Positions 1 through 64,000 of a stretch of 64,000 bases of DNA are shown here, piece after piece (positions within the stretch are counted from its first letter, which is position 1; the number at the start of each line of letters is the position of its first letter). The notes under the pieces are model-generated. The model saw only the letters and a program-made list of their open reading frames with translations, was not told where the DNA came from and made no database searches. This stretch comes from Planctomycetales bacterium (GTDB taxonomy: Bacteria; Planctomycetota; Phycisphaerae; SM23-33), in contig JAUWNJ010000010.1 in assembly GCA_030612725.1 (NCBI GenBank), forward strand, positions 32,837-96,836, written 5' to 3'. Both the position numbers and the translations under genes were made by a program.

Positions 1-3
1 GGC

Positions 4-405
4 GTGCCGGTCATGCGGAAATTAATCGAACAAATCCGCTCGCTGGGCATGAAAAGCATCTACTACTACAGCGGCAACCCTGCCGGAAAATGGGAGCAGA
101 TACTCTCGCTCGGCATGGACGCCCTGGCGCTGGAAGAGAGCAAGAAAGATTTCACCATCGACATTGAAGAGGTCGCCGAGCGGGTGTCAGGGCGGTACAC
201 GCTGCTGGGTAATCTCGACGCAATTGGCGTTCTCCAGGACGGCAGCGACGAGCAACTCCGCGCCGAGGTCGCCCGCCAGATCGCCGCCGGTCGTAAGAAC
301 GGCAGCCGGTTCATCATGAGCCTCGGCAGCCCGCCGACGCCCGCCACGCCGGTCGAACGCGTCCGCCTCTACCTCGAACTGGCGCGCGAACTCGGCGACA
401 GGTAG
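4..405 (+). CDS. Uroporphyrinogen-decarboxylase (URO-D/MtaA-like) family protein, C-terminal fragment; 5' end lies outside the window
   Basis: ORF-track translation ends with a URO-D-fold-like C-terminus (YYYSGN...LGNLDAIGVL...). Partial at the window edge, and the family assignment is from memory of the fold. Confidence 0.4.
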   Translation: MPVMRKLIEQIRSLGMKSIYYYSGNPAGKWEQILSLGMDALALEESKKDFTIDIEEVAERVSGRYTLLGNLDAIGVLQDGSDEQLRAEVARQIAAGRKNGSRFIMSLGSPPTPATPVERVRLYLELARELGDR

Positions 406-428
406 GCCGGGGCAAGCAAGGAACGTAG

Positions 429-454
429 CATGGGCGTCTCGCCCATGTTTTTTT
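429..454 (+). terminator. Intrinsic terminator-like hairpin (catgggc-gtctc-gcccatg) followed by a T7 run
   Basis: Perfect 7-bp GC-rich stem with a 5-nt loop and a ttttttt run, 24 nt after the stop of the 4..405 ORF. It belongs to a repeat family also seen at 22577 and 41892. Confidence 0.55.
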
Positions 455-476
455 CACGGCCGGGACGCCCGTGCCA

Positions 477-2546
477 CTACTTCTCGGAAATCATCTTCTT
501 CGCCTTTGCCGCCAGGGGCGATTCGGGGTAATCCTTGACGATTCGCCGAAAAGTCTTTCGGGCAAGGTCGGTCTTTCGCATTTTGGTGTAGGCTTCGGCT
601 GACAGCATCAGCAGTTCCGGCGCGTAGTGGCTGCGGGGATTGACACGGATGAGTATCTGGGCCTGACGGGCGGCTGCGGCGTATTGCTTCCGCGACGTCG
701 CCAGTTTCGCGCGGATTAACGTCGAAAAACCCTCCAGTTTGTCGGTGGGAAATTCGTATTCCCATTTGTCCAAAGCCCCGGCTGCATCGTCAAACAATCG
801 CCGACGGAGGTAATCTTCGGCATGGCGGGCCAGGTCGCCTTTTCGGACGGCGGGTTTCATTTTCGCATCGCCTTTGACCGCCCCGGATGCTCGGTACGCT
901 TCGGCGGCCTTATCGTAATTTCCGCGATGGCGCCAGACGTCGCCGATACCGATTTTCGCTTCGCGGATTGCGCGATGCGTTGTCAGTGCGGCGTATTTTT
1001 TAATAGCGCGGGCGAAAATGCTCATAGCTCTGTCGATTTTATCATTTTCCAGGGCGATCTTTCCGGCGCGCACAAGCATCTCGGCTGACACGTCCGGCGC
1101 ATCGGTCATCTTCGCCGCTTTGACCAGTGCATCGACGGCCCGCCCCGGAGCGTCGGCGGTACGGATAAGCGCATCGGCGTAAATCCCCATCGCATCGCGC
1201 AGGACCGCCGAGGGCGCCTTGTTGCGAGCGATGAGTGCGTCGCCCGCGCGAATAACCGCCTCTTTCAGACCCGCGCGTTTGAAAATGATAACAGCCCCGG
1301 TGATGTCGCGCGAATCCGAAGCGGTAAAATCATAACCGGCTGCGATGCGTGCGTAATTGGCGGGAGGGTCCATGAGATTTTTTGCAACCTTATCCCACCG
1401 GCGCGATACGTATATGACGTTGGTCCGCGTGAGCGTCTGTGAGCCGATTTTAACCCTCAGCGTTACCTTATATCGCCCGTCGCGAAGATATACATGCTCG
1501 CATTTTTTATCCGAGGACTTCTGCCCGTCGCCGAAATCCCAATGGTATTGAACCTTGCCGCCGAATCGCCCCTTCAGCATGGCTTCAAATACGTACCGCT
1601 GAAAGTAGCGATTCGCCAGAAAGGTCTCCCCGGCGTGGCGCGGTATGAAATCGGCGTGCCGGCTCCGGCCATATCGTTCCAGGATACCGGGGGTCGCCCG
1701 ACGAACCGGCGCGAAGGCGCTGGGCGGAATTTTCCAAAGTCGCCGACCATTGGGCGTGCGCCATGCAGCCACAACCACCGGATTACCACCGGTGCCGACG
1801 TGATAGACCTTCAATTCGTGCAGGCCTTTGGAAAGTTTTATCCGTCCCTGCCTGACCGCACGACGCTGAGGACGATGATGCCGGCCATTGGAAACGATCA
1901 CCTTACCATCGACCAGCAGGAAAGAGGCGTCCCGGCTGGTGGTGGAAAAAATGTATTGCCCGTCGGCGGGGCAAACGAGATAACCCGTGAAGATGCTGCA
2001 TATCCGGTTCTGCGGGCCGAAGGGATTATAACCAAGGAAAATATCCCTGCGGAAGTCCCTGCCGAGCAGTTTTTTGCTTCGCTCGAAGATTCGTTGGACT
2101 TGCTTGAAATTCGCAATTCCCCCGCCGGTGTAGGCCCACGTCTCCATCAGCACGCCACGACGGATTTGCAGTTCCTGTTTCGGCGCCTCGGCCTTGGGAT
2201 TTCCGAAATAGAGGAAGTATTTTTTGATTGGCGGCTTCAGTTCGAACGCGACGCGGACGCTGTTGCCGGGGCCGACCATCAGCACTCGATGAGGCAGTAG
2301 CGTTCCGGTGGCGGTGGTTACGCGGATGTCGCGCCCGTCCGCGGCGGTAAGCCCGCCGGTCGGCATGGTAACGACGGCGATATCCCGGCCTGTTTTCAGA
2401 TTGGTCTTCGAAACGTCGCTCACCGTTACAGCCCGACGGTACGGCCAGTTATAATTCCACCAGCCTCCCTGCGCAGACACCGGCGCAGCCGCCGCCAGCA
2501 CCGCCGCAACGATGCAAATACGTAATGACCTGAAAACACTTTCCAT
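477..2546 (-). CDS. Secreted multidomain protein: signal peptide, DUF2341-like N-terminal region, PA14-like segment, PKD-like motif (YHWDFGDG), C-terminal TPR-like repeats
   Basis: 689-aa ORF with a hydrophobic N-terminal signal (AAVLAAAAPVSAQG), a GxxxCPADGxYxF PA14-like motif, YHWDFGDG, and an alanine-rich repeat-like C-terminus. Confidence 0.55.
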   Translation of the reverse strand: MESVFRSLRICIVAAVLAAAAPVSAQGGWWNYNWPYRRAVTVSDVSKTNLKTGRDIAVVTMPTGGLTAADGRDIRVTTATGTLLPHRVLMVGPGNSVRVAFELKPPIKKYFLYFGNPKAEAPKQELQIRRGVLMETWAYTGGGIANFKQVQRIFERSKKLLGRDFRRDIFLGYNPFGPQNRICSIFTGYLVCPADGQYIFSTTSRDASFLLVDGKVIVSNGRHHRPQRRAVRQGRIKLSKGLHELKVYHVGTGGNPVVVAAWRTPNGRRLWKIPPSAFAPVRRATPGILERYGRSRHADFIPRHAGETFLANRYFQRYVFEAMLKGRFGGKVQYHWDFGDGQKSSDKKCEHVYLRDGRYKVTLRVKIGSQTLTRTNVIYVSRRWDKVAKNLMDPPANYARIAAGYDFTASDSRDITGAVIIFKRAGLKEAVIRAGDALIARNKAPSAVLRDAMGIYADALIRTADAPGRAVDALVKAAKMTDAPDVSAEMLVRAGKIALENDKIDRAMSIFARAIKKYAALTTHRAIREAKIGIGDVWRHRGNYDKAAEAYRASGAVKGDAKMKPAVRKGDLARHAEDYLRRRLFDDAAGALDKWEYEFPTDKLEGFSTLIRAKLATSRKQYAAAARQAQILIRVNPRSHYAPELLMLSAEAYTKMRKTDLARKTFRRIVKDYPESPLAAKAKKMISEK

Positions 2547-2611
2547 GACAGACTCTTATGCTTTAACGCAACCGGTCCGACAAAGTTGCTTGCGGATAAT
2601 AACTACACGGA

Positions 2612-3509
2612 GAATATTGAATATTGTGCATAGCACCGCGTAGCGATACTACGTACCACTACGTGGAACAAAGAATTTTGAATTTCGAAGTATAAAGAAA
2701 AAGAAGAATGGTAACGGTGCGACATTTTATTACCCTTTTTCACCATTCCTTTTGGCTGCGCCTAGCCCCGTTCAGTCTTCTTCTTGTTCATTGATCCAAA
2801 TAACGGGCAGGAAAAGATATTTACCTGCCTTGCCTGTCCCCGGTTCAAATGCCAGTTCATCTTGGTGATCTTTCAGAACCTTGACGCCCCAGCTTTTCGC
2901 TTTCCTTGCCGTTTGCCTATCTGGAGTCAAAAACCCTTTCAAAGCCGCCGGTGGAACGACGCATCGCTCCCCACTGTCCTTTTTGAGGAACTCGACCATA
3001 TCAAACCTGTCCCAAGAGTTTGCCAAACTTGGTGATATGTCCCACCAGTAGAGGAAAGGCATATCGTCATACCTTCTACTCCGTTTGACCAGAACCGCTT
3101 CTTTTTCTTCAAGCACAGAGCTTTCTTCCATCTTGGATTCCGCATGACATTGCTGGTGGCACTCCGCGTGCATCAGGACGCAATTGTTTTTGCTGTATCC
3201 TTTTGTCTGATCCAAGCGGTGCAAGTGAACGTTTCGTCTGGTCTCAAAGGGCTTTTCACAGTAATGACATGGCTTGTTGGCATCGAACAGTTCTCGCTTG
3301 ATGCCGGTCTTCGTCTTCCGCTCGTCGAGTCCAAGCCTGGCGAAGACATACCGGTTCGCGTACCACCACTTGTCTGTGTCGCCATCGGCATGTTCGACGA
3401 TGAGTTTGCGAGTCTGTTCGAGAATTTCTTCGGGCTTCATGATGCTTGTCCTTTTTCTTCTTTTTTTAAACTTCGAAATTCAAAATTCTCTGTTCAATAT
3501 TCAATATTC
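2612..3509. mobile_element. Terminal-inverted-repeat-bounded cassette carrying a single HNH nuclease gene
   Basis: Left end has module A gaatattgaatattg (2612-2626) and module B agaattttgaatttcgaagt (2672-2691). Right end has exact reverse complements B' (3470-3489) and A' (3495-3509). The interior is visibly AT-richer than the flanks. Confidence 0.5.
2772..3440 (-). CDS. HNH endonuclease domain protein
   Basis: Translation contains CHYCEKPF...HLHRLDQTKGYSKNNCVLMHAECHQQCH, a canonical HNH/zinc-finger nuclease motif, in a lower-GC gene. Confidence 0.7.
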   Translation of the reverse strand: MKPEEILEQTRKLIVEHADGDTDKWWYANRYVFARLGLDERKTKTGIKRELFDANKPCHYCEKPFETRRNVHLHRLDQTKGYSKNNCVLMHAECHQQCHAESKMEESSVLEEKEAVLVKRSRRYDDMPFLYWWDISPSLANSWDRFDMVEFLKKDSGERCVVPPAALKGFLTPDRQTARKAKSWGVKVLKDHQDELAFEPGTGKAGKYLFLPVIWINEQEED

Positions 3510-3526
3510 ATCTTTTCCCTACTTCA

Positions 3527-5023
3527 TCATTCTCCCTGAATCGCAACCTTGGCGATCCTGAAGCATCCCACCGTTGAGATGATCCCGAAGAATTCGTCGG
3601 GGTTGCCGTCGCCGGTCGTCAGCATGATATGTCCGGCATCGTATCCGTTCAGGGCAGCATCGAAGCCGACCCATTTTCCGCCGATCAGTACGCGATTCCA
3701 TGCGTGAGGCCCGAAGACGCCCTTCCGCCCGCCGAAACTTTCGACGTAGGCCACGCCCGTTACGACCTGCGCGGGGATTCCGACTGCCCGGCAAAGAGCG
3801 GCTGCCAGGACGGCATGCTCGGAGCAGTCGCCCTGCCGGCTGGCGGCGACCTCAACGGCGGATGCGTAACCGACGGAAAGGTCTTTCTTGTTGATGTATT
3901 TTCGGACGAACGCCTCGATTTTCCTAGCGGCTTTGAGCGTATCCTTCGTGTCCCCGACGGCCTGGCGGGCGAGGGATTTTATCTTCTTGTCGTCGCACTG
4001 GATAAACCGCGTCGCCTTCAATGCCGACAGTGCGGTCTTGTCCTTTCCCTTGTACGGAAACGCAGCGCCGACTTCGGCTTTGACGGGGCAGACCGTTACA
4101 ACAACCGTGCCGGTTTTGAGGTTGCGGACCGTCTGGTTGTCTGTGGCGGGAAAATGCAGCTTCGCTTTATCGGCCGGTTTGCCGGGTTGAGCAATCGGCT
4201 CAAGCGTATATGTTATCGACCTGGCCGACGCGACGTTCTTGAGCGGTTGTGGCGGCGAAAGCAGAAACCGGGCAAAGAAATCCGCAACGTCGTTTTTGCT
4301 CAGCGCGAACACCCGGCTGCAGGCGACGATTTCGAGAGTCATGCCCATCGCGGGAAGAACGACCTTCTGGTCGTGGAAATTCCTGTCCACGTAGTTCGTC
4401 GCGGTTACGCCCTTTATGGTGGTCTTGACTTCAGTCAGCGGAACGACGCGCCCCAGCAGGTCAACGTTTTTCGTAGGCCCGACGAGCCGTTCTTCATCCT
4501 CTGCCTTGAGAGTCAGAGACGTGAATATCTTTGCGGTATATTTGGTTCCCTCGGTCAGACCCTTTTTCTTCGCCAGGATTCGCAGACCTTCGCTCATCAG
4601 CGCCCCTTCGGGCCAGTCTATGACACGTTTCTGAACACTTTGTCCGGTGGTGATTGTAACGTTGACTTTCCCGGCCGGAGTAACGGCGCCTTCAATCGCC
4701 ATAGCCATAATGCCAATGTCCTGGACGGACTTGAAGCCTATCGGCTTGCCGTCGGTGGTCTCGATGTCGGTGTAGCTCAGCCGGGCGGTTATGGCAACGG
4801 CTCCCCGGCTGATTGTGAATACCTTTGTTTCGGAAGTGGTTACCTTACCGTCGGAGACCTGGCGAGTGCGTTTGCTGTGCCCGACTTTCTTTCCATCTAT
4901 AAAGATGGCGAAATACTGCGTTTCGGTCTTTGCCGCAGGTTTCGTCGTTGCCCGTGGCGCAGCCGCTGCGACAACCGTCATAAAAATCACCGCCAGTACA
5001 CATAAGAATCTGCGTTTTTGCAT
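3527..5023 (-). CDS. Secreted transglutaminase-like (Cys-His-Asp) domain protein
   Basis: N-terminal signal peptide. C-terminal GDCSEHAVLAAALCRAVGIPAQVVTG ... GPHAWNRV matches the transglutaminase-like core. Confidence 0.65.
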   Translation of the reverse strand: MQKRRFLCVLAVIFMTVVAAAAPRATTKPAAKTETQYFAIFIDGKKVGHSKRTRQVSDGKVTTSETKVFTISRGAVAITARLSYTDIETTDGKPIGFKSVQDIGIMAMAIEGAVTPAGKVNVTITTGQSVQKRVIDWPEGALMSEGLRILAKKKGLTEGTKYTAKIFTSLTLKAEDEERLVGPTKNVDLLGRVVPLTEVKTTIKGVTATNYVDRNFHDQKVVLPAMGMTLEIVACSRVFALSKNDVADFFARFLLSPPQPLKNVASARSITYTLEPIAQPGKPADKAKLHFPATDNQTVRNLKTGTVVVTVCPVKAEVGAAFPYKGKDKTALSALKATRFIQCDDKKIKSLARQAVGDTKDTLKAARKIEAFVRKYINKKDLSVGYASAVEVAASRQGDCSEHAVLAAALCRAVGIPAQVVTGVAYVESFGGRKGVFGPHAWNRVLIGGKWVGFDAALNGYDAGHIMLTTGDGNPDEFFGIISTVGCFRIAKVAIQGE

Positions 5024-5149
5024 GACTTATATCCCTTTCATTGATATGAACGCCTATTGTAGCACTGACGTAGAAGTATTCCCCGGTTTTATATTGGAAA
5101 GTTACCAGCAGGAACGATTACATTCGTATAGTTGAGAGCAGGGCTGCGT

Positions 5150-5803
5150 ATGAACTGGAAATTACCGAATCAACTGACTGTCGGGCGGATTGTCTTGTCG
5201 GCGGCGTTTTTCGTGCTGCTGGGGCTGTACGAGCAGGGAACGTCCGGCGGCGTCCGCCTGCTCAATGTCGCGCTGGTTATTTACATCATCGCCGGCATCA
5301 CCGACATACTCGACGGATGGATCGCGCGAAAGTGGAACCTGACAAGTGCGTTCGGGCGGATTGCCGACCCGTTCGTCGATAAGGTGCTGGTCGTCGGAGC
5401 GTTCGCAATGCTGGCAGGGTCGAACTTCGCCATCGACGAGCAGATTGCCGGCGAATTCGAGCGAAACCTCCCAGCCTGGTTGAACGGCGGAATGGCTAGC
5501 GGCGTACAGGCGTGGATGGTCGTAGTAATCCTGGGAAGAGAGTTTATCGTCTCGGCAATTCGCGGATACAGCGAATCGCAGGGTATGAAATTTCCCGCAA
5601 CGTCGGCCGGTAAAATAAAAATGTTCGTCCAGTCGGTGGCAATCTGCGCTGTGCTCTTCCAATTGGCCAACGTGAACCAGCCGGCATGGGCGGTGGTTGC
5701 CAAAATCGTGGTCGTCTGGCTGGCGGTGATCGCTACAGTCCTCAGCGGACTGGCGTATGTCGGAAAAACCGGAAGGCTGCTTATGAGCGATGAAAAGGAT
5801 TAA
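5150..5803 (+). CDS. pgsA: CDP-diacylglycerol--glycerol-3-phosphate 3-phosphatidyltransferase
   Basis: MNWKLPNQLTVGRIVL start; CDP-alcohol phosphatidyltransferase motif DILDGWIARKWNLTSAFGRIADPFVDK; multiple TM segments. Confidence 0.8.
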   Translation: MNWKLPNQLTVGRIVLSAAFFVLLGLYEQGTSGGVRLLNVALVIYIIAGITDILDGWIARKWNLTSAFGRIADPFVDKVLVVGAFAMLAGSNFAIDEQIAGEFERNLPAWLNGGMASGVQAWMVVVILGREFIVSAIRGYSESQGMKFPATSAGKIKMFVQSVAICAVLFQLANVNQPAWAVVAKIVVVWLAVIATVLSGLAYVGKTGRLLMSDEKD

Positions 5804-6281
5804 ATTATTTATTGCGAGCGGTCTGGGTACGGGTTATCTGCCCATCGCGCCTGGTACGTGGGCCTCGGGGGCAACGGCGGCGGTTTTCCTGCTCGTGGCG
5901 TGGGGTTCGGAGGCGAATCCGTACTACATTGCAGGTGCGATGGCGGGGATTTTAGTCCTGTCGTCTGTGGCGTGTGTGGCGACGGGCAAATTCGCCGAAA
6001 AACAGTTCGGCAGGAAAGACCCCTCTCAAAGCACGCTCGACGAATGGGCCGGCCAGGCGCTGACATATCTGTTTTTACCGATTGGGACCGGTTGGTGGAA
6101 CTGGATGATTGTCGCCGGCGCGGGCTTTGTGGTGTTTCGCATATTAGACATCCTCAAGCCGCCCCCGGCGCGCCGCCTGGAAAATCTACCGTATGGATGG
6201 GGCGTCCTCGCCGACGACCTGATGGTGGCCGTCTATGCGAACCTGATATTACAGGTGATTTTGCGCTTTTGGTTCTGGTAA
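5790..6281 (+). CDS. pgpA: Phosphatidylglycerophosphatase A
   Basis: GLGTGYLPIAPGTWAS signature typical of PgpA. Overlaps the pgsA stop by 14 nt, suggesting an operon. Confidence 0.75.
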   Translation: MKRIKLFIASGLGTGYLPIAPGTWASGATAAVFLLVAWGSEANPYYIAGAMAGILVLSSVACVATGKFAEKQFGRKDPSQSTLDEWAGQALTYLFLPIGTGWWNWMIVAGAGFVVFRILDILKPPPARRLENLPYGWGVLADDLMVAVYANLILQVILRFWFW

Positions 6282-6315
6282 CGGAGTTTCTGCGTCGAAT
6301 TTTATATAACAAAAC

Positions 6316-6343
6316 TTGTCAATGATTGTTATTGGTGTATAAT
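6316..6343 (+). promoter_or_regulatory. Sigma70-like promoter TTGTCA-16-TATAAT upstream of parDE
   Basis: ttgtca at 6316-6321 and tataat at 6338-6343 with a 16-nt spacer, about 50 nt upstream of the parD start in an AT-rich intergenic region. Confidence 0.5.
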
Positions 6344-6391
6344 TAGAATTGAGCAGAGGAATGTTCAAGTAATTAGTTTCGGGGTGATATT

Positions 6392-6688
6392 ATGAACGTA
6401 TCGTTGACAAGCAAATTGGAAAAACTTGTAAAACAGAAGGTGAAATCCGGTCTGTACAATTCCGCCAGTGAGGTGATTCGGGAGAGTTTGCGCCTTTTGG
6501 AAGAGCGAGACAGGATTAACAAAATCCGCATCAGGGAACTTCGGAAAGAAGTTGCCGAAGGGATAGGGCAACTGAGGCGCGGCGAATTTACGGAAGTTAC
6601 GGACGATTCTCTGTCAAAGACGTTTGGCGAAATCAAGGCCCGAGGCCGTAAGAAACTGTCCGCCCGGAAGAAAAATCGCACCGCATGA
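6392..6688 (+). CDS. parD: Type II antitoxin, ParD/RHH family
   Basis: 98-aa protein (KLEKLVKQKVKSGLYNSASEVIRESLRLLEERD) with a ribbon-helix-helix antitoxin pattern. Its stop overlaps the downstream toxin start (ATGA). Confidence 0.75.
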   Translation: MNVSLTSKLEKLVKQKVKSGLYNSASEVIRESLRLLEERDRINKIRIRELRKEVAEGIGQLRRGEFTEVTDDSLSKTFGEIKARGRKKLSARKKNRTA

Positions 6689-6972
6689 CTCGCTATCGAA
6701 TCACAAAACAGGCCGAGGAGGACCTGGAGGCAATTTGGCTTTATATTGCCGAAGATAATCCTTCTGTTGCGGATCGAGTGCTGGATACGTTTCAGGAGAA
6801 GTTCCGCCTGTTGGGTGAACATCCACAAATGGGCAGAAGCCGGAAGGACCTCGGAGAAACCCTACGGAGCCTTCCTGTTGAGAAGTACGTAGTGTTCTAT
6901 CGCTACCGTGATGAATGCGTGGAGATCATTCACGTCATACATGGTGCGCGTGACATCCCGTCACTTTTGTGA
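6685..6972 (+). CDS. parE: Type II toxin, ParE/RelE family
   Basis: 95-aa protein with ITKQAEEDLEAIWLYIAEDNPSVADRV...VVFYRY...IIHVIHGARD, the ParE/RelE pattern, translationally coupled to parD. Confidence 0.75.
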   Translation: MTRYRITKQAEEDLEAIWLYIAEDNPSVADRVLDTFQEKFRLLGEHPQMGRSRKDLGETLRSLPVEKYVVFYRYRDECVEIIHVIHGARDIPSLL

Positions 6973-6982
6973 TGCGCCCTGC

Positions 6983-9649
6983 TCATATCTTTTTTGGTTC
7001 TGGTAGGTTGATTTCCGTCAGAAGCGCGGCGATGGTCGCCAGTACTGTGAAGATAAAGAGGCTCCAGAGCATGTTGGTTCCGAGGTTGTTAACGATTTCG
7101 ACCGCTCCGGGCTGTCCGCCACCCAACGCGGGAAAGCACGCCAGAGCGGCATGAACGACTGTATATCCCGCCGCCGTGATAGCGGCTGCGACTATTGTCA
7201 GTTTGACCCGCGAGAGCATTTTCGCCCCGCCTGCTCCGAGCGTCGTCGCAGCGCCGAGAAGCATCGGAAGCAATATCGCCGCAGGCCAGATGTTCTTCAG
7301 CGTCGGCAGAGACCCCCAGACATTTCGGCAGATAACGTCCGTAGCGCCGAACAGCGCCACAGCCACGATGGCGATGGGGATTACGTGCCAGATTCTCGTT
7401 CGCAGTTTGTCGCGGCGTCTGGCTCTTTCGTGCATTCGTCGGCGGACCGTCAAAGGCCAGTTGTAGAACAGGTCGAAGACGCCGTGCTCCATCAACGCCC
7501 CGTGTTCGCCGAAGACCGGAACAATATGCACCGCTTCGGTCGCCCAGTGCCCAGCCATGAAACGCGCCAAGGCCGGGTATCGGTACGCCATCTGAAGCGG
7601 AAACGCCAGGTATCCGATGTACTTGAAGAAGCCCAGGAACACCGCGATGTTGTAATCGCGAATGTTCCGCTCACGGATGACCAGATACAGCACGTACAGC
7701 CCGCGAACCAGCGAACCGGGAGAAATCGGCGTAACCTGGAAGAACCCGATAATGGCAAGCCCCTTGGCCCAGGCGTTTGGGTCCTGCATATGCGTAAAGT
7801 AATAGACCATCGCCACAGTAACCGAGACAATCTGCGTTATCGGAAGCGTGCAGAGATGGACGGCGAGGCTTTGTAGGTATTTTTGTATGAACGGTTCTTT
7901 TATCCGCGAGAGTATGTGCTCGGCGTCGTCGCGGGTGAGCATGTGCTTTTTTCGCCCGCCGGCGACCATATCGCGGAGCCACTGCTCGCGCGCGTCGGCG
8001 TTGAAGTACAGGTGGATCGGGCGGACGAAATAGTAGCGGAGTTTTTCGGCATCATATTTCTTGTCGGTCAGCAGGCGGTGGAGTTTCGCCGGCATCCAGG
8101 AGAAGAATATCGTATAGATTACGAACTGCACCGGCTTGGCCAGGAGGCGGCGCGCCCTGCTGGCCGATACCCGCTTGCCGCGATGCCAACTGATGAGCGT
8201 CTCGGATACGTGGGCGAGAAACGCCCGACGGAGGTAATTCCCATCGGTCAAAATCTTCGCGTAATGCCTGCGAAGATCGCCCCGTCCAGCGAGTTTTCGC
8301 AGCCACCTGAAGATTATCGGTACAGGTAGAATCAGCCCCGCCGCAACAGCGCCCCACATCCACCCCAAAGCCCCGGCTGACCACGCCGCCACCAGTACGC
8401 CTGCACCGGCAACGACCGGCAGCATCGGAAGCAGACCAAAGACCGCAAAGGCGACCGTCAGGAACCGGCTTCGGCGTAAGCGGCTTTCGGCTGCGTCATC
8501 GACCAAACCCTTTGCCCGCCATCCTGTTACCGCACCGTCGAGAATACCCGCCCAAAGTTCGCCGTCGTAAAGCAGGCGGACGTGATGATGCGTAATGTCC
8601 GGCAGGGAATTGCGATATGCCCGCTCGCAGACCGCCAGTTCGGCCAGTGCGTCGCGCAGGTCGGCGAATTCTTCGGCGTTCTCGTCGATGAACCGCCGGA
8701 GTTGCTCGAGGCTGCCACGGTCGAACTGCACCAACGACCCGCGAGCGATTCCCTTAAGGATGAGTTTGAAATCGGCTGGACTCATCGGTAAGAAGGGTAG
8801 CAGCGCAAGACCAGCGCGAAAATCCACCGCCGTCAGACCTGCTGCCGGGTCGCTATCGTCATCGGCATCGAGCCGCTTCAGGACGTTGGGCTGGCTCTTG
8901 GCCGTCCACCATTCATACTGCCTCGCCAGTTCCGGCGCACCCATATCGTGAAACAGCCGGACCACTCCGGCCATAAACTCTTTCTTGGCCCAATACTCCG
9001 GCGAACCGCCTTTGCCCGAATCGAAGTCCTTTCCCCTGCGCCGCCGCCCCAGGTGCTCATCCACTTCAAATTGCCAGTTTCGCCCGTCGATCCACTCGCT
9101 TATCTCGCCGCAAGCACCGAGCGTCTCGTCGAAAAACGTCCCCATCACATCGACGACGGCCTGTTCCGAACCGAAGCGGATTTTCGCGCCGCGTCTAATA
9201 AGTTTTTGCCAGATCGCTCCCGCTCTGGCGGCAGAGGGATTGACCTGGAGAGAAAAATCGCCCTGAAAACCGATTTTGTAAATTGCGTCGCGAAATTTTT
9301 GGGAGAAATTCGACGGGGGGATGAGGATTTTCATCGCATATCGCTCACCGACTTCAAGCCCGGAAATTGTCCCGCCATCGACCGAAAGCACCTTGACGCG
9401 ATAGACCTGTCCGGCGAAACCGCCGCCGATAAATTTCCCCACTTCCAGGCGAAGAGTCGCCCTCGTCGCGGGCGACACACCGGTAACTTCGTAGGTCAGT
9501 TCCCTTCCCGGATCGTATCGCCCGACGCACATCGGGCGCAGCACGTCGGCGGAGCGAAACGCCTCACTAAGAATCCGACAGGTTGTAACAGAGTAATCAG
9601 CCACCAAGCGCACCTCTCCCGGCCTGTGGAACGATAAATCTCGTCCCAC
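6983..9649 (-). CDS. ABC1/UbiB-like atypical protein-kinase domain fused to a large polytopic membrane domain
   Basis: N-terminal IGGGFAGQVYRVKV...YAMKI glycine-loop/AxK pattern, followed by more than 10 predicted hydrophobic helices. Confidence 0.45.
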   Translation of the reverse strand: MGRDLSFHRPGEVRLVADYSVTTCRILSEAFRSADVLRPMCVGRYDPGRELTYEVTGVSPATRATLRLEVGKFIGGGFAGQVYRVKVLSVDGGTISGLEVGERYAMKILIPPSNFSQKFRDAIYKIGFQGDFSLQVNPSAARAGAIWQKLIRRGAKIRFGSEQAVVDVMGTFFDETLGACGEISEWIDGRNWQFEVDEHLGRRRRGKDFDSGKGGSPEYWAKKEFMAGVVRLFHDMGAPELARQYEWWTAKSQPNVLKRLDADDDSDPAAGLTAVDFRAGLALLPFLPMSPADFKLILKGIARGSLVQFDRGSLEQLRRFIDENAEEFADLRDALAELAVCERAYRNSLPDITHHHVRLLYDGELWAGILDGAVTGWRAKGLVDDAAESRLRRSRFLTVAFAVFGLLPMLPVVAGAGVLVAAWSAGALGWMWGAVAAGLILPVPIIFRWLRKLAGRGDLRRHYAKILTDGNYLRRAFLAHVSETLISWHRGKRVSASRARRLLAKPVQFVIYTIFFSWMPAKLHRLLTDKKYDAEKLRYYFVRPIHLYFNADAREQWLRDMVAGGRKKHMLTRDDAEHILSRIKEPFIQKYLQSLAVHLCTLPITQIVSVTVAMVYYFTHMQDPNAWAKGLAIIGFFQVTPISPGSLVRGLYVLYLVIRERNIRDYNIAVFLGFFKYIGYLAFPLQMAYRYPALARFMAGHWATEAVHIVPVFGEHGALMEHGVFDLFYNWPLTVRRRMHERARRRDKLRTRIWHVIPIAIVAVALFGATDVICRNVWGSLPTLKNIWPAAILLPMLLGAATTLGAGGAKMLSRVKLTIVAAAITAAGYTVVHAALACFPALGGGQPGAVEIVNNLGTNMLWSLFIFTVLATIAALLTEINLPEPKKI

Positions 9650-9741
9650 CTTTTTATCGGAACAAATGACGCGATGCTATTGCCAACTTGCAAACATCTT
9701 CGCTTGTGTGTCGTCGATGTCGATGCCACAATGGTATCGGT

Positions 9742-12700
9742 ATGGTCAAAGAGGATGAAAGAATCCCGGTTTCGGGCAAGGGTGTAATCGTTCTTACCGG
9801 TCCGGCGAGTTCGGGCAAGACGTCGGCGGTGATAGAATTATACCGCCGGTGCGACGATGCTATCAGTGGGCCTGGGTGTCTGCTGATCGTTCCCAACGCC
9901 CCTGCCGTCGCGCAGGCGAAATCGCTCCTGCTGGAACGAACCGCCGGCGCGCTGATAGCACCGGCCGTTACGACCTTCGCAGGCCTGGCTGGGAACATTC
10001 TCGCCTCCTCAGGTCGGTCGCCGGCAACCCTGAGCCGCGTGCAGCGAATGCTGCTTCTGGAGCGGATAATCGCCGAAATTCACGCTGCCGGGGGATTTCG
10101 CGCTCTCGGACCGCTGGTCGATACGCCGGGGCTTGCCGAGGTGCTGGATAAGTCAATCGCCGAACTGAAGCGGGCTGCCGTCGAGCCTGACATGCTGGAA
10201 AAAGCGATGGGCAAGCCCTCCGGTAAAGATGCCGACCTGCTGGCGGTTTATCGCAAATACCAGAAGCATCTGCTCGATACGGGACTCTTCGACGTCGAAG
10301 GGCAGATGTGGCAGGCACGCGACGTATTGGCCGGCGATAACGACACGCCGCTGGGGTATGAAGGCATCACCTCCGTAGCCGTTGATGGCTTCACCGACTT
10401 CACACCAACACAACTTGAGATGCTCGCGCTGCTCGGTAAGCGGATGAAAACGGTGCTGATAACCCTCCCGCTGATTGACCGGAAGCATCGCAGCCGATTG
10501 TGGTTCTGGACGTCGAGGACGCTGGAGCGATTGCACAAAGCGATGCCCGACGCCCGTATTGTCAATACCGACAACGAGCACGAACCATTGCGAACCTTGT
10601 TTGACCTGACCGGCGAGTCCGAAGAAGAACCGACAAAACGAGAGGGTTTTTCGATAACCGTTCTGGAAGCGCCTGACGTCGAGGCGGAGGTACGCGCCGT
10701 GGCGCGAGCGGTCAAAGCCGACCTTGTGGCTGGGGCGAAATCCGGAACCATCGCCGTCGTCGCGCGAAATATGGAGGCATACACCGAACCGATCGAGCGA
10801 ATCTTCGCCGCCCATTCCATCGGCGTAAGGGCGAAATCGGCCAATCTGGACGCCTGCGGGCCGGTGCGATATATCCTGAGCCTGCTTGCGCTTCGGCGCG
10901 AGTATGAGTTCCACGACGTGCTGACGGTGATAAAAAACAGTTATTTCCGCCCGTCGGCGCTGGGCGATTTCGACGCCGCCACAGTGGCGACAGCCGAGAT
11001 ATCCATCCGCACAGCCAATGTCCTCGGCGGACGGGACAGTTATGCAAAGGCCTTCGCCCGCCTCGCACGACGGGCAAACCACGCCGCCGACAGCGACGCC
11101 GAAGACATCAAAAAGGCCGCCGATATGGTCGAGACGCTGATGACCTGCCTGGACGAATTGTCCTCGACCAAAGACATTACCCAATACGTTTCCGTCGTCA
11201 GGGCGATTATCGAGAGGCTTGAGATTTCCGTCGCGTCGGCGAGTTATGATGACGATTCGCTCGTGGCTGCCGACTTACGAGCGATGCGCGCGTTTGACGA
11301 ACTGCTCGACGACGTGTCAGCCGCCGGTCCGCTCGCAGGCGAACCGACCGACATCCCGGCGAGGGCGGCAGCGGTGTCGGCGTGCCCGTCGGCGCGGACT
11401 CACGCCGATGTAGCCGTCATGGACGTCCTCGACGCTCGGGCAGTGCGATTCAAACACCTCTACCTGCTCGGCGTCAATGAAAAGACCTTCCCGCAACTCA
11501 CCTTCGAGAGTTGCTTCATCACCGAGTCGGACCGTACCGCATGGGGCCAAGCCGGCGTCGTGCTCGATAAGCGAAGCGACCTCATCGGAAGAGAGATGCT
11601 ACTGTTCTATCTGTCGGCGACGCGGGCGGACGAAACGCTCAACGTAAGTTACCTCGCAGGCGATGCCGGCGAAGGCTCCGCCGCAAGAGGCGTTTTCGTC
11701 GCCGAATTAATCGCCTCTGCCCGGCGCGACCGAATCGCCGTGGCTGAAAAACGCATCTCTCCCGGTCAGTTCGTCCCGCCGATCGACCAGATCGCCACAC
11801 CGCCCGACGCCTTCAATGCCGCAATATCGGCGGCGTTCAACGGCGACGACAATGCGCATAAACTGATGGATTTCTCGAAGCGGAATTACGGCGACATCCT
11901 TCGCAGGGCGTCATTCGGGCTTCTCGCGGCGCATCGGCGATGGGCGCAGAGCCCTCCCGACGAATTCGACGGCAGGATAAACTCGCCGACGCTGCTGAAA
12001 AACCTCGCCGAACAAATACCGCAGCAATGGGTTTTTTCCGCCAGTGAATTGAACAGTTACGCAGCCTGTGGCTGGGGATTCTTTGCGCGATACCTTCTGC
12101 GGCTTGCGCCGCTTGCAGCGCCGTCGGCCCAACTTGCGCCGGCGGATCGCGGCATCTTTTGCCATGCCGTGCTCTGGCGGGTAATGACGAACCTTGCCAA
12201 AAACAGCGACGGAGTCAACCTCGCCGAAATCGACCCGGACGAACTGTCCAGGACGCTGAAGCAGGCGTGTCTTGCCGAAAAAAACAGACTCGCCGACAGG
12301 GCAATCTATTCTCAACTGTGGGACGCCCAGACTGCCTACTGGCAGCGGCTGTTGTGGAATTACCTTTCAGACCAACGGGAGGCATTCGGGAAAAAGCCCG
12401 CCCAATCGCTGCATTTCGAACTTGGTTTCGGCGTGACCCGGTATCGAGACGAAGACACAGACTCCGCAAGCAAACCCGAACCGATAGAATTGGATGCCGG
12501 TGAATATCAAATCCGCCTTGCCGGAAAGATCGACCGCGTTGACCTGATTACCTGCGAAGACGCCCCGGCTACACTGGCTGTGGATTACAAGACCGGACAG
12601 TTGCCCGCCGCCAGGGACATAATCGCCGGTAGAGACCTTCAGTTGGCTCTGTACGCCAAGGCGCTGGAGGCGATGTTCGATATACCATGCGCCGGCGGGG

Positions 12701-12939
12701 CATATCACGACCTGCGAAACAACAAGCATCGCTACTTCGCCACCTTCAAAACGCCAAAGGCCGAGGAAGGTTACGCCGAATTGCTCGCCGGAGCGATGGA
12801 GGCCGTCGGATTGTATGTCGGTGCAATGCGCGAGGGTCGGTTCGACGCCATCCCCGCCGGTAAATGCTCGAAGTGGTGCCCGTACCGTCAGATATGCCAG
12901 TATTCCCAGGCCCGTGCGAATCGAAAGGTAAGTTTTTGA
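9742..12939 (+). CDS. AddB-like helicase-nuclease subunit (PD-(D/E)xK nuclease with C-terminal Fe-S Cys cluster)
   Basis: Walker-A-like TGPASSGKTS at the N-terminus. C-terminal VDYKTG nuclease motif and CSKWCPYRQIC cysteine cluster are typical of AddB/RexB. ATG at 9742 chosen over the upstream ORF start. Confidence 0.65.
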   Translation: MVKEDERIPVSGKGVIVLTGPASSGKTSAVIELYRRCDDAISGPGCLLIVPNAPAVAQAKSLLLERTAGALIAPAVTTFAGLAGNILASSGRSPATLSRVQRMLLLERIIAEIHAAGGFRALGPLVDTPGLAEVLDKSIAELKRAAVEPDMLEKAMGKPSGKDADLLAVYRKYQKHLLDTGLFDVEGQMWQARDVLAGDNDTPLGYEGITSVAVDGFTDFTPTQLEMLALLGKRMKTVLITLPLIDRKHRSRLWFWTSRTLERLHKAMPDARIVNTDNEHEPLRTLFDLTGESEEEPTKREGFSITVLEAPDVEAEVRAVARAVKADLVAGAKSGTIAVVARNMEAYTEPIERIFAAHSIGVRAKSANLDACGPVRYILSLLALRREYEFHDVLTVIKNSYFRPSALGDFDAATVATAEISIRTANVLGGRDSYAKAFARLARRANHAADSDAEDIKKAADMVETLMTCLDELSSTKDITQYVSVVRAIIERLEISVASASYDDDSLVAADLRAMRAFDELLDDVSAAGPLAGEPTDIPARAAAVSACPSARTHADVAVMDVLDARAVRFKHLYLLGVNEKTFPQLTFESCFITESDRTAWGQAGVVLDKRSDLIGREMLLFYLSATRADETLNVSYLAGDAGEGSAARGVFVAELIASARRDRIAVAEKRISPGQFVPPIDQIATPPDAFNAAISAAFNGDDNAHKLMDFSKRNYGDILRRASFGLLAAHRRWAQSPPDEFDGRINSPTLLKNLAEQIPQQWVFSASELNSYAACGWGFFARYLLRLAPLAAPSAQLAPADRGIFCHAVLWRVMTNLAKNSDGVNLAEIDPDELSRTLKQACLAEKNRLADRAIYSQLWDAQTAYWQRLLWNYLSDQREAFGKKPAQSLHFELGFGVTRYRDEDTDSASKPEPIELDAGEYQIRLAGKIDRVDLITCEDAPATLAVDYKTGQLPAARDIIAGRDLQLALYAKALEAMFDIPCAGGAYHDLRNNKHRYFATFKTPKAEEGYAELLAGAMEAVGLYVGAMREGRFDAIPAGKCSKWCPYRQICQYSQARANRKVSF

Positions 12940-15900
12940 GTGAACTACCCGAACTTACCGGTCCTCAGCGTGAAGCCGCTATCGAGCGGGCAGGCGACAG
13001 TATCGCCCTGACCAGCGGGGCGGGATGCGGAAAGACGCTCGTGCTGGCAAGACGATTCACGGAGTTGATTATGGCCGCCGGCGGACTTCGACAAACTCAG
13101 TCGAGCCGCGCGGGCGAAGCCGACAAGAACCCATTCGATAACTTCGTGGCGTTGACGTTCACGGATAAGGCTGCGGCCGAAATGGTCCGGCGTGTCCGCG
13201 ACGTCCTGATGAACATTATGGCCGGTAGCGATAGCGAGGACGACCGCCGGAAGATCGCCGATTGGATTATCGAACTTCCCGCCGCTCGTATCTCCACCAT
13301 TCACAGTTTCTGCGCGTCGCTGCTTCGTCGTTACGCAATCGAAGCCGGCGTCGATCCGGGCTTTAGCGTCTGCGCCGACGAATTGCTGGCGGGGCAGATG
13401 CGAACGCGATCAGTCGAGGACGCCGTTCTCTCGGCTGTCGAGGTCGGCGACGCCAACGTGCTGGAATTGATGAGCCGCACGGAAATGAGCGGGATTCTCG
13501 CGGACGTCGAAACGCTCTTGAAACAGCGCGGCACATGGCGGGACGAAGATTACTCCGACCCGGAAAAAACGCTCGGCCGATGGCGGAAGAGGCAGGAGCA
13601 ATCACGACGGGATAAACTCACCGGCCTCGCCGAGGACGAAAACCTGCGCGATGAGATGAATCGTCTGGCCGGCTATCCGTGCCGCGAACCGGACGACAAA
13701 CTATTCGTATATCGTGAAAGAACGCTCGACGTTATCTCGCAAATCCTCCAGCAGCCTGACACGGTTCAATACGAAGACATTTCATCGCTCCGAAGCCCCG
13801 GCAACATCGGCGGCGCGAAGGCATGGGGCGGGAAAGACCAGCGTAAAGCCTACCGTCAGAAATTAAAAGCCTTTGTGGAGAAATTTGCCGAATTGGCTAC
13901 TTACTTCAGGACGATGGGCGATGCCGACGCGGACGCCGCACAATGTCTGGCGGTGCTGACGAAACTCGCCGGCCTAGCCGACGAACTTTACGCACAGCAG
14001 AAACGCCTGGCTGGGATGCTTGACTTCGACGACCTTATCGACCTGACGGCCCGATTGATACGGGACAATCGCCACGTCCGCCGCTCGATCGGCGGCAATA
14101 TCGACCAGATGCTTATCGACGAATGCCAGGACACCGACGCGACGCAACTGCGGATGCTGTGGGGCCTGCTGAGCGACGACAAGGCATCCGACTCGCTTCC
14201 AAAAAGCAGTAAAATCTGCATCATCGGCGACCTGAAGCAGAGCATCTATCGTTTTCGCGGCGCGCAGGCGGAGGTATTCGAGCAGTTGTGCAGCCGATTC
14301 GGCGGAAACAGGGTGCTGCTGGATAAATCCTTCCGCACGCATCGCGCCGGCGCGGCATTTGTCAACGAGACCTTCAGCCGGTTAATGAGCGGTTACGAAC
14401 CGATTGTCTCGTCGCGGACGGAACTGCCCCCGGTTCCCGGCGTCGAGATACTACTGACCCAATGCGCCGACGATACCAACGCAGAGGCAGCAGCCGACGC
14501 ACAGGCGGAACTGGTCGCGCAGCGAATCGGCGAAATAATCGACGGGCGAGAGAAAATCGTCTTCGATAAACAGGCGAACAAATGGCGTCCCGCCGAGCCA
14601 GGCGACTTCGCCGTCCTCTTCGCCCGAATGACCACCTCGCTGCGATACGAATACGCACTCCAGCGACGCGATTTGCCTTACTATGTCGTCGGAGGCGTCG
14701 GGTTCTTCAGCCGGCAGGAGGTCTATGACGTCCTCAACTCGCTGCGGGTCATCGACAACACGTTCGACGATATCGCCCTGTTCGGATTGCTGCGAAGCGC
14801 AATGCTCGGCCTGGACGATAACGTCCTGCTGCATATCGCTTCGGCTATCGGGCCGCCGTATTTCGACAAACTCACCGACGAGGCTGTGCTTAATGGACTT
14901 ACAGAACCGCAGGTCCGGCAACTCCGCTTCGCACATGAATTACTGGCCCGGTTGCACCGCGAAAAGGACGCGCTCGGACCGGCGGCGATTATCGAAGAGG
15001 TGCTTGAGCAGACGGGATACCAGGCTGTGCTTTTGAGTCAATTCCATGGCCGGCGAAAACTGGGGAATGTCCTTCAATTGCTTGATGCAGCCAGGTCGGC
15101 CCAAGCGACCGGAAAAATCTCGCTGGCGGATTTCATCAGGCGATACGACGAATACATCACGGATCAGTCCCGTCACGAACAGGCTGCCGTCGCCGACGAA
15201 ACCGACGACGTAATACGCATAATGACCGTGCATAAAGCCAAGGGCCTGGAGTTCCCCATTGTCATCATCCCGGACCTCAACGTCGGCTCGCATAAGATAA
15301 GAGACCGAATCCTTTTTCACCCCGACTGGTCGGTTACCTGTAAGCCGCCGGGAATTATGGATGAAGATGAGCAATCGGATAAATCCGGAGATGAAGAACC
15401 GGTCAGTTTCAGCCTGGCGAAGGAGGCTGAAAAGCAATCCGCCTACGAAGAGGACGTTCGCCGATTTTACGTCGCCGCTACACGCCACCAGGACCACCTT
15501 ATTCTAGTCGGGTCCGACCGGCGGAATAAAGACGGGCAATTCAAAGACAAAGGCTCCTGCCTGGCCATGCTTGATGACGTTTTCGGAATCGCCGATGCGA
15601 TAGACGCCGAGGCTGAAGCAATCGAATACGGCAGCGGTTTTTCCATCCGCCTGGCGCGAGTGGAGCCTGTTCGACCGGCTGGCGGGAAGCGAAAAATCTC
15701 GCCGGTCCCGCAACTTATCGCCGCCGCTGCTAATGCCGAAAAAGTCGCCGACGCCCTGGCGTCCACGGGTAAAAACGCCGGCGCGGAAAAATTGAACCTT
15801 ATCGGCCCACTTCCCGACGCCGTCGGGGGTGGAACGGTGGCTGCGACGGCGCTGGCTGACTTCGGTTACTGCCCGATGCTCTACCGATGGCGACACGAAC

Positions 15901-16589
15901 TGCGTGTGCCGTCAACAGGAAAAAAGACTACCTCCGCAACGCAAACCCGCCTCGATGCCGCCACCACCGGAACTTTCTTCCACAGATGTATGGAACTGGT
16001 GGATTTCGGCGACATCGCGTCGGTACAGGCCGAAGCGCTGGCAGGGCGCGTCGCTGCTGAGATGGAACTGACTGTCCCAGCCGAACCGCTTGGGCGCGAA
16101 TTGTCCGATATGCTCAATCGTCTGGCTCAAACGCCGCTGATGAAACAACTCACCGAGGCTCAGCAGCGATTGGCTGAACTGTCGTTCGTCTATCGCGCGG
16201 GTAACACGGATATCACCGGTCAGATTGACCTGCTGTATCAGGATGCCGAGGGGGCGTGGCACGTGGTGGACTATAAGTCCGACCGCATCGCTCCCGAACA
16301 GGCCTCCGAACACGCCATGCGGTACGAGTTGCAGATGATGGTTTACCTCGCCGCTGCGGGCAGGGCCTTCGAGACAGAAATCGCCGACGCGACGGTCTAT
16401 TTCCTCCGAGCGGGCGTTTCGCACCGCTTCGGCGCGACGAGCGAAACCATCGCCGCCGCCCAGCAACGTCTTGCACACTTAACGACGAAACTGGTCCACT
16501 GCCGGCGGGCAGGACAATTCGGGCGCATCAGCGATACCGACAAGTCGCTCTGTAAATCCTGCACGTACGCGAAACTGTGTTCACGTTAG
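12936..16589 (+). CDS. AddA/RecB-like UvrD-family helicase-nuclease
   Basis: Walker A ALTSGAGCGKT, UvrD-type helicase motifs, and a C-terminal DYKSD PD-(D/E)xK nuclease motif. A probable TTG start at 12936 overlaps the addB stop (ttTTGa), consistent with translational coupling. Confidence 0.7.
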   Translation: MSELPELTGPQREAAIERAGDSIALTSGAGCGKTLVLARRFTELIMAAGGLRQTQSSRAGEADKNPFDNFVALTFTDKAAAEMVRRVRDVLMNIMAGSDSEDDRRKIADWIIELPAARISTIHSFCASLLRRYAIEAGVDPGFSVCADELLAGQMRTRSVEDAVLSAVEVGDANVLELMSRTEMSGILADVETLLKQRGTWRDEDYSDPEKTLGRWRKRQEQSRRDKLTGLAEDENLRDEMNRLAGYPCREPDDKLFVYRERTLDVISQILQQPDTVQYEDISSLRSPGNIGGAKAWGGKDQRKAYRQKLKAFVEKFAELATYFRTMGDADADAAQCLAVLTKLAGLADELYAQQKRLAGMLDFDDLIDLTARLIRDNRHVRRSIGGNIDQMLIDECQDTDATQLRMLWGLLSDDKASDSLPKSSKICIIGDLKQSIYRFRGAQAEVFEQLCSRFGGNRVLLDKSFRTHRAGAAFVNETFSRLMSGYEPIVSSRTELPPVPGVEILLTQCADDTNAEAAADAQAELVAQRIGEIIDGREKIVFDKQANKWRPAEPGDFAVLFARMTTSLRYEYALQRRDLPYYVVGGVGFFSRQEVYDVLNSLRVIDNTFDDIALFGLLRSAMLGLDDNVLLHIASAIGPPYFDKLTDEAVLNGLTEPQVRQLRFAHELLARLHREKDALGPAAIIEEVLEQTGYQAVLLSQFHGRRKLGNVLQLLDAARSAQATGKISLADFIRRYDEYITDQSRHEQAAVADETDDVIRIMTVHKAKGLEFPIVIIPDLNVGSHKIRDRILFHPDWSVTCKPPGIMDEDEQSDKSGDEEPVSFSLAKEAEKQSAYEEDVRRFYVAATRHQDHLILVGSDRRNKDGQFKDKGSCLAMLDDVFGIADAIDAEAEAIEYGSGFSIRLARVEPVRPAGGKRKISPVPQLIAAAANAEKVADALASTGKNAGAEKLNLIGPLPDAVGGGTVAATALADFGYCPMLYRWRHELRVPSTGKKTTSATQTRLDAATTGTFFHRCMELVDFGDIASVQAEALAGRVAAEMELTVPAEPLGRELSDMLNRLAQTPLMKQLTEAQQRLAELSFVYRAGNTDITGQIDLLYQDAEGAWHVVDYKSDRIAPEQASEHAMRYELQMMVYLAAAGRAFETEIADATVYFLRAGVSHRFGATSETIAAAQQRLAHLTTKLVHCRRAGQFGRISDTDKSLCKSCTYAKLCSR

Positions 16590-16640
16590 AAGAGGCATGG
16601 TTACTTCAGTAACCAGGTTTCGAACAGTTACAATGTCATT

Positions 16641-17678
16641 ATGCGAAAATTCGACCGCTCCAAACCGATGCCGGTGAAGTACTGGTCCTTCGCCGGGCTG
16701 ATGCTGACGTACTGGTGTAATGCGCGGTGCGCTTCGTGTTACGTCTGCTCGTCGCCGTCGGCCCAGGGCGATATGAGCGTCGAAACGGCATTGGCGTTCT
16801 GGGAAGGTCTCCAAAGCGCCAGCCCTCACGGCTGTCGGGTCCACATCGGAGGCGGCGAACCGTTCGGGCGATGGGAAACGCTCATCGAACTGCTCCGGAA
16901 GGCGAAGGCTGCCGGACTGGCTCCGGCCGAGGCCGTCGAAACAAACGCTTTCTGGGCGGCTGACGAAAAAATTATCCGCGACCGCCTGGCGGCGCTGAAC
17001 GAAGCCGGGATGGAAAGGCTGGCGATTTCGTCGGATCCGTACCACCAGCAATTCGTCCCCATTGAGCGAGTGCGTCTGCTGGCGCGTATCGGCGAGGAAG
17101 TTCTTGGCCCGGACCGCATTCGCGTCCGCTGGCTCGACTGGGTGACAGAGGGTTTTGATACCGATTCGATGACACAAGAGCAGCGGAAAGAAGTATTTAC
17201 CGCTTATGCCGAAAAAAATCGGGACCGTCTCGCCGGCAGGGCGTCCGTTGAACTGGCAAAGATGCTACCGACGAAGCCGGCGACGGCCTTCGCCGATAAA
17301 CCCTGCTATGACAGGCTGTTGCGTTCGCGCCACGTCCATATCGACGGTGAGGGAATCGTCTGTCCGGGAACCTGTGCGGGAATTATACTGGGACGGGTAA
17401 CCGATGCCGATTCGGTGGGACGGTTATGGCAAAACCTCTACAATCACTTTGCCGATATGAATAGCGGTGGAAAACTTGTTCCGCCGGTTAACGTATTAAA
17501 CGTGCTGGCACGCTCCGGCCCGGTGGCGCTGATGGTCGAAGCCGAGCGACTCGGTTACGTCGAGCGGGCCGACGGATACGCCGGTCAGTGCCATTTATGC
17601 TGGTCCGTTCGTCGATGGTTATTCGAGAACGGACACTTTCGTGAGCGCCTAGGTCCGGCAACAGTGTACTGTCCGTAG
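16641..17678 (+). CDS. Radical SAM domain protein with additional C-terminal Cys motifs (SPASM/twitch-like)
   Basis: CNARCASCY is a CxxxCxxC radical-SAM cluster motif. Later CPGTCAGI and CHLCWS motifs are also present. Confidence 0.6.
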   Translation: MRKFDRSKPMPVKYWSFAGLMLTYWCNARCASCYVCSSPSAQGDMSVETALAFWEGLQSASPHGCRVHIGGGEPFGRWETLIELLRKAKAAGLAPAEAVETNAFWAADEKIIRDRLAALNEAGMERLAISSDPYHQQFVPIERVRLLARIGEEVLGPDRIRVRWLDWVTEGFDTDSMTQEQRKEVFTAYAEKNRDRLAGRASVELAKMLPTKPATAFADKPCYDRLLRSRHVHIDGEGIVCPGTCAGIILGRVTDADSVGRLWQNLYNHFADMNSGGKLVPPVNVLNVLARSGPVALMVEAERLGYVERADGYAGQCHLCWSVRRWLFENGHFRERLGPATVYCP

Positions 17679-17788
17679 AAGAACAATGCTTGACGGATAC
17701 GCTCGTAGAGTATAAGAATCACAGGCGTCGGAGCGACAGGGCACGAAAAATGAAATAAATCTTCCAGTATCTATAAGAGACCCAAAGC

Positions 17789-19024
17789 GTGACCGACAAC
17801 GAAATCAAGTCAACGGCGGCCAGCGACAGCGAAATTAAGCGAATCGTGTTGGAGAAACACCTCGCTACTGTCGAGGAAGTAGCCGAGTGCGCCGCCGAGC
17901 AGGAACACCTTAAGGCGGATGATCGCCAATGCAGCCTGGCCGGCGTCATGGTTGACCAGGGCATCGTTACAACCAGTCAGTTGCAGCGCGTGATCAAGGC
18001 GGTGGAGGTAATTCGCCCCACCCAACAGATTCCCGGATACCAGATTCTCTCCAAACTCGGTTCCGGGGCGATGGCGACGGTATTCAAAGCCAGACAGTTA
18101 AGCCTGGACCGCCTGGTCGCCATCAAGGTCCTCCCGAAACGGTACAGCGAAAACCCCGAATACGTCGAGCGGTTCTACAAAGAAGGAAAAGCCGCCGCCA
18201 AACTCAACCACGCCAACATAGTCCAGGCATTCGACGTAGGCGAGTCGGGCGGATACCACTACTTCGTCATGGAATACGTCGAAGGACACACCGTCTATGA
18301 CGAACTGGCCGAAGGAAAGGTTTTCAGCGAGGCGGAAGCCCTGAAAATAACCATTCAGATCGCCGAAGCACTCGCCCACTCTCACGAGCGAGGACTGATC
18401 CACCGCGACGTCAAACCCAAGAACATCATGATCACCACCGAAGGCATTGCGAAACTCGCCGACATGGGTCTGGCGCGTCTGGCAGAAGACACCCAGGCCG
18501 CCCAGGCAGAAGCAGGTAAGGCCTACGGTACACCGTATTATATCTCCCCGGAGCAGATTCGAGGCGATATGGACATCGACTTCCGCGCAGACATCTACGG
18601 ACTCGGCGCGACGCTGTATCACATGATAACCGGACAAGTACCTTTCGAAGCCGAGACGCCCGTAGCCGTTATGAACAAACACCTCAAGGAAACGCTGACC
18701 CCCCCCGACCATATAAACATATCGCTGTCGGTCGGACTGGGCGAGGTCGTGGAGGTGATGATGGCGAAGAAGCCTCAGGACCGATACGCATCCACCACCG
18801 ACCTGCTGCTCGACCTTGTATCCGTTGCCAGAGGCGAATCGCCTTTGCAGGTACACAAGATGCTCGACGCCAAATCGCTCTCGACCCTGATTCAGGAAGA
18901 AGAACAACCCGCCCCGGAGATGCTGTTCCGGGCAGACGACGAGGTAAAATACGTGCTGATATACATTTTACTGGCGCTACTGGTAGCGAGCGTTATGATC
19001 AACATCATCCAATTTCTTCTGTAG
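17789..19024 (+). CDS. Serine/threonine protein kinase with C-terminal TM anchor
   Basis: GSGAMATVFKA glycine loop, AIKVL, HRDVKPKNIM catalytic loop, DMGLA, SPEQ; a hydrophobic C-terminal helix. Confidence 0.8.
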   Translation: MTDNEIKSTAASDSEIKRIVLEKHLATVEEVAECAAEQEHLKADDRQCSLAGVMVDQGIVTTSQLQRVIKAVEVIRPTQQIPGYQILSKLGSGAMATVFKARQLSLDRLVAIKVLPKRYSENPEYVERFYKEGKAAAKLNHANIVQAFDVGESGGYHYFVMEYVEGHTVYDELAEGKVFSEAEALKITIQIAEALAHSHERGLIHRDVKPKNIMITTEGIAKLADMGLARLAEDTQAAQAEAGKAYGTPYYISPEQIRGDMDIDFRADIYGLGATLYHMITGQVPFEAETPVAVMNKHLKETLTPPDHINISLSVGLGEVVEVMMAKKPQDRYASTTDLLLDLVSVARGESPLQVHKMLDAKSLSTLIQEEEQPAPEMLFRADDEVKYVLIYILLALLVASVMINIIQFLL

Positions 19025-19082
19025 CGGAACCTCGCCCGACCGATGCGCTTGACATTATTATCGTTACCGACGTATCATCCCT

Positions 19083-19472
19083 GTGAAGGTGTTACAAAGG
19101 AGCAGATTGATGGAAGAACAGGCCTCCAGGTTGAAAGTTCTCAAGACGGGCGACGTAACAATCGTCGAGTTGACCGACAGGAAAATACTCGACGAGATGA
19201 TCATTTCGCAGATTGGCGAGACGTTGTCCGACATAATCGCCGAGTCCGACGGCGTCAGGCTTGTGCTGGATTTCACCAGCGTTGACCACATGTCCAGCAG
19301 CGCCCTGAGTATGCTGATAACTCTCAACAAACGTGCCCGTCAAAGCAACGGAAGGCTTGTGTTGTGCAATATCAGTCCGCCGATTTACGAGGCGTTCACG
19401 ATTACCCGTTTGAACGAGGTTTTTAAGACATGCGCCGATCGTAGCGAGGCCGTCGCGGAAGCGTCCTCTTAG
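19083..19472 (+). CDS. STAS-domain anti-sigma-factor antagonist (SpoIIAA-like)
   Basis: VLDFTSVDHMSSSALSMLITLNKRARQSNGRLVLCNI is an STAS pattern with a conserved phosphorylatable Ser. It sits in a cluster with an anti-sigma kinase. Confidence 0.6.
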   Translation: MKVLQRSRLMEEQASRLKVLKTGDVTIVELTDRKILDEMIISQIGETLSDIIAESDGVRLVLDFTSVDHMSSSALSMLITLNKRARQSNGRLVLCNISPPIYEAFTITRLNEVFKTCADRSEAVAEASS

Positions 19473-19499
19473 GGCGCCGGGGTTGGACTTACTATAAAC

Positions 19500-19925
19500 A
19501 TGATTGACAAGAGTATTCCCACCGACCTGACCGCCGCGAGGCGCCTGACCGAGGAGATCCTCTCGCTTACCGTCGCCTCCGGTTACAACGAAGACGACCG
19601 CTTCGCAATACGCCTGTCGCTGGAAGAGGCCTTGATAAATGCCATCAAGCACGGTAACAACTTCGAACCCGCAAAGAAGGTCAGGGTATCGGCCGACGTC
19701 GGGGCCAAACAGACGACGATTACCGTCTGCGACGAGGGCGCCGGATTCAACCCCGCCTCCGTGCCCGACCCCACTACCGATGAAAACCTCGAAAAACCCT
19801 CCGGCAGGGGAATTATGCTGATGAGAGCCTACATGGACGAAGTGTCCTATAACGATCATGGAAACGAAGTTCGCATGACCAAGCGCCGGTGTACAGGACT
19901 ACCACACCTCGCCGGACATAATTAG
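19500..19925 (+). CDS. Anti-sigma regulatory factor (RsbW/SpoIIAB-like Ser kinase, HATPase_c)
   Basis: LEEALINAIKHGN ... VCDEGAGFNP matches the GHKL ATPase N and G boxes. Confidence 0.7.
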   Translation: MIDKSIPTDLTAARRLTEEILSLTVASGYNEDDRFAIRLSLEEALINAIKHGNNFEPAKKVRVSADVGAKQTTITVCDEGAGFNPASVPDPTTDENLEKPSGRGIMLMRAYMDEVSYNDHGNEVRMTKRRCTGLPHLAGHN

Positions 19926-19937
19926 AAGGAGACGGTT

Positions 19938-20297
19938 ATGACCAACTCGTCTCACAACACGCCGCTCACGATGGATGTGACGAAACGCGGCAACGCCGTT
20001 GTCCTTACTGTTACCGGGTCGGTCTCCATGTCCGACGCCGAGAACCTCCAGGAAAAACTGGAACAACTCGCCGCCGAACGTACCCCCATCATCATTCTGG
20101 ACCTGAAGGGGATGGACTTCATCTGCTCGGTCGGGCTTGGCGCGATTATCGTCGGGCACCTCAAGTGCCGACATCACGCCGGGCAGGTCAGGCTCGCCCG
20201 CCCAGCCGCTTCCGTACGCGAACTGCTGGAAACGACTCGCCTGACAAAACTCTTCGACATCTACGACAGCGTCGAAGAGGCCCTCGCAAAAAAGTAA
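19938..20297 (+). CDS. Second STAS-domain anti-anti-sigma factor
   Basis: ILDLKGMDFICSVGLGAIIVGHLKCRHHAGQVRLARP is STAS-like, immediately downstream of the anti-sigma kinase. Confidence 0.6.
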   Translation: MTNSSHNTPLTMDVTKRGNAVVLTVTGSVSMSDAENLQEKLEQLAAERTPIIILDLKGMDFICSVGLGAIIVGHLKCRHHAGQVRLARPAASVRELLETTRLTKLFDIYDSVEEALAKK

Positions 20298-20358
20298 CCG
20301 GTGATACGGTTTTTTCAACCGCACCACCGGCGCGCTCACTTCAGTGAGTATGTCAGAT

Positions 20359-22437
20359 TCAGTCCACGTTCATCTTGCTGATATAATCTTCCAGCAACTT
20401 GCGAAGGCTTTTTACGTTCGCGCGGGCTTCGTCCAGTTCGGCCTGGAGTTCCTCTATCTTCGTCTCGATGTCCAGTACCTTCTTTGCGAACCGCTTGTAT
20501 CCTGTGCTGGAGGTGCTCCTGAAGGAACCCATGTTCGAGCGGTTGCGCTGCTGGTCGCGATTAAGCGTGGCTATCTGCCGCTCGATCTCTTTGACCTTCC
20601 GTTCCGCTGCCGTCAGGGCGTTCTTGCGCCTGATTGCCTCGGCAATCGCTTCGCGGACCTTCGGCAGAATCTCCCTGTTGGTTGTGTACCACGTAAGAGT
20701 CCCGACGCTGCTGCGCCAGATACCGGTGCTCTGACTGGTTACCTGCTCTTCAGCGACAACAAACTTTCCGGTCTTGCCGGCAGGGACGTCCGTCTCGAAA
20801 CGATATACTTTCGAGGTCTTTTCTGCCGGTTCGTCCGGGCTGATGAGTTTCCGCTCGGATCGGCGCGGATGCTCGATTACCAAAGTCCGCTTGGCGTCGG
20901 CCTTGTTCTTGATTACGTAGGACTTCTTGTATTCGTACTTGCGTGTAACATAAATCACGCCGCGAACGATTTTCACCGAGGTAATCTTCGATGTCGAACT
21001 TTCCGTCGGGTCCACCTTCACCTTCAGGTCGATTGCGTAACTCAGCAACCGCTTGTCCTTGGCCGAGAGGTTGCCTATTTGTGCGTCGCCGGCGTATGTC
21101 CCGCCGTCGAAGACGGTTACAGGACCGGCCAGCAGGCTCAACTTCGTGTCGTTTGTCAGCCAAAGCCCGTTGAGCGGGTGCTTTGCCATAACCGATTGGT
21201 TGTAGATGCTGACCTTCCTGCCTGATACGTCCTGGTTGATGATGGGAAGCATGGCGGATTTGCGTCGAGGCAGTGTAACCGGCGTCTTGATTTGATAGCT
21301 GAACAATTCGCCGACAGCCTTTGCCGCTGCGACAGAACGGACGCTGCTGCGGATGCTCTTTCCCATTTCGGCTTCATCGGCGATACCCCCCGCCAAGCGG
21401 CTGGCGACGGCGCCCGACGAGGGTATCCCCTTGGTCTTGCGACGCATCTCGTAAGCCCGCGTCCCTCGCGCTCTTGCGGGACTTGGCTTCAGGGCAAACA
21501 TCTTCTTTTCCGCCGCAATGCCCTCATCGTATGTCTGCGGGCGGAGCGAGGCGTACATCTGAGGCCTGACCACCGGACGAGGCACGTACAGCGGCGTGTA
21601 GAGGTCCTGGATAAACGAAATGGGCCGGCCTGAAACGAGCGTCAACTGCACCTTCTCCCAGTCAAAATCGGACGTGTTCTCCACAATCGCCCAGCCCTGC
21701 ATAAAGGCCTTGTCCTTCTTCTGCTCTTTGCCGCCGAGCACGAGTCGGTAGGAAGTCTTCCAGACCGGGGCCTCGTTTATGTACCCGATACGGACGCCGC
21801 GTTTGCCTTTGCCGGTGAAGTTAATCTTGACCGGTTTGCGGTTGCTGTCGCGGCTTTCGACCAGTAAGGCAAGGGCCTTGTTCAGTTCGGTGTTGAGTTT
21901 TTCATCGGCAAGTTTGATGTCGGAGATAGTATCCAGAGGCAGTGCTTTGATGCCCTTGTTTGTAAGGAGGTTCAGGATTTCCTGCCTTATCAGCGTGTTG
22001 GCCGGCAGGATGTGCTTTGTCTTTGTCTCTACGCCGAGGATTTTACCTGTAATCTTTACCGGCGCTGATATGACGACCGTTGCTCCGCGAATCTGCTTTA
22101 GCAGTTTTCCCAGCGTCGGGTCGCCGGAGATGTCGATACCGAAACTCTTCAGCGCCCTGGAGACCGGGTCGCGCGAGGCGTAAGTAACGCCCGTGATGTT
22201 CCCGCCGTCGAGGTCCATCAGGACCATTGACTTGAGGATGTCGTTAATCTGCCCGACCTTGAATTTCAACAGGACCTCGGCGTCGCCGGTAACTTCGCCG
22301 TTGTGCTCGAAGTAGGCCACGCCGCTGCTGAAGGCAGTTACCTTCGTAACCGGAACGGTGGTTTCCTCTGCCGCCGAGGCCGGTGCAACCATCGCCATGC
22401 AGGCCACAATCGCCAGTAATGATGCTGTGATTTTCAT
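20359..22437 (-). CDS. Secreted DUF4140/DUF4139-like protein (MuiA-like) with C-terminal coiled coil
   Basis: Signal peptide and an N-terminal pattern (VTKVTAFSSGVAYFEHNGEV...) resembling DUF4140. Family assignment is from memory. Confidence 0.45.
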   Translation of the reverse strand: MKITASLLAIVACMAMVAPASAAEETTVPVTKVTAFSSGVAYFEHNGEVTGDAEVLLKFKVGQINDILKSMVLMDLDGGNITGVTYASRDPVSRALKSFGIDISGDPTLGKLLKQIRGATVVISAPVKITGKILGVETKTKHILPANTLIRQEILNLLTNKGIKALPLDTISDIKLADEKLNTELNKALALLVESRDSNRKPVKINFTGKGKRGVRIGYINEAPVWKTSYRLVLGGKEQKKDKAFMQGWAIVENTSDFDWEKVQLTLVSGRPISFIQDLYTPLYVPRPVVRPQMYASLRPQTYDEGIAAEKKMFALKPSPARARGTRAYEMRRKTKGIPSSGAVASRLAGGIADEAEMGKSIRSSVRSVAAAKAVGELFSYQIKTPVTLPRRKSAMLPIINQDVSGRKVSIYNQSVMAKHPLNGLWLTNDTKLSLLAGPVTVFDGGTYAGDAQIGNLSAKDKRLLSYAIDLKVKVDPTESSTSKITSVKIVRGVIYVTRKYEYKKSYVIKNKADAKRTLVIEHPRRSERKLISPDEPAEKTSKVYRFETDVPAGKTGKFVVAEEQVTSQSTGIWRSSVGTLTWYTTNREILPKVREAIAEAIRRKNALTAAERKVKEIERQIATLNRDQQRNRSNMGSFRSTSSTGYKRFAKKVLDIETKIEELQAELDEARANVKSLRKLLEDYISKMNVD

Positions 22438-22639
22438 TTTCGTGCTCCTTTCATGGGTTACTCATCCGGGCAGCCTGGATGACCGCCCCTGCCTTATATT
22501 TGACGCATAACTCCTCACGTTGGTCTCATAAAAATAAAAAAACTCGCAAGAAAGCCCAATGGATACAGGTACCGTAGCATGGCCGTCTCGGCCATGATTT
22601 CACGGGCGATGCGTAGCATCACTACGTGAGACGCCCGCG

Positions 22640-23884
22640 CTACTTCAAATACGCTCGTTCGACTTTCGTCAGGGCTGCAACGGTGTCGGCGATTTCCTCG
22701 TCCGTCCAGTTTTCGTGGATATGGATGAGGAAGTTGCGGGTTACCGCCGCTTCGCAGTTCGGCAGGTTCGGCGGCTCGTATGGGGTCGTCCACGGGTAGC
22801 CGCCGGCGCCGTAAGTGTTGCGATTGCGGAACCAGACGTGCTCCGCAGGTATATGACGATACGACGGCGAGGCGGGGATTCCTTCAGCGGCCAATGCTTT
22901 GGCGAAGGCGTCCTTATCGACGGTGAGTTTGTCGGCATCGACCGTCATTCGCATGAACCAGTAACTCGCCTTCGCGTCGGGAATGATTTTTCCAGGCGCG
23001 ACGGACTGAAGGGATTTTATCCCGTCGGACACAGCGGCTGCCACGGACTGCCGGCGTTCGACGATCCACGGTAGTTTTTTCAGTTGGACCCGCGCGATAG
23101 CGGCTGACAGTTCGTCGGTGTTGAGGTTCAGTCCGAGGCGGACGTTGTTTGGTTCATCCGTCCCGAATGGTTTTCCGCGGTCCATGAACCGCCTGGCCTT
23201 CCAGAATAAATCTTCGTTTCGTGTGAAGAATATGCCGCCCTGCCCGCCGCTGGCGTAGTGCTTTCCGTACATCGTGCTGAAAGCGGCGATGTCGCCGTGG
23301 GTTCCGACGCTGGAACCGTGATAGATAGCCCCATGCGCCTGTGCGGCGTCTTCGACGACGGACAGACCTTTCTCGCGGGCCAATTCCATTATCGGGTCCA
23401 TGTCCACCGGTTCGCCGAATATTGGGGCCACGACGATGGCCCGCGTGCGTTCTGTAATCGCGGCGGCGACCTGTTCGGGTCCGACGTTGAAGGAAAACTC
23501 GTTCGTGTCGGCGGGAACGGGTATGCAGTTCATCATCACTATAGGCATTACCCCGCCGGGGTCGGTTATGGGCGGGCAGACGACTTCGCTTCCCGGCTCC
23601 AGTTCCAGCGCCGCCAGCGCCGACAGCAACGCCGACGTGCCGGAATTGACGGCCTTGGCGAATCCCCCGCCGAGATGCTCGGCGAATTCTTTCTCATACT
23701 CCTGCTCGCGCTTGCCGCCGTAGCCGAAGGCCTCACCGGCAGCAATGGACTCGTCGAAGACTTCGACGGCGGCGGCCTTTTCCTTGTCTCCGAATAATCG
23801 CCTCGGCGGAAATGGTTTCTCACGCACCGCCACACCACCGTCAATCGCCAGTTTCTCGTCAGACTTGCTCATCATTAAATCCAT
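22640..23884 (-). CDS. DegT/DnrJ/EryC1/StrS-family PLP-dependent aminotransferase
   Basis: AVNSGTSALLSALAALEL...GSEVVCPPITDPG and downstream motifs are typical of sugar aminotransferases. Confidence 0.75.
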   Translation of the reverse strand: MDLMMSKSDEKLAIDGGVAVREKPFPPRRLFGDKEKAAAVEVFDESIAAGEAFGYGGKREQEYEKEFAEHLGGGFAKAVNSGTSALLSALAALELEPGSEVVCPPITDPGGVMPIVMMNCIPVPADTNEFSFNVGPEQVAAAITERTRAIVVAPIFGEPVDMDPIMELAREKGLSVVEDAAQAHGAIYHGSSVGTHGDIAAFSTMYGKHYASGGQGGIFFTRNEDLFWKARRFMDRGKPFGTDEPNNVRLGLNLNTDELSAAIARVQLKKLPWIVERRQSVAAAVSDGIKSLQSVAPGKIIPDAKASYWFMRMTVDADKLTVDKDAFAKALAAEGIPASPSYRHIPAEHVWFRNRNTYGAGGYPWTTPYEPPNLPNCEAAVTRNFLIHIHENWTDEEIADTVAALTKVERAYLK

Positions 23885-23920
23885 TCCTGTTTAGCCGTCA
23901 CCGGTACGGCGACGAAAGTT

Positions 23921-24163
23921 TTATCTCCTGCGGAACAGTTTACGGACCAGTTCTTCTTCGCCGGAGCGGTTGCCTTCTATCATATGCCCGATAAATTGCA
24001 AGGCATATCCGCCTAAAAAAAGTCCCGCGGCGAGTGTCCAGTATTTCATTATGGCCGCTACCGGCGCAGCGATAAAAGCGGCAGGGATTCCGACCATGTG
24101 CAACGCGAAACTCGTCCGGTTGCAATGACGCGAAAGCCAGTTTGTGTACCATTTACGAAGCAT
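23921..24163 (-). CDS. Small hypothetical membrane protein
   Basis: 80-aa ORF with two hydrophobic helices. No confident family. Confidence 0.3.
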   Translation of the reverse strand: MLRKWYTNWLSRHCNRTSFALHMVGIPAAFIAAPVAAIMKYWTLAAGLFLGGYALQFIGHMIEGNRSGEEELVRKLFRRR

Positions 24164-24170
24164 AATAATC

Positions 24171-24290
24171 AGCAGTCAGCAATCAGCAAAAGATAAAAAA
24201 ACGACGAAGAAACAAATCAGCAATCAGCAGTCAGCAATCAGCGAATCAGTGTTCTTTTTCATCTTTTGCTGACAGCTGATTGCTGATAGC
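24171..24290. repeat. Intergenic composite repeat: tandem cagcaatcag units with an imperfect long inverted repeat (tcagcaatcagcaaaagat ... atcttttgctga(cagctg)attgctga)
   Basis: Read directly from the sequence. Arms are at 24177-24195 and 24262-24287. The interior contains repeated aatcagca units. Confidence 0.5.
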
Positions 24291-24301
24291 TGACCGCTCT
24301 T

Positions 24302-25117
24302 CTACATTACCGGCGGCGCGCCCCAGGTGATCGTATAGACCGTATTGAGCAGTACGCCGATGAAGAAATCCAGCGCAAGGATAGCCATGCAGGATTCGAC
24401 GAAACTTTCGGTGCATGCTCTTCCGACCCCTGCCGCTCCGGGCCGGCAACGAAAACCACGCCAACAGCATATCAGACTAATCACACCGGCGAAGAACAGG
24501 CTCTTGATAAGTCCGGTAACAATATCGAACATTTCCACCGTCCTGGCGGCGTTTTCCCAGAACTCGGCGGCATTGATACCGTAGAGTCCGACGCCGATGA
24601 GGTATCCGCCGAGGATTCCCGTCAGGTCCGCATAGAGCACGAGAATCGGCATCAGCAGCAGGCAGGCGAGGAATCTCGGCACTACCAGTACGCGGAGCGG
24701 GTCGGCCCCCATCGCTCGCAGCGCGTCTATCTGGTCGGTAACTCGCATGGTTCCCAGTTCGGCTGTCAGTCCGCCGCCGACGCGACCGGCCAGCATAATC
24801 GCCGCCAATACAGGACCCAACTCGCGTACTACCGAAAGGTTGACGATTGCGCCGAGTTTCGCCTCCAGACCGACTGCCTGGAATTGCAGTACGGATTGGG
24901 CGGCAAGGACCATCCCGACGAACGCGCCGGTGAACATTACTACCGGAACGCTCCGTGTACCGACCTCGTACATCTGCCGAAGCGTCAGGCGAATGTTGCG
25001 ACCGCTCAGCCCCGCCGACAGAATCCATTCGAACACTCGCCCGCAGAATCGACAGAAATCTCCCCACGCCACTATCAACGACAGACTCCGCGAACCAAGT
25101 TGTGCCAAAACATTCAC
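24302..25117 (-). CDS. mlaE: Mla-type ABC transporter permease
   Basis: Polytopic membrane protein with the MlaE/Ttg2B-family pattern (VRELGPVLAAIMLAGRVGGGLTAELGTMRVTDQIDALRAMG). Confidence 0.75.
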   Translation of the reverse strand: MNVLAQLGSRSLSLIVAWGDFCRFCGRVFEWILSAGLSGRNIRLTLRQMYEVGTRSVPVVMFTGAFVGMVLAAQSVLQFQAVGLEAKLGAIVNLSVVRELGPVLAAIMLAGRVGGGLTAELGTMRVTDQIDALRAMGADPLRVLVVPRFLACLLLMPILVLYADLTGILGGYLIGVGLYGINAAEFWENAARTVEMFDIVTGLIKSLFFAGVISLICCWRGFRCRPGAAGVGRACTESFVESCMAILALDFFIGVLLNTVYTITWGAPPVM

Positions 25118-26004
25118 GGTTCAATTCTTCCGATCTTACCGGGATAAAATATCTTGCGCCTGGTAACGAGAATTTCCGTCCGCGTTTTCTGCTGAACGAC
25201 GGCGTAGCCAAGGGCATTTTCAAGCCTGTATCGGGCAGAGTGATTGAGGTGCGGTCGAAGCGCAGTAGTCAGGCTGACATCGCACGGTCCGAATCGCCGG
25301 CGGTACTCGGCGAAGACCATATCGCGACAGTCCCACAACATCGGCGGAATACAAACCCGCCTGTTATCAACGTCGATAACGAACCGCCGCTCGTCCAGGA
25401 CCAGGCGGTTGAACGCCTCGGAAAGTCCGGCGGAAAAGTTTCCCTCGGTGAACGGCTTTCTCGGCAGGGGCGCGTAATCGATCCATGCGCCGGGCGCACA
25501 GGCGGCAAGACGAAAATCTCCGCTACGCCTGGTTGCGTCCCGGAGGATCGAGTCGATTTTTTCGAGCGACATATCGCACCCGTCGAGGAGAAATACCTTT
25601 TCGCGCGCCCGTGGTCGATATCGAGCCGGAGGAAAACCCGCCAAATCCGCCAACTTCATCGACCACGCCGCACGAGCGTTGTACCAGTAGGCCCAGCGAG
25701 ACTCGTCCGTCGGGTACATCTCCGGCGTGGCCGTCGGACCGGATACGGCCATCTTCTTCAATTGCGAATCCAGCCGGACGCGCACAGACGCGAAACCCGC
25801 CGGGATAAGACGACCTTTCTTATCGACGCCTTTGGAAAGAACGACTGACAGGTCGGAAACGTCCGAAGAAACCCCCACGCCGGTCAAGTCGAGACGAACC
25901 TCCGCAACGTCTGCTTCATCGACACAACCGGCCAGGAGCAACGCAAGTAGAAAGACGATTCCGGTTCTGCATGAGAAATAATCCATGGCAAAGATTGTAA
26001 TCAT
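25114..26004 (-). CDS. Hypothetical lipoprotein
   Basis: Signal peptide with lipobox-like LLAGC, 296 aa, with a 4-nt overlap onto mlaE. No confident family. Confidence 0.4.
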   Translation of the reverse strand: MITIFAMDYFSCRTGIVFLLALLLAGCVDEADVAEVRLDLTGVGVSSDVSDLSVVLSKGVDKKGRLIPAGFASVRVRLDSQLKKMAVSGPTATPEMYPTDESRWAYWYNARAAWSMKLADLAGFPPARYRPRAREKVFLLDGCDMSLEKIDSILRDATRRSGDFRLAACAPGAWIDYAPLPRKPFTEGNFSAGLSEAFNRLVLDERRFVIDVDNRRVCIPPMLWDCRDMVFAEYRRRFGPCDVSLTTALRPHLNHSARYRLENALGYAVVQQKTRTEILVTRRKIFYPGKIGRIEP

Positions 26005-26112
26005 CGGCCCGGTGGAACAACAACGATTATCTTCGACTTTCGGATTGGTCGCTCTGCGGTCTTGATTCGTCCGGCAGCGTTATTACAATACGCGATTCGA
26101 CAAAATGAATGG

Positions 26113-28770
26113 ATGACAGACATGAGCGAACTGCACAGAACTGTATTGTACGACCGGCATGTCGCCGGTGGTGGAAAAATCGTCGATTTCGCCGGATGGG
26201 AGATGCCGCTGCAATACGCCGGCGGGATCGTGGCTGAACACCTCGCCACGCGCAAAGGCGCAGGCCTGTTCGACGTCTCGCACATGGGGCGATTCATCTT
26301 CGGCGGCGAAGGCGCGACGCGATTTCTCCAGCACGTCCTGACCAACAACGCCGAGGCCCTGGAGACCGGGCAGGCGCAGTACACGATGATCCCCAACGCC
26401 GACGGCGGGGCAGTCGATGACGCGTACCTGTACCGCTTCGTCGAGGATGAATACCTCCTCGTCGTCAATGCCGCCAACCGACAAAAAGACTGGGACCATT
26501 TCTCCGAACACCTCGCCGAATTCGACGACGTGAAAATGACCGATGAGTCCGAAGAAATCGCAATGATCTCGCTCCAAGGCCCGCTGGCAGGGGCGATACT
26601 CTCCGGCGTTATTGATTCGGGAGCACTTCCAGAACCGACGCGGAACGAACTGGGAGCCGTCGTAATCAACGGCGTCGAGGTCCGTCTCGCCCGAACCGGA
26701 TACACGGGCGAACCGGTCTGCTTCGAACTGTTCGTCGAAAGCCAAGCCGCCGGGAAAATATGGGACCTGCTGATTAATCGCGGCGCAGAACCCGTCGGCC
26801 TCGGGGCGCGCGACACTCTTCGGCTGGAAGCAGCCCTGCCGCTCTACGGACACGAACTGGGACTCGAACCGGACGGAAAAGAAATTGCCGTATTCTCCTG
26901 CCCGTTGGCGCGATTCGCTGTGAGTTTCTCGCCGCTGAAGGGCGATTTTATCGGAAAAGACGCTCTGGCCAAACAGCATGAAGCCTTCATGAAAATCCTC
27001 TCCGAAGATTATTCGTTGATAGCGAACCTGCCGCGACGGATCGTTCCGGTTGCGGTGGTCGGTAAGGGTATCGCCCGTCCGCCGGCAGGGGCGTTCGTCG
27101 GCGACAAGCACGTCGGATTCGTTACCAGTGGAACGGTGGTTCCATACTGGCAGGTCGAGGGCGAAGGTCTGTCGAGCAGAATAACCGACCAAAAGGCGAT
27201 GCGGTCTATCTGCATGGTTATGCTCGACTGCGACCTGCGCGAGGGCGACCGGATTGAAATCGAAATTCGCGGCAAGCAGGTCGAAGCCGTTATCGTCCCG
27301 TTCCACCTCCGCAGCGAGGCTCCGCCTTACGCAAGGGCGATACTGCACGACCACGCATTGGCGATCCACGAAGACCGCACACGTCAGGCCGGCCCGACCA
27401 AGGCGCGCGACCTGCTTGAAAAGGCGATTGAAAACACCATCTGGCGACAGGCAGAGTGCATAAACCTCATCCCGTCCGAGCAGACGTTCTCGCCCATGGC
27501 CAGGATGCTGTCGATCATGGACCCCGCCTTCCGATACGCCGAGCACAAACCGCTCAAGGCCTTCTACGAAGCGAACGTCTTCTACTACCAGGGGACGGAT
27601 TTCATCGAGGCCGTTGAGACCTCGCTGGAAGCCGAATTGCGGAAATTCCTTGGCTGTGCGGAAGTCGAGACCCGCGCCGTCAGCGGGCAGATGGCGAACG
27701 CCGTCGTCTTCAGCGCGATGGTCGATTACATCAACCGGACCGACCGGAAAAGCCCGCCGAGAAGAATCGCAAGGGTGATGAACAATCACATCATCAAGGG
27801 CGGGCACCTCAGTTCCCAGCCGATGGGCGCGATGCGCGACTTCATCGCACACGACCCGAAAACGGAAAAACCGGCAATAACCAACTTCCCCGTCCTGCCC
27901 GAAAACCCGTATAAAATCGACGTGCCCGCCTGCCGGGAACTGCTGGAGCGATACAGACCCGAACTGATTATCTTCGGTAAGAGCGTCGTTCTGCACCCCG
28001 AACCGGTGGCTGAGATTCGGGCGTTCGCCGATGAGATGGGTATCGATACCGTAATCATGTACGACATGGCCCACGTGCTCGGACTCGTCGGCCCGCACTT
28101 CCAGGAACCTTTCGCCGACGGCGCCGACATCGTTACCGGCTCGACGCATAAGACATTCTTCGGTACGCAGCGGGGAATCGTCGCGTCCAACTACGCCGAG
28201 ACCGATGAGCGGTACAATCTCGCCGAGGCGATTCGTCGCAGGACGTTCCCCGGCTCGGTCAGCAATCATCATCTCGGAACGATGGTCGGGCTGCTGATGG
28301 CTACCTACGAGATGAACCATTTTAAGGATGAGTACCAGCCGAAGGTTATCGCCAACGCAAAGGCCTTCGCCGCTGCGCTGAAACGCTGCGGTATGGACGT
28401 AGCCGGTGATGCGGACGTCGGATATACGCAGACGCACCAGGTAGTTGTTAATGTCGGTTACAGCCGGGCCACCGAGATAGCGAGAAAACTTGAGGACAAC
28501 AATATAATCGTCAACTACCAGGCCGCACCAAATGAAGAAGGTTTCACCGCAGCCGGTGCGATTCGCATGGGCGTCTCGGAGATGACCAGGTTCGGAATGG
28601 GCGAGGGCGATTTTGAAACAGTTGCACAACTCATCGCCGATGTGGTAAATAACGACAAGCCGGTAAAGGCTGAAGTGAAATCGTTCAGGGGCGGATTCAC
28701 CGACCTGAAGTTCCGCTTCGGCGGCGAAGAATTTGACGGAATTATGGAAAAACTGCACGGGCTTGTATAG
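26113..28770 (+). CDS. gcvT: Glycine-cleavage T protein (aminomethyltransferase) fused to a C-terminal serine-hydroxymethyltransferase-like domain
   Basis: N-terminus YDRHVAGGGKIVDFAGWEMPLQYAGGIVAEHLATRKGAGLFDVSHMGRF matches GcvT. The C-terminal half carries SHMT-like motifs IPSEQTFSP (ENFTS), YYQGTDFIE (YYGGCE), VSGQMAN (HSGSQAN) and GSTHKTFFG (TTTHKT). An alternative start is at 26122. Confidence 0.7.
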   Translation: MTDMSELHRTVLYDRHVAGGGKIVDFAGWEMPLQYAGGIVAEHLATRKGAGLFDVSHMGRFIFGGEGATRFLQHVLTNNAEALETGQAQYTMIPNADGGAVDDAYLYRFVEDEYLLVVNAANRQKDWDHFSEHLAEFDDVKMTDESEEIAMISLQGPLAGAILSGVIDSGALPEPTRNELGAVVINGVEVRLARTGYTGEPVCFELFVESQAAGKIWDLLINRGAEPVGLGARDTLRLEAALPLYGHELGLEPDGKEIAVFSCPLARFAVSFSPLKGDFIGKDALAKQHEAFMKILSEDYSLIANLPRRIVPVAVVGKGIARPPAGAFVGDKHVGFVTSGTVVPYWQVEGEGLSSRITDQKAMRSICMVMLDCDLREGDRIEIEIRGKQVEAVIVPFHLRSEAPPYARAILHDHALAIHEDRTRQAGPTKARDLLEKAIENTIWRQAECINLIPSEQTFSPMARMLSIMDPAFRYAEHKPLKAFYEANVFYYQGTDFIEAVETSLEAELRKFLGCAEVETRAVSGQMANAVVFSAMVDYINRTDRKSPPRRIARVMNNHIIKGGHLSSQPMGAMRDFIAHDPKTEKPAITNFPVLPENPYKIDVPACRELLERYRPELIIFGKSVVLHPEPVAEIRAFADEMGIDTVIMYDMAHVLGLVGPHFQEPFADGADIVTGSTHKTFFGTQRGIVASNYAETDERYNLAEAIRRRTFPGSVSNHHLGTMVGLLMATYEMNHFKDEYQPKVIANAKAFAAALKRCGMDVAGDADVGYTQTHQVVVNVGYSRATEIARKLEDNNIIVNYQAAPNEEGFTAAGAIRMGVSEMTRFGMGEGDFETVAQLIADVVNNDKPVKAEVKSFRGGFTDLKFRFGGEEFDGIMEKLHGLV

Positions 28771-28774
28771 CAAA

Positions 28775-28925
28775 GATAGCAGAATTACAGGGATTTTTGT
28801 TTTTGCTGAAAAAAGAAGAAGAAAAAGGAGAAAGATAGCGGGATTATGGGGATTACTGGATTATAGGGATTTTCTTTTTTGTTTTTGTCCTCTAATCTCA
28901 AAATCCCTGTAATCCTGCTATTCTG
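28775..28925. repeat. Structured intergenic element: about 20-nt inverted repeat (agcagaattacagggatttt / aaaatccctgtaatcctgct) enclosing purine-rich tandem gggattat-like units
   Basis: Read directly from the sequence between the gcvT-SHMT stop and gcvH. Confidence 0.4.
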
Positions 28926-28970
28926 TTTCGGCGATGGCGACAAAACTTACACTTACAAGGAGAATCTTAC

Positions 28971-29360
28971 ATGGTTCCTGCTGAATTGCGATACGCAAAG
29001 AGTCACGAATGGGCGAAAATGGATGGCGGGACGGTAACAGTTGGTATAACCGCCTTCGCTGCTGAACAACTCGGCGACGTTGTCTTTCTTGAGTTGCCTG
29101 CCGTCGGCGAGAGCGTCGAGGCTGGGACACCCTTCGGCGTGGTCGAGTCGGTCAAGGCTGCGGTCGATTTAAATTCGCCCGTCAGCGGCGAGGTAATCGA
29201 GGTCAATGATGACCTGACCGAAGACATGGAACTGCTGGGCAAAGACTCCTACGGGTCAGCCTGGATGATAAAGGTAAAAACCGCCGGCGACGCCGATTTC
29301 CAAAGCCTCATGTCGGCTGACGAATACGAAAAATTCCTCGAAGCCGAAGAAAAGCATTAA
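28971..29360 (+). CDS. gcvH: Glycine-cleavage H protein (lipoyl carrier)
   Basis: 129 aa with ...ESVKAAVDLNSPVSGEV, the lipoyl-lysine motif. Confidence 0.85.
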   Translation: MVPAELRYAKSHEWAKMDGGTVTVGITAFAAEQLGDVVFLELPAVGESVEAGTPFGVVESVKAAVDLNSPVSGEVIEVNDDLTEDMELLGKDSYGSAWMIKVKTAGDADFQSLMSADEYEKFLEAEEKH

Positions 29361-29427
29361 GAAGTGGTAGCGACTCCAGCAGGCTGGTTCGCACCGTGAA
29401 CAACAACAAAAGAAGAAGGAGACCAAA

Positions 29428-30138
29428 ATGTCTAACAAGATGATGTTCACCGTGATTTTTGCCATGGCGGCAATATGTGCCGGTTGTAATTCTGAAAAAG
29501 CAGTTTGGAACGATGAGTTCACTGACCATAACCCACGTTGGGAATGGAATTACAATAAGGGAACGGCTTACAAACAGCTTACTACGATTGATGGCGTATC
29601 TGTTGTTGAGATTGGAATAACCGACCAATCCTCATCGTCAGGCTATTCTGATTGCTCGCTTCACGAGACAAAATATCAATATCATAATGGTGTATTTGAG
29701 GCGCGTCTCCGCTATGCCGGCGACCACAAATTCGGCACAATAGGATGGGGATTCTGGAACTACCAAGACAAACCAAGAGTTGAGTGTGCCTGGTTCCTTG
29801 GTTGTTCAACCGGAGGTAGTGCATCTGGTTTTCAGGCTATGGTTGTCAGTGATAGGGTTATAAAGTTCCAGAAGCATCTGCCTGAAATTGATATACAAAA
29901 ATGGCATATCTATCGAGTCGAACTTCTACCCACAGGCACCCGTTTCTTTGTTGACGGCGTTGAAGTTGCCGCTACTTCTAAGCGTCCCGGCAAACTACAG
30001 AGATCTGAGATATGGATAGATAACTATCGTCTTCAAGTGATAGACGGTAAGATATCGGCAGCGGGGCACCTGAACATACAGCAAGATCAGCGGATATATG
30101 TTGATTGGGTGCGGTACTATGAAGCCCGTAAAAAATAA
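29428..30138 (+). CDS. Lipoprotein with concanavalin-like/GH16-like fold (low-GC gene)
   Basis: Signal peptide plus lipobox (ICAGC). The gene is visibly AT-richer than its neighbours. Fold assignment is weak. Confidence 0.4.
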   Translation: MSNKMMFTVIFAMAAICAGCNSEKAVWNDEFTDHNPRWEWNYNKGTAYKQLTTIDGVSVVEIGITDQSSSSGYSDCSLHETKYQYHNGVFEARLRYAGDHKFGTIGWGFWNYQDKPRVECAWFLGCSTGGSASGFQAMVVSDRVIKFQKHLPEIDIQKWHIYRVELLPTGTRFFVDGVEVAATSKRPGKLQRSEIWIDNYRLQVIDGKISAAGHLNIQQDQRIYVDWVRYYEARKK

Positions 30139-30216
30139 ATACAGGGTTAAACAGGGACGATTTCCGATTTTCTCATTTGACTGGATTGAACTGGATTAAC
30201 CCCGGTCCCGATTGGG

Positions 30217-30267
30217 CTTTGCGAACTTTTGCCGCATCTGCCGCTCCCAATCAGATTCTGTCGCCTT
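30217..30267. repeat. 51-nt direct repeat, copy 1 (duplicate of the 3' end of the small ORF 32001..32186)
   Basis: cttTgcgaacttttgccgcatctgCcgctcccaatcagattctgtcgcctt matches 32009-32059 with 2 mismatches. Confidence 0.7.
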
Positions 30268-30417
30268 CAGCCGGTACGTCAAATCGTGGGTCGTAAAATT
30301 ATCTTGATTATTTTACGATTGTGTCGATAATAGTCCTGTTGTGAAACTGGGGTTATCTGGAGTTATCCAGCCTACTTGACTTTCTTCATCAAGCACCCAA
30401 CCATCCCATTTTATTCC

Positions 30418-31530
30418 CTAGCCTATCGAGCAGAAGCTAGTGGACCATTCGTTCCAGTGCTGGTTCGTTGGAGCCTGGCACATCTTTTCGATGAGAGCAG
30501 CGGGAAGAAACTCAAGGGGCCAGCAACGCGGTTTTCCACATCCGGCTTGGATAAGTCCGCTTTGGAGCATGTCCCAGACCATTTTCTTGAGTTGCGGGTT
30601 GCTCCAAGCCAGCTTGTACAACAACGAAACGATAAAGCACCCTATAGGACTGACTCCCGAAAGGCCAAAGTAGCTTGCGCTCACTTTGGGCCTGAATATT
30701 TCCCCCATTCCTGGCGGGTCAGGCGGCTTTGGCTTCCCGCCAAAGAACTCTGCCTCTGTGACTTCCCTGCCTCCTGCTCCATCGAGGACACAGTACTTGC
30801 TCTCATGCCTAGGCCTAGCCTCATGAAGCCAGATCGACTTCTCTGATATCCAGGTGCCAAGGTCCGCAACGCAAACCCAGTCCAGCATTTCACGTGGGTG
30901 CCGGACCTCCCCCAGGGCTTTGTCCAATCCTCTAAAAACGTTCTTTGCGGGGGTTGAACTCTCACTCTTCCAATGATGTGAATGGGCCAAGAGACCGTAT
31001 GAGATTCGAGAATGCAATTCGCGGTAGGGACTTCCGTTCATAAGACAATGCTGCTTGATCTCGCTGCATTTCGCTCTTGCCTCAGCGATATGCTTGGCGG
31101 TTAAGGTCAGCTTGCACTCGAACGCGGCCAGCACGCCCCCTGCCAGGTATCGCTTGCCCTCTCTCAGTTTCTCCGGGTAGCACGGATTCAGGATCACAAC
31201 ATCAACCTGAGGGCTTGAGTACCCATCGGGAAAGACGATACGCCCTTTCGTCTCGACGGGATACTCCGAGGGAAGCCACGCAGAAAGCAATTGCTGCCAA
31301 TTCCCTTCACTGTCATCACCCGCTGTCCCAGGATCCTCACGGACCGATGTCTGGATACGCTTATAGTGCGCATCCATCTCGGACGTGGCCTGTCGCATGA
31401 AGTGAGCTATATCGGAATCCGGCCGCCGGATGAACTTTGACACAAAGGCACTGCCTACGGCGATTTGCGGCGGCTCGTCTCGGTGTTCCGGTGGGGTGTC
31501 CATGCTTGGCATCCTTCCAGCATTATACAT
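30418..31530 (-). CDS. PD-(D/E)xK (restriction-endonuclease-like) nuclease-fold protein, uncharacterised
   Basis: PQVDVVILNP...LAAFECKLT gives a D...ExK arrangement on a beta-strand-like context. The MYNAG start at 31530 is preceded by ggagagg. Confidence 0.45.
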   Translation of the reverse strand: MYNAGRMPSMDTPPEHRDEPPQIAVGSAFVSKFIRRPDSDIAHFMRQATSEMDAHYKRIQTSVREDPGTAGDDSEGNWQQLLSAWLPSEYPVETKGRIVFPDGYSSPQVDVVILNPCYPEKLREGKRYLAGGVLAAFECKLTLTAKHIAEARAKCSEIKQHCLMNGSPYRELHSRISYGLLAHSHHWKSESSTPAKNVFRGLDKALGEVRHPREMLDWVCVADLGTWISEKSIWLHEARPRHESKYCVLDGAGGREVTEAEFFGGKPKPPDPPGMGEIFRPKVSASYFGLSGVSPIGCFIVSLLYKLAWSNPQLKKMVWDMLQSGLIQAGCGKPRCWPLEFLPAALIEKMCQAPTNQHWNEWSTSFCSIG

Positions 31531-31654
31531 GACCTCTCCCGTCCCCACAACCCCGACTCGTAACAACCCCACCGTCCCGGTTGTTCGGTTGTTTTCAAAT
31601 TAACCCAAACATTAGTGGGTAAGTTTAGGATTTCTCCTATCGTCTAGAACGTCA

Positions 31655-31683
31655 TTGACAATCTGCCACCCGCGTGAGATATT
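31655..31683 (+). promoter_or_regulatory. Sigma70-like promoter TTGACA-17-GATATT upstream of the small HNH gene
   Basis: ttgaca at 31655-31660, a 17-nt spacer, gatatt at 31678-31683; aaggag RBS at 31702-31707; ATG at 31714. Confidence 0.45.
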
Positions 31684-31713
31684 GTCGGTGGCTTTTAGGA
31701 AAGGAGCGTAACG

Positions 31714-31977
31714 ATGACCTATCCATTTATTGAGGCTGATGAGGTCTTAAAGTCGGCGGTATGGGCAAAAGGTAAGCCGATTCCAGATTACGATGCGGAC
31801 GTGTGGCGCCGGGATGTACGTGGGACAGCGATGAAGTACTCCGAGCATGGAAACACTGATTCTAAACACGGGTGGGAGATTGATCATATCATCCCGGTGG
31901 CTAAAGGTGGGCCCGACGATCTAGACAACTTACAGCCGCTACAGTGGCAAAATAATAGGACGAAGGGGGATTCCTAG
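31714..31977 (+). CDS. Small HNH endonuclease (87 aa)
   Basis: GWEIDHIIPVAKGGPDDLDNLQPLQWQNNRTKG is a classic HNH motif. Confidence 0.65.
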   Translation: MTYPFIEADEVLKSAVWAKGKPIPDYDADVWRRDVRGTAMKYSEHGNTDSKHGWEIDHIIPVAKGGPDDLDNLQPLQWQNNRTKGDS

Positions 31978-32000
31978 TTGGATTAAACCGGTTTGATACG

Positions 32001-32186
32001 TCAGGACACATTAGTTGACTTGGCGAACTTTTGCCGCATCTGTCGCTCCCAATCAGATTCTGTCGCCTTTAAGAAGTCTGAGAATAATGGAAACTCTGCC
32101 TTACTTTTCTCATATTCGGCAACGATACTTTCCTGAATGCGACGTTTCATCTTGACGCAATCAAATGTCTTCATTTTCGTCGCCAT
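32001..32186 (-). CDS. Small hypothetical protein (61 aa) whose 3' end is duplicated at the other cassette border
   Basis: ORF-track ORF. AT-rich. No family. Confidence 0.3.
   Translation of the reverse strand: MATKMKTFDCVKMKRRIQESIVAEYEKSKAEFPLFSDFLKATESDWERQMRQKFAKSTNVS
32009..32059. repeat. 51-nt direct repeat, copy 2 (forms the 3' end of the small ORF on the minus strand)
   Basis: Matches 30217-30267. Encodes ...KATESDWERQMRQKFAK on the minus strand in both copies. Confidence 0.7.
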
Positions 32187-32348
32187 ACACGCGAATCCTG
32201 CGCATTACATTCTCCCTGTCCCAAGGCTACAGGTATTTCGGGGACAAATCAATCCGCCACTGTTGTTCCGCTTGATTCTTGATTTGTCCGGCGAATCCTG
32301 ATATGTAGTGCTGCTTCGAGATTGCAGCAGAACGTACATGAGGAATAG

Positions 32349-33689
32349 TTGAAAATGCCATTTATCGCCAATACAGATGAGCAGCGTGAGCAGATGCTCA
32401 ACGAGTCGGGCATGAGCGCCGAGGACCTTTTCGCCGATATTCCCGCCGATTTGCGATGCGAGCGGCTGAAAATTGGACGCGGTTTGAGCGAGCAGGAAGT
32501 CCGTCGGCACATGGCGGCGCTGTCGGACAAGAACGCGTCGGGGCTTATCAGTTTTCTCGGCGGGGGGTTCTACGACCACTTCGTACCGGCGGCCGTCGAT
32601 GCAATGGCCTCCCGAAGCGAGTTTTACACCGCGTACACGCCGTATCAGCCTGAAGTCTCGCAGGGAACGCTCCAGGCGATTTATGAATATCAATCCGCGA
32701 TATGCCGGCTTACGGAAATGGAAGTCGCCAACGCCTCGCTCTACGACGGCGGAACGGCTGTCTATGAAGCCGTGATGATGGCGATGCGGATTACCCGGCG
32801 AAATCGCGTTATCGTCGATGAGACCGTCAACCCGGTCTATCGAAAGATGCTGCGGTCGTACACGACCAACCTCGGTATCGAGTTCGTCCAGACGTCCTGG
32901 CACGACGGCCTGGCCGACCGCGAGAAAATCGCGGCAGAATTGAATGACCAGACGGCTGCGGTTGTCGTTCAGAATCCGAACTTCTTTGGCTGTCTCGACG
33001 ATTTCGCCGACCTGGCCGATGCCGCCCACAAGCACGGCGCATTGTTGATTGTATCGTGTTATCCGATTTCGCTGGGCATGGTCCAGACGCCGGGGCAGAT
33101 GGGGGCCGACATAGTCGTCGGCGAGGGTCAGAGCCTGGGTCTGGCGTTGTCCTTCGGCGGTCCTTACCTGGGGTTCATGGCCACTCGCAAAAAATTCGTC
33201 CGCAAGATGCCCGGAAGGGTCGTCGGGCGCACTGTCGATAGCGAAGGGCGGGGCGGATTCGTCCTGACGCTCCAGACCCGCGAGCAGCACATCCGGCGCG
33301 AGAAGGCCATGTCGAACATCTGCACGAACGAGGGCTTGTGCGCCCTGACGGCGACGATTTACCTGAGCCTTCTCGGAAAGGAGGGTTTGCGTGAACTTGC
33401 CCAGACCTGCGCCGACAAGGCCAACTACGCACAGAAGCGCCTGCTGGAAATACCCGGCGTAACGACGCATTTCCCCAACCGCTGGTACTTCAATGAATTC
33501 GTCCTGAGGCTGCCGGTTGCGTCGGCCCAGAGGGTTATCCGCCGATTGCTGGAGCGGGGAATCTCGGCTGGTTTCCCGTTATCGAGATACTACGACGATA
33601 TGGAAAACTCGCTGCTGGTGGCAGTTACCGAAAAACGCACAAAAGAGCAGATCGACCTGCTGGCGCACGCACTGGAGGTGTCGCTGTGA
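32349..33689 (+). CDS. gcvPA: Glycine dehydrogenase (decarboxylating) subunit 1
   Basis: N-terminal P-protein pattern (FIANTDEQREQML...FLGGGFYDHFVPAAVD...YTPYQPEVSQGTLQAI). Confidence 0.85.
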   Translation: MKMPFIANTDEQREQMLNESGMSAEDLFADIPADLRCERLKIGRGLSEQEVRRHMAALSDKNASGLISFLGGGFYDHFVPAAVDAMASRSEFYTAYTPYQPEVSQGTLQAIYEYQSAICRLTEMEVANASLYDGGTAVYEAVMMAMRITRRNRVIVDETVNPVYRKMLRSYTTNLGIEFVQTSWHDGLADREKIAAELNDQTAAVVVQNPNFFGCLDDFADLADAAHKHGALLIVSCYPISLGMVQTPGQMGADIVVGEGQSLGLALSFGGPYLGFMATRKKFVRKMPGRVVGRTVDSEGRGGFVLTLQTREQHIRREKAMSNICTNEGLCALTATIYLSLLGKEGLRELAQTCADKANYAQKRLLEIPGVTTHFPNRWYFNEFVLRLPVASAQRVIRRLLERGISAGFPLSRYYDDMENSLLVAVTEKRTKEQIDLLAHALEVSL

Positions 33690-35134
33690 AACTCATTTTT
33701 GAAAAATCGGTTCCTGGTCGGCGTGCGTATCGGCCCGCCGATAACGACATTGACGCGCCGGCGCGAATCCCGAAGAATTTCCTGCGCGACCGGCCAGCCG
33801 ATCTTCCGGAACTGTCCGAACTGGACGTAGTGCGACACTTTACCGAACTGTCGAACAGGAACTTCGGCGTCGATACGGGCTTCTACCCGCTCGGCTCGTG
33901 CACAATGAAATACAACCCCAAGGTAACCGAGCGCATCAGCCACTATCCGGGGTTCGTGCACTTACATCCGCTGCTGCCGCAACTTCCCGGCGGGGAAATG
34001 CTCGTCCAGGGGGCGCTGGCTGTGTTGCACGACACTGACATGATGTTGCGCGAAATCTGCGGAATGGCCGCCTTTACAATGCAGCCTCTGGCAGGAGCAC
34101 ACGGCGAACTGACCGGTTCGATGATTATCGCGGCCTATCACGCAGACAAGGGCAACGACAAGACGACCATCCTTATCCCCGACAGCTCGCACGGGACCAA
34201 CCCGGCAAGCGCCGCCACCGCAGGATACGACGTGCAAACGGTCCCGTCCGACGATACCGGCGTGATGGACATTGACGCCCTGGCAGAAGTGATGAACGAC
34301 AAGGTCGCAGCCGTCATGCTCACCTGCCCCAATACACTTGGCCTGTTCAATCCGCGAATAAAAGAAATCTGCAAAATGGCCCACGATGTTGACGCACTGG
34401 TGTACTACGACGGAGCGAACCTCAACGCTCTGCTGGGACGATGCCGGCCCGGCGACATCGGATTCGACCTTGTGCACGTGAATTTGCACAAAACCTTCGC
34501 CACACCCCACGGCGGCGGCGGGCCTGGAGCAGGACCGGTCGGAGTCTGCGAAAAACTCATCCCATTCCTGCCAACCTCCGTCATCGCCGACAAACCAGAC
34601 GGGTCGTACTGGCTGGACTACGACAGACCAAAATCCATCGGGTATATCGCGCCGTTCTACGGAAACTTCGCCGTCATACTCAAAGCCTACATATATACCC
34701 TCATGCTGGGGACAGACGGGCTGGAGCGGGTCTCGGAAAACGCCGTGCTTAACGCCAATTACGTCAAAGAAAAACTCAAAGCCCATTTCGACCTGCCATT
34801 CGGACAGACCTGCAAACATGAGTTCGTTCTGTCGGCGTCGCGCCAGGCCAAAAACGGCGTCCGGGCGCTGGACATCGCCAAGGCCTTGATTGACCGGGGT
34901 TTCCACCCGCCGACGGTTTATTTCCCGTTAATCGTCCACGAAGCGATGATGATCGAGCCGACAGAAACCGAAAGCAAAGAGACGCTCGACACCTTCATCG
35001 CCGCGATGATCGAGATCGCCGAACTCGCCCAAAGCAACCCGGAAGAATTAACCGGATGCCCGCGAACGACGCCGGTCGGAAGACTCGACGAAACACTCGC
35101 AGCACGAAAACCAGATTTGGCGTCTTTGGAGTGA
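33686..35134 (+). CDS. gcvPB: Glycine dehydrogenase (decarboxylating) subunit 2
   Basis: GSCTMKYNPKV ... PLAGAHGELTG ... DSSHGTNPASA, the PLP-dependent P-protein C-terminal subunit. Overlaps the gcvPA stop by 4 nt. Confidence 0.85.
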   Translation: MKLIFEKSVPGRRAYRPADNDIDAPARIPKNFLRDRPADLPELSELDVVRHFTELSNRNFGVDTGFYPLGSCTMKYNPKVTERISHYPGFVHLHPLLPQLPGGEMLVQGALAVLHDTDMMLREICGMAAFTMQPLAGAHGELTGSMIIAAYHADKGNDKTTILIPDSSHGTNPASAATAGYDVQTVPSDDTGVMDIDALAEVMNDKVAAVMLTCPNTLGLFNPRIKEICKMAHDVDALVYYDGANLNALLGRCRPGDIGFDLVHVNLHKTFATPHGGGGPGAGPVGVCEKLIPFLPTSVIADKPDGSYWLDYDRPKSIGYIAPFYGNFAVILKAYIYTLMLGTDGLERVSENAVLNANYVKEKLKAHFDLPFGQTCKHEFVLSASRQAKNGVRALDIAKALIDRGFHPPTVYFPLIVHEAMMIEPTETESKETLDTFIAAMIEIAELAQSNPEELTGCPRTTPVGRLDETLAARKPDLASLE

Positions 35135-35157
35135 TATCCTGTCCGACTTTAATGATG

Positions 35158-35260
35158 GGTGCCATGCTTTCGCCCGCAGCGCAGCGGAGGGCGTAAGCAT
35201 GTTGTGGCGTAAATCATGCCTACACGCTTCGCTGCGCTGCGCGTGAAGGCATGGCACCCT
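35158..35260. repeat. About 28-nt imperfect inverted repeat (gggtgccatgctttcgcccgcagcgcagcg / cgctgcgctgcgcgtgaaggcatggcaccc) forming a long intergenic hairpin
   Basis: Read directly from the sequence between gcvPB and lpd. Confidence 0.5.
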
Positions 35261-35277
35261 GCACTAGGGATACTGTT

Positions 35278-36648
35278 ATGGGAAATTACGACGTAGTTAT
35301 TCTCGGCGGGGGTCCGGGCGGATACGCCGCCGCTTTGCGAGCGGCCTTGCGCGGCGCGAAGGTCTGCTGCGTCGAAATGGGACACATCGGCGGAACCTGC
35401 CTGAACGTCGGATGCATTCCCACCAAGGCAATGCTCCACGCAAGCGAGATTTTTCATCAGAGCAACCACGCATCCGCTTTCGGACTGAATTGTTCCTGCG
35501 TCGGCGTGGACGGTCGGGAATACATGGCCCGCGTCGCAAAAGTCGTCGCCGGACTGCGAAAGGGCGTCGAAGGACTGCTCAAGGCCCGTAAGGTGGACGT
35601 TCTCCGAGGCAAGGGGCGATTGACCGCTCCGGATACCATATCCGTCGAAACCGACAATGGCTCCGAGCAGGTCAAAGCACGTTCGATTATCATCGCCACG
35701 GGTTCGTCGCCCGCACGCCCCGGCTTCCTGCCATGGGATTCGCCGCGAATAATGACCACCAACGAAGCCACCACCGCCGAGAGCCTTCCCGAAAGCGTTA
35801 TTATCATCGGTGGAGGCGTTATCGGGTGCGAATTCGCAACCGTCTATTCCGAACTGGGCATCGAAACGACCGTTATCGAGATGCTCGACAGACTTGTGGC
35901 AAACCTCGACGCCGAAGCATCAAAGATAATCGCCCGAAGCCTCAAGAAACGCGGCGCGACCGTCCTGACCGGAAGCAAAATCGTCAGCGTCAAAGCAGAC
36001 GATTCGAGCGTTACAGTCGAAACCGAAGATGGAAAAATCATCGAAGCCGACTACGCAATTGCAGCTGTCGGGCGAATACCCAATACCGAAGACATCAGCG
36101 CCGAAGATATTGGTGTGGAAATGGACGGCGGAATCATTCGCGTTGATGACCGCTGCCGGACGAATGTCGAGGGCGTCTATGCCGTCGGCGATGTGGCTGA
36201 GACTCGCCAGTACGCCCATCTTGCGACTCGAATGGGCATCGTCGCAGCCGACAACGCCACGGGAAACGACGCCCGCGACGACCGGACAATCGTACCGGCG
36301 GGCGTCTATACGCACCCGGAAGTCGCCGCCGTCGGAGAGACCGAAGAGAAAGGCGAAAATGTCCGCGTATCGGCATTTCCGCTCCGCGCCAGTGGTATTG
36401 CACACGCCTACGGCGAGATTGACGGACAGGTAAAAATTGTCGCCGACGCCGAAACCGGAAAAATCCTCGGCTCGCTGGTTATCGGTCCGCACGCCACCGA
36501 CGTTATCGCCGAAATCGCACTGGCGATGCGGTATGGGCTGACCGTTGAGAATATCGCCGAGACCATCCACGCTCATCCGACCTTCGCCGAAGCCGTCGCC
36601 GAAGCATCCGAAGCGTGGCTGGGACTACCGTTACACACATTGCGATAA
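35278..36648 (+). CDS. lpdA: Dihydrolipoyl dehydrogenase (L protein)
   Basis: MGNYDVVILGGGPGGYAAALRAA...GGTCLNVGCIPTKAM contains the FAD-binding and redox-disulfide motifs. Confidence 0.85.
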   Translation: MGNYDVVILGGGPGGYAAALRAALRGAKVCCVEMGHIGGTCLNVGCIPTKAMLHASEIFHQSNHASAFGLNCSCVGVDGREYMARVAKVVAGLRKGVEGLLKARKVDVLRGKGRLTAPDTISVETDNGSEQVKARSIIIATGSSPARPGFLPWDSPRIMTTNEATTAESLPESVIIIGGGVIGCEFATVYSELGIETTVIEMLDRLVANLDAEASKIIARSLKKRGATVLTGSKIVSVKADDSSVTVETEDGKIIEADYAIAAVGRIPNTEDISAEDIGVEMDGGIIRVDDRCRTNVEGVYAVGDVAETRQYAHLATRMGIVAADNATGNDARDDRTIVPAGVYTHPEVAAVGETEEKGENVRVSAFPLRASGIAHAYGEIDGQVKIVADAETGKILGSLVIGPHATDVIAEIALAMRYGLTVENIAETIHAHPTFAEAVAEASEAWLGLPLHTLR

Positions 36649-36651
36649 ATA

Positions 36652-38334
36652 ATGTCGAAATTGATTTATTCAGACCTCGGACGCAAATCCTACGAATCGG
36701 CGTTGGTGATTCAACGCCGGTTACTGGAAGAGGTAAAGGCCGACGAGAACTCACCGGCGTATCTCCTGCTCCTCGAGCACGACCCGCCGGTTATAACGCT
36801 TGGTCGGAGCGCCGAGAGCGAGCATCTCCTTGCCTCGCCGGAGCGCCTGGAGCGCGAGGGCGTCGAGGTCCATAAATCCGCTCGCGGCGGGGATGTAACC
36901 TACCACGGTCCGGGACAACTGGTGGGATACCCGATTATGCAAGTTGCAAGTCGGGGAAGGAGCGTCCACGGGTACGTCCGCGACCTGGAAGAAGTCCTCA
37001 TCCGCCTGTTGGGACGCTTCGGCCTGAAGGGCCGACGGCGTAAGGGCCTCACCGGCGTATGGGTCGGCGACGAGAAAATCGCCGCTATAGGCGTAGCCGT
37101 CAGTCGATGGGTCGCCTGGCATGGGTTCGCGCTGAACGTCTCGACGGACCTGTCGCATTTCGATTTCATCGTGCCCTGCGGCATCGACGGGTGCAAAGTA
37201 ACCAGCATGGAGAAACTTCTCGCATCAGAAGTCTCAATTCAGGAAGTGAAACAACAGTTGGTAGAATGTCTGGTCGAGGTGTTCGGATTCGAACCTGTAG
37301 GCTGGAACGGAGCGAAGCGGAGTCCCACCTCAATTTCTACTCCGTCCCAGCCTACAAGTCGCGGACGGTTTCCTGTGTGGTTGCGTCGGCGTATTCCGCC
37401 TGCCGGCAGGAGCGCCGAGGTGCGGCGACTACTGGCCGATTTGAAACTCGAAACGGTCTGCTCCAGTGCGAACTGCCCGAACATGTCGGAATGTTTCGGT
37501 CGCGGCACTGCTACATTTATGATCCTCGGAAACACCTGCACCCGCTCATGCCGATTCTGCGCGGTTCCGACCGGAAAACCCGCAATGCCGCGAGATGACG
37601 AACCGGCCGCAGTGGCAGAGGCATCCGAGCGGCTTGGCCTGAAGCACGTCGTAATTACTTCAGTAACCCGCGACGACTTGCCCGACGGCGGGGCAGGACA
37701 CTTCGCCAAAACCATCCGCGCCGTCCAGGCCCGCCTTTCGCAAACCACAATAGAAGTCCTCACGCCCGACTTCGGTGGCGACGAAGCCGCAATTGACACC
37801 GTCCTTGCCGCCCGGCCTGACGTTTTCAACCACAATATCGAAACCGTTCCGCGTTTGTATTCGCATGTCCGCCCGCAGGCCCGGTACAAACGCAGCCTCG
37901 ACGTGCTCAAATATGCAAGCAGCAGGCTGGCCCGGGGTGGAGCAGGTAGGCTGGGCCAGAGCGGAGCGGAGTCCCACCTTCCTTATGCAAACGAACAAAA
38001 TGCAGAACAAAGGTGGGACTCCGCTTCGCTCCGGCCCAGCCTACGGAAACTCTTTACCAAGAGCGGTCTGATGGTGGGTCTGGGCGAAACTATCGACGAA
38101 ATCCGCGACGTGATGCGGGATTTGCGCAAGGCAGGGTGCAACATTCTGACCATCGGCCAATACCTCGCGCCGTCGCCGGAGCACGTACCGATAGCCCGAT
38201 TCGTCGAACCGTCCGAATTTGACGCCATGCGAACCGAAGCGCTGGCGATGGGCTTTACCGCCGTCGCCGCCGGACCCTTCGTTAGAAGCAGTTACCGCGC
38301 TGAAGAGGTTTTGAAAAAGCAAGCGGCCTTATAA
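36652..38334 (+). CDS. lipB-lipA: Fused octanoyltransferase (LipB) and lipoyl synthase (LipA) single ORF, carrying in-frame palindromic element insertions
   Basis: N-terminus matches LipB (VITLGRS...[19 protein letters not shown]). The C-terminus matches LipA ([29 protein letters not shown] ... [22 protein letters not shown] ... [11 protein letters not shown]). The junction and an internal loop contain copies of a repeat element. Confidence 0.65.
37946..38044. repeat. 99-nt palindromic REP/MITE-like element (35-nt arms gtaggctgggccRgagcgRagcggagtcccacctt) inserted in-frame inside the LipA-coding region
   Basis: Arms at 37946-37980 and 38010-38044 are reverse complements with 2 mismatches. 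The encoded extra peptide is roughly [37 protein letters not shown], located between conserved LipA blocks. Confidence 0.6.
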
Positions 38335-39210
38335 CTCCAACAGTCTTATGACGTTTTCGCGCGCGACTTTCTGGAAAATTTCCTCGCTGATTCTCTTTTC
38401 ATCGCGGAATTTCAGCAGCAAATCGACCAGCGGCGTCGGCGTTCCGGGCGCACAGATGTCCGTACCGAACATCAGCCGATCCTGGAATTCGTCGAGGAAT
38501 TTCGCGGCATAGTCAGGGTCGCGCGCAAGGGCGTTGCATCCGCTGTTGGCCGATAAGTCGCCGTAAAGGTTCGGATACCGCCGGAAGAGTTTGGGTATGA
38601 CGCCCTCTTCTTTGACGGGATAATTCGGATACCCGTCGCGGTCGGCGGGTGTGGCGAGCGGGGACATCTCCGCCCAGAACACCTGCGAGTGCCCGAAGAA
38701 TTTCAGGTCGGGAAACGTCTGTAGCGACCTTTCCAGTTGCGGCAGACCCGGATCGTCGTACAGGCCGTAGGTCCCGCCTATCTTCGCGCTTATGTGGAAC
38801 GTCAACGGGAAACCGACCTCCTGGACGTGCTTAAAAAGGTTCTGCACCATCAGGTCGCCGAATGGCAGGTTGGCGGTAACTTCGCCGACGCCCTTGCATC
38901 CCAGGTCGCGGTAGTAGCGGAGAATTTTGCCAAGCGGCGCATCGGGCGAATTGGTCATAGCACGCGGGTCAAGGTTGCAGAACGGAACGAACCGACCGGG
39001 GTACTTCCGGCATATCTCGATAATCTCTTCGTTGGCCTGCGGCGCAAAGACGCATTCGGGGCTGACCCCAGGCAGCAGGATCCCCTTTTCGATACCGACC
39101 GCATCATGGCGTTTGATGAGGTCTTCGGGCATGGTATAGGGCGTTTCCCGTCTCTCGTCGCGTGGCGGTCCTGGGAACATTCTTGTGTGTCCGTGAACAT
39201 CTATAAACAT
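38329..39210 (-). CDS. Amidohydrolase-2-family metal-dependent hydrolase (TIM barrel)
   Basis: MFIDVHGH start motif (the metal-binding HxH) and a downstream pattern consistent with an amidohydrolase-2 fold. Internal ATG chosen as start. Confidence 0.5.
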
Positions 39211-39224
39211 TGGTGCTGCTCCTT

Positions 39225-40238
39225 TCATTTTCCTCTGATTAGTCCTTTGAGGCCTTTTTCGTCCAGTGCGTCGGCGCATTTGGCGGCCGATTTTTCGATT
39301 GGATCGTCGCTGTCGAGTTTTTCGTTTATCAGGTCGCGGACCCGCTTGCGGTCGCCCCTGCCGGCGCAGGTCAATTTGACCATTCCCAGGCTAAGGATGG
39401 CTTCGACTCGTACAGCCCGATCAGCGTGGTTGGCTACGAGGTTGAAAATATCTCCGGGGTGAGGCCCGTTAGCGCCGCTTTCGGCGCGTGCGAATGTCCG
39501 CATGACATTGTCGAGGTCGGTATAGATGCTGCTCATGTCCCCCAGGCCTGCGCGGTACTCCCGGACCGCGTTGACGCGTTCGGGCTTGTTCCATTTTGCG
39601 TAGAGATGCCCCAGTAATTCGCAGGCGATTTTCTGCAAACCTATCCCGGTTCGCACGATGTCAAGCCTGGCCCGCTCGTCAATCAGATGTTGCCCCAGCG
39701 ACAGAACATCGAACATGCGCTTTTCGGCGGCGGGATAACTACCTTCGCCTTTGCCGATGTAGTGAGCGAACAGCATCCGAGGAGCATCCACGATGCTCTG
39801 AAACCGTTCGGCCTCAACCGGTCTGTCGTATGTAACTTTCATCTGTTCCGAGAAGTAAAATGACATATCTTTTTTGGCGGCGCCGGCGGCGATGGGCTTC
39901 GCGACGCTGTTCAACAAGGCTACATCGTCGTCCGTCAGACGATACTCGTCTTTCATTAAGGCGTAATAGTGTTTGAACATCGCCTGTATCGCCTCGGTGT
40001 TTTTATCGTAGGATTTCATCGCCTGCCTGTAATCATCGGCGGCGTTTCCCTCGCCGTCGGGCGCAGACGGCAGCAGGGTTGTCAACGGTTCGGAAGGCCT
40101 CTGAAGCTTCAACATCCCCGGCCCGGTCGTCGCTTGCGTCGGATCCGTCGGCGACGGAAAAAACAGCACCGTTACCAGCACGATAATTACAAACGCACCG
40201 AAAATACCCGCCAGAATCCAGCCAAGCCTGTTACCCAT
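39225..40238 (-). CDS. Hypothetical membrane-anchored protein
   Basis: N-terminal TM helix (ILAGIFGAFVIIVLVTVLFF). No family. Confidence 0.35.
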   Translation of the reverse strand: MGNRLGWILAGIFGAFVIIVLVTVLFFPSPTDPTQATTGPGMLKLQRPSEPLTTLLPSAPDGEGNAADDYRQAMKSYDKNTEAIQAMFKHYYALMKDEYRLTDDDVALLNSVAKPIAAGAAKKDMSFYFSEQMKVTYDRPVEAERFQSIVDAPRMLFAHYIGKGEGSYPAAEKRMFDVLSLGQHLIDERARLDIVRTGIGLQKIACELLGHLYAKWNKPERVNAVREYRAGLGDMSSIYTDLDNVMRTFARAESGANGPHPGDIFNLVANHADRAVRVEAILSLGMVKLTCAGRGDRKRVRDLINEKLDSDDPIEKSAAKCADALDEKGLKGLIRGK

Positions 40239-40298
40239 ATGTTATTCTCCTGTTCAATTGGCGATTGACAATCGGCAATTGACAATTTCATTTGTGGT

Positions 40299-43100
40299 TC
40301 ATTCTTTTATCGGCGTCAGGTACATGGTGCCGAGGTTTTCCGGGCTGTAGAAGTATCGCACCGCGCCGGCCCAGCTTGATGCTTCGGACTCGGCGGTTGC
40401 GAATCGCGTGAAATTGATTCCCCACAACGGTTCGGTCCCGTCCGGGCCGAAGGCTTTCAGCGGGATCGCCAATTCGACGACCCAGAGTTTTTTATCTTTG
40501 GCGACGGCGGAACGGACCCGTACAGGCCAGGGCTTGACTCTTGCCGGTTCCGCGCCGATACCGCGCTCGGCGAGGATCACGCCATTGCACTTTACCACGA
40601 GATGATACAAATCGGCGGCGCTTTTTGCCTTCCGGCCCGGATCGATAATCAGTTCCACCATGTCCTCACCGGCGGCGAGGAACTGCTCGTATCGGACGAT
40701 GTTATCGGCGCGGGCGTGGAGTCTGTCCATTTTCGGCTCGTCGCAGCGGAACGCCACGTACAGGTTTTTATCGTCGCGCGTAACAAAAGCGGATGTCCGG
40801 CGACGGGCAAGCCCTTTTCCGCCCCTGCCCCGTCGGCCCAGCACGATAAAGGCTCCGGCGGTATTTCCTGCTCGCAGCGGCCAATCGTCAAGATTCCCGT
40901 CAATGACAATCGCTTTGGCGACGGTTCCGGCCCGGATGAACGGAACGCAGGCGAGGAGGTCTTCGGTTCGGCCCGGGGTGGTGGTCATCGCCAGTGGGAT
41001 ATTTATTTTCGCGTCTGAACCCGTTGGGATACCGACGCCTTCGGCGGCAAGGGTCAGGACGGTAAGTTCGCTTCCTTTGAGTCGTTTTTGGATTCGGGCG
41101 GTTGTCGGTTTCCACCCTGCCGGAAGATCGGCGATTCGCAACTCCACATCAACCGGATTGGTCTGTTCGTTGTAAAGTTCCGCTCGGACAACAGCGGCGA
41201 AACGCCCGTGGCCAAGCATTTTCACGCGCGAACGAATCCGCTCGACACGAACCCGGCAGGTAAGTTGGCGAAGTTGTTTCCAGGCGAGTTGTTCGGACAG
41301 GAGTTGGCGACGGGAAACATTTTCAGGATGGACGGCCGAAAGGACTTCTTCGGCGAGGAGTCTTCGGGCGGATGTCCAGACTTCGCCGTCGGCGACCCAT
41401 CCGCGAAATCTCGCGTCGAGGTGATGGTCCCCGGCTGCGTCCAGGCAGGCATAATGGACCATTGTATCGATCATTACCCGCGCGACGGCGGCTCTTTGCC
41501 TTTGTCGCAGCAACCAGAGATAGGCGACATCCTGCAAACCCCGACGGAGGCGCTTGAGGCGAACCGAAGGAAAAACCGTATCGCCGTCAGAGGTCTTACC
41601 CGGATAAAACAAGCGGTCTTCGTTACCGGCCTGCTTTGACCAGTTGAGCACTTCGGGTATGAAGACGCCGGGGCAGTCGTATTTCATCGCTATCCATGCC
41701 AATGCGCGAACGTCGGCGGGCGAACTCAACACGCCGCATCCGCCCAGGTACGGAGGCCTGCCCGGACGAAGCCAGAGACCGGCCAAACGGTGGCTTCGGG
41801 CGAGTCGTTTCGCATCGGATGGGTTAACCATATGCGCCGGTGGCGCGTACATATCGGCCAACGATGCAAAATCCTTCGGAGGGTTCCCAAAACGTAGCAC
41901 GGGCGGGACGCCCGTGTTACGTAGCATGGGCGGGACGCCCGTGTTACGCCGAGCCGGTGGAAGTTCGGTCAAAATCGGCGTTTCAGGTCCGGTCAAACGA
42001 ACCAGACGCGCAAGAGATGAATAACGCTCATAAGCCCGTTGCCCGCTCGAATCGGACCTCGGCCAGACGAACAGGCGGTCGCCGAACCCGATGCTCTTGA
42101 AATGCTCGACCGTCCCAGCCAGAACAGCCCCGGCGGTCTTGCGATAGGCATCCGCAGCGATCCCGCCGTAATTCGCCGGTTCAGGCCAGCCGGTACGGAA
42201 TGGCGCAGGCCAGGCCGATACGCCGACGCGGTCGTCAAAGGCCGAGCCGTCGAGGTATGGCTTGACGATGTTGTCGTAATCATCCCACCGAAGCGCCACC
42301 GCTCCGGACATGTCACGTTTAATGGTCGGATGGATGGACTTATCGAACAGGTCCACGCGATGCTCGTGCGCCAGACGCATCAATCGGCGGATAACAGTCA
42401 GGCCCGCGCGGACATCCTCTTTCGCCGCGTCGAGACGGACGGGAACTGCTCCGCCAAAGGTTGAAAAAATCGTCTCGTAACCAAATCCGCCCATGCACGC
42501 GACCGGCTTGGCGTCGGGAAGGACGAAGTCGTACACCTTCAGCGCCACCTTCGCTCGCGTCAGGCCTCGGCTCGACGAGGCCGTAATTGCGCCGACGTAA
42601 TCGCCCGGAAGCCTGTCACGCCGGACGGCTACATCCACCCAGACCGCCAGCCGCTCGCCGGGACCGACGTCAAACGAATCGGACGGCTTCATCGGTTGCA
42701 ACGCGTCGTAGAACCTTACCGGCCTGACGGGTGCGTCGGTCAGGAGGAGATACCATGCCGGATAACGCTCAATCGCCACAGGCAGCATTCGGAACAATTT
42801 AACGTTCTCGACGCCGATCTTCCGCCCGCCGAAGCCGGTAAGCGGGCTGACGGACAGTTTTACTTCTTCAAGCCCGTCGGCAGGAGCGTCCAGAACCAAC
42901 TGAAAACTGACCGTTTCGTTGGCGGCTGAAAAGAGATTGACGCTCCGCGAATCAGCGTCCCATACACTGCTGACCCTGGACGCCTGCGTCTGCTCGGTCA
43001 GGTGTACCATGTCCCCCGCCACCCAGAGGTGCCCCGGGCCGGGCCGACCACAGCCGGCGAGGCTCAGGCACGCAATCAATAATGTCAGTCGTCGCAACAC
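40299..43100 (-). CDS. Large (933 aa) hypothetical lipoprotein
   Basis: Signal peptide plus lipobox (LSLAGC). Contains an internal in-frame tandem duplication caused by a 27-nt palindromic element. Confidence 0.45.
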   Translation of the reverse strand: MLRRLTLLIACLSLAGCGRPGPGHLWVAGDMVHLTEQTQASRVSSVWDADSRSVNLFSAANETVSFQLVLDAPADGLEEVKLSVSPLTGFGGRKIGVENVKLFRMLPVAIERYPAWYLLLTDAPVRPVRFYDALQPMKPSDSFDVGPGERLAVWVDVAVRRDRLPGDYVGAITASSSRGLTRAKVALKVYDFVLPDAKPVACMGGFGYETIFSTFGGAVPVRLDAAKEDVRAGLTVIRRLMRLAHEHRVDLFDKSIHPTIKRDMSGAVALRWDDYDNIVKPYLDGSAFDDRVGVSAWPAPFRTGWPEPANYGGIAADAYRKTAGAVLAGTVEHFKSIGFGDRLFVWPRSDSSGQRAYERYSSLARLVRLTGPETPILTELPPARRNTGVPPMLRNTGVPPVLRFGNPPKDFASLADMYAPPAHMVNPSDAKRLARSHRLAGLWLRPGRPPYLGGCGVLSSPADVRALAWIAMKYDCPGVFIPEVLNWSKQAGNEDRLFYPGKTSDGDTVFPSVRLKRLRRGLQDVAYLWLLRQRQRAAVARVMIDTMVHYACLDAAGDHHLDARFRGWVADGEVWTSARRLLAEEVLSAVHPENVSRRQLLSEQLAWKQLRQLTCRVRVERIRSRVKMLGHGRFAAVVRAELYNEQTNPVDVELRIADLPAGWKPTTARIQKRLKGSELTVLTLAAEGVGIPTGSDAKINIPLAMTTTPGRTEDLLACVPFIRAGTVAKAIVIDGNLDDWPLRAGNTAGAFIVLGRRGRGGKGLARRRTSAFVTRDDKNLYVAFRCDEPKMDRLHARADNIVRYEQFLAAGEDMVELIIDPGRKAKSAADLYHLVVKCNGVILAERGIGAEPARVKPWPVRVRSAVAKDKKLWVVELAIPLKAFGPDGTEPLWGINFTRFATAESEASSWAGAVRYFYSPENLGTMYLTPIKE
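41892..41947. repeat. Tandem 2x 27-nt palindromic element (acgtagcaYgggcgggacgcccgtgtt) inside coding sequence
   Basis: Two adjacent copies give the peptide repeat RNTGVPPMLRNTGVPPVL in the minus-strand ORF. It belongs to the same family as the hairpins at 424-447 and 22577-22598. Confidence 0.55.
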
Positions 43101-43152
43101 AGACCCTGGATTGTACCGGGTCAGGCCCGGAAAATAAAACGGCAGGGAAGAA

Positions 43153-43302
43153 TTGGTTGACTGGATTATCTGGTTGACTGGTTGACTGGTTGATTGGTTG
43201 ATTGGTTGACTGGTTGATTGGTTGACTGGTTGATTGGTGAATCGGTTTTGCTTTTCGTTTCTGTTGTTGCCTAAACCCTATTCCCTAGTCCCAAGTCCCT
43301 AT
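43153..43302. repeat. Composite repeat array (left): about 11 tandem 8-nt units ggttgaYt, followed by a ctaaaccctattccctagtcccaagtccctatc block
   Basis: Read directly. It is the reverse-complement counterpart of the array at 52447-52591. Confidence 0.6.
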
Positions 43303-43307
43303 CTTTT

Positions 43308-43583
43308 TCACACATCCCCGTTTTTGGCGATTGCCTCATCTTCGTAAGGCCCCAGCAGCCTGCGGTAGCACTCCAACTGACAACAGGTCAGCACGCCGCC
43401 GATGAAATCCTGAGCGCGCGAATACCGCATTCCCTTTTCCTCCAGGTATCGCTTGATAATCGAATAGATAATGTAATTGAGATGCCCCTTGGCGGCATCG
43501 TCGTTCAGGGCGGACAACTTCGCAACGACATCCCCAATGGCCTGTTCGTATTGACCCCTGTCTTCTTGTGGTATGTACGGCAT
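43308..43583 (-). CDS. Small hypothetical protein (about 91 aa)
   Basis: ORF with a gggagg RBS 7 nt upstream of the MPYIP start. Lower GC. No family. Confidence 0.35.
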   Translation of the reverse strand: MPYIPQEDRGQYEQAIGDVVAKLSALNDDAAKGHLNYIIYSIIKRYLEEKGMRYSRAQDFIGGVLTCCQLECYRRLLGPYEDEAIAKNGDV

Positions 43584-43634
43584 CAATCTGCCTCCCATCT
43601 ATCCGTCCGTGATGCATATCCCGTTATTTAAGGA

Positions 43635-43686
43635 AACTATAATAACCGAATCGTTATTATAGTTTTTCGCCAAAAACTATAATAAC
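43635..43686. promoter_or_regulatory. Operator-like perfect palindrome AACTATAATAAC-N6-GTTATTATAGTT plus a third half-site, upstream of the small gene 43308..43583
   Basis: aactataataac at 43635-43646, gttattatagtt at 43653-43664, aactataataac again at 43675-43686. AT-rich, about 50-100 nt upstream of the minus-strand start codon. Confidence 0.5.
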
Positions 43687-43708
43687 AAAGAATGCCCACG
43701 ATTACCCG

Positions 43709-44731
43709 TTACCGTAAGTTTGAAATCTCGATGAGTTTTTCCAGTGCTTTGGCGGCTTTTCCTGAATCGATTGACTCGGAGGCCGGGGCGATACCGGCGG
43801 CGATGGAATCGACCCTGTCTGCGACGACCAGGGCGGCTGCGGCGTTGAGAACGACAATGTCGCGGTCTGGACCGGTCTTGCCGGCGAGGACGGCGCGGGT
43901 TCGCTCGGACGATTCTTCCGCCGATTTTACCGATAAGTCCGCCATAGTCGCTCTGGCAAGGGAAAAATCTTCAGGCTGGACGGTGAAGGTGGTGATTTCG
44001 CCGTCTTTCAGTTCGGCGATGCGCGTCGGACTGGTGATGGAGATTTCGTCCAGCCCGTCGTCTGCGTGAACGACCATCGCCCGTTGCGAACCGAGGGCCT
44101 TGAGAACCTCGGCGATTGTCTCGATGAGAGCGCCGTCGAAGACGCCCATGAGTTGCCTCTTCGCCCCGGCTGGGTTTGTCAGGGGTCCGAGAACGTTGAA
44201 GATCGTTCGGATGCCGAGCGCTTTGCGAACCGGAACGGCGTATTTCATTGCGGGGTGATGTTTGACGGCGAAGCAGAATCCAATGTTGGCCTCGGCGAGG
44301 CATCGGGCGACTGTTTTCTCATCGGCGTCGATGTTAACGCCGAGCGCCGCCAGCACGTCGGCCGATCCGCTGGCGCGGGTGTGCGTGCGGTTTCCGTGCT
44401 TGGCGACGGTTACTCCCGCTCCGGCGGCGACCAGGGCGGCGGCCGTTGAGACATTCAGCGTACTCATCCCCGTCCCGCCGGTGCCGCAGGTGTCGATAAC
44501 GTCCAGCCCGCCGGTGTCGATCTTCACCGATTGGGCGCGCATGGCAGTGGCCGCTCCTGTAATCTCCGCGACGCTCTCGCCGCGCGTCGCCATCGCCACC
44601 AGCAGGCCTGCAATCTGCGCCTCGCTCCACGCGCCGCTCATTATCTGCCCGAAGGCGTCTCTCGCCTGCTCGCGGGTCAAACCTTCGCCCATCGCAGCGC
44701 GAAGAACCTCTCTGTATTCCATCTCTGACAT
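43709..44731 (-). CDS. trpD: Anthranilate phosphoribosyltransferase
   Basis: DTCGTGGTGMSTLNVSTAAALVAAGAGVTVAKHGNR and downstream TrpD motifs. The internal MSEMEYREVL start is preferred. Confidence 0.8.
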   Translation of the reverse strand: MSEMEYREVLRAAMGEGLTREQARDAFGQIMSGAWSEAQIAGLLVAMATRGESVAEITGAATAMRAQSVKIDTGGLDVIDTCGTGGTGMSTLNVSTAAALVAAGAGVTVAKHGNRTHTRASGSADVLAALGVNIDADEKTVARCLAEANIGFCFAVKHHPAMKYAVPVRKALGIRTIFNVLGPLTNPAGAKRQLMGVFDGALIETIAEVLKALGSQRAMVVHADDGLDEISITSPTRIAELKDGEITTFTVQPEDFSLARATMADLSVKSAEESSERTRAVLAGKTGPDRDIVVLNAAAALVVADRVDSIAAGIAPASESIDSGKAAKALEKLIEISNLR

Positions 44732-44822
44732 GATATTTTCCTCATTGCGTTGAAGAATCTTCTGTTGTCTGAACGGTACATTGTGAATTATAGTCTTCAC
44801 TCCATTTGGAGCAACTGTATCT

Positions 44823-46328
44823 ATGTTGGAATTTCGACTTTTGGTTATCGCCGATTCGCACTACGCCTCGTGTGGCGACGACGTTGTCTCAGGCCCGAGC
44901 CGCCGATGCGACCTGGGATGCGAGATTGTCCGACGGGCTATTGTCGATGCCGACCGACGGGGCGGATTCGACGCTATCGCCCTGATGGGCGACCTGATAG
45001 ACAACGGTAATTCGCCGCGGGCGATGGAAGATTTGCTGGCGGTGCGTGATGTGGTCCGTGCCGCTGCGCCGGATACTCCGCTGCTGGTGGTTCCCGGAAA
45101 CCACGACGGAGACCCGCAACGCCTGCTGGATATATTCGAGCATCGTTGTGGCCTGCATAAAATAGGGCCATACCGCTTCATTACATTCGCCGATTCATAC
45201 GTCAATGACCGGATATGCACTCGCAACGAAGCGGATCGGCGACTGATGATGGATGAGTCCGCCCAGGCCGGTCCGCCGATTATCGTCCTCCAGCACAACC
45301 CGATGAACCCGGTTATCGTCAAGGACGAATATCCGTTTATGTTGACCAATCGGACGGAGGTAATGGCCGATTACGCTGAAGCAGGCGTCGTGCTGTCGAT
45401 AAGCGGGCATTACCATACGGGCCAGGCTTTAAATGTCGCCGACGGCGTGCGATATTTCACAGCCCCCGCCGTCTGCGAGGCTCCGTTCCGCTACGCGATG
45501 ATTACGCTGCGAGAGCGGGACATGGACGTCGAACTCCGCCCGCTGGCAGCCGAGGCCGAACCGGCAATTATCGACTGCCACGCACATACCGAATTCGCAT
45601 ATTGCGGTACGGACATCACCGCCGAGGGCGCTATCGCCCGCGCTCGCATCTTCGGCCTGGCCGGACAGTGCCTCACCGAACACGCCGGACAACTCTATTG
45701 CAACCAAGATGACTTCTGGACCGCTCGCCATATTCGAGAGCCGGCTGTGTGGCGCAGCGGGGAAAACTCCCGAATGGCGGAGTTCCGCGAGAAAATGCTC
45801 CCGCTGCGGGACGACTTCGTTCGCGTCGGGCTGGAGGTCGGACTTGATGCGGACGGAAAACTTACCATCCGCGACGAAGACCGCGATTGGCCTGACCTGC
45901 TCATCGGGGCTGTGCACTGGATACCCGAAGACCCCGACGAATTGAACGACGCGCAGTTGGCCGACGCATTCATGCGGGCGTCGAGAGGCCTGGCCGAATC
46001 AGGCGTGGACATCCTGGCTCATCCCTGGCGGTTCTTCCGTCGGGAAAAGCGCCCCACGCCGAAGGAACTCTACGGCGACCTCGCCGACGTATTGGCGGCC
46101 ACCGATACCGCCGCCGAGATAAACTTCCACACGAATCAGCCGGACCCGGTCTTCATTGCCGAGTGCATCGCACGCGGCGTGAAAATCTCCTTTGCCTCCG
46201 ACGCCCACGCAATGTACGAACCCGGCGGCCTCACCGCGCACCTGGCGCTGCTGCGCCAAGCGGCAGGACGCGACGACATCGCCGATTTGTTATTCTATCC
46301 GCCTGCGCACCAACAACCCGGTTATTGA
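44823..46328 (+). CDS. Calcineurin-like metallophosphoesterase domain fused to a C-terminal PHP (polymerase/histidinol-phosphatase-like) domain
   Basis: GDLIDNG ... VVPGNHDG metallophosphoesterase motifs, then IDCHAHTEFAYCGTDI, a PHP-like HxH start. Confidence 0.55.
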   Translation: MLEFRLLVIADSHYASCGDDVVSGPSRRCDLGCEIVRRAIVDADRRGGFDAIALMGDLIDNGNSPRAMEDLLAVRDVVRAAAPDTPLLVVPGNHDGDPQRLLDIFEHRCGLHKIGPYRFITFADSYVNDRICTRNEADRRLMMDESAQAGPPIIVLQHNPMNPVIVKDEYPFMLTNRTEVMADYAEAGVVLSISGHYHTGQALNVADGVRYFTAPAVCEAPFRYAMITLRERDMDVELRPLAAEAEPAIIDCHAHTEFAYCGTDITAEGAIARARIFGLAGQCLTEHAGQLYCNQDDFWTARHIREPAVWRSGENSRMAEFREKMLPLRDDFVRVGLEVGLDADGKLTIRDEDRDWPDLLIGAVHWIPEDPDELNDAQLADAFMRASRGLAESGVDILAHPWRFFRREKRPTPKELYGDLADVLAATDTAAEINFHTNQPDPVFIAECIARGVKISFASDAHAMYEPGGLTAHLALLRQAAGRDDIADLLFYPPAHQQPGY

Positions 46329-46503
46329 TAAAGGTGCAAATAATGCCCGTCTCTAAAGCCGATAGATGAGCGACGCGAAGCGCCCCTTCGGGAAGCGAAT
46401 CCGTCGGAAACGAAAATAAACTCGAAAGATTCCGAAAAATCGCCGAAAGTAAAAATACCTGCTTGAAAACTCGCCGGGTTGCGGCGAAGATGAACGGGTA
46501 TGT

Positions 46504-46577
<74 letters not shown>

Positions 46578-46667
46578 ATGTTTGACCTGCCGGGTTTTTT
46601 CTTGACGAACCTGTCGGGTTTGGGATAAAAACTCGGTAGGTTTGTGTAATTAACGATACAAAGGAGC

Positions 46668-46802
46668 ATGGTAATGATCGATCTGAGTATGTTGGCCGCC
46701 GATAGCGGCGAGTATTTCAACTGGAAGATTCAGCTGCCCCTGCTGGCGGTACTGGTCGGCGTGATTGTCTTCTGGCTGTGGTATCGCAAGAAGCAGATGT
46801 AA
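46668..46802 (+). CDS. Possible small membrane peptide (44 aa), not in the ORF track
   Basis: aaggag RBS at 46661-46666, then ATG; it encodes MVMIDLSMLAADSGEYFNWKIQLPLLAVLVGVIVFWLWYRKKQM with one TM helix. A perfect 10-bp hairpin follows at 46852-46881. Confidence 0.3.
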   Translation: MVMIDLSMLAADSGEYFNWKIQLPLLAVLVGVIVFWLWYRKKQM

Positions 46803-46851
46803 TTCGCGCCCGTTCTATTTCTCCTCGCGCCGCCGCCTAAGGTGTCAGCAA

Positions 46852-46881
46852 CCTCGTATGCTTTAGGCTTTGCATACGAGG
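46852..46881 (+). terminator. Perfect 10-bp hairpin cctcgtatgc-N10-gcatacgagg followed by a T-rich stretch
   Basis: Read directly. Lies downstream of the small ORF and upstream of holA. Confidence 0.35.
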
Positions 46882-46925
46882 TTTGTTCTATGCGAGTTTC
46901 AAAGCAGCCATTGCGACTCGGGTGA

Positions 46926-47852
46926 GTTCGCGGGAGGTTTCGCATCCCTCATTCACCAGACAGGTCCGTCTTCGTCCTGCACGGCCAGGACGCATTCCTG
47001 CACCAGAAGCGGTGCGCCGAACTCATTAACCAACTAACCGGGCCGGACGACGCAAACCTCGCCGTTGCGAAATTCGACGCCGACGCCGAACTCGCCGACG
47101 TGATGGACGAGTTGCGGACTGCCCCGCTTCTGGCAGGACGACGAATCGTAATCGTCCGCGATTCCGACGCCTTCGTTATCGAACACGCCGCAACACTGGC
47201 GAAATACCTCGCCGCACCTGCCGGCACAGGAACGCTGATCCTTTTGGTCAATTCCTGGCCTCCGAAAACGCAGCGCAAAGATTCAGATACAATCGCCGCC
47301 ATCAAGGCATTGACCAAAATTGTCGGTAAGGTCGGTGAATTGACAAACTGCTCCGCGCCGTCGTCGGCCGCGCTTCCGAAGTGGATTTCCCAGGCCGCCG
47401 AAGCGCACGGTAAAAATATGGCTCCGCAGGCAGCGCGAATGCTGGCGGAATGGATCGGAGCCGACCTGGCCCGGCTCAACGGTGAAATCGAAAAACTCGT
47501 CCTTTACGTCGGCGACCGGAAGGGAATCTCCTCTGCGGACGTCTCCGCCGTCGCCGTCGCCACGGGCGGATATAAACCGTTCGCGCTGACGAACGCCATC
47601 GGGCGACGCGACACGCGCAAGGCGCTGACAATACTGGCGGAAATGCTCACCAGCCGGGGCGAAGAAATCAAAACGCTCGGAATGTTGGCATGGCATGTGC
47701 GAAAAATGCTCGCCAAGGCAGGCCGGAATACCGCCGCAGCCGCAAAAATGCGACGCGACACCAGAAAACTACTCGCCGCAGACCTCGCCATCAAATCCGG
47801 CGCAGACTCTGCCACCACAATGCAACTGCTCGTAATGGACTTGTGTAGCTGA
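46926..47852 (+). CDS. holA: DNA polymerase III delta subunit
   Basis: C-terminal HolA pattern (YKPFALTNAIGRRDTRKALTILAEML). The N-terminal HolA-like region (VFVLHGQDAFLHQKRCAELINQL) is in-frame upstream of the first GTG (47100), but no canonical start codon lies between the in-frame TGA at 46923 and 47100. Confidence 0.5.
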   Translation, partial: VRGRFRIPHSPDRSVFVLHGQDAFLHQKRCAELINQLTGPDDANLAVAKFDADAELADVMDELRTAPLLAGRRIVIVRDSDAFVIEHAATLAKYLAAPAGTGTLILLVNSWPPKTQRKDSDTIAAIKALTKIVGKVGELTNCSAPSSAALPKWISQAAEAHGKNMAPQAARMLAEWIGADLARLNGEIEKLVLYVGDRKGISSADVSAVAVATGGYKPFALTNAIGRRDTRKALTILAEMLTSRGEEIKTLGMLAWHVRKMLAKAGRNTAAAAKMRRDTRKLLAADLAIKSGADSATTMQLLVMDLCS

Positions 47853-47875
47853 ACGAAAAGCAACTGGAGAAGAGC

Positions 47876-48703
47876 ATGAGTATTATCAAGATCGCGCTGG
47901 CGCAGGTATCGGCGACGGACAACAGAGAAGAAAACCTCCAAAAAGCCTTCAGCCTCATGGAGCAGGCGAAAGACCAGGACGCCTCAATCATCTGCTTCCC
48001 CGAAATGGCCTTCGACCCGTTCTTTCCGCGAGTCCGCACCGACAAGCGATATTTCGACCTGGCCGAACCGATTCCCGGACCGATGGTCGAGAAGTTTCAG
48101 GAAAAGGCAAAGCAGCTATCCCTGGCCACCGTCATAAATATGTACGAACTGGCTGCGCCGGGAGAATACTACGATTGCTCGCCGGTGATAGACGCCGACG
48201 GCGCCCTGCTTGGCATCAGCCGGATGATGCACATCGCCGAACTACCCAATTACAACGAAAAATTCTACTATTGGGAAGGCAACACGGGCTTTCCGGTTTT
48301 CCAGGCGGGCGGCGCGAAGATCGGGATCGCCATCTGCTATGACCGCCACTTCCCCGAACAGATGCGGGCGCTGACGCTCGGCGGAGCGGAGATTATCCTC
48401 GTCCCGACCGCCACGTCCACGCCGGCGCTAAAGCACATCTGGCACGTCGAGATGCAGGCGGCCTCAATAGCAAACCAGGTGTTCGTAGCATTGAACAACC
48501 GGGCGGGAACCGAGGGCGAAATGACCTTCTTCGGAAGGAGTTTCGTCGTCAACCCGCGCGGCGAGGTTATCGCGCAGGCCAAGGAAAACGAAGAAGACCT
48601 GCTGGTGGTCGAACTGGACCTCTCGCTTATCGAGCAGACCCGACGGGACTTACCATTCCTCCGCGACCGCAGACCCGACGCCTATGGCCCGCTGATTGAG
48701 TAG
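47876..48703 (+). CDS. Carbon-nitrogen hydrolase (nitrilase superfamily)
   Basis: IALAQV...ICFPEMAF... and the Glu/Lys/Cys arrangement (GIAICYDRHFPE) typical of CN hydrolases. Confidence 0.75.
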   Translation: MSIIKIALAQVSATDNREENLQKAFSLMEQAKDQDASIICFPEMAFDPFFPRVRTDKRYFDLAEPIPGPMVEKFQEKAKQLSLATVINMYELAAPGEYYDCSPVIDADGALLGISRMMHIAELPNYNEKFYYWEGNTGFPVFQAGGAKIGIAICYDRHFPEQMRALTLGGAEIILVPTATSTPALKHIWHVEMQAASIANQVFVALNNRAGTEGEMTFFGRSFVVNPRGEVIAQAKENEEDLLVVELDLSLIEQTRRDLPFLRDRRPDAYGPLIE

Positions 48704-48734
48704 GCTGGGCCGGAGCGAAGCGGAGTCCCACCTT
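48700..48734. repeat. Single-arm copy of the gtaggctgggccggagcgaagcggagtcccacctt element, immediately after the nitrilase stop and followed by a T run
   Basis: Identical to the arms in lipA (37946.., 38010..) and at the lipB-lipA junction (37297..). Confidence 0.5.
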
Positions 48735-48807
48735 ATCCCTTTTTTAATCCACAATCCGCAATTTGATCTCTTGATCATTCGCTCGATTTGATCAACGATC
48801 GCGGCCA

Positions 48808-50112
48808 ATGAGCGAAAACACAAAAAATCCCCCCACCTACTTCACCGATGCCGCCGGACGCTTCACCCTCTATCAGGGAAATTGCCTCGAACTGATGCCG
48901 CTACTACCGGCCTGCTCATTCGACCTCATCTTCGCCGACCCGCCGTATTTCCTCTCCAACGGCGGAATCACATGCCATGCCGGGAAGATGGTCTCCGTCA
49001 ACAAGGGCAAATGGGACCGCTCGATGGGCTTCGCCGGAAACTACGCATTCACCAAAGACTGGATCGCCCGATGCCAACGCCTCCTCAAACCCAACGGGAC
49101 AATGTTCGTCTCCGGCACCAGCCACATCATACACATCGTCGGAGCCGTTATGGACGAACTAGGCCTGAAAATCCTAAACGACATCACCTGGGTAAAGCCG
49201 AACCCGCCGCCGAACCTGTCGTGCCGGTATTTCACGCACGCTGCCGAGACGATTCTCTGGGCAGGCCGGGATAAAAAGTGCCGGCACAAGTTCAATTATC
49301 AGTTGATGAAGCGAATCAACGGCGGAAAGCAGATGAAGAGCGTCTGGACGGATATAGAAACGCCGCGACGGGACGAAAAAGTCTTCGGAAAGCACCCGAC
49401 GCAGAAACCGCTCGCCCTTCTGGAGCGGATAATCGCAGCCGCCAGCGACGAAGGCGACCTCATCCTCGACCCCTTCAGCGGCTCAGCCACAACAGGAATC
49501 GCGGCTGCAAGAATGAACAGACAATCCATAGGCCTGGAGATGGAAACGGAATTTCTGGATATCGGCGTGCATCGTTTCGTCGGCGTGCCACAGGCTGACA
49601 ATCCCGACCGCATTCTCGATTTAATAAAAGTACATGCTTTGGGAAATCCGACTCCAACCGAACTTGCACGTTGCTTGGGCATGACTGAACGCCAGGCGCA
49701 TTACTACCGGCAAGCCGCTTCAATACTCGGACTACTTCGACGCTCGGAAAGCGGCTGGGCATTGACCGAAATCGGAAAGACCATTTGCGAAAACAGGCAA
49801 TTGTACGCCCGTTCACTTTTAGCGCAAAGGATACTGGAACTTCCGCTCGTCCAGTCAGCCATCAGGAAAAGCCGGAGGTATCGCACCAAAAACACAAAAT
49901 GCCGAATCATTGCAGAGTTATTATCCCGCAGCACCGCACTGACCGGTTCGACTTGCACACGGCGAGCACAAACGCTCTTGGCATGGATAGATTGGTCGCT
50001 GGCGCACTGTTGCGCCGAACCTGTCCTGCCGGTATTTCACGCACACTGCCGAGACGATTCTCTGGGGCGGCAAAACGAAAAGTTGGTAAAATGCCAACGG
50101 TTCGCTATATAA
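48808..50112 (+). CDS. Beta-class N6-adenine DNA methyltransferase of the CcrM/M.HinfI family (probable GANTC specificity) with an extended C-terminal region
   Basis: FADPPY (motif IV) precedes LDPFSGSATTG (motif I), the beta-class order. Block-by-block similarity to CcrM (ILNDITWVKPNPPPN, FNYQLMK, HPTQKPLALLERII). The C-terminal ~170 aa are atypical. Confidence 0.8.
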   Translation: MSENTKNPPTYFTDAAGRFTLYQGNCLELMPLLPACSFDLIFADPPYFLSNGGITCHAGKMVSVNKGKWDRSMGFAGNYAFTKDWIARCQRLLKPNGTMFVSGTSHIIHIVGAVMDELGLKILNDITWVKPNPPPNLSCRYFTHAAETILWAGRDKKCRHKFNYQLMKRINGGKQMKSVWTDIETPRRDEKVFGKHPTQKPLALLERIIAAASDEGDLILDPFSGSATTGIAAARMNRQSIGLEMETEFLDIGVHRFVGVPQADNPDRILDLIKVHALGNPTPTELARCLGMTERQAHYYRQAASILGLLRRSESGWALTEIGKTICENRQLYARSLLAQRILELPLVQSAIRKSRRYRTKNTKCRIIAELLSRSTALTGSTCTRRAQTLLAWIDWSLAHCCAEPVLPVFHAHCRDDSLGRQNEKLVKCQRFAI

Positions 50113-50121
50113 TCGCACACC

Positions 50122-50859
50122 ATGAAACAATATGAAGCAGTCATTCGGACGTTGGAAAACCTGGGGGGTCTCGCAACGTTAGGACAACTCTACGGCGAGG
50201 TGTTCAAAATAACCGACTGCAAATGGGGGACGAAAACGCCGCTTGCAAGCATCCGCCGCATCGTTCAAACGCGCAAAGAAATCTACAAGATAAAACCTGG
50301 CCTCTACGGATTGACCACACTGAAAAGAGAACACGTCTCTCGCGGTATCGTCGCGGAAACGGCGAAGAACAGGGATTCTGCCGAAGTGGTGCGCTTCAAC
50401 CATACCTACTATCAGGGTTTGCTGCTCATCGTCGGAAAACTGAAGCGATTTGATTGCTGGTCGCCCAATCAGGATAAAAACAAAGTGTTTTTGGACGGAA
50501 CAATTGATTCGCTCCGCACCCTCAAGGAGATGCCGCGCTTTTCATACGATAATTTGGTGAATCGCAGCGCGACCGTCGATGTTATCTGGTTCAATGAGCG
50601 CGGAATGCCGAGCAGTTTTTTTGAGATTGAACACAGCAGCGACATCCAAAACTCGCTGCTCAAGTTCAACGACTTGCAGGATTTTCAGACTCGAATGTTC
50701 ATCGTCTCAAACACCAAACGCCGCAAGGAGTATGAAAGCAAAATCAAATACTCTTCGTTTCGGGATATTGCGGGCAGGGCGAAGTTTCTTTCCTTCGATT
50801 GGCTCGTGAAGGAATACGAGCACACCGTCGAAGCAAGCAGCGCAGAAGTAACGCTCTGA
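50122..50859 (+). CDS. Uncharacterised protein with N-terminal winged-helix-like domain and restriction-endonuclease-like C-terminal region; candidate cognate endonuclease
   Basis: Starts 10 nt after the methyltransferase stop. N-terminus resembles Mrr-N-type wH (GGLATLGQLYGEVFKI...IRRIVQTRKEIYKIKPGLYGL). VDVIWFN...FFEIEH could be a degenerate PD-(D/E)xK core. Lower GC. Confidence 0.4.
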   Translation: MKQYEAVIRTLENLGGLATLGQLYGEVFKITDCKWGTKTPLASIRRIVQTRKEIYKIKPGLYGLTTLKREHVSRGIVAETAKNRDSAEVVRFNHTYYQGLLLIVGKLKRFDCWSPNQDKNKVFLDGTIDSLRTLKEMPRFSYDNLVNRSATVDVIWFNERGMPSSFFEIEHSSDIQNSLLKFNDLQDFQTRMFIVSNTKRRKEYESKIKYSSFRDIAGRAKFLSFDWLVKEYEHTVEASSAEVTL

Positions 50860-50964
50860 TGAGTTTAAGGCGGGTAGCGTGGTCGCGTTTTTGGGGCCAC
50901 ATTTACGTCAGCGCGGCCACGGTTTGTTCCACCAGAAGGCACACAGCAAGGTTGCAACAATGCG

Positions 50965-52032
50965 ATGACAAAGAACGTTTGCGAGAAATGCATATACTGC
51001 AATGCTCCTGTGCAAGGTGGTTCGCAAGGGGACCACGTGATACCGGCAGCGCTTGGAAAGTTCCGAAACGCGACTAACTTCAAACGCATTTGCGTAAAGT
51101 GCAATTCCGAGATTGGCCGCTGTGAGGAACAACTACTAAGGTGCGGTCCGGGAGTGCTGTTCAGGCGATTGGTCATACCGGCAACCCACCGGTCACGCGG
51201 TCAACCCAGAGCTTCCATGACGGGCGCTGGGGGAGTCCCTCCTCCCGAGGTGTGGGCGCACTTCCCAGACCACAAAGAGGCCGTCACTCTAACCGAGTCA
51301 GGCCGAAACGTTGTCGGTTTCGATCACCTGGTTGTTTATGATGATAAGGATGAAGGTCATGTTGTACGTCTGAATCCGAACATGTCGCCGGAGGCACTTC
51401 GGGCGGCCGTCAAAAGGCTTGGCCTCAAGAAGATAAAGGTGACCACCTCGCACTTCGCCAAGAAAAACGAACACACATCTGATCTCTATCTGAAGATATT
51501 TTCACAGGCTTGGCCGGAAGCCCAATATGAGCAAAAACCAGATCTAGATCCGGGAGTGCATCCTGTTCCTGTCGAGTTTAAATTTGTTGCCACCGACCTT
51601 TACTTCCGTGCGATTGCGAAGATTGCTTTCCATTACTACCTGACACAGTCGATGAGGTCGCTAGGGAATGAAGACTATTTTCGAGAAATCAGGGACTTCA
51701 TCAGATACGGTGGCGGAAAACTTGCTGTGGACAAGTTCTTTATTGGCTCAAACATATTCAGTTTCCCGCAGTTCCTAAGTAACATGGTCCCCAGTTGGTG
51801 GCATCATATTCTTGCTACACTGGAGCGCGACGGAACCGTTTTCGCTATGGTCTGTCTCTTCTACGGCCCCGAGTGCAAAGGCGAACGGTACACGTTGGAA
51901 CTAGGAAAGATCCCGGGGCGTATTGTTTTGCCGAAGTCTTGCTGGGCACACACTTATGACTACTTCCGTCCCGAAGACATCGGCAAGTACGCTGGCAAAG
52001 TGCATCCGGTTTCTATCACCGCGCTGCGGTGA
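50965..52032 (+). CDS. HNH-nuclease-domain protein with large uncharacterised C-terminal domain
   Basis: N-terminal CEKCIYCNAPVQGGSQGDHVIPAALGKF...CVKCNSEIGRCE is an HNH/Zn motif. 355 aa. Lower GC than the flanks. Confidence 0.5.
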   Translation: MTKNVCEKCIYCNAPVQGGSQGDHVIPAALGKFRNATNFKRICVKCNSEIGRCEEQLLRCGPGVLFRRLVIPATHRSRGQPRASMTGAGGVPPPEVWAHFPDHKEAVTLTESGRNVVGFDHLVVYDDKDEGHVVRLNPNMSPEALRAAVKRLGLKKIKVTTSHFAKKNEHTSDLYLKIFSQAWPEAQYEQKPDLDPGVHPVPVEFKFVATDLYFRAIAKIAFHYYLTQSMRSLGNEDYFREIRDFIRYGGGKLAVDKFFIGSNIFSFPQFLSNMVPSWWHHILATLERDGTVFAMVCLFYGPECKGERYTLELGKIPGRIVLPKSCWAHTYDYFRPEDIGKYAGKVHPVSITALR

Positions 52033-52200
52033 CGATTTCGCGCTCGCTGGTTTTTAAATCACTTGGATTGCGAAAATAGGCAACCACGGCACTATCCGTC
52101 GGCGAGATGGATGTTCAATTGCAGATTCATCGTGTTCTGAGTCGATCATCAATCGGTATGTGCGTCAAGAGGGAAATCAGCATTTCGCGCGATATCTTCC

Positions 52201-52249
52201 CGCTTCCTACCCTTCGGGTCTGAGCCTCAGGGTCGAAGGGTAGGAAGCG
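52201..52249. repeat. Perfect 16-bp-stem hairpin cgcttcctacccttcg ... cgaagggtaggaagcg with an internally palindromic loop
   Basis: Read directly. Lies within the repeat-dense noncoding region. Confidence 0.55.
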
Positions 52250-52288
52250 GGTATCACCGGGCTTTCGATTATCCCTTGATCGCGCTGT

Positions 52289-52426
52289 GTTCGCATCTGC
52301 GCGCGCAAACGCGAACGTAAAAATCGGGGAGATGAAAAATTCCAAAAAAACTTTTCCCAAGGCCGCCAAGGACTTATGCCGTCGCTATCCGTTTTGTGTT
52401 CGCCTTTGCGCGCGCAAACGCGAACG
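52289..52426. repeat. Two copies of the palindromic motif gttcgcNtYtgcgcgcgcaaacgcgaac (52289-52316 and 52399-52426)
   Basis: Read directly. Each copy is itself a hairpin (gttcgc/gcgaac arms around gcgcgcgc). Confidence 0.5.
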
Positions 52427-52446
52427 CAAAAGATAATATAGAGGAC

Positions 52447-52591
52447 AGATAGGGACCTAGGGACTTGGGACTAGAAGATAGGGCCTAGGGCGTAGGGCAT
52501 AGGGCGTAGGGCGTAGGGAATGCGTAGCATCACTACGTGAAAACAGATGAACCAGTCAACCAGTCAACCAGTCAACTAATCAACCATCAAC
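52447..52591. repeat. Composite repeat array (right): gatagggacctagggacttgggactag plus tagggc tandem units, then gcgtagcatcactacgtga, then accagtcaacc tandem units
   Basis: Reverse-complement arrangement of the array at 43153-43302. Confidence 0.6.
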
Positions 52592-52700
52592 TTGGGCCGT
52601 TTAGGCAAGATAGGCAATGGTGGATTTTTAAAAATGGGCGTAAAAATGACCTCAAAAAACATAAATGATTGGCTCGTAAGGACTTGTGGATTTTGGAAAC

Positions 52701-52807
52701 TTTCCCAATTGTTCCCAATCGTTCCTAATCGTTCCCATTTGTTCCCAATCGTTCCCAATCGTTCCCATTCGTTCCCATTCGTTCCGAATTGTTCCGTTTC
52801 GTTCCGC
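52701..52807. repeat. 11 consecutive 10-nt units gttcccaatc (variants tttcccaatt, gttcctaatc, gttcccattc, gttccgaatt...), with exact 10-nt periodicity
   Basis: Read directly. The ORF-track ORFs 52592..52984 and 52686..52991 are translation artefacts of this array. Confidence 0.6.
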
Positions 52808-52995
52808 AGCGGTGGTCCGCGGAGTCCCCGCAGAGTCCTCGCAGAGTCCTACGGGCTACGGACTACCGAACAGGAAAGATTCCTTCCGCTTCCCCCCACG
52901 GGGCTTCCTTGCGGTCGCGGCTCGCTTGTTGTGCTTGTTCATTCGACGGTTTCCGATTATACTCGAGTCGGATTTAATTTCTAAGGGGTAATGCG

Positions 52996-53454
52996 ATGCG
53001 AGTTGAGACACAATTTTCGGTATTTCTGGTCAACAAGCCCGGCGTGCTGGCACAGGTAACCAGCGCCCTTGCCAAAGCCAAAATCGACCTGATAGCCCTG
53101 ACGCTGGTGGATTCCAGCGAGCACGGCGTATTGCGGATAGTCTGCGCCGGTGAAAACGACAAGGTTCGCAAGGCCCTCGCCCAGGCGCAAGACCAATTCA
53201 CCGAGACCGAAGTGCTGGTAATGGAACTTTCCAATAAGCCAGGCGCATTTTCGGCAATGACGCAAAAACTCGCCGACGCACACATCAATATCAGTTACGC
53301 ATATTGCACCGGCGGGGCGAAAGGCGGAAAGACGACGGCCGTTTGCAAAGTCGCCGACCTGAAGAAGGCGTTGAAAGTGCTCAAACCGGCACGCAGCGGC
53401 AGCAGCAAGAACACGCGGGTAAAAATCAAAGCCGCTCCGCGCAGACGGCGATAA
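52996..53454 (+). CDS. Tandem ACT-domain protein
   Basis: Two repeats of the ACT-like pattern (FSVFLVNKPGVLAQVTSALAKAKIDLIAL ... LVMELSNKPGAFSAMTQKLADAHINIS). Confidence 0.55.
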   Translation: MRVETQFSVFLVNKPGVLAQVTSALAKAKIDLIALTLVDSSEHGVLRIVCAGENDKVRKALAQAQDQFTETEVLVMELSNKPGAFSAMTQKLADAHINISYAYCTGGAKGGKTTAVCKVADLKKALKVLKPARSGSSKNTRVKIKAAPRRRR

Positions 53455-53466
53455 GGGGAAAATTTT

Positions 53467-54183
53467 ATGATTTTAGCGGCAATTCGAGATGGATTCATTC
53501 TGGATTCGTGGACAGTCGAGTCAATCGTCCGCCTGCTTGTGGCGGCTGCGCTTGGCGGGCTTGTCGGTCTGGAGCGCAAGCAGCACGGGCGGGCGGCTGG
53601 TCTGCGGACTCACCTGCTGGTAGCGCTGGGAGCAGCTATGGCGATGGTCGTCTCGCTGCACTTCGAGCACGTATTCGGCAAGACCGGAGCCGAGATGTCC
53701 ATTCGGATAGACCCTGCCAGGGTCGCTTACGGCGTGATGGCGGGTATCGGATTCCTTGGGGCCGGCGCTATTATCCAGTACGGCGTGGGTGTTCGCGGCC
53801 TGACCACTGCTGCGAGCATGTGGTGTACTGCGGCGATAGGATTGGGGGCGGGGTTCGGGATGTTCGCCGTATCGTTCGTCGCCGTGGCTATTGTCCTGTT
53901 CGCGCTTATCGTTCTGGACGTCGTTGACCGCCACATCCCCGTCAGGTTCACCAAGAACATCAAACTCGACGTTCCGGGAACCTCGCCCGACGCCATCGAC
54001 CGTTACGAAAAACTATTGGCAGGACGAAACGTCAAAGTAGTCAACATGGGATACACATGCGATTTCGAGAACGACTGCTCGACCATATCGCTGCGGATTT
54101 CCGCCAGGGTCGCCCACATAACCGAAGCAATGAACCGTCTCCGCGAAGGCGCACCGGAAATCACGGGTATGAAGGTCGCGTAA
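53467..54183 (+). CDS. MgtC/SapB-family membrane protein
   Basis: LVAAALGGLVGLERKQHGRAAGLRTHLLVALGAAM is the MgtC signature; plus a C-terminal soluble domain. Confidence 0.65.
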   Translation: MILAAIRDGFILDSWTVESIVRLLVAAALGGLVGLERKQHGRAAGLRTHLLVALGAAMAMVVSLHFEHVFGKTGAEMSIRIDPARVAYGVMAGIGFLGAGAIIQYGVGVRGLTTAASMWCTAAIGLGAGFGMFAVSFVAVAIVLFALIVLDVVDRHIPVRFTKNIKLDVPGTSPDAIDRYEKLLAGRNVKVVNMGYTCDFENDCSTISLRISARVAHITEAMNRLREGAPEITGMKVA

Positions 54184-54342
54184 GTTTTACCTCATTACGA
54201 ATGCGTACTGAATGATGAACAGCACAGCGAAGATATAGACAATGAGCGGACACTCCTTCACCCGTTTGAAATAAAAAGCGAAACGACAAGCCGGATGACT
54301 CGTCGTTTCGCAATGTTGTTTTTTACACTCTCGCGGCGTTTT

Positions 54343-55671
54343 CTATTTCAACAGTTCGTCGGCGTGTTCGGCCACCTTGCGGAAGGCGGCGGCGTATTCT
54401 TCGATAATTTCCGGACGGTCGTGCTTGAACCACGGAATCGAGATCGCCCTCTTGGCGATGCCTTCTGTCACCGGCAGCGATCCCGGACCTTGTCGCACGT
54501 CGCGCGACGCGTTGGCGATGACCGTCGGTTTCCCGTGGCCATAGACATCCGCATCGTGAAGGGCCGGGTGCAGGTGCAGCGGTCCGTTGATTCCGGGACG
54601 GGTCTCGAAGCCCTCTGCCGTCAGGGCCTGGCAGAACTTCTCGGCGCTCAGTCCGCCCAGTTCCTCAGACCTGTACAGGCCCTTGGCGGCGTACCACCCG
54701 CCCATCGTCGAACCGGAATCCGCCGGCGGGCGGTGGGCCTTGATGCCCGGAACGCCTTCCAGCAAATCCCAGAAGCGGTTCATCGCCTTCTGTATCTCCA
54801 CAATGCGCTGCGGGTAGTATTTAAGTTGCACCCGCGCCAGCGAGGAGGCGACCTGGTTGAGGCGGTGCTTGTATCCGCCGAGCGGGACGCCGGCGAATTT
54901 CTTCAGTTCCGGGTTGGTAATCTGACCCTTCCCGTCGCTGTACATCGACGGCAGTCCTGTGCGCTCGTAGTGCCCGAAGGCCGCTGCCCGCTCGAAAATG
55001 TTCTGATCGTTGGTGATGAGCATTCCGCCCTCGCCGGCCACCAGGCTCTTACCGGCCATCATGCTGAATGCGCCGACGTGACCGATCGTACCGAGCGCCC
55101 GCCCCTTGTACAGGCCGCCCTGGGCGTGAGAGACGTCCTCAATGACCTTGACGTTGTGCTTCTCGGCAATGGCCATTATCTCGTCCATCTCGGCGGGATA
55201 CGCGCAGTTGTGCACCACCACGATGGCCTTTGTGTCTTCACTGATGCGATGCTCAATGTCGGCAGGGTCTATGCAGAGGGTGTCGCCGAGGATGTCGGCG
55301 AAGTTAATCGTCGCGCCCAGAGACAGCGCCGGAAGGGCGGCTGCCCAATAGACCGGCGACTGGATGATAATCTCGTCGCCGATGCCCACGCCGCAGCCGA
55401 ACATCGCGCCGAGAAGCGAGGCGGTGCCGTTGCAATAACCCAGGGCGTATTTCACGCCGAGCCACTCGCAAACTTCCTTCTCCAGTTGCTTGGTAACGTC
55501 CGTACCGCTCATCCCGACGCCGCGGTGTATCATTTCCAGCACAGCCTGTTCGTCCTCGGACGTGATTATAGGCCAGGTGAACATATCGGCGGGGTCCTTC
55601 GTTATCGCCTTAGGCCCGCCGAGAAGCGCGAGGGATGATTTCGTCGAAGATGCTACCTCTGTCGATGACAT
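54343..55671 (-). CDS. DegT/DnrJ/EryC1/StrS-family PLP-dependent aminotransferase (second copy)
   Basis: GYCNGTASLLGAMFGCGVGIGDEIIIQSPVYWAAA and downstream motifs. Confidence 0.75.
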   Translation of the reverse strand: MSSTEVASSTKSSLALLGGPKAITKDPADMFTWPIITSEDEQAVLEMIHRGVGMSGTDVTKQLEKEVCEWLGVKYALGYCNGTASLLGAMFGCGVGIGDEIIIQSPVYWAAALPALSLGATINFADILGDTLCIDPADIEHRISEDTKAIVVVHNCAYPAEMDEIMAIAEKHNVKVIEDVSHAQGGLYKGRALGTIGHVGAFSMMAGKSLVAGEGGMLITNDQNIFERAAAFGHYERTGLPSMYSDGKGQITNPELKKFAGVPLGGYKHRLNQVASSLARVQLKYYPQRIVEIQKAMNRFWDLLEGVPGIKAHRPPADSGSTMGGWYAAKGLYRSEELGGLSAEKFCQALTAEGFETRPGINGPLHLHPALHDADVYGHGKPTVIANASRDVRQGPGSLPVTEGIAKRAISIPWFKHDRPEIIEEYAAAFRKVAEHADELLK

Positions 55672-55717
55672 TGCACTGCTCCTTTTTTCAATTCAAGATG
55701 AACGTTTTACAGAATTA

Positions 55718-55808
55718 ACCACAAAGGGCACAAAGAACACAAAGGCAATAAAGAATATTTCAATTCCGTTCTTTGTGTTCTTTGTGCCCTTTGTGGTTCG
55801 TTTTTTTA
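55718..55808 (+). terminator. 27-bp perfect inverted repeat (accacaaagggcacaaagaacacaaag / ctttgtgttctttgtgccctttgtggt) with a 25-nt loop, followed by tcgttttttta
   Basis: Read directly. Lies between the tRNA-Asp 3' end and the DegT start. Its orientation as a terminator for the + strand is puzzling because no + strand gene lies upstream. Confidence 0.45.
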
Positions 55809-55810
55809 AA

Positions 55811-55884
<74 letters not shown>

Positions 55885-56049
55885 ACGCGTACTTCCCTTT
55901 TACCCACGAGGGAACCAACCCTTATACCGCAATAGACAGGGAATTGTCAATAGCGATTTGACCGAAAATCATAGTTTCTGCATCTTGCCGTTTTGCGACC
56001 ATGCCGGTATACTCCACAATTCGGATACTAAACAAAAAGGGTGCAAACA

Positions 56050-57150
56050 ATGAAGATTGCGGTAATTGGCGGCGACGGGACAGGCCCGGAAGTGGTGGCG
56101 GAAGGTCTGAAGGTTCTCAAAGCAGTGGCTGGGAAGGTTGGCTTCGAGTACGAGACGAAGGATTTTAATGTCAGCGGCGACAGGTACCTCGCCAATGGTG
56201 GCGACCCGGAAAAACCCTCCATCCCCATCATCGACGAGGACGAAATCGAAGAACTCAAAACCTTCGACGCGATTTATCTCGGGGCTGTCGGGCATCCCGA
56301 CGTAGCGCCCGGTATTCTGGAAAAGGGGCTGCTGCTGCGTCTTCGTTTCGCGCTGGACCAGTACGTCAATCTCCGCCCGGTAATGCTCTATCCCGGCGTA
56401 CCGTGTCCGCTGGTCGGTAAAGGCCCCGACGACATCGACTTCGTGGTTATCCGCGAGAACACTGAGGGCATCTACACCGGAATGGGCGGCATCCAGTACA
56501 AAGGCACGCCGCAGGAAGTTTCAACGCAGGTCAACTGCACGACGCGGTTCGGCGCCGAGCGGGCCATTCGTTACGCCTTCGAAACCTGCAAAAAACGCAA
56601 CGCCAAAAAACGCCTCACGCTGGTCCATAAAACAAACGTCCTGACCTTTGTCGGTCAGACCTGGTTCAACGCCTTCGAAGCCGTAGCCAAAGAATATCCG
56701 GACATCGAAACCGATTACAACCACGTGGACGCCTGCTGCATGTGGTTTATCAAGAACCCGGAGTTTTACGACGTAATCGTTACGGACAACATCTTCGGCG
56801 ACATAATCACGGACCTCGGCGCGATGATCCAGGGCGGAATGGGCGTAGCCGCAGGCGGAAACATCAATCCCAACGGCGTCAGCATGTTCGAGCCTATAGG
56901 CGGCTCTGCCCCGAAGTACACGGGCAAGAACGTCATCAACCCCATCGCCGCCATCGCCGCGATGGCGATGCTGCTGAGCGAGACGGGGCAAAACACCGGC
57001 GACGCCAAACTCGCCGATGCGGGTCGGCGCGTCGAATCGGCCATAAGGTCCGTTACATCGAAGATGAAATCGCAGTCGGCCGGAAAAATGGGCTTCACCA
57101 CCACCGAAATAGGCGATCTTGTAGCCGATGCCGTCGCAAAGACAGAATGA
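56050..57150 (+). CDS. Isocitrate/isopropylmalate dehydrogenase-family enzyme (3-isopropylmalate or tartrate dehydrogenase-like)
   Basis: [17 protein letters not shown]-terminus, NLRP, and the [19 protein letters not shown]-terminal signature. Confidence 0.7.
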
Positions 57151-57151
57151 C

Positions 57152-57715
57152 TCAGAACCATAATTCATTCGCCTGCGGCGATTCGTCCGCGAGGTGTTCT
57201 GCAACCAGTTCCGCATAGGTCTTCGTGATTGTCGGGGCATTTTCCAAGCCCAGCATTTTTCGCGTAGCCTGGACGGTTTCTTCGTCGTCGGCTTCGATTT
57301 CCAGGAAAAATCCCAGGTCCGGCAATTCGTCCAGTTCGATTCGGGACTGTCCCAGGCCGAAACTCTCCCGCCGCTTCTGAAATGAAACCGTCGGGCAATA
57401 ACCCAATGCCGACAGTATCGCATGTCCGGTATCGGGCGAATTTATAACGATTTCCTCTTCAACCCGGATTTTCAGTTCACCCGCACGTTGCGGACCCTTG
57501 TAAGTAAGTACGCTCCATATGGCTCGTCCGTCGGACGGTTTGGCGGTGCGAATCCGCAGGCCACAGTCGTTCCGGCGGAGATGCGCGTCGGGTGTGTCGA
57601 AGTAGGTATTCTCCTCCATGACCGTTCCTGTCGTTTCGGCCCCAGCCGAAAGCAGTTTCTCGCGCGTGGCTACAGGGTCGGAAATGCGGAACTTTATTTC
57701 TATCTCAAGACCCAT
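57152..57715 (-). CDS. CYTH-domain protein (class IV adenylyl cyclase / triphosphatase-like)
   Basis: [11 protein letters not shown] start with the EIEIKF CYTH signature. Confidence 0.65.
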
Positions 57716-57769
57716 AAGCGGATTATACCGTCTGATGATATGTGCGTCTAAACCTGAATTGCCAAAAAG

Positions 57770-59290
57770 TCACGTACCCTTTTTATTTTGATTTCCGCGC
57801 CGTTGCCCCAGCGTCCTCAGACGCCAGAACAATCGCGGCATTACGTTGTTGTAAGCGTTGAATCTTGCCCGCTTCATAATATCGCGCAGGGGTTTTGCCC
57901 CGGGGTCGGGCATACCGATAGCGAGAAAGACCGCGCCGATCCTGGCCGCTATGGCTATCAGGAAAATCACGTGATAGTTATTCCATGTGAACGGTCCGGC
58001 GCTTATCTCAAATCCGTGGAGCGATTGTGCGACCTGTCCGCCGATTATCCCACCGGCGAATCCGCCCACAGCGGTGATAATGGCGGCGGCGGCGACATAT
58101 CTGCTCTTGCCTGCGGTTTCAGAAAAGCCGAGGATGATACTGGTCTGCGCCAGGTTCACCCCGCTCCACATCGCCCCGGAAATTATTGACGCCGTCCCAC
58201 CAAGCAGATAGGCCAGTATGAGATCCCCGGGAGATATAAACAACCATACTACCGGTGCAGTAACAGCACCTACAGTGGCCAGGATAAGTATCGGTCTCCG
58301 TCCCCAGCGATCGGTCAGCCTTCCCCAAAAGCGGACCACCATCAGTGCGCCGACGGTTCCGCAAACCATAAAAACCACATTAGCGCCCAACTTGCTGTAT
58401 CCGACTTTCTCCAGTGCGTTAAGCCAGAAGAACTGCCCGCCGACAGTCATGGAAAAGGTGATGACCATTCCGTAAATGGCGTACATGCGAAACCGGTGGT
58501 CGCGGAAAGACCCGGCTACTAGTCGAATCGGTTCGACAACTATCCCGACCAGACCCTTGAAGAATCCACGACCACGACGTCCGGTTGAATTATCGGCCTG
58601 TACCGGCGAGGAAATCTCTCGAACCCGCAGGTGTAACAGCGGATCGATCATTCCCATCAGACCACCGCAGACAAAGATACCGCAGATCGTCCACAGAAGC
58701 ACCGGCTGGGCGTCAATGGTCATCGGCGCGGCGGTAATCACGGCGCGGTCCAGGAGGATACCGGCGGCGATGACCGTAACTATATGAATCGGAGCCGTCA
58801 TCAGGCTTCGGGTGGCGAAATATCGACCGCGTACCCGACGGGGAATCAAGTCGCTCATCCACGACCACCACAGAGGTTGGGCCAGATGCGCCAGGATGGA
58901 ACTGATAGCAAAGACGATGAAGAAGACCGTAATGGCGCCCCGCCCAGACCCGAGAAAAAACGGAACAGCCGCTATCGCCAACCACAAAATACGATGGATA
59001 CCGGCATAGACGACGACCGGATATTTCCGCATCCCGGTCCGCTCGATGAACGTAACGGCGACCGCCTGGGCAAGCGTCGCCGCCCAGGGCAATGCTGCGA
59101 GGATACCGAAATCACGATCATTAAATCCCAGCATCCGACAGAAAAGTGTCATCTGGCTACCGCAGACGCACGCCATCCACGCGATACCGAACATCCACGC
59201 GACCGTTACCGTCTTCATAGAGCCGCGTAGGTCTTTGCCCCGAACAGACAATGCCGGAAGAACCTCAAAACTTTTATGCCGCCAGGACAT
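57770..59290 (-). CDS. MFS transporter
   Basis: 506 aa with about 12-14 hydrophobic helices and MFS-like loop motifs. Confidence 0.65.
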   Translation of the reverse strand: MSWRHKSFEVLPALSVRGKDLRGSMKTVTVAWMFGIAWMACVCGSQMTLFCRMLGFNDRDFGILAALPWAATLAQAVAVTFIERTGMRKYPVVVYAGIHRILWLAIAAVPFFLGSGRGAITVFFIVFAISSILAHLAQPLWWSWMSDLIPRRVRGRYFATRSLMTAPIHIVTVIAAGILLDRAVITAAPMTIDAQPVLLWTICGIFVCGGLMGMIDPLLHLRVREISSPVQADNSTGRRGRGFFKGLVGIVVEPIRLVAGSFRDHRFRMYAIYGMVITFSMTVGGQFFWLNALEKVGYSKLGANVVFMVCGTVGALMVVRFWGRLTDRWGRRPILILATVGAVTAPVVWLFISPGDLILAYLLGGTASIISGAMWSGVNLAQTSIILGFSETAGKSRYVAAAAIITAVGGFAGGIIGGQVAQSLHGFEISAGPFTWNNYHVIFLIAIAARIGAVFLAIGMPDPGAKPLRDIMKRARFNAYNNVMPRLFWRLRTLGQRRGNQNKKGT

Positions 59291-59433
59291 TTCCCGGTTA
59301 CCCCAGTAAATCAGGTCATATAAAATTGGGATAAATACGCCCCGCCGCTACGTAAGTCCAATGTAAAAGCGGGAATTCGAAAATTTTTTACATTACCCAA
59401 CGAACCATCACCGCCTCGCAAGGAACGTGCCGC

Positions 59434-60567
59434 TTGTGGTTTCACCGACAGTTGTCTAATCTGACATCCATGAGCGCCCGTCCCGTGAAACTCGATATCT
59501 ACCGCACAGCGATTCCCATGCGGTCATTCGAGCACGCCGCCGCTACCAGAAACCTGGCCGAAGCCGTTGTCGTCCGCCTGGAAATGTCCGACGGTTCCGT
59601 CGGTTGGGGCGAGACGCTCCCGCGAAAGTACGTTACCGGCGAAACGCTCGAAACCGTCCCCGACGACATTGAGCGAATGTCTCCGTTAAATCCGGCGGAC
59701 GAATCTGTCGATGCGTCCGTCCCGAAACCCGCCGCCGCCTGCGCGCTGGACCTTGCCCTCGTTGATGCAGACGCGAAGGCGGAAGGTAAGTCTCTGGGCG
59801 GACCTATTCCGCACAACATTCGCGTCAGCGGCGTACTCGGCTCGGCAGACCCGGCCAGAACGTCAAGACGCCTTCGAATGATGCGTCTCTATGGTCTGCG
59901 GGATTTCAAACTCAAACTCGGTTTCGGCGACGACACCGATACGGAGAACCTTCGCGTCGTACACAAGCAAATCGGAAAGGCGATCCGCGACCTCGAATAT
60001 ACGCTTCGCGTGGATGTCAACGGCGGGTGGGCGGCAGAGGAGATTCCGGATCGCGTCGCCGCACTTAAACCCTTCGGTGTCTGCGTTGTCGAGCAACCGG
60101 TATTCGGGCCACCGGAAACGCTTATCGAACTTGCCCAACGATGCGAACTGCCGCTGATGGCCGATGAATCATTAATCACAATCGCCGACACCAATAAGTT
60201 TGTCCATGCTACCGGAAAAAAAGTCTGGATGAACGTCCGCCTCAGCAAAAGCGGCGGAATCGGTCCGTGCGGCAAAATTGCCGAAGCCGCCGCCCAAGCC
60301 GGCGCACCGTTCGTCATAGGATGTATGGTCGGTGAGAGCGGAATCCTTTCCGCCGCCCAGCGCGTGCTGTTGGCAAAAATCCCCAAACCAAAATTCGTCG
60401 AGGGAAACTACGGAAAATTCCTCCTTGCCGACGACCTGACGAAACCAAGCCTCCGCTTCGGATATGGCGGAAAACTCAAAACCCTGACCGGTCCGGGCCT
60501 GGGCGTGACAGTGAGCGAACGAAAAATCACACGCTACGGAACGCTGATCAAAACCCTCCATGCATGA
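59434..60567 (+). CDS. Enolase-superfamily enzyme (mandelate racemase/muconate lactonizing enzyme family; dipeptide epimerase/OSBS-like)
   Basis: KLDIYRTAIPMRSFEHAAATRNLAEAVVVRLEMSDGSVGWGE and the metal-ligand spacing (DVNGGW, VEQP, DES). Confidence 0.7.
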   Translation: MWFHRQLSNLTSMSARPVKLDIYRTAIPMRSFEHAAATRNLAEAVVVRLEMSDGSVGWGETLPRKYVTGETLETVPDDIERMSPLNPADESVDASVPKPAAACALDLALVDADAKAEGKSLGGPIPHNIRVSGVLGSADPARTSRRLRMMRLYGLRDFKLKLGFGDDTDTENLRVVHKQIGKAIRDLEYTLRVDVNGGWAAEEIPDRVAALKPFGVCVVEQPVFGPPETLIELAQRCELPLMADESLITIADTNKFVHATGKKVWMNVRLSKSGGIGPCGKIAEAAAQAGAPFVIGCMVGESGILSAAQRVLLAKIPKPKFVEGNYGKFLLADDLTKPSLRFGYGGKLKTLTGPGLGVTVSERKITRYGTLIKTLHA

Positions 60568-60612
60568 ACAATGCGTAGTCTGGGCCGATAAGTCGAAGAT
60601 GCGCCGTGGCGT

Positions 60613-60669
60613 GCCCACCTTTTGTCTGTGAACGTAAGGTGGGCCTCGCTCCGCTCGACCCAGCCTACC
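60613..60669. repeat. Variant copy of the cccacctt/aaggtggg palindromic element (right arm full-length: aaggtgggcctcgctccgctcgacccagcctac)
   Basis: Read directly. Related to the element at 37946, 38010 and 48700. Confidence 0.45.
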
Positions 60670-60683
60670 GCTGATTGCACAAG

Positions 60684-60753
60684 GAGGTTGATTTATTCGT
60701 GTAATTCGTGTAATTCGTGGACTACTGTATTCGTGGAATTCGTTTGAATTCGT
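60684..60753. repeat. About 8 tandem 9-nt units (T/G)AATTCGTG immediately upstream of metK
   Basis: tattcgtg taattcgtg taattcgtg gactactg tattcgtg gaattcgt ttgaattcgtg taattcgtg, ending about 26 nt before the metK GTG start. Confidence 0.55.
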
Positions 60754-60778
60754 GTAATTCGTGGAAAAGGAGCAACAC

Positions 60779-62005
60779 GTGCCTGCATTAGGTCAAAACA
60801 TCCCGAAACATCTTTTCACCAGTGAATCCGTTACCAAGGGACATCCCGACAAGGTTTCCGACCAGATTTCCGACGCCATTGTGGACTTGCTGATAGGGGC
60901 CGACCCGAAGGCGCACGTCGCCTGCGAGACACTGGTAACCACCGGGCTGGTTGTTCTGGCCGGCGAGGTTACAGTGCATAATCTCAAGGGCGAAAAAGCA
61001 CTCCTGTCGGCTGAAGAGACCGCCCGGCGGGTAGTCCGCGACATCGGATACGACGATTCTTCCACCGGCTTCGACTACCGAAGTTGCGCGGTGATACGAA
61101 CACTTCACAACCAATCGTCCGACATCGCGCGCGGCGTTGACAGGAAGAAGAAAAAGGACCAGGGCGCAGGCGACCAGGGAATAATGTTCGGCTTCGCCTG
61201 CCGGGACACCAGGGAGATGATGCCGCTTCCGATCCAACTGGCCCACCGTCTGACCGCCCGTCTGACCGAGGCGCGCGAAAGCGGCGAGGTCCGCTGGCTG
61301 CGACCCGACGGAAAAAGCCAGGTAACTATCGAGTATCGCGGAAACACGCCCACCAAATTATTAACCGTCGTATTGTCAACCCAGCACGACGAAAGCGTAA
61401 TAAACCCGCGAACCGACACAATGTCAAAAGAGGCCAGGGAAAAACTTAAAACCAAAGTCGTCAAACCGGCCATCATGGACGTTTGCCCGAAGTTGTGGTC
61501 AAACAGGATAAAATATCACATTAACCCCACCGGAAAGTTCGTCATCGGCGGTCCCAACGGAGATACCGGACTGACCGGAAGGAAAATCATCGTCGATACC
61601 TACGGCGGGCGCGGAAGCCACGGCGGAGGGGCGTTCAGCGGGAAAGACCCGTCAAAGGTTGACCGCTCCGCATCATACATGGCAAGGCACATCGCCAAGA
61701 ACGTAGTCGCCGCCAGACTCGCCGAAGCCTGCGAGGTGCAGTTGTCCTACGCCATCGGCGTAGCAGAACCCACCAGCGTCCTGGTCGATTGCGGCGGGAC
61801 CGAGGCCGTCGATCATCGCAAACTCGCAAAGGCTGTTCGTGATACCTTCCCGCTGACGCCGGCAGAGATAATCGACTACCTCAACCTGCTGCGTCCGATC
61901 TACGAAGAGACCGCCCGTAACGGGCACTTCGGAAGGACCGGAAAAAACTTCACCTGGGAAAAGACAAACAAGAGCGGTCAATTGCGAAAGGCATGCGGAC
62001 TGTAA
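60779..62005 (+). CDS. metK: S-adenosylmethionine synthetase
   Basis: [60 protein letters not shown] start at 60779 preceded by aaggag. Confidence 0.9.
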
Positions 62006-62032
62006 GGTTGGTTTCCGCCGGCGCAGAATAAC

Positions 62033-62073
62033 GCCGAACGGTTCATCGTGAGATCACTTTTGAACCGTTCGGC
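62033..62073 (+). terminator. Perfect 13-bp hairpin gccgaacggttca-N15-tgaaccgttcggc downstream of metK
   Basis: Read directly. No strong T run follows, so its terminator function is uncertain. Confidence 0.4.
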
Positions 62074-62421
62074 GTATAAGCGTCTTAGTTAAGCTACCTG
62101 TACCTGTTGTCCAAGGCGGCGTTTGGCGTTGATAATCTTCCGACCATTACGGGTCCGCATTCGCGCACGGAAACCGATTCGGCGTGATCGTCGTCGCTTT
62201 GATATTTTGTGCGGATAGTGCATAAAAAAACCTCAACTCCCGATCTCCCGCGTCCGGAAATCTTCACGGGGAGCGGAATATAGCCTGTTTCCTGGTAACA
62301 CACAAGGAAAAATTTCGCATAAATCAGGTAGGCCCCATTAAGCAAAACGTTATACTCCCTCGGCATGTATGTTTCCGGCATACTCGCTTCAGTGAGCATG
62401 TTGTTAAAAAAGGAACCAACA

Positions 62422-63720
62422 ATGACGCGGATTGACGTGGAGGAATACGTTCGCCAGGCGGTCCCGAAGCCCGGCGAGGAGCAGGACCGTTTCCGGGAGG
62501 CGCTGGGCAACAAGTGGAAAGCGTCGGCCGGCCTGTTTGAGCGAGAGAACCTGGGGCGACTGATCAGCCCTGATGCAATCCGCCGGGCCTTGGTGGGCAT
62601 GAGACTCGAACCGGCTGAGTACGCCCCGGCAATGGAGGCTATCACCCGCAGAGTCGCCGAAGACCCAATGTTCGGACGGCTATGGGAACACTGCTGGTAC
62701 CTGGCGTATCGATTCGAGCCGCTCGACCGCTGGAGCGCGGAACGGTGGCAACCGTTTGAACGCTTCCTGGGAGAGGACGCCGGAGAGTTTTTCCTGTCGG
62801 TGCTCCTGTCGCACTACGATTGCCTGATGGAATTTGTGAAGGCCCGTTCCATCCCGATCGAGGTCGTGGAGGCGACTCTGGTGGCGCAGGTATCAGAGCG
62901 ACTGCGTAAAGATACAGCCCGTGCCGGTCGCCCGTGCCTCGGCTCTTCTGGCTTGACATGGCTTAGTTACCACCTCGCCGGCAAGGTATTTCGCCTTGGA
63001 CGACTGGTGTACACACCGCGACCGTTCGAGGGAAAACTGACGCTCTACCGCAATCGAGAATCCGGCGAGACGATAGCGGTTCCGACGTCGGGGCTGAAGT
63101 TCCGCCGCGACGGACAGTTTGACGGCGCCGGCGGACGGAGTGATCCGGAAGGGGTCTGGACAAGCCGAATTCGCCAGGATGGAAACACGTTGGTCAGCAA
63201 CGCATGGATATCGCCCCACGGCTGTGCTCGTCAGGAAGATATCCGCCTCGACCTGACGGTGTGGGAGGCGGTGCTGGAGCCTGGCGACCAGACGATTGAA
63301 TTTCACATCCCCGGCGGCGAACCGCTCGACCAGGCCGCATGCGGTGAGTCGTTCCGCTGGTCGCTGAAGTTCTTCGCCAGGCACTTCCCGGAAATTACCC
63401 CGCGCGCGATCCACGTCGGCACCTGGCTGCTCGACCCCCAGTTGCAGGATATGCTCCCGGCGACGTCCAACCTGGTCCGCTTCCAGCGGGAGATGTATCT
63501 TTACCCGGTGGATTACGGCGCAGGAGGCGAACGACACATACTTGGCTCCGACTACAACAGCCTCGACGATGCCCCCCAGCGAACAGCCCTCCAGCGGTCG
63601 GTCATCAGGCACCTGCGTGCCGGTGGGCACATGATGGGGGCGGGTGGTATTCTTCTGGCCGACGACGTAGTCTCCGGCTGCTGGGGAACACAGCGATATA
63701 TAAACACCGCCGGGCCGTGA
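62422..63720 (+). CDS. Hypothetical protein (433 aa)
   Basis: ORF with an aagga RBS before the ATG at 62422. No recognisable family. The minus-strand ORF 62094..62645 is considered a shadow. Confidence 0.4.
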   Translation: MTRIDVEEYVRQAVPKPGEEQDRFREALGNKWKASAGLFERENLGRLISPDAIRRALVGMRLEPAEYAPAMEAITRRVAEDPMFGRLWEHCWYLAYRFEPLDRWSAERWQPFERFLGEDAGEFFLSVLLSHYDCLMEFVKARSIPIEVVEATLVAQVSERLRKDTARAGRPCLGSSGLTWLSYHLAGKVFRLGRLVYTPRPFEGKLTLYRNRESGETIAVPTSGLKFRRDGQFDGAGGRSDPEGVWTSRIRQDGNTLVSNAWISPHGCARQEDIRLDLTVWEAVLEPGDQTIEFHIPGGEPLDQAACGESFRWSLKFFARHFPEITPRAIHVGTWLLDPQLQDMLPATSNLVRFQREMYLYPVDYGAGGERHILGSDYNSLDDAPQRTALQRSVIRHLRAGGHMMGAGGILLADDVVSGCWGTQRYINTAGP

Positions 63721-63823
63721 GGTACGCCAACTTCAGCGAACATACCAAAGCACACTTGACGCGACTGCTCAAGGGGCTTATTTTTCATGCCGCAATGCAG
63801 GAACCGAAGAGAAGGAACAGGTC

Positions 63824-64000
63824 ATGGCAAAAAACGCGGAACTGGTGGAACTGACGAACAAGTATCTCATCGAAAACTACGGACGACTTCCGGTGGCGAT
63901 GGTGCGCGGGGCCGGTGCGAAAATATGGGACGCCGACGGGACAGAATACCTGGACTTCTTCGCAGGCTTCGGAGCAGGCGGAGTAACGGGCCACTGCCAT
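63824..64000 (+). CDS. Class-III PLP aminotransferase (acetylornithine/ornithine aminotransferase-like), N-terminal fragment; runs off the window end
   Basis: MAKNAELVELTNKYLIENYGRLPVAMVRGAGAKIWDADGTEYLDFFAGFGAGGVTGHCH is the typical ArgD/class-III N-terminus. Confidence 0.55.
   Translation, partial: MAKNAELVELTNKYLIENYGRLPVAMVRGAGAKIWDADGTEYLDFFAGFGAGGVTGHCH

Follow-up and report, generated by a model that had tools for sequence, protein, structure and literature searches.

A probable remodelled REPIN-type insertion: two abutting GTAG-tagged REP elements in frame within a predicted lipoprotein gene

How did two directly repeated copies of a palindromic element come to lie, in frame, in the middle of a conserved protein-coding gene, and do they serve any purpose there? 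The question is raised by a locus in a 64-kb stretch of DNA, analysed here as a whole and referred to as the window. Repetitive extragenic palindromes (REPs) are small, non-autonomous hairpin elements, which elsewhere are tied to, and are thought to be moved by, single-copy RAYT (Y1/HUH) transposases, and which are usually seen as inverted doublets (REPINs) just 3′ of genes. In our reading, which we hold to be probable, the 54 bases at 41894–41947 are two abutting GTAG-tagged REPs, positioned in frame in a DUF4091/GH123-like lipoprotein gene, and represent an ancestral REPIN-type insertion that has been remodelled and is carried as a near-neutral passenger.

The initial annotation described a 27-nt element repeated head to tail at 41892–41947, which was borne out by the sequence, by Tandem Repeats Finder (41892–41948, period 27, 2.1 copies, 96% matches, score 107) and by a 27-mer search allowing ≤3 mismatches, which returned exactly the two copies of this pair, against 0.00 expected from 100 shuffles. 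Read directly, ACGTAGCACGGGCGGGACGCCCGTGTT (41892–41918) is followed without a gap by ACGTAGCATGGGCGGGACGCCCGTGTT (41919–41945), with a single mismatch between the copies (C at 41900 versus T at 41927). The natural phase of the units is 41894–41920 and 41921–41947 (GTAGCAYGGGCG-GGA-CGCCCGTGTTAC), in which each unit is a palindrome with a 12-bp stem and a 3-nt loop, tagged GTAG when read on the + strand and GTAA when read on that of the gene (Table 1). The stem of unit A contains one C·A mismatch on the gene strand, corresponding to a G·U pair on the + strand, while the core of unit B is a perfect 8-bp stem, which reaches 12 bp if one mismatch or wobble pair is allowed. From 41894 and again from 41921 the sequence reads as a REP, that is, a 5′ GT[AG]G tag followed by an imperfect palindrome, 20–40 nt in total (GTAGCAYGGGCG-GGA-CGCCCGTG(TTAC)). 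The pair is not a REPIN, which consists of inverted REPs with a short spacer, as its units are in direct orientation, with both TCC loops on the gene strand. Since each unit is itself symmetric, the direct pair is nevertheless able to form a single long hairpin, and does so on the + strand at −44.3 kcal/mol.

Table 1. Host gene and GTAG-tagged REP units in the window
Feature	Position	Strand	Description
Host gene, 933-aa predicted lipoprotein	40299..43100	-	DUF4091 / GH123-N-like, CBM9-like C-terminal region
REP unit A	41921..41947	.	+ strand GTAGCATGGGCG-GGA-CGCCCGTGTTAC; gene (-) strand GTAACACGGGCG-TCC-CGCCCATGCTAC
REP unit B	41894..41920	.	+ strand GTAGCACGGGCG-GGA-CGCCCGTGTTAC; gene strand GTAACACGGGCG-TCC-CGCCCGTGCTAC
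Extragenic REP, same family as CDS units	425..447	+	GTAGCATGGGCG-TCT-CGCCCATG, then T7
Partner REP, inverted	455..477	-	GTGGCACGGGCG-TCC-CGGCCGTG; REPIN-like doublet with 425-447
Extragenic REP, same family as CDS units	22574..22596	+	GTAGCATGGCCG-TCT-CGGCCATG
Partner REP, inverted	22601..22643	-	GTAGCGCGGGCG-TCT-...CGCCCGTG

In total, six units of this REP family (unit motif GTRGCAYGGSCGNNNCGSCCRTG) are present at three loci in the 64 kb; a 12-mer of the unit has 9 matches in the window versus 1.0 expected, and the similarity of the units to the dispersed family extends over 12–23 positions. Both extragenic loci (425–477 and 22574–22643) are tail-to-tail doublets at the 3′ ends of genes, abutting stop codons. 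The first doublet sits between convergent genes, with the + strand copy (GTAGCATGGGCGTCTCGCCCATG) downstream of a + strand gene ending at 405, and its partner directly after the TAG stop (477–479) of ORF 477..2546(−), of which it shares the first base. At the second locus the + strand hairpin reads GTAGCATGGCCGTCTCGGCCATG, and the partner carries a 20-nt nested insertion at 22609–22628; the TAG stop of ORF 22640..23884(−) lies within its GTAG tag. Terminator-like hairpins of the same family had been proposed at 424–447 and 22577–22598; their presence and family membership held up (at 425–447 and 22574–22596), and the terminator-like character did so for one of them. A T-run behind a G+C-rich stem was flagged by the terminator scan at 427–449, the only copy so flagged of the two extragenic ones checked, with the hairpin at 22574–22596 lacking a T-run. 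The gene studied here had also been counted as the second case of a palindrome inside a coding sequence, and the other case does exist, being a different GTAG-tagged palindrome in ORF 36652..38334. At the gathering threshold, Rfam recognised only two tRNAs in the whole window, and a permissive Rfam scan of 41800–42050 gave best matches with E-values of 0.78 or worse, far below threshold.

The host ORF is conserved in Phycisphaerae and Planctomycetota, and the term lipoprotein is plausible because the N-terminus of the predicted protein (MLRRLTLLIACLSLAGC) carries a lipobox-like LAGC. The insert of 54 nt follows codon 385, at a site bounded by ...ACTTCCACCGGCTCGGC and GTTTTGGGAAC..., and adds 18 residues (386–403, NTGVPPMLRNTGVPPVLR), with unit A encoding NTGVPPMLR (residues 386–394) and unit B NTGVPPVLR (residues 395–403). 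The protein thus reads ...LPPARR-NTGVPPMLR-NTGVPPVLR-FGNPPKDF, which is the in-frame peptide duplication that the initial annotation had reported. The 27-nt unit is a multiple of three in length and is open in 4 of the 6 reading frames, so that the reading frame of the host gene is preserved, and 530 more conserved codons lie downstream. The ORF is intact, and in an alignment of 23 sequences the window protein has the common residue wherever a column is fully conserved. Outside the insert, Ka/Ks between the window and its sister genome was ~0.22 (0.15 upstream and 0.29 downstream of the insert), which indicates that the gene is under purifying selection, and a pseudogene reading was rejected on this ratio and the intact ORF. 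The same two observations, together with the match of the units to the extragenic hairpins, the lack of the 18 residues in orthologues and the wide occurrence of the family, support the earlier suggestion that a palindromic repeat of intergenic type is tolerated in frame within a coding sequence. The AlphaFold2 model has a pLDDT <50 for exactly residues 386–403, which are without regular secondary structure save for a 3-residue helical turn, and a mean pLDDT of 88–89 in the 10-residue blocks before and after this region (371–380 and 411–420); low values are to be expected here in any case, since no aligned homologue covers the insert.

Comparison with orthologues, which had been proposed as a check, showed that the 18 residues are missing from all 21 of the more distant orthologues aligned (44–74% identity), and that the site is empty in the DNA of two relatives (L001 and L002). 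The insert therefore has the features of an in-frame insertion of a REP or of a Rickettsia palindromic element (RPE), being missing from orthologues, a multiple of three in length, and located in an intact host ORF under constraint. A plain slippage duplication of native coding sequence, with a chance likeness to the intergenic hairpins, would explain why the units are near-identical and directly abutting, but the orthologues lack both copies and not merely one; in addition, the 12-mer exceeds expectation in the window as given above, and a degenerate 23-mer core of the unit is found at no fewer than 120 loci in species-representative genomes. We attach next to no credence to this explanation, and native tandem duplication was rejected because both units are missing from orthologues.

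The insert is flanked by ...CTCGGC on one side and GTTTTGGG... on the other, with no duplication beyond an ambiguous GT, and no clear target-site duplication was seen. Classification as a MITE was rejected, since the element is a single short palindrome, without separate terminal inverted repeats and without target-site duplication.

The sister genome (GCA_030631085.1, L003; ~91% nucleotide identity to the window) also carries an insert of 54 nt, at the identical site and with the same flanks, but of a different build. This insert (GTAACACGGGCGTCTCGCCCGTG-AAAAAAAG-CATGGGCGAGACGCCCATGTTAC, positions 4757–4810) is an inverted, tail-to-tail REPIN-type doublet in which the loops are TCT/AGA and the spacer is A7G. 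Both states could be derived from a single insertion of a 54-nt REPIN-type doublet, which would have taken place before the split of the two sister lineages. In the window lineage, the doublet would have lost 27 nt between its two CGCCC direct repeats, which would have left one symmetric 27-nt unit, and a recent slippage duplication of this unit would have brought the insert back to 54 nt. Applied to the L003 doublet, this deletion gives a 27-mer that agrees with the window unit at 25 of 27 positions, a level of difference close to the background divergence between the genomes. The difference of only one base between the two window units suggests that the duplication was recent. A scan of metagenomes with the conserved left flank CTGAAAYRCCGATTTTGACNGAACTTCC gave 0 matches, and with no third occupied lineage found in that scan, the change between the L003 doublet and the window tandem may have run in either direction. 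Separately, L003 alone has a 30-nt in-frame insert at 4896–4925, which was not assignable to the GTAG family and of which no further copy is present in the window or in L003.

The different architectures of the two inserts, a direct tandem with TCC loops in the window versus a tail-to-tail doublet with TCT/AGA loops in L003, might instead reflect independent acquisition, with the site being a preferred REP/RAYT target, or a resident REP drawing in more copies, and the window tandem resulting from two insertions. REPs of this GTAG family do cluster, and direct abutting copies are known from other loci (e.g. L116, L083 and L089). Insertion at a hot spot is likewise compatible with the data, as is gene conversion by REP copies elsewhere. 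Against this, both inserts share the same boundaries and the same length of 54 nt, the L003 deletion product agrees with the window unit as described, and the window units differ at just 1 of 27 positions, as is expected of a recent duplication. We consider independent acquisition unlikely. Far less likely still is an assembly or consensus artefact, through expansion or collapse at the palindrome, or copy-number variation in the population. The window appears to be derived from a metagenome-assembled genome (MAG), as its nearest matches are MAGs, and palindromic repeats may mislead assemblers; however, 54 nt is below typical read length, the separate assembly L003 has an insert of equal length at the same site, the reading frame is kept, and a one-base difference between copies would be a rare product of collapse or expansion.

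The hairpin pair may be functional, either as an RNA element inside the gene (such as a partial intrinsic terminator, a barrier to RNase or a site of translational pausing between the N-terminal GH123-like and the C-terminal CBM9-like parts) or as an exapted proline-rich loop. Folding energies are −34.6 kcal/mol (z = −2.6) for the gene-strand RNA of the window and −49.3 kcal/mol (z = −10.6) for the version in L003, CACGGGCGTCCCGCCCGTG with CTACGTTTTG behind it is picked out on the gene strand by a terminator-consensus scan, and exactly 54 nt have been kept at the site in both lineages. The T-tract is only 4 T long, however, and the region contains 3 terminator-like sites versus 4.1 expected from shuffles. 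The insert differs at 12 of its 18 codons between the sister genomes, so that both the peptide and the precise RNA have diverged, and the orthologues manage without it. Presence of the REP family in many unrelated genes likewise argues for tolerated insertion over function, and we regard a functional role as quite improbable. An intrinsic terminator was rejected for the copy in the coding sequence, which is located mid-gene, has a tract of 4 T only (CTACGTTTTG) and gives a scan count below the shuffle mean. Most probably the protein tolerates the insert as a near-neutral passenger in a loop at its surface, although the insert does place a strong hairpin in the mRNA.

The family to which the units in the coding sequence belong is tagged GTAG or GTGG, and extends well beyond the window. 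Among the matches listed for the 23-mer, 41 are tail-to-tail doublets, 29 are symmetric 27-nt units and 17 are direct tandems; near-identical 23-mers were found, among those same matches, in Planctomycetota, Verrucomicrobiota, Acidobacteriota, Armatimonadota, Sumerlaeota and Hydrogenedentota, and copies lie in frame inside dnaE, alaS and a ValRS-like gene of other genomes. A candidate transposase was found at one locus (L101, contig VFJO01000280.1), where family hairpins flank a PF01797 Y1_Tnp domain (25.2 bits, cut-off 23) and an aaRS ORF appears to run through the RAYT and REP cluster. Homologues of this domain are ~200 aa long and carry the JGI name 'REP element-mobilizing transposase RayT', and three homologues so named (L126–L128) have GTAG-tagged hairpins of the same build on both sides. 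Using phmmer with an approximate E. coli RayT sequence and the L101 domain, no RAYT gene was detected within the 64-kb window, and L101 was the only match among the 120 listed 23-mer loci; a regular expression for the HUH/Y motif found nothing, and this pattern was evidently too strict. As a tentative extension, which we think possible rather than probable, the site may document ongoing REP evolution constrained by the reading frame, with one ancestral REPIN inserted in a coding loop and remodelled in situ while the host gene kept its function. Taken with the occurrence of the 23-mer in several phyla, it would then point to a single REP/RAYT system, ancient or spreading horizontally, by which peptide loops are introduced into proteins at a far higher rate and over a far wider range than was apparent from the few genomes of the 2013 survey compared below.

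For annotation, residues 386–403 should be described as REP-derived and not as native protein sequence, and the many 'HGRDARAT/GTGVPPV'-type peptides in the proteomes of the PVC group and Acidobacteriota share this REP origin; gene callers and aligners should handle such peptides as mobile-element insertions. For biology, the locus adds one more clean, polarised case of a selfish hairpin repeat creating coding sequence without inactivating a conserved enzyme. The sister pair, with turnover at one site, is useful for studying the rearrangement of REP doublets, and does not constitute a new class of system. The REP/REPIN-type identity, the differently built insert of the sister genome and the published precedent for what is probably the same repeat family go beyond the initial annotation.

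Of the known systems with which the repeat can be compared, Rho-independent terminators are resembled by the copy at 427–449, a G+C-rich stem with T7 after the end of a gene, whereas the copy in the coding sequence has a 4-T tract in a gene that runs on, and the copy at 22574–22596 has no T-run. Rickettsia palindromic elements, reportedly described by Ogata and colleagues in 2000, are said to be inserted in frame in protein-coding genes; RPE-1 is reportedly ~100–150 bp long and unrelated in sequence, and occurs in reduced, obligate-intracellular genomes without a GTAG tag or a link to RAYT. The likeness to RPE is a selfish palindrome in frame in conserved genes, a tolerated added peptide and occupancy that varies among close relatives, and is thus one of behaviour and not of family membership. 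These elements are discussed in PMC3733652 and PMC1779305.

REPIN/RAYT systems (Nunvar et al. 2010, PMC2817692; Bertels & Rainey 2011, PMC3116915) are matched by the foldable inverted doublets at 425–477, at 22574–22643 and at 4757–4810 of L003, and by the PF01797 genes that in related genomes (L101, L126–L128) lie between cognate GTAG hairpins. Differences are the direct tandem arrangement of the copy in the coding sequence, the absence of a RAYT from the 64-kb window, and the nearly identical 23-mer core across several phyla, whereas classical REPINs are lineage-specific.

The closest counterpart is the GTAG-19 family of Opitutus terrae, for which single and dimeric intragenic inserts are described by Di Nocera, De Gregorio & Rocco (2013, BMC Genomics 14:522, PMC3733652). 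In that study, intragenic copies encode GTGVPPV, HGRDARAT, TGGTPVP, WHGRPAR and RAGRPCH, and intragenic dimers encode 20–30 residues, one of them direct (GTGVPPV...GTGVPPV in Oter_0772). As described there, GTAG-19 consists of a GT[AG]G tag and, behind it, a short stem-loop rich in G+C, and is mostly extragenic, 3′ of genes and often in dimers. The published peptides are exactly the translations of CACGGGCGTCCCGCCCGTG / GTGGCACGGGCGTCCCGCCCGTG and complement, the core of the window units. Full-text literature queries with the DNA core and with 'HGRDARAT' returned no matches. The window units may be the same as GTAG-19, the match being strong but indirect, made through the encoded peptides and not through the consensus sequence. 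They differ in that the host belongs to the Phycisphaerae (Planctomycetota) and not to Opitutus, in that the units are full 27-nt symmetric palindromes that abut without a spacer, and in that the two strands carry different tags, GTAG and GTAA. In-gene insertion of what is probably this GTAG repeat family has already been published for other bacteria, and the case in the window is a real one.

The host of the repeat is the minus-strand ORF 40299..43100, which encodes a 933-aa predicted lipoprotein with a lipobox in its N-terminus (MLRRLTLLIACLSLAGC). This is a real, conserved gene, whose full-length homologues number in the hundreds across Phycisphaerae and Planctomycetota, some of them named DUF4091 proteins. 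The protein weakly matches two Pfam families, the GH123 N-terminal domain and CBM9. At positions 41892-41947, ACGTAGCACGGGCGGGACGCCCGTGTT is directly followed by ACGTAGCATGGGCGGGACGCCCGTGTT with no gap, and the head-to-tail 27-nt repeat described in the initial annotation was recovered both by Tandem Repeats Finder (41892-41948, period 27, 2.1 copies, 96% matches, score 107) and by a search allowing ≤3 mismatches, which placed the 27-mer at only two sites in the window (0.00 expected from shuffles). The two units differ at a single base, and the region is translated as LPPARR-NTGVPPMLR-NTGVPPVLR-FGNPPKDF, so that the predicted in-frame peptide duplication is indeed encoded, at residues 386-403. 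In its natural phase the unit reads GTAGCAYGGGCG-GGA-CGCCCGTGTTAC, with a perfect 8-bp G+C-rich stem closing a 3-nt loop (12 bp if one wobble or mismatch pair is allowed), and has a GTAG tag at the 5′ end of one strand and GTAA on the gene strand; repetitive extragenic palindromes (REPs) are built in this way. Four of the six reading frames are open when read from the sequence, the closed ones being only the two running through TAG or TAA, and insertion of the unit preserves the frame because its length is 27 nt.

The protein was aligned with 22 homologues, one of which (P0001) is the window's own protein in the shorter NCBI gene call. The 18 residues were common to P0001 only, and the duplicated peptide was absent from the remaining 21 of 21 homologues (44–74% identity), which read LPPD-PPAQTGW-PP.DF at the site without gap variation. 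The empty site was also seen in the DNA of two 70%-identity orthologues (L001 and L002). Removal of 54 nt from the window leaves LPPARRFGNPPKDF, which aligns to LP(LD)PPARTGWKPPKDF, and the aligned net difference of 15 residues therefore represents an 18-residue insertion and an unrelated 3-residue indel. These comparisons demonstrate that the 54-nt stretch is an insertion and that it preserves the reading frame.

A different insert occupies the same site in the sister genome GCA_030631085.1, whose protein P0122 is a member of the window protein's 90% cluster. The sister contig (L003) is collinear with window positions 29937-46023 at ~91% nucleotide identity, and between the same flanks contains GTAACACGGGCGTCTCGCCCGTG-AAAAAAAG-CATGGGCGAGACGCCCATGTTAC, likewise 54 nt, encoding NTGVSPVKKSMGETPMLR. 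Here the two units form an inverted doublet, tail to tail and separated by an A-rich spacer, the architecture of window 425-477 read on the minus strand. Excluding the insert, Ka/Ks of the host gene was 0.22 (0.15 upstream, 0.29 downstream), and 12 of the 18 codons inside the insert differ; the gene, with an insert, has therefore remained functional in both lineages while the insert was remodelled. With purifying selection on the host gene thus demonstrated and the frame preserved, the earlier proposal that an intergenic-type repeat is tolerated within a coding sequence is supported. The difference between the inserts may possibly stem from independent insertions in the two lineages, or from gene conversion. 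If the 27 nt separating the two CGCCC direct repeats are removed from the L003 doublet, the product is GTAACACGGGCGTCTCGCCCATGTTAC, which matches the first gene-strand unit of the window at 25/27 positions, approximately the background divergence, and also has the odd CAC...ATG stem mismatch of that unit. We infer a single ancestral insertion of an inverted REP doublet (REPIN), probably mediated by a Y1 transposase (RAYT). The window's lineage would then have lost 27 nt in frame and, recently, gained 27 nt by slippage duplication; change in the opposite direction between the two forms is also possible. The insert itself is presumably neutral. A scan for further alleles of this insertion site gave none. 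The L003 lipoprotein gene has another in-frame insert of 30 nt at 4896-4925 (window ~41812), CGACCTGTCGGGGCGAAGCCCGGCGTAGCC (TCRGEARRSP), which the window lacks; this insert includes a GTAG and a small hairpin with a GNA loop, has no second copy in L003 or the window, and could not be assigned to the REP family. Upstream of the gene, L003 lacks 65 nt of the TGGTTGAC repeat, the copy number of which therefore differs between the sister genomes.

In an AlphaFold2 model based on the 23-sequence alignment (mean pLDDT 73.8), residues 386-403, exactly the REP-encoded stretch, had a pLDDT <50 and no regular secondary structure save a 3-residue helical turn, with the 10-residue blocks on either side (371-380 and 411-420) averaging 88–89. 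The model fits a surface loop, for which low pLDDT is expected anyway as no homologues cover the insert in the alignment. Predicted RNA folding gave -34.6 kcal/mol (z = -2.6) for the window gene strand, -44.3 kcal/mol (z = -6.4) for the opposite strand, and -49.3 kcal/mol (z = -10.6) for the gene-strand insert of L003. On the gene strand, CTACGTTTTG follows the downstream hairpin, which was flagged as terminator-like; the region around the insert displayed no enrichment of terminator-like sites, and 530 conserved codons continue beyond the flagged hairpin.

In the window, a 12-mer taken from the unit's 5′ half had nine matches versus 1.0 expected, and two other window loci of the family were found, both tail-to-tail inverted doublets. 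The initial annotation had considered hairpins at both loci related and terminator-like; family membership holds for both, and terminator-like character for 425-447 and not for 22574-22596, the scan of the 22574-22643 locus being negative. The 20-nt insertion ATGCGTAGCATCACTACGTG (22609-22628) lies between stem arm and loop of the minus-strand REP at 22601-22643, and is a mini-palindrome in its own right, with GTAG...CTAC inside. At 474-479 and 22640-22643, the minus-strand gene ends in a TAG stop that is part of an AAGTAG motif on the REP's 5′ edge, so that the native stop may be provided by the REP or have been replaced by it; the stop of ORF 22640..23884 is the TAG of the GTAG tag, and that of ORF 477..2546 is immediately 5′ of a GTGG tag with one base in common. 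Palindromes of another GTAG-tagged family, GTAGGCTGG...CCAGCCTAC (arms of 44 nt and 20 nt), are present in frame at 37946-38044 and 37293-37359 inside ORF 36652..38334(+), a fused LipB-like/radical-SAM (lipoyl synthase-like) gene, one of them in the linker between the domains (aa 214-236) and the other inside the radical-SAM part (aa 432-465). At both sites the L003 version is shorter or different, and these palindromes are probably the first such case alluded to previously.

REP units and other repeats in the window
Feature	Positions	Strand	Remarks
REP	425-447	+	doublet between convergent genes; followed by T7; flagged terminator-like
REP	455-477	-	inverted partner of 425-447
REP	22574-22596	+	doublet locus directly after stop codon of ORF 22640..23884(-)
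REP	22601-22643	-	inverted partner of 22574-22596; 20-nt nested insertion
REP unit, natural phase	41894-41920		one of two abutting copies
REP unit, natural phase	41921-41947		one of two abutting copies
Long imperfect inverted repeat	35150-35266		52-nt arms, 81% complementary, 13-nt spacer; intergenic (ORFs 33686..35134 / 35251..36648); ~135 nt missing in L003
8-nt tandem repeat TGGTTGAC	43154-43238		~10.5 copies; just upstream of lipoprotein gene start (43100)
Perfect A+T-rich hairpins GTTATTATAGTTTTT/AAAAACTATAATAAC	43634-43686		stems of 13 bp and 15 bp, one arm in common; between upstream repeat region and ORF 43709..44800(-)
Dense clusters of short tandem and inverted repeats	52199-52850 and 55703-55812		include TAGGGCG x5.7, AACCAGTC x5.4, TTCCCAATCG x9.4; CACAAAGG-type inverted repeats adjoin tRNA at 55811-55884

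A search of the species-representative genome collection with the degenerate 23-mer GTRGCAYGGSCGNNNCGSCCRTG identified at least 120 loci. The matches listed included hosts in Planctomycetota (Phycisphaerae, Tepidisphaerales, Planctomycetaceae, Pirellulaceae), Verrucomicrobiota (Opitutaceae, Kiritimatiellia, Lentisphaeraceae, Chthoniobacteraceae), Acidobacteriota, Sumerlaeota, Hydrogenedentota, Armatimonadota and others, with single matches in Dehalococcoidia and Ignavibacteria. MAGs from at least six phyla share the core GTGGCACGGGCGTCCCGCCCGTG in nearly identical form. As REPs are usually lineage-specific, such breadth points either to horizontal spread or to a very strongly conserved recognition site of the cognate RAYT. 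Neighbouring copies among the matches listed formed 41 tail-to-tail doublets, 29 symmetric 27-nt units and 17 direct pairs, some abutting. Anatomy and distribution together establish the coding-sequence units as members of this REP family. Several copies are located within long ORFs, between matches to Pfam domains (L021, L099, L101), such as the in-frame doublets in the dnaE (DNA polymerase III alpha) finger domain of a Humisphaera sp. MAG (L021 3080-3143, VAWASRPCIPNPESTGETPMPP) and in the alaS (alanyl-tRNA synthetase) core of a Phycisphaeraceae MAG (L099 1326-1390, SGTGVSPVLETSSPRGTGVPPV).

The 64-kb window contains no RAYT gene. In L101, a Y1_Tnp (PF01797) domain flanked by family hairpins shares an open frame with a class-I aminoacyl-tRNA synthetase, and its homologues are stand-alone proteins of ~200 aa under the JGI name 'REP element-mobilizing transposase RayT'. 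At three of the homologue loci, representing two distinct genes (L126 and L127/L128), GTAG-tagged hairpins of the same build flank the gene on both sides (≤2 mismatches to the search pattern for L127), and one further gene (L124, L125) has GTAG-tagged hairpins on either side in inverted orientation, as read from its flanks. L101 (Verrucomicrobia MAG, VFJO01000280.1) has one stop-free frame at 97-2340, which begins with the first 254 profile positions of the synthetase (tRNA-synt_1), followed by a REP, the RAYT-like Y1_Tnp (~1816-2100), a REP cluster (2130-2260) and the synthetase motif VLDTWFSS, with an identical REP-encoded peptide of ~20 residues (VGQASRLSPENDHGRDARATF) on both sides of the RAYT. 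The arrangement looks like a complete 'REPtron' embedded in frame within an essential gene, with a disrupted gene or a chimeric contig as the alternatives.

The classical analogue is provided by the Rickettsia palindromic elements, which occur in frame. GTAG-tagged REP super-families were defined by Di Nocera, De Gregorio and Rocco in 2013 (PMC3733652), who described such families in the PVC superphylum, with high enrichment in Opitutus terrae, and intragenic REPs in several species, more than half of the inserts being dimers or groups encoding 20–30 residues, and many located in replication, repair and tRNA-synthetase genes. Their Additional file 3 has ~35 intragenic 'GTAG-19' copies of O. 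terrae, encoding GTGVPPV, (H)GRDARAT, TGGTPVP, WHGRPAR and RAGRPCH, and among these copies are a direct dimer, GTGVPPV...GTGVPPV, within a TonB-dependent receptor and others within several glycoside hydrolases (PMC3733652). These peptides are precisely the translations of the core found in the window units. New here are the Phycisphaerae host and this particular lipoprotein gene, the spacer-less tandem of two symmetric REP units, and the sister-lineage comparison of turnover at a single REP site.

Follow-up and report, generated by a model that had tools for sequence, protein, structure and literature searches.

An inverted-repeat element between trpD and a DUF6899 gene in Planctomycetales, a candidate promoter/operator module

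Introduction

The palindromic operators of toxin-antitoxin systems, of 434/P22-type repressors, of Arc/Mnt, and of ParG-type RHH proteins consist of multi-copy AT-rich inverted repeats, and the element described here, which lies between trpD and a small gene of the DUF6899 family, shares this organization. As with the operators of autoregulated genes, it overlaps a −10-like hexamer upstream of a small gene and has conserved arms around a free center. It differs from these operators, however, in its longer invariant arms (14 to 15 bp), in being missing from near-identical orthologues, and in lying beside a gene that is without a partner gene and whose product shows neither a DNA-binding domain nor a DNA-binding fold. 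With intrinsic terminators and REP-like hairpins it has in common a perfect stem-loop between co-oriented genes, and one relative (locus L004) has a REP-like palindrome at the same spot, but the element is AT-rich, lacks a U-tract, and is not repeated elsewhere in our searches. With its three arms and 6-nt spacer it is also reminiscent of FRT and Xer sites, and the element shares with FRT and dif its inverted arms of about 13 bp, the 6-nt spacer, its single-copy status, and AT-richness relative to the genome, and with FRT a third arm in direct repeat. To our knowledge, almost no cis-regulatory sites have been characterized in the Planctomycete phylum. We propose, with a probability of roughly 0.4, that this element is a lineage-specific promoter/operator module for the DUF6899 gene, recognized by a candidate factor encoded elsewhere.

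Results and Discussion

Organization of the repeats

The element was found in a 64-kb stretch of Planctomycetales DNA (the window), where the following features are listed in the direction of transcription of the two genes:

43709..44800, minus strand: trpD (anthranilate phosphoribosyltransferase; TIGR01245, 401 bits), the same-strand upstream neighbor
43672..43686, unstranded: site s1, AAAAACTATAATAAC, read as GTTATTATAGTTTTT on the gene (minus) strand; the distal arm of palindrome HP1
43668..43671, unstranded: HP1 center, CGCC on the plus strand and GGCG on the gene strand; free to vary
43653..43667, unstranded: site s2, GTTATTATAGTTTTT; the proximal HP1 arm, common to the palindrome at 43634-43665
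43656..43661, minus strand: candidate −10 hexamer TATAAT, directed towards the DUF6899 gene, 73 nt before its ATG; a putative promoter element
43647..43652, unstranded: the 6-nt s2-s3 spacer, CGAATC
43634..43646, unstranded: site s3, AAACTATAATAAC, the third perfect copy; read as GTTATTATAGTTT on the gene strand
43623..43632, unstranded: site s4, GTTATTTAAG, a degenerate fourth copy, forming a GTTATT-N12-AATAAC inverted pair with s3
43591..43596, minus strand: Shine-Dalgarno sequence GGGAGG, 7 nt before the ATG; conserved in L010, L011, and L013
43308..43583, minus strand: DUF6899 gene (91 aa, Pfam PF21840), with an acidic three-helix product

The repeat unit is 13 nt long, AAACTATAATAAC, and three copies are present within 43634-43686, the plus-strand order being AAACTATAATAAC (43634-43646), CGAATC, GTTATTATAGTTTTT (43653-43667), CGCC, and AAAAACTATAATAAC (43672-43686). 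A sequence-only reading of the window had reported three half-sites and a perfect palindrome with 12-bp arms, and the 12-mer AACTATAATAAC is indeed present at 43635-43646 and 43675-43686 on the plus strand and inverted at 43653-43664. The arms are 13 bp rather than 12, however, a fourth copy is added here, and the gap between the second and third 12-mers is 10 nt, not 11. Two perfect palindromes overlap and have s2 in common: that at 43634-43665, with 13-bp arms and the 6-nt spacer CGAATC, and the longer HP1, whose 15-bp arms enclose the 4-nt center CGCC (43653-43686). The motif GTTATTWWAG is found four times without mismatch in 64 bp (43623-43686) and nowhere else in the 64-kb window, and the sites form two inverted repeats, HP1 itself (GTTATT-N22-AATAAC, 43653-43686) and a weaker one (GTTATT-N12-AATAAC, 43623-43646). 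Chance clustering of the half-sites is excluded: at ≤2 mismatches the 12-mer has five matches against 1.39 expected, a count reached by 0 of 100 shuffles, and the two distant matches are at chance level.

The placement of the palindrome between the trpD 3′ end and the start of the 91-aa ORF, in a lower-GC locality, holds on both counts: the element starts 22 nt past the trpD stop codon (43709-43711) and ends 39 nt before the DUF6899 start at 43583, and local GC dips to 0.45 to 0.50 against a window mean of 0.566. The inverted repeats lie 51 to 103 nt upstream of the DUF6899 ATG, together with the gene-facing TATAAT. When arms of ≥11 bp and spacers of ≤14 nt are required, the whole window contains just one other perfect inverted repeat, at 46850-46883, AACCTCGTATGC-N10-GCATACGAGGTT; it comes after a small ORF and is trailed by TTTGTTCT, and thus has a terminator-like look.

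No further copy of the element was found in the 64-kb window, which constitutes the search of its own genome, in loci L001 to L039, or in metagenome and viral contig scans that demanded perfect 12-bp arms, nor does the element lie upstream of genes other than DUF6899 in the window, the fetched loci, or the contig scans. Half-sites in front of many unrelated genes had been named as the mark of a global regulator site, and the pattern across the 64 kb of this genome, the fetched loci, and the contig scans is not of that kind; a small regulon elsewhere in the genome is conceivable. The spacer had no blastn match in phage and plasmid collections. Palindrome matches from the metagenome and viral scans (L029, L030, and L039) are just low-complexity AT-rich sequence, and one palindrome on an unrelated contig (L031) that shares the 12-mer arms lies downstream of an ORF and is compatible with chance in such a collection.

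Conservation of HP1 and decay of the 6-nt-spaced palindrome

The closest loci are in Planctomycetales metagenome-assembled genomes, and the DUF6899 gene follows trpD in a dozen of these. The element is carried by the window's own contig (L001), L010, L011 (also L002 and L003), L013, and L012, and the conservation comparison draws on five distinct element copies, with four independent comparison lineages. In L010, L011, L013, and L012, the 29 HP1 arm positions have no substitutions; s1 is unchanged at all 15 positions and s2 is invariant save for the loop-closing base in L012. The adjacent gene has third-codon identities of 0.85, 0.87, 0.75, and 0.71, respectively, and at the synonymous rate neutral evolution would leave the HP1 arms unchanged in L012 with a probability of 5e-5, and in both L012 and L013 with one of about 1e-8. 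Elsewhere in L012, divergence is extensive, with changes at 3 of 4 positions of the HP1 center, 3 of 6 of the s2-s3 spacer, and 16 of 26 and 10 of 23 in the flanks.

Site s3 carries independent mutations in L011 (T>G), L013 (A>T), and L012 (three changes). As a result, 3 of the 13 s2:s3 pairs are lost, each of them in one or two sequences, and the palindrome at 43634-43665 is broken in three lineages. Within s3 only the outer GTTATT is conserved, and the s4 core AAATAAC (gene strand) is invariant at five of five loci. The conservation of the HP1 arms and of the outer hexamers of s3 and s4 thus points to a functional core composed of HP1 and two flanking hexamers; the earlier emphasis on 43634-43665 had fallen on the less conserved palindrome. 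We regard it as a selectively maintained cis element that is single-copy in everything searched. We note that the window spacer (43600-43712) differs from that of L010 at only 1 of 113 aligned positions, whereas identity of the adjacent gene is no more than 93% (85% for third codon positions), reflecting either constraint beyond the repeats or recent exchange of the segment.

A putative promoter/operator for the DUF6899 gene

In the reading we favor, the 64-bp AT-rich block at 43623-43686 would be a cis-regulatory DNA module of the DUF6899 gene, allowing its transcription to start separately, downstream of trpD. In this model the inverted repeats would be bound by a sequence-specific DNA-binding protein, a dimer or tetramer whose gene lies elsewhere in the genome, and the bound protein would occlude the −10 region. 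Invariant stems around a free center fit major-groove reading of double-stranded DNA better than they fit an RNA helix, and sequence-specific reading of the duplex is further favored by the use of one hexamer four times, by a second stem that is negligible as RNA, and by the consensus TATAAT facing the DUF6899 gene. This TATAAT is the only promoter-like site in the 125-nt trpD-DUF6899 spacer, and relatives without the element have either an operon-like spacer (L015 and L038) or another promoter (L032). The element is also linked to the gene through rearrangements and is single-copy in the searches.

Several observations count against this reading. There is no recognizable −35 sequence, and a promoter scan finds no canonical −35/−10 pair in the 125-nt spacer. 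A sigma-70 scan of 20 kb gives counts equal to those of shuffles and is thus uninformative on promoters in this genome. The fully invariant 14- to 15-bp arms are longer than the usual operator half-site, the two inverted repeats differ in internal spacing (22 versus 12), and the element is dispensable, being absent from L038, L004, and L014. No regulator gene is annotated in the neighborhood of the element, and the DUF6899 gene of L012 has its own promoter downstream of it. By the symmetry of HP1, a second TATAAT points away from the DUF6899 gene. An antisense ORF (43692-44069) starts 8 nt after this TATAAT in a leaderless-like geometry, but it is rejected because L013 keeps HP1 with only 95 nt of trpD.

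A mosaic spacer among close relatives

The element is present in some close relatives and absent from others. It is lacking in L038, in which the protein is 96% identical and the trpD-gene spacer is 19 nt, in L004 (90% identical), where an unrelated GC-rich palindrome with 37-bp arms is found instead, and in L014 (89% identical); in L015, also without it, the spacer is 5 nt. These short spacers of 5 to 19 nt look operon-like. Terminator-like sequences take the place of the element in L016 and L035, and in L032 the sequence upstream of the gene is a different one, with TTGTCT-16-TACAAT as a canonical promoter-like site. A similar promoter-like region (TTGTCT-16-TATAAT) lies downstream of the element in L012, and the element is thus not the proximal promoter there. 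In L012 trpD and the element are separated by a divergently inserted fic gene (Fic_N, Fic, and HTH_13 domains; L012 1598-2722), which starts 45 nt from HP1, and the second HP1 TATAAT faces fic. In L013, all that is left of trpD is 95 nt, behind an HD-domain gene. Neither the fic insertion nor the trpD truncation has parted the element from the DUF6899 gene. Overall, the spacer is a mosaic, with the fic insertion, a 140-nt insertion, the GC-rich palindrome, the trpD truncation, and different downstream genes. The fic gene was considered as a source of the trans-acting factor and rejected, there being no fic homologue in the window or at the other loci. The perfect GC-rich palindrome of L004 (about 1737-1819) has a T-rich/GCG/A-rich center that is loosely like that of HP1.

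This variability raises a different explanation, that the element is a recombinase core-type site (FRT- or dif-like) or the leftover promoter or end of an inserted cassette such as fic. The spacer is a mosaic hot spot, presence or absence of the element varies among close relatives, and in L012 HP1 is 45 nt upstream of the fic start with its TATAAT facing fic. However, the 6-nt-spaced pair, which would correspond to the arms of FRT or dif, is the decaying one, no recombinase or transposase gene is near the element, and the window lacks the GC-skew switch expected of a dif-like site; nor is there a match to the dif core ATAA-N6-TTATGT, and the element is absent at this locus in close relatives. 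The L012 insertions lie 20 to 45 nt from the arms and not within the spacer, the want of fic homologues at the other loci speaks against a cassette relic, and a neutral relic would not stay invariant, nor is the element found in more than one copy in the searches. We regard this explanation as unlikely. A related and very improbable variant is that HP1 is recognized, in hairpin or cruciform form and by its sequence, by a protein such as a recombinase, an HUH-type nuclease, or a supercoiling sensor, with the trpD-DUF6899(-topA) junction as a hot spot of site-specific rearrangement; if true, this would account for the fic insertion and the swapping of cassettes as well as for the FRT-like arrangement of three arms.

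The genes beyond DUF6899 also differ among the relatives. A conserved region is present 260 nt downstream of the DUF6899 gene in L012, L013, L004, L014, and L032, and within it L012, L013, and L004 have a canonical terminator together with a TTGACA-type promoter. The gene that follows has been confirmed as topA (DNA topoisomerase I) in L013 (2711-5383) and L035 (from 1373), which suggests a trpD-DUF6899-topA arrangement in one group of relatives. In the clade of the window, an ORF of 913 to 933 aa without a Pfam domain is found where topA stands in that other group.

The DUF6899 protein is unlikely to bind the element

The small protein had been described as having no recognizable family, but it matches Pfam DUF6899 with an E value of 5e-23 (81.9 bits against a cut-off of 27) over its full length, residues 1 to 91 aligning to positions 1 to 85 of the 85-position profile. 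It shares with the family the MPYIP start and the YRRLLGPYED...NGDV end; the MPYIP start is kept in all homologues, and an in-frame ATG at 43598 is not conserved. The family is large, with 5,511 cluster representatives recovered in a profile search of 1.84 billion representatives, and we found no paper on DUF6899 or PF21840 in the literature searched. Searches of PHROGs, NCBIfam, PADLOC, and PDB sequences with the 91-aa protein gave no match.

The sequence-only reading assigned the locus to the class of tightly autoregulated small genes, such that the DUF6899 protein would bind the half-sites and repress its own promoter. The position of the element upstream of the gene and overlapping TATAAT, its occurrence only beside DUF6899 genes in the searches, and its travel with the gene through rearrangements are all in keeping with this model, and small helical proteins can dimerize. 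The protein is acidic, however (pI 5.0, net charge −3.4), and its AlphaFold model (pLDDT 94.8) consists of three long helices; neither the Pfam search, in which DUF6899 is the sole match, nor the model reveals an HTH or RHH domain, and fold comparison yields no DNA-binding fold match. No toxin, partition, or repressor partner gene is beside DUF6899 and the locus does not have the two-small-gene layout of toxin-antitoxin systems, the gene being monocistronic, or operon-like behind trpD in relatives. Orthologues as similar as those of L038, L004, and L014 do without the element, and no residue pattern in the protein alignment separates carriers from non-carriers. Nor does a comparable palindrome precede more distant DUF6899 genes, 25 of them viral and 13 at other genomic loci; where a palindrome upstream of these 38 homologues is significant, it is a terminator of the preceding gene. 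On phage contigs the gene sits within operons and overlaps the next gene. The 91-aa protein is unlikely to be the binder of the adjacent element, and the autoregulation model as a whole is improbable.

A DUF6899 homologue with 69% identity is present in phage-like contigs of 117 to 125 kb (L007/L008/L040), between RNA ligase and polynucleotide kinase/phosphatase genes and overlapping the start of the latter. This context hints at a link of DUF6899 to RNA repair or nucleic acid metabolism.

Structure in RNA

HP1, with the weaker second hairpin, might instead act as a stem-loop in a trpD-DUF6899 transcript or as a DNA cruciform, without sequence-specific recognition; roles in protecting the 3′ end of trpD mRNA, as an RNase III-type processing site, or as a 5′ stabilizer can be proposed. 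The predicted fold of HP1 is a perfect stem of 15 bp (−13.9 kcal/mol, z −8.3, with 0 of 200 shuffles as good), the 133-nt spacer transcript folds with z −2.8, and the operon-like spacing with trpD in relatives suggests that the spacer may be transcribed. A flanking T>C in L013 lengthens the HP1 palindrome to 17 bp, the s3 changes in L013 and L012 add one pair to the s3:s4 stem, and unrelated hairpins occupy the same place in relatives, with 37-bp GC-rich arms in L004 and terminator-like in L016.

The pattern of substitutions, by contrast, speaks against a structural RNA. The five-copy alignment shows no compensatory change in any pair and a single U-A to U-G change, at the loop, and neither covariation nor G-U drift is seen in the 14 invariant HP1 pairs despite 13 to 29% synonymous divergence. 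As RNA, the s3:s4 hairpin of the window has negligible stability (−4.1 kcal/mol, z −0.67), Rfam returns 0 matches at E values up to 1 across 42800-44000, and in L012 the element lies between divergent genes, upstream of the DUF6899 gene's own promoter. HP1 does not resemble an intrinsic terminator either: only 2 of its 15 pairs are G-C, it is followed by GAUUCGG rather than a U-tract, and a terminator scan is silent on it. The same lineage uses a different, canonical terminator after the DUF6899 gene, AAGCCCAGCCATTCGAATGGCTGGGCTTTTT, which is GC-rich with a T5 tail. We consider a purely structural role possible but doubtful. A weak terminator-like hairpin reported by the scan at 43718-43695 was discarded, its pairs being lost in L011 and L013 and such matches occurring at chance frequency.

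The sharing of s2 between the two palindromes also permits an attenuator, with s2 pairing alternatively with s1 or s3 to control trpD read-through. The two perfect hairpins are similarly stable (−13.9 and −12.7 kcal/mol), and UUUCCUU follows the s2:s3 stem on the gene strand. In L011, L013, and L012, however, this pairing is broken, while s1:s2 is 100% paired; a proper U-tract and a leader peptide are both lacking, the ribosome-binding site takes part in no pairing, and the trpD stop, 22 nt from s1, is probably too distant for s1 to be covered by a terminating ribosome. Attenuation therefore appears extremely improbable. An 11-nt complementarity between the HP1 center (43667-43677) and the DUF6899 3′ end (43320-43330) was also dismissed: about 0.1 such matches would be expected by chance in the region, and it is lost in L012, whose center differs.

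Implications

The element is a familiar general kind of cis site, situated beside a member of a large uncharacterized family, and if the promoter/operator reading is right it would be one more local operator/promoter that leaves the general picture unchanged. It would nonetheless give a defined 34-bp bait for finding a planctomycete transcription factor, and an entry point to how DUF6899 genes, a very large uncharacterized family of phages and bacteria, are expressed. A correction of use is that the small gene is not an orphan, and is probably not its own regulator.

Other features of the window

Repeats of other kinds are common in the vicinity. The next gene on the strand after DUF6899 is the 933-aa ORF, past a 207-nt spacer full of tandem repeats: an 8-bp array (TGGTTGAY, 10.5 copies) and an array of TAGGGAC-like 7-mers, at 43154-43238 and 43262-43300, lie just downstream of DUF6899. 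Their copy numbers differ among the window, L010, L011, and L038, as in microsatellites, and the reverse-complement unit AACCAGTC makes up a further array 9 kb off (52550-52591). There are many more intergenic arrays of 7- to 10-bp units in the window, and within the 933-aa ORF (41892-41948) there is a GC-rich 27-bp tandem and palindromic repeat, ACGTAGCACGGGCGGGACGCCCGTGTT, in 2.1 copies. A tRNA-Met (CAT) gene is located at 46503-46578, in a low-GC intergenic region downstream of a Metallophos/PHP gene. The lower-GC segment at 48808-52032 codes in a row for an N6/N4 DNA methylase with DUF7226, a domainless 245-aa ORF, and an HNH endonuclease, and may be a restriction-modification or mobile island.

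Follow-up and report, generated by a model that had tools for sequence, protein, structure and literature searches.

Three adjacent genes in the window (the whole stretch of DNA that was analysed, 64,000 nucleotides) probably represent two independent units, namely a type II restriction-modification (R-M) operon directed at GATC and a solitary HNH nuclease gene in the adjoining slot. The first unit (48765-50859) would be a two-gene operon that consists of a DNA methyltransferase (MTase) and a nuclease (P2). The MTase would mark the adenine of GATC (m6A) and shield the host DNA, and P2 would cleave incoming DNA that carries unmethylated GATC. A cluster of four GATC sites would tie the expression of the operon to whether the cellular DNA is methylated. 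The second unit would be the HNH gene (P3) acting alone, with a C-terminal domain that senses its target or trigger.

The features of the locus are listed in Table 1. An earlier reading of the same DNA (the sequence-only reading) described three co-directional open reading frames followed by a repeat-dense noncoding stretch at 52033-52995. The frames were recovered with identical boundaries, all on the + strand, and the repeat-dense stretch is real. The gap of 105 nt between P2 and the HNH gene was also as described, whereas the gap between the MTase and P2 is 9 nt and not 10 nt. The lower GC content claimed for the two nuclease-like genes was confirmed (P2 0.491 and HNH 0.517 against 0.57-0.59 in the flanks), and the MTase gene is also lower (0.547).

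Table 1. Features of the R-M operon, the HNH gene, and their surroundings in the window.
Feature	Position	Strand	Description
Cluster of four GATC sites	48765-48800		Sites at 48765, 48773, 48790, 48797
MTase ORF	48808-50112	+	434 aa
MTase domains	catalytic ~48808-49602; DUF7226 ~49609-50001	+	Pfam
54-bp direct duplicate	50013-50066	+	Copy of MTase internal conserved segment 49208-49263
P2 ORF	50122-50859	+	245 aa; winged helix (HARE-HTH type) at residues ~1-75 and C-terminal PD-(D/E)xK nuclease
Variable cassette slot	50861-52092		Directly 3' of the R-M operon; HNH gene as cargo here
HNH ORF (P3)	50965-52032	+	355 aa
Strong hairpin (I2)	52199-52251		26-nt arms, 1-nt loop, 88% complementary

Judged from its sequence, the MTase is a beta-class N6-adenine DNA methyltransferase of the DpnA/LlaDCHI-B subtype and not of the CcrM/HinfI subtype. 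Residues 39-252 match the Pfam family N6_N4_Mtase (E = 4e-53) and residues 268-398 match the C-terminal DUF7226 domain of Pfam (E = 2e-15). The catalytic and SAM-binding motifs are intact, with DPPY ahead of FxGxG (FSGSATTG). The sequence-only reading had assigned the protein to the CcrM/HinfI family. The beta class holds, and CcrM is the best solved relative in the PDB (E ~ 1e-55), but the subtype and the probable target site implied by that label do not.

The subtype was identified by comparison with the DpnII/LlaDCHI (LlaII)/MboI systems, of which Lactococcus pSRQ700 is an example. The gene set of pSRQ700 consists of a Dam-like MTase, a second MTase of the DpnA/LlaDCHI-B type, and a DpnII-family restriction endonuclease (REase), and this R-M system recognises GATC (PMC11514479; PMC6458302). 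In the multiple alignment, the MTase shares 49% identity with the second pSRQ700 MTase, against 44% with CcrM over the catalytic domain. A separate comparison yielded 53% identity to the pSRQ700 MTase against 41-43% to alphaproteobacterial records. The MTase has 'DPPYFLSNGG--ITCHAGK' and 'NPPPNLSCRYFTH' as recognition loops, which match those of the second MTase in pSRQ700, with 'DPPYFLSNGG' and 'NLSCRYFTH' common to both proteins, and the same loops also match the Staphylococcus DpnII-type cassettes. CcrM carries 'DPPYNLQLGGDLLRPDNSK' and 'NPMPNFKGTRFAN' at the corresponding positions.

The MTase and CcrM/M.HinfI have the same beta-class motif order. However, the CcrM residues that read GANTC or form the dimer contact (R44, P45, L38/L42, R129, and H134; PMC6787082) are all replaced in the MTase (R44 by H, P45 by A, L38/L42 by N/T, R129 by Y, and H134 by A). 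Loop-2B is two residues shorter than in CcrM in the multiple alignment, and the C-terminus is DUF7226 instead of the CcrM C-terminal domain. The target of the MTase is most likely the adenine of GATC, as predicted from these loops, and methylation there would protect the host DNA.

P2 is clearly a nuclease of the restriction type, with adenine methylases as its partners. The sequence-only reading suspected a winged helix and a possible degenerate PD-(D/E)xK core in this protein. Both were found, as a HARE-HTH type winged helix and a restriction-endonuclease fold with conserved acidic and lysine catalytic residues (invariant D153, E168, E170, and K181). The family PF27126 (NmeDI_C) is precomputed on 120 of the 120 listed P2 homologues (60-93% identical), and P2 is a probable member through them. 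The PADLOC REase_II model (351 positions) matches P2 residues 116-197 (E = 1.2e-5). The PF04556 (DpnII family) profile has no match in P2, while the REase of pSRQ700 matches that profile at E = 4e-86.

The C-terminal PD-(D/E)xK module of the P2 family is probably shared with R.NmeDI of Neisseria meningitidis via the PF27126 homologues, and the REase_II model equals R.NmeDI in length. R.NmeDI pairs with a C5 methylase, whereas P2 is shorter, has a winged-helix N-terminus, and has adenine methylase partners. The 351-aa R.NmeDI has RCCGGY as its recognition site and, as a tetramer, makes 12/7 cuts to either side of it (PMC2095814). As a point against the R-M reading of P2, the reading of modified bases has been suggested for winged helices and HARE-HTH domains (PMC4738411, PMC11037411).

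The P2 family comprises more than 5,000 sequence clusters from many phyla, and its members are annotated publicly as 'hypothetical protein' or 'HARE-HTH domain protein'. The MTase neighbours in 80 P2 loci are of the beta class (26) and the D12 class (14), and PF05869 Dam MTases also occur. About 60% of the P2 loci with full flanks adjoin an adenine MTase (beta, D12, or PF05869), and in several the stop codon of one gene overlaps the start codon of the next. The D12 MTase genes in relatives are DpnM-like (E = 2e-47) and overlap the start codon of P2. A DpnD/PcfM-like gene follows P2 in 10 loci; dpnD is part of the methyl-dependent DpnI cassette. One P2 locus (L088) has a controller-like HTH_3 gene directly 5' of P2 and a second, MutH-like nuclease nearby. 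About 25 of the about 62 full-flank loci lack an MTase within 2.5-3.5 kb and lie in housekeeping surroundings. The MTase linkage is therefore not universal, and the solitary copies (about 40%) would need an unlinked Dam-type MTase. For the window, the intact MTase, the PD-(D/E)xK partner, and the linkage across genomes agree with the type II R-M pair that the sequence-only reading considered. P2 is most likely to cut incoming DNA at unmethylated GATC sites or close to them.

The P2 family and the DpnII/MboI-type systems have an equal partner set (a DpnM-like D12 MTase and a DpnA-like beta MTase, sometimes with a DpnD-like protein). The predicted logic is also alike, where m6A at GATC protects the DNA and unmethylated GATC is cut. 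They differ in the nuclease, which is PF04556 in pSRQ700 and PF27126 with an added winged helix in the P2 family. The classical cassettes also have two MTases, whereas the window has one that bears the extra C-terminal DUF7226 domain.

The site composition of the DNA is consistent with GATC as the target. The ratio of observed to expected sites (O/E) in the window is 0.38 for GATC, a correlative depletion that may partly reflect the lineage (in Bacteroidales, for instance), against 0.95 for GANTC. The pooled GATC O/E over 71 P2 loci is 0.42 (median 0.34), the pooled GANTC O/E is 0.80, and the loci with the HNH gene only have a GATC O/E of 0.8-1.04. The MTase gene contains 1 GATC against 6.0 expected and the P2 gene contains 0 against 3.9 expected. 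The HNH ORF is not depleted (5 observed against 4.6 expected).

The cluster of GATC sites ends 7 nt ahead of the MTase ATG and is composed of two copies of ATTTGATC-N3/4-GATC. It packs four GATC in 36 bp, compared with a genome average of 2 GATC per kb. All four sites are kept in two related loci (L005 and L006) despite the diverged spacer between the copies. Across several phyla, at least four GATC are found within a span of 46 nt, 5' of the MTase genes, in 9 of the 80 P2 loci (permutation test over the 80 loci: mean 0.34, maximum 5). Such clusters just 5' of methylase genes suggest methylation-sensitive self-regulation. The cluster in the window is probably an own-site operator that makes the expression of the operon sensitive to methylation.

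P3 is a free-standing HNH nuclease from a rare and uncharacterised family, outside the R-M system. The HNH motif and the C-terminal domain of unrecognised fold described in the sequence-only reading were both confirmed. Residues 6-52 form a Cys4 zinc-finger HNH motif (C9, C12, D23-H24, C43, and C46-N47) that scores above the Pfam cutoffs of PF14279 (28.4 bits, cutoff 27.5) and PF01844 (22.0 bits, cutoff 21.4). Of 46 family members, 42 have the HNH match, and C9, C12, D23, H24, C43, C46, and N47 vary little or not at all across the family. The motif aligns with the IscB/Cas9-type HNH domains in the PDB (E = 5e-4). The Cys4 HNH motif with D-H and N is common to P3 and the HNH_5 (PF14279) nucleases, including IscB/Cas9 and the McrA-like type IV enzymes, but P3 differs from them by its unmatched C-terminal domain and the lack of a partner gene. 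This C-terminal domain of about 300 aa has invariant H223, E236, H281, and H329. The structure model, a check that the sequence-only reading proposed, has a pLDDT of 90.9, and the domain has no Pfam family, PADLOC system, or structural relative in the PDB or BFVD (viral).

At E <= 1e-30, the P3 family comprises 373 representatives. The neighbourhoods across the family are mutually unrelated, no neighbour family is enriched, and only a few of the neighbourhoods resemble defence islands. The Septu system was also considered. The PtuB matches to P3 reach only E = 0.07-0.09 and no PtuA-like ATPase neighbour is present in the window or the family. In the most likely reading, P3 would work by itself, as a single-gene defence nuclease or a selfish one.

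The sequence-only reading raised the idea that the MTase and two cooperating nucleases form one composite or novel defence module, and it also proposed a co-occurrence analysis across genomes. The genes are co-directional with short gaps, the GC content of each is below that of the flanks, and the L088 locus also has a second nuclease near P2. Nevertheless, the HNH family was found to be independent of the MTase and P2, which is the second of the two outcomes that the sequence-only reading named as pointing to an R-M system plus a hitchhiker. No HNH homologue is present in the 80 P2 loci, and neither the MTase nor P2 is present in the 89 HNH-family loci. In L006, the closest syntenic relative, the synteny holds on both sides and the MTase-P2 pair is present, but the HNH gene is absent. 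The identity to L006 and L005 stops right after the P2 stop codon and resumes at 52093 (L005) or 52288 (L006). In L006 the slot between these points is filled by unrelated sequence of about 295 nt, and in L005 by about 2.6 kb with an HD-domain gene and its 170-aa partner. The absence of any conserved neighbour in the HNH family and the undepleted HNH ORF, unlike both R-M genes, also argue against the module, to which we give hardly any credence. Less remote, but still unlikely, is that the HNH gene has no defence role and encodes a selfish homing-type endonuclease or is a decaying remnant. This account would fit a free-standing gene that is an indel between near-identical genomes, with three family members on viral contigs and four adjoining an apparent large serine recombinase (by sequence inspection only). 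However, the full-length architecture and the invariant residues are kept at 25-60% identity, which argues for a selected function, and most copies are chromosomal in non-phage contexts. The edges of the HNH cassette show no flanking repeats, target-site duplication, or recognisable homing site. The known homing HNH enzymes have small DNA-binding modules and not a conserved 300-aa domain with His/Glu invariants.

The specificity of the MTase-P2 pair and the mode of action of P2 are also open to other explanations. The pair could be a HinfI/CcrM-type system that recognises GANTC, as the sequence-only reading guessed. CcrM is the best solved MTase relative and its model is the top NCBIfam match, and R.HinfI is similar in size to P2. 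The score of the MTase against the CcrM equivalog NF050803 is only 228.8 bits, far under the cutoff of 830, and the MTase of pSRQ700 is a closer match than CcrM. The residues and loop lengths for reading GANTC are not conserved whereas the LlaDCHI-B loops for GATC are, GATC and not GANTC is the depleted site, the proposed operator is built of GATC, and the partners elsewhere in the P2 family are DpnM-like. P2 itself is not R.HinfI-like, and a GANTC system is very improbable. It is improbable, though slightly less so, that P2 is a modification-dependent enzyme (type IV/IIM, DpnI-like) whose winged helix reads m6A, next to an unrelated or non-conflicting MTase. The DpnI/winged-helix fusions (Helbrecht et al. 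2024) likewise combine a winged helix and a PD-(D/E)xK nuclease, have a link to GATC and Dam, and have some DpnD-like neighbours. However, P2 belongs to a different nuclease family with the domain order reversed (winged helix and then nuclease, opposite to DpnI). P2 is also frequently linked in operons to GATC-type MTases, so that methylation would block P2 and not activate it. The type IV fusions have an adenine MTase within three genes to either side in just 13% of cases, against about 60% of the full-flank P2 loci with an adjoining adenine MTase. The P2 relatives have translationally coupled DpnM-like D12 genes, an overlap that would be suicidal if P2 depended on G6mATC. The MTase directly 5' of P2 in the window has all its motifs intact, and a controller-type HTH gene lies ahead of P2 in L088. 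The host GATC depletion and the promoter GATC clusters also fit an enzyme that is blocked by methylation.

With a novel composite module answered in the negative, follow-up effort on it can be spared. The large 'hypothetical' P2 family can now be read as a GATC-type R-M nuclease that is non-homologous to DpnII/MboI and Sau3AI. If this reading of P2 is true, the solitary Bacteroidales copies might hold a Dam-coupled role beyond classical restriction, and the own-site operator, if true, would explain the timing of methylase and nuclease expression. The P3 family, with a confidently modelled but unmatched C-terminal domain, no partner, and no annotation, is a clean candidate for a single-gene screen. 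Its C-terminal domain with the invariant His and Glu could be a new sensor or a second catalytic domain. We tentatively suggest, as a possibility that we hold less likely than the two-unit reading of the window, that the P2 family represents widespread GATC restriction enzymes in which the HARE-HTH reads methylation and an own-site operator is present, and that the HNH family represents single-gene phage-defence nucleases.

Two further sequence features were observed at the locus. The strong hairpin is located 3' of the HNH gene, inside the repeat-rich intergenic region. The 54-bp duplicate supplies the C-terminal tail of the MTase ORF in a reading frame other than that of its source segment, and the sequence beyond it resembles an MTase allele of another locus (L012 type). 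An equivalent duplicate relic in L005 is read in a different frame. The 54-bp duplicate is probably the scar of an earlier MTase gene replacement.

The block is an ordinary type II restriction-modification (R-M) pair of a computationally known kind, accompanied by an independent hitchhiker. The pair consists of a beta-class adenine methyltransferase (MTase) and a winged-helix nuclease (P2), and the hitchhiker is an HNH protein (P3). The three ORFs proposed from the sequence are all present and co-directional, with gaps of 9 nt between MTase and P2 and 105 nt between P2 and P3. The lower GC content claimed for the two nuclease-like genes was also borne out, and the MTase shares it (0.547 for MTase, 0.491 for P2, and 0.517 for P3, compared with 0.57-0.59 in the flanking housekeeping genes). 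The flanking genes are ordinary. The nearest relatives of the window are Planctomycetales and Phycisphaerae MAGs.

Features of the block, its flanks and the comparison loci (window coordinates unless a locus is named)
Feature	Coordinates	Strand	Size	Remark
MTase ORF	48808-50112	+	434 aa	
DUF7226 region of MTase	49609-50001			C-terminal part of MTase
P2 ORF	50122-50859	+	245 aa	
P3 (HNH) ORF	50965-52032	+	355 aa	
Upstream flank				trpD-like, PHP-domain, holA-like genes, tRNA-Met, carbon-nitrogen hydrolase
Downstream flank				ACT-domain protein, MgtC, aminotransferase
Hairpin	52199-52251			26-nt arms; intergenic 52033-52995
GC-rich palindrome, two copies	52286-52322 and 52395-52431			kept in L006
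7-mer array	52479-52518			intergenic 52033-52995
8-mer array	52542-52581			intergenic 52033-52995
10-bp tandem array	52692-52821			~10 copies; intergenic 52033-52995
Antitoxin/PIN/HNH/cupin arrangement	L003/L004/L098 5258-7397 and a JGI contig			
Further loci with GATC clusters				L008/L009/L010/L012/L014/L015/L023/L024/L028/L034/L041/L074/L079/L080

The MTase matches N6_N4_Mtase at residues 39-252 (E = 4e-53) and DUF7226 at residues 268-398 (E = 2e-15) in Pfam. Its motif order, with DPPY before FxGxG, agrees with the beta class assigned by the sequence-only reading, but the accompanying CcrM/HinfI-family label does not hold. CcrM is the best solved relative (E ~ 1e-55), and the curated CcrM equivalog model gives 228.8 bits against a cutoff of 830. 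In CcrM, R44 reads G1, P45 intercalates, R129 reads T4, L38 and L42 sandwich the N base, and H134 is a dimer contact (Horton et al., PMC6787082). In the window MTase, R44, P45, L38, L42, R129, and H134 are replaced by H, A, N, T, Y, and A, respectively, and the Loop-2B of this enzyme is shorter than that of CcrM.

In the tblastn search of plasmids, the best matches of the MTase were the second methylases of Lactococcus plasmid pSRQ700 and of Staphylococcus plasmids (50-53% identity), while alphaproteobacterial records in the same search reached only 41-43%. The pSRQ700-type plasmids carry the classic three-gene cassette, in which a type II REase accompanies a Dam-family MTase and a second MTase. 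The REase of pSRQ700 belongs to the DpnII family (PF04556, E = 4e-86). The recognition site of the pSRQ700 system, LlaII/LlaDCHI, is GATC (PMC11514479; PMC6458302). In the multiple alignment, the recognition loops of the window MTase ('DPPYFLSNGG--ITCHAGK' and 'NPPPNLSCRYFTH') are of the type seen in the second MTase of pSRQ700 ('DPPYFLSNGG--MSNSGGQ' and 'NPAPNLSCRYFTH'), and CcrM has 'DPPYNLQLGGDLLRPDNSK' and 'NPMPNFKGTRFAN' at the same positions. The pSRQ700-type loops, the replaced CcrM residues, and the low equivalog score thus identify a DpnA/LlaDCHI-B-type beta methylase, for which the predicted target is most likely GATC. The window pair is not a CcrM/HinfI system.

The deep homology search with the DUF7226 region gave no matches, and tblastn found this region fused to an MTase only in L005 and L006, two comparison loci, besides the window. 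A divergent DUF7226-like ORF without the MTase catalytic domain is located 5' of P2, in divergent orientation, at another locus (L011 227-625, minus strand). A 54-bp copy of the conserved motif region of the MTase (49208-49263) is found at the 3' end of its ORF (50013-50066), where it is translated in another frame as the MTase tail. A different MTase fragment lies 3' of P2 in L005 (6365-6474). Both fragments resemble scars that an earlier MTase gene replacement or recombination would leave.

The GATC tetramer is depleted across the window, with 130 sites observed and 338 expected (observed/expected ratio, O/E, 0.38), compared with an O/E of 0.95 for GANTC. The 71 pooled loci bearing P2 have a GATC O/E of 0.42 (median 0.34) and a GANTC O/E of 0.80, and only the universally rare CTAG is lower than GATC among them. 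Control loci with the HNH gene only have a GATC O/E of 0.8-1.04. The R-M genes themselves avoid the site, with one GATC in the MTase (6.0 expected) and none in P2 (3.9 expected). A stronger depletion across the window is that of AGCT (26 observed, 144 expected, O/E 0.18), which suggests that the genome also carries, or meets, an AluI-type (AGCT) restriction system outside the region.

Four GATC sites are found within 36 bp (48765-48800) of this GATC-poor genome, the last ending 7 nt before the ATG of the MTase. They form two copies of ATTTGATC-N3/4-GATC. All four are kept in L005 (3895-3940) and L006 (1984-2030), where the spacer between the copies has diverged. In genomes otherwise depleted of GATC, clusters of three to six sites within ~46 nt occur directly 5' of the MTase and sometimes also 5' of the nuclease gene. 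At least four sites within 46 nt are found in 9 of 80 P2 loci (permutation mean 0.34, maximum 5 in 1000 runs), and at least three in 22 of 80 (permutation mean 5.7, maximum 13). For other palindromic tetramers of 1.1-2.9 times greater abundance, 0-5 loci have at least four sites. The clusters are located directly 5' of MTase genes of the beta, PF05869, or D12 type in Verrucomicrobiota, Acidobacteriota, and Bacteroidota, and a second cluster lies ~290 nt 5' of P2 in L008, L009, L012, and L014. The MTase subtype, the depletion in the window and in the family, the avoidance within the R-M genes, and these clusters point to GATC as the recognition site of the pair. We infer that the clusters are operators built from the system's own sites, through which expression would be controlled in a methylation-sensitive manner.

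The P2 family is very large and comprises 5,143 clusters (E <= 0.001). Among these, the 120 listed are 60-93% identical over their whole length, and their sources include Verrucomicrobiota, Planctomycetota, Acidobacteriota, and Marinimicrobia. The PF27126 (NmeDI_C) assignment of P2 is read from its homologues, as this family is precomputed on all 120 listed. R.NmeDI, a characterised type II enzyme of 351 aa, has RCCGGY as its recognition sequence and makes 12/7 cuts on both sides of it (PMC2095814). The PADLOC REase_II model has exactly this number of positions, 351, and aligns with P2 residues 116-197 (E = 1.2e-5). The AlphaFold model of P2 has a pLDDT of 90.1 and two parts, and D153, E168, E170, and K181, which are invariant across the family, are all present in the window protein. 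The structural description of P2 in the sequence-only reading, a winged helix with a possible PD-(D/E)xK core, was thus correct. The UniRef label for a Bacteroides homologue is 'HTH HARE-type domain-containing protein', and all other sources give 'hypothetical'. HARE-HTH domains have been described in fusion with endonuclease domains that act as restriction enzymes of N6A-modifying R-M systems (Iyer et al., PMC4738411). A housekeeping MutH-like role was rejected because of the patchy distribution of P2 (a pattern-limited scan confirmed 335 matches across 185,579 species genomes) and its transfer between phyla at ~60% identity.

The neighbours of P2 were examined in 80 genome loci, with MTase counts that rest on length and position filters and tblastn. 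Beta-class N6_N4 MTases are found beside P2 on the same strand, up- or downstream, in 26 loci, and D12-class MTases in 14 loci, where their stop codon often overlaps the P2 start. Small PF05869 'Dam' MTases form a further group of neighbours. The closest similarity of the P2-coupled D12 enzyme is to the DpnII GATC methylase DpnM (E = 2e-47), followed by E. coli Dam. This exchange of partners, drawn from three adenine methylase classes that are not homologous, is what a restriction nuclease would be expected to show, as its site has to remain protected. In a Verrucomicrobial locus (L088 4993-7735), P2 follows a 73-aa HTH_3 controller-like gene at a distance of 4 nt, and the opposite strand beside it encodes an N6_N4 MTase and a 206-aa MutH/MvaI_BcnI-like nuclease; this locus really does have two predicted nucleases.

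Many winged-helix-nuclease fusions are G6mATC-dependent type IV enzymes (Helbrecht et al., PMC11037411), and P2 could be a methyl-dependent GATC nuclease of this kind, although we consider this very improbable. One main reason for keeping this explanation is the solitary copies. Among 27 full-flank P2 loci without a recognised MTase, the Pfam scan found an MTase in two, and the other 25 are truly solitary, mostly in Bacteroidales among housekeeping genes. Solitary copies, without an MTase within 2.5-3.5 kb, make up ~40% of homologues, mainly in Bacteroides, Prevotella, and Muribaculaceae (L060, L063, L064, L067, L073, L075-L077, L081-L084, and others). The lowest GATC O/E values (0.05-0.3) are those of the solitary-P2 loci. 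The other main reason is the association with a DpnD/PcfM-like 130-aa protein, found beside P2 in 10 loci, mostly 14-34 nt downstream; its gene is also located 3' of several solitary copies.

However, the type IV criterion in that report is standing alone (87% without an MTase among three genes on either side), and P2 in the window and ~60% of its relatives do not stand alone. For a nuclease that depends on methylated GATC, being translationally coupled to a DpnM-like methylase would mean suicide. An enzyme blocked by methylation also agrees with the controller-like gene in L088, with the scarcity of GATC in the host, and with the proposed own-site operators. P2 is read as the restriction nuclease of the pair. 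The MTase would methylate the GATC adenines, and P2 would bind through its winged helix and NmeDI-type nuclease domain and cut unmethylated GATC-containing DNA, either within GATC or, like NmeDI, away from its site. The GATC operator would tune expression by methylation state. The pair would work like DpnII, LlaDCHI, and MboI in function; however, P2 does not match PF04556 and lies outside the DpnII nuclease family.

P3 is not part of the R-M system. The sequence-only reading had suggested that the three genes may mark a composite module, and this idea is not supported. No P3 homologue is found in the 80 P2 loci, and neither MTase nor P2 is found in 89 P3 loci. The most direct evidence is the comparison with L006, a Planctomycetales MAG whose DNA is 90-93% identical to the window. 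L006 is syntenic with the window through holA, the hydrolase gene, MTase, and P2, and it keeps the pair without the HNH gene. The identity breaks right past the P2 stop codon and resumes at window ~52288. The interval between these points measures 1.4 kb in the window, with the HNH gene inside it, and ~295 nt in L006, where the sequence is unrelated. In L005, this place is taken by ~2.6 kb that encode, on the opposite strand, an HD-domain protein and a partner of 170 aa. The identity break and the differing contents show that the slot downstream of the R-M operon is variable and that the HNH gene is its current occupant. No repeats bounding the HNH cassette were found. Unlike the R-M genes, the HNH ORF is not depleted of GATC (5 sites, 4.6 expected); its site density against the genome rate is weak evidence (P = 0.07) and would fit a recent arrival. 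The L005 pair (6472-8422, minus strand) encodes a 488-aa protein with HD and HD_assoc_2 and an overlapping 170-aa protein without a Pfam family, and it may be another small defence or toxin cassette. The hydrolase gene directly 5' of the R-M operon (47876-48703) is present in the window and L006 and absent from L005 (compare L005 3683-3876), thus the upstream side of the operon is also an indel site.

The N-terminal HNH motif claimed for P3 was confirmed, as residues 9-52 match HNH_5 and HNH above gathering scores in Pfam; the same holds for 42 of 46 family members. In PDB, the profile of the family aligns with HNH domains of the IscB/Cas9 type (E = 5e-4), and C9, C12, D23, H24, C43, C46, and N47 are invariant or nearly so. 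The family is of modest size, with 55 clusters in a word-indexed search and 373 representatives at E <= 1e-30 in a full HMMER search. Among the best 150 of the 373, most have ~350 aa and cover the profile in full, and the shorter ones are partial matches. The C-terminal domain has no match among PDB and BFVD structures.

The contexts of P3 are mutually unrelated and include SIR2-like/YopA-like genes, VapBC with cupin, and sugar or amino-acid metabolism genes. The census of 129 immediate neighbours found no family in more than three and few defence genes. PIN/VapBC was rejected as a conserved partner, with PIN in just two of the 129. Two diverged relatives (40-44% identical) lie in an arrangement of an antitoxin-like ORF, a PIN toxin, HNH (13-nt gap), and cupin (~10-nt gap). 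A gene that, by sequence inspection only, looks like a large serine recombinase is near the P3 homologue in four loci, and three loci are on IMG/VR contigs. We suggest, with low confidence, that P3 works without partners, most likely as a defence nuclease encoded by a single gene, and that its C-terminal domain would sense a target or trigger. The interest of the region remains in the P2 family, which is uncharacterised yet very widespread, in its own-site operators, and in the unexplained C-terminal domain of the HNH family.

The stretch described as repeat-dense and noncoding (52033-52995) does contain several repeats; none matches Rfam or is evidently linked to the R-M genes. Rfam matches at 46000-56500 are two tRNAs only, plus sub-threshold miRNA-like hairpin matches. 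A long hairpin (55712-55805) adjoins tRNA-Asp and is matched on both strands by plant and animal miRNA precursor models, all below gathering scores (MIR398, 37.6 bits against 55). This hairpin is probably no more than a strong inverted repeat or terminator.

Follow-up and report, generated by a model that had tools for sequence, protein, structure and literature searches.

A direct repeat within a planctomycete methyltransferase gene and a probable gene relic in front of the adjacent restriction gene

The methyltransferase-restriction locus

The stretch of Planctomycetales DNA analyzed here, 64,000 nt in full length and hereinafter the window, carries a methyltransferase gene (M) followed by a putative restriction gene (R) and an ORF for an HNH nuclease. 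The features of the locus are as follows.

48808..50112, plus strand: M, an ORF of 434 aa, beta-class, CcrM-like, with a C-terminal DUF7226 domain (ORF list, Pfam, 6pbd)
49208..49266, plus strand: repeat copy 1, functional coding sequence for the invariant M catalytic-domain block PPNLSCRYFTHAAETILWAG
49609..50001, plus strand: DUF7226 domain of M, aa 268-398 (Pfam, E 1.7e-15)
50013..50071, plus strand: repeat copy 2, a pseudogene relic of the M motif block, out of frame in the M ORF
50014..50112, plus strand: non-homologous tail of M, 32 codons and the stop, produced as the ORF reads on through relic and R upstream region
50072..50121, plus strand: conserved R upstream block, near-identical in the window and in loci L002, L086, L085, L004 and L005
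50122..50859, plus strand: R, putative restriction endonuclease of 245 aa, NmeDI_C family (PF27126 in precomputed matches)
50965-52032: HNH-nuclease ORF, downstream of R

The catalytic domain of M is matched by the Pfam family N6_N4_Mtase (PF01555) over aa 39-252 (E 3.9e-53, profile positions 2-218 of 221), and its motifs come in the beta-class order, with DPPY (aa 44-47) preceding DPFSGSATTG (aa 221-230); both motifs are invariant in an alignment of 19 sequences. The closest solved structure is that of CcrM (PDB 6pbd; E 5.9e-55, aa 17-259), which bears out the original prediction of a CcrM-like catalytic domain. DUF7226 is complete in M as well (profile positions 1-138 of 142), and the combination of M with this domain recurs in ~60 of the 120 best homologues. 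What had been described as an ‘atypical C-terminal extension' is therefore a common domain of the family, not a creation of the repeat, and the ~750 nt between the repeat copies, said to encode that extension, do so but also encode the rest of the catalytic domain (to aa 252). A literature search on DUF7226 found no papers.

Homology of M to the family in the 19-sequence alignment runs to aa ~402 (..AQTLLAWIDWSLA), one codon before copy 2, so that only the last 32 codons are affected and the proposed remodeling of the 3' half of the gene is not upheld. The usual family tail (..EE.ND..V..) is absent from the window protein; its ORF ends at a TAA (50110-50112) that lies inside a TATAAT-like box, 9 nt before the start of R. 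M shares its reading frame with R, and only the stop and three codons lie between the two.

The R ORF is full length against 160 homologues. The assignment of PF27126 (NmeDI_C) to the identical 245-aa product makes R a putative restriction endonuclease; a local scan of R gave no match with a Pfam copy that holds no PF27126 model. The upstream block of R contains TTGGTA (50083-50088) and TATATAAT (50106-50113), with the ATG 8 nt further on. A consensus promoter/terminator scan, the counts of which are at chance level, left the block unflagged, so that its role as a promoter of R is putative. The 8-nt gap between the TATAAT-like box and the R ATG (50122) suggests a leaderless or very short-leader R mRNA. 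A palindrome in the block, GTTGG-N7-CCAAC (50082-50098), scores as a minus-strand terminator-like hairpin; it was rejected as an operator because its arms are not conserved in L002, L004 and L085.

Two copies of a methyltransferase motif block

As originally predicted, a 53-nt near-identical direct repeat is present: the 64-kb window contains the pattern two times and no more, at 49209-49261 (no mismatches) and 50014-50066 (two mismatches), and it came up 0 times in 100 dinucleotide shuffles. Ungapped extension yields 59 nt (49208-49266 versus 50013-50071), of which 55 are identical, at a spacing of 805 nt. The perfect blocks common to the two copies are only 13, 18 and 21 nt long; accordingly, the copies share no exact k-mer of at least 22 nt. 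Both lie inside the single M ORF, and the repeats bracket M codons ~153-402 only, leaving R outside. The predicted reading in two different frames holds, too. Copy 1 is translated as PNLSCRYFTHAAETILWAG and encodes the block PPNLSCRYFTHAAETILWAG, which is invariant or near-invariant across the 19 homologues aligned. Copy 2, in the frame of the ORF, gives AEPVLPVFHAHCRDDSLGR; in the frame of copy 1 it would give PNLSCRYFTHTAETILWGGKTKSW and a stop, and the original M frame would yield PNLSCRYFTHTAETILWGG.

Copy 2 has the features of a gene relic, i.e. 59 nt at 55/59 identity, truncation at both ends, flank homology not above that of shuffle controls, no conserved frame, and counterparts in relatives that range from 50/51 identity to a 13-nt remnant. 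A longer relic was rejected on local alignment scores against shuffles: the spacers of L004 and L005, the tail of L085 and L002 and the flanks of copy 2 (60 nt on the left, the R upstream block on the right) all score within the shuffle range against M. For the A-rich flank on the right, GGCAAAACGAAAAG, a verrucomicrobial-type M (WAAKNEKS) gives a slightly higher score than the window-type M; a foreign origin of this flank was set aside, the difference not being significant at 24 nt.

The relic in related loci

The M motif was used to scan 160 loci encoding R homologues, with the 170 nt upstream of each R start aligned. Fragments of the motif were found at the following positions relative to the R start.

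Window, -107..-42: M-motif fragment, PNLSCRYFTHTAETILWGGKTK
L004, -124..-41: M-motif fragment, KLSPSPNLLYGYFAHAAKTILWAGQKRK
L005, -130..-41: M-motif fragment, similar to that of L004
L085, -90..-40: M-motif fragment, intact over its right-hand 19 nt, with decay and a deletion on the left
L002 and L086, same position before R: 13-nt remnant, TTTCTGGGCCGGT

Downstream of the fragment, all of these loci continue into a near-identical block, AAAACGAAAAGTTGGT..AACGGTTCG.TATATAATCGC..CCATG. Given the common register of the fragments and the shared downstream block, copy 2 is one instance of a relic that is linked to the 5' flank of R. In several lineages the register of the relic ahead of R is fixed, and in some the relic decays or is lost while M and R stay intact. 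Diverged versions at the same register upstream of R in L004, L005 and L085 contradict the view of copy 2 as a duplication specific to the window.

The window, L002 and L086 are orthologous chromosomal loci; L085, a more distant relative, is syntenic with them. To either side, L086 agrees with the window, through holA, CN_hydrolase and M-R, and then again from 52288 on. The closest homologue of M, P0001 (90% identity), is encoded in L002, which is syntenic with the window (CN_hydrolase-M-R). The C-terminus of P0001, ..VKRKVGAMSTVRYIIAHHETI, matches another frame of the window downstream of copy 2, which places copy 2 at the site of the ancestral tail. Homologues with the same extension and no internal repeat, offered at the outset as grounds for abandoning the duplication, do exist, namely in L002 and L086 (M ~90% identical, DUF7226 present, ~13 nt of copy 2).

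The M ORF passes through this region in different ways. In L085 its frame across the relic is that of the original M (..DDTETILWAGQKQKIVKC and a stop), in L002 and L086 a third frame takes it through the same block and into an overlap with the R start, and in the window it uses yet another frame; hence the extreme C-terminus is unconstrained read-through. No domain should be read into the last 32 residues of the window protein, which derive from the relic and the upstream region of R, and it is in such clean, checkable annotation that the main value of the case lies.

Downstream of R, L085 contains a second M fragment (L085:4455-4564; aa 42-85, with an in-frame stop) that is 91% identical at the nucleotide level to window positions 48942-49051, so that R in this locus has M relics on both sides.

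Exchange of the relic together with the restriction gene

In the 51-nt core, the window relic is identical to the M gene of L002 at 50/51 positions, to its own M gene at 49/51 and to the L004 relic at 39/51. The L004 relic, for its part, agrees with the L005 relic at 46/51 positions and with the window-type M at 41/51, compared with 35/51 for its own M. Window and L004 DNA are 72.1% identical over M and 88.8% identical over a blastn block of exactly 50013-50865, and the borders of this ~850-nt unit (relic, upstream block and R) are sharp, at 50013 and ~50865. Because the relics of L004 and L005 resemble the window-type M and not the M of their own loci, and because relic and R are far closer to those of the window than M is, relic and R move as a unit, which has been exchanged between different M backgrounds; the relic forms its left edge. 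L002, L086 and L085, when compared with the window, show no discordance between M (~89-90%) and R (~92%). The locus is thus a small natural example of modular exchange within a restriction-modification (R-M) system.

The same chromosomal site hosts different M 3' ends and varying downstream content. A tRNA-Met gene at window positions 46503-46578 precedes the R-M locus by ~2.2 kb. In L165 this gene is 98.6% identical, and the same site (tRNA-Met, holA) contains a short M (L165:3192-4178 versus window 48838-49577). This M is 86% identical to the window at the nucleotide level as far as the catalytic domain extends (window 49577) and then has a different short C-terminus, with no DUF7226 and with downstream DNA that differs from that of the window. 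L165 represents an allelic replacement of the 3' end of M together with the partner gene. The HNH-bearing segment (50861-52287) is absent from the orthologous L086, which has ~295 unrelated nt there, and L085 has ~2.6 kb of different content downstream of R, so this region is a second variable slot. In L003, P0002, an 81% identical M with DUF7226, is paired with a DpnI-like methyl-directed nuclease, not with an R of the NmeDI_C type; the nuclease gene (L003:1670-2437, minus strand) is convergent with the P0002 gene and overlaps it. This pairing would be odd if M makes GmATC.

Origin of the fresh relic in the window

In L085, L002 and L086, a native-type M tail (..GCRGRGVCGHAATDVNVVANTATTAP..) is followed by a decayed or mostly deleted relic. 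In the window, the native tail is missing and the relic is complete and 96% identical to the resident M. Relative to L085, 101 nt are replaced by 45 nt (50004-50048), of which 36 match copy 1 at 35/36 positions, and collinear homology resumes at CCGAGACGATTCTCTGGG. Since only the window relic is ~96% identical to the resident M, a recent re-copying event is implied.

Taken as a whole, copy 2 is probably a non-functional M vestige of ~59 nt that is joined to the 5' side of the R cassette and has been recently re-copied. In the lineage of the window, the relic would have been copied anew from the resident M by ectopic gene conversion or templated repair, priming on that right-hand portion of the old relic in which homology persisted (CCGAGACGATTCTCTGGG), with copying proceeding leftward from the resident M and illegitimate resolution at the end of DUF7226 deleting the M tail. 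The same event, or a nearby deletion, would have removed ~100 nt, comprising the native tail of M as well as the left, decayed portion of the relic. The loss of the native tail explains why the window M reads 32 out-of-frame codons; its ORF would then run through the relic and the R upstream region to the TAA in the TATAAT-like box. A single event in the window lineage seems to be the most economical reading. An older relic, kept similar to M by repeated conversion and accompanied by a separate tail deletion, fits equally well, as judged from six loci.

At the first mismatch between the copies, the relic has C, as do the M genes of L002, L086 and L085, and the M of the window itself has a derived synonymous G, so that the copying predates at least one substitution. 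The re-copying explanation does not account for the 9 nt at the left junction, GCACTGTTG (50004-50012), and the longest perfect block, at 21 nt, falls under the usual E. coli minimum for efficient RecA-dependent exchange. A past duplication or recombination event had been proposed for the repeat; a footprint of copying or recombination is what remains of this proposal, without the remodeling of the 3' half, given the extent of homology to aa ~402. Apparently, copy 2 is an ordinary scar of gene shuffling in a bacterial defense locus.

Several other accounts of the repeat compete with recent re-copying, of which the least improbable is still unlikely. According to this account, the relic is the 3' end of an old truncated M: an ancestral locus of truncated M and R would have been joined by a complete M with DUF7226 through Campbell-type or homology-facilitated illegitimate recombination, with a recent event behind the near-identity in the window. 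Loci of truncated M and R do exist, L006/L007 (M aa ~8-160) and L017/L018 (aa 21-149), where M is fused to the R upstream region, and in the window the end of DUF7226 abuts the relic with no spacer. However, the truncated M genes found are of a different, verrucomicrobial type, and no window-type truncated M-R locus was found; the L004 and L005 spacers show no M homology to the left of the relic; and the native tail with the decayed relic, present both in the outgroup L085 and in the sisters L002 and L086, makes the relic older than the window lineage. The same-register relics that are recognizable in L085, L004 and L005 also weigh on the notion of a de novo duplication of an M segment, specific to the window, remodeling the 3' end and unrelated to other genomes. 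The 96% identity to the resident copy and the absence of the relic from the nearest orthologues, L002 and L086, speak for such a duplication, but the 13-nt remnant (TTTCTGGGCCGGT) at the same position in those very loci and the right junction with the R upstream block, common to all, speak against it, and we consider it quite improbable. The last of these accounts, a chimeric join or mis-resolved repeat in the assembly, had been raised along with the repeat and is hardly credible. The sequence does come from a metagenome-type assembly, and the only identical second assembly, L001 (Logan SRR12623518; 100% over 3531 nt), may derive from the same reads and so counts only as a different assembler. 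Nevertheless, de Bruijn graph assemblers see no repeat here, there being no exact k-mer of at least 22 nt between the copies; copy 2 carries private substitutions; and relatives of the relic turn up in samples and assemblies of independent origin, L004 and L005 (JGI) and L085 (NCBI MAG).

Whichever way the relic arose, it could have been kept as a functional element, be it a homology handle, a target of antisense RNA that couples M and R, or a suicide switch triggered by deletion. The sharp borders at 50013 and ~50865 within which relic and R act as a unit, the retention of the right end of the relic (..TTCTGGG..) in all loci, L002 and L086 included, the occurrence of truncated M-R products elsewhere and the terminator-like hairpin on the minus strand (50098-50082) are all compatible with a function. 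Yet, the left two-thirds of the relic are decayed or deleted in L085, L002 and L086, where M and R are intact; the identity of the L004 and L005 relics (46/51) is not above that of the neighboring spacer; the relic is read in different frames across loci; and neither Rfam, searched over 48600-51000 with no matches at E up to 1, nor the promoter/terminator scan, with its chance-level counts, points to an element here. A function is thus very unlikely, and the decay in relatives suggests that the relic is non-functional, its right end being retained everywhere possibly as part of the R upstream region. That the relic serves as a portable homology handle, letting the ~850-nt R cassette recombine into resident M genes of the family, has equally little likelihood. 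If it did, recombination in cis or in trans would yield the truncated M-R arrangement of L006/L007 and L017/L018, and this would be a previously undescribed route for a lone R to move between M partners or to kill them off.

A possible deletion route

In the re-copying explanation, the repeat would not do any work, and its sole potential effect would be that of a weak substrate for deletion of the essential 3' half of M. The predicted product of recombination between the copies consists of M aa 1-151 followed by GGKTKSW and a stop; the AdoMet-binding half is lost and R beside it is intact. Such a route, with the essential half of M removed next to an intact R, bears on the decay or self-maintenance of R-M systems. 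With perfect blocks of only 13, 18 and 21 nt, set against the minimal homology in E. coli, the deletion should be infrequent.

In L006/L007 and L017/L018, M is truncated just after the motif and fused to the R upstream region; these loci may be deletion products or precursors. The R of L006/L007 (L006:3501-4238) is interrupted by a premature stop at codon 156, which fits a decaying system; that of L017/L018 is intact. Insertion of R into a split M gene was rejected, since neither L006 nor L017 has a C-terminal half of M beyond R. At L006:4537-5016, R is followed by a MutH-like ORF. None of these findings would surprise specialists in R-M evolution.

GATC sites and motif depletion

Just upstream of the M start, four GATC sites (48765, 48773, 48790 and 48797) are found within 36 nt, arranged as an inverted repeat, CTTGATC-N13-GATCAAC, and a further GATC (window 48764-48800). 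The element is kept in L002, L086 and L085 (four sites) and in L165 and L003 (three sites), although L003 is otherwise unrelated in its flanks. As a candidate, the element may act on the M promoter as an operator or as a methylation-sensitive switch, and DUF7226 might be its binder.

Over the whole window, GATC is strongly depleted, with 130 sites where 338 are expected, and AGCT even further, with 26 sites against an expected 144, which hints at restriction pressure specific to these two motifs. GANTC is not depleted (255 observed versus 241 expected). This contrast raises the question of whether M, which is similar to the CcrM/HinfI (GANTC) group in its catalytic domain and has DUF7226 as its C-terminal domain, is really GANTC-specific.

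Comparison with known systems

In its catalytic domain (aa 17-259, with DPPY before FxGxG), M is like the CcrM/HinfI-type beta-class N6-adenine methyltransferases; unlike CcrM, it has a C-terminal DUF7226 domain and a restriction gene as partner.

Work on R-M-linked rearrangements reportedly goes back to Nobusato et al. in 2000. Insertion of R-M units with long target duplication, allelic R-M substitution and M gene fusion at junctions have been documented (Furuta et al. 2010, PMC2853133). The window resembles these cases in having direct repeats of the ~45-60 bp class with few mismatches beside a Type II R-M unit, in the exchange of an R-M component between genomes and in the altered frame of M at the junction. 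It differs in that the repeats bracket the essential 3' half of the resident M itself rather than an inserted R-M unit, and in that L002 and L086, which are without copy 2, keep both the inter-repeat segment and R, so that there is no ‘empty site'. On these grounds, with R outside the repeats and no empty site in the orthologues, we rejected an insertion with long target duplication.

A closer likeness is to gene relics homogenized by conversion, which are short fragments cut off on either side, with no conserved frame, decayed in most lineages and near-identical to the functional copy in one. Here, unlike in those relics, conversion is deduced by comparison, and the tract is short (36-59 nt, with perfect blocks of at most 21 nt). 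Copy 2 is best classed as a gene relic that sits at the boundary of a cassette and was probably refreshed by conversion.
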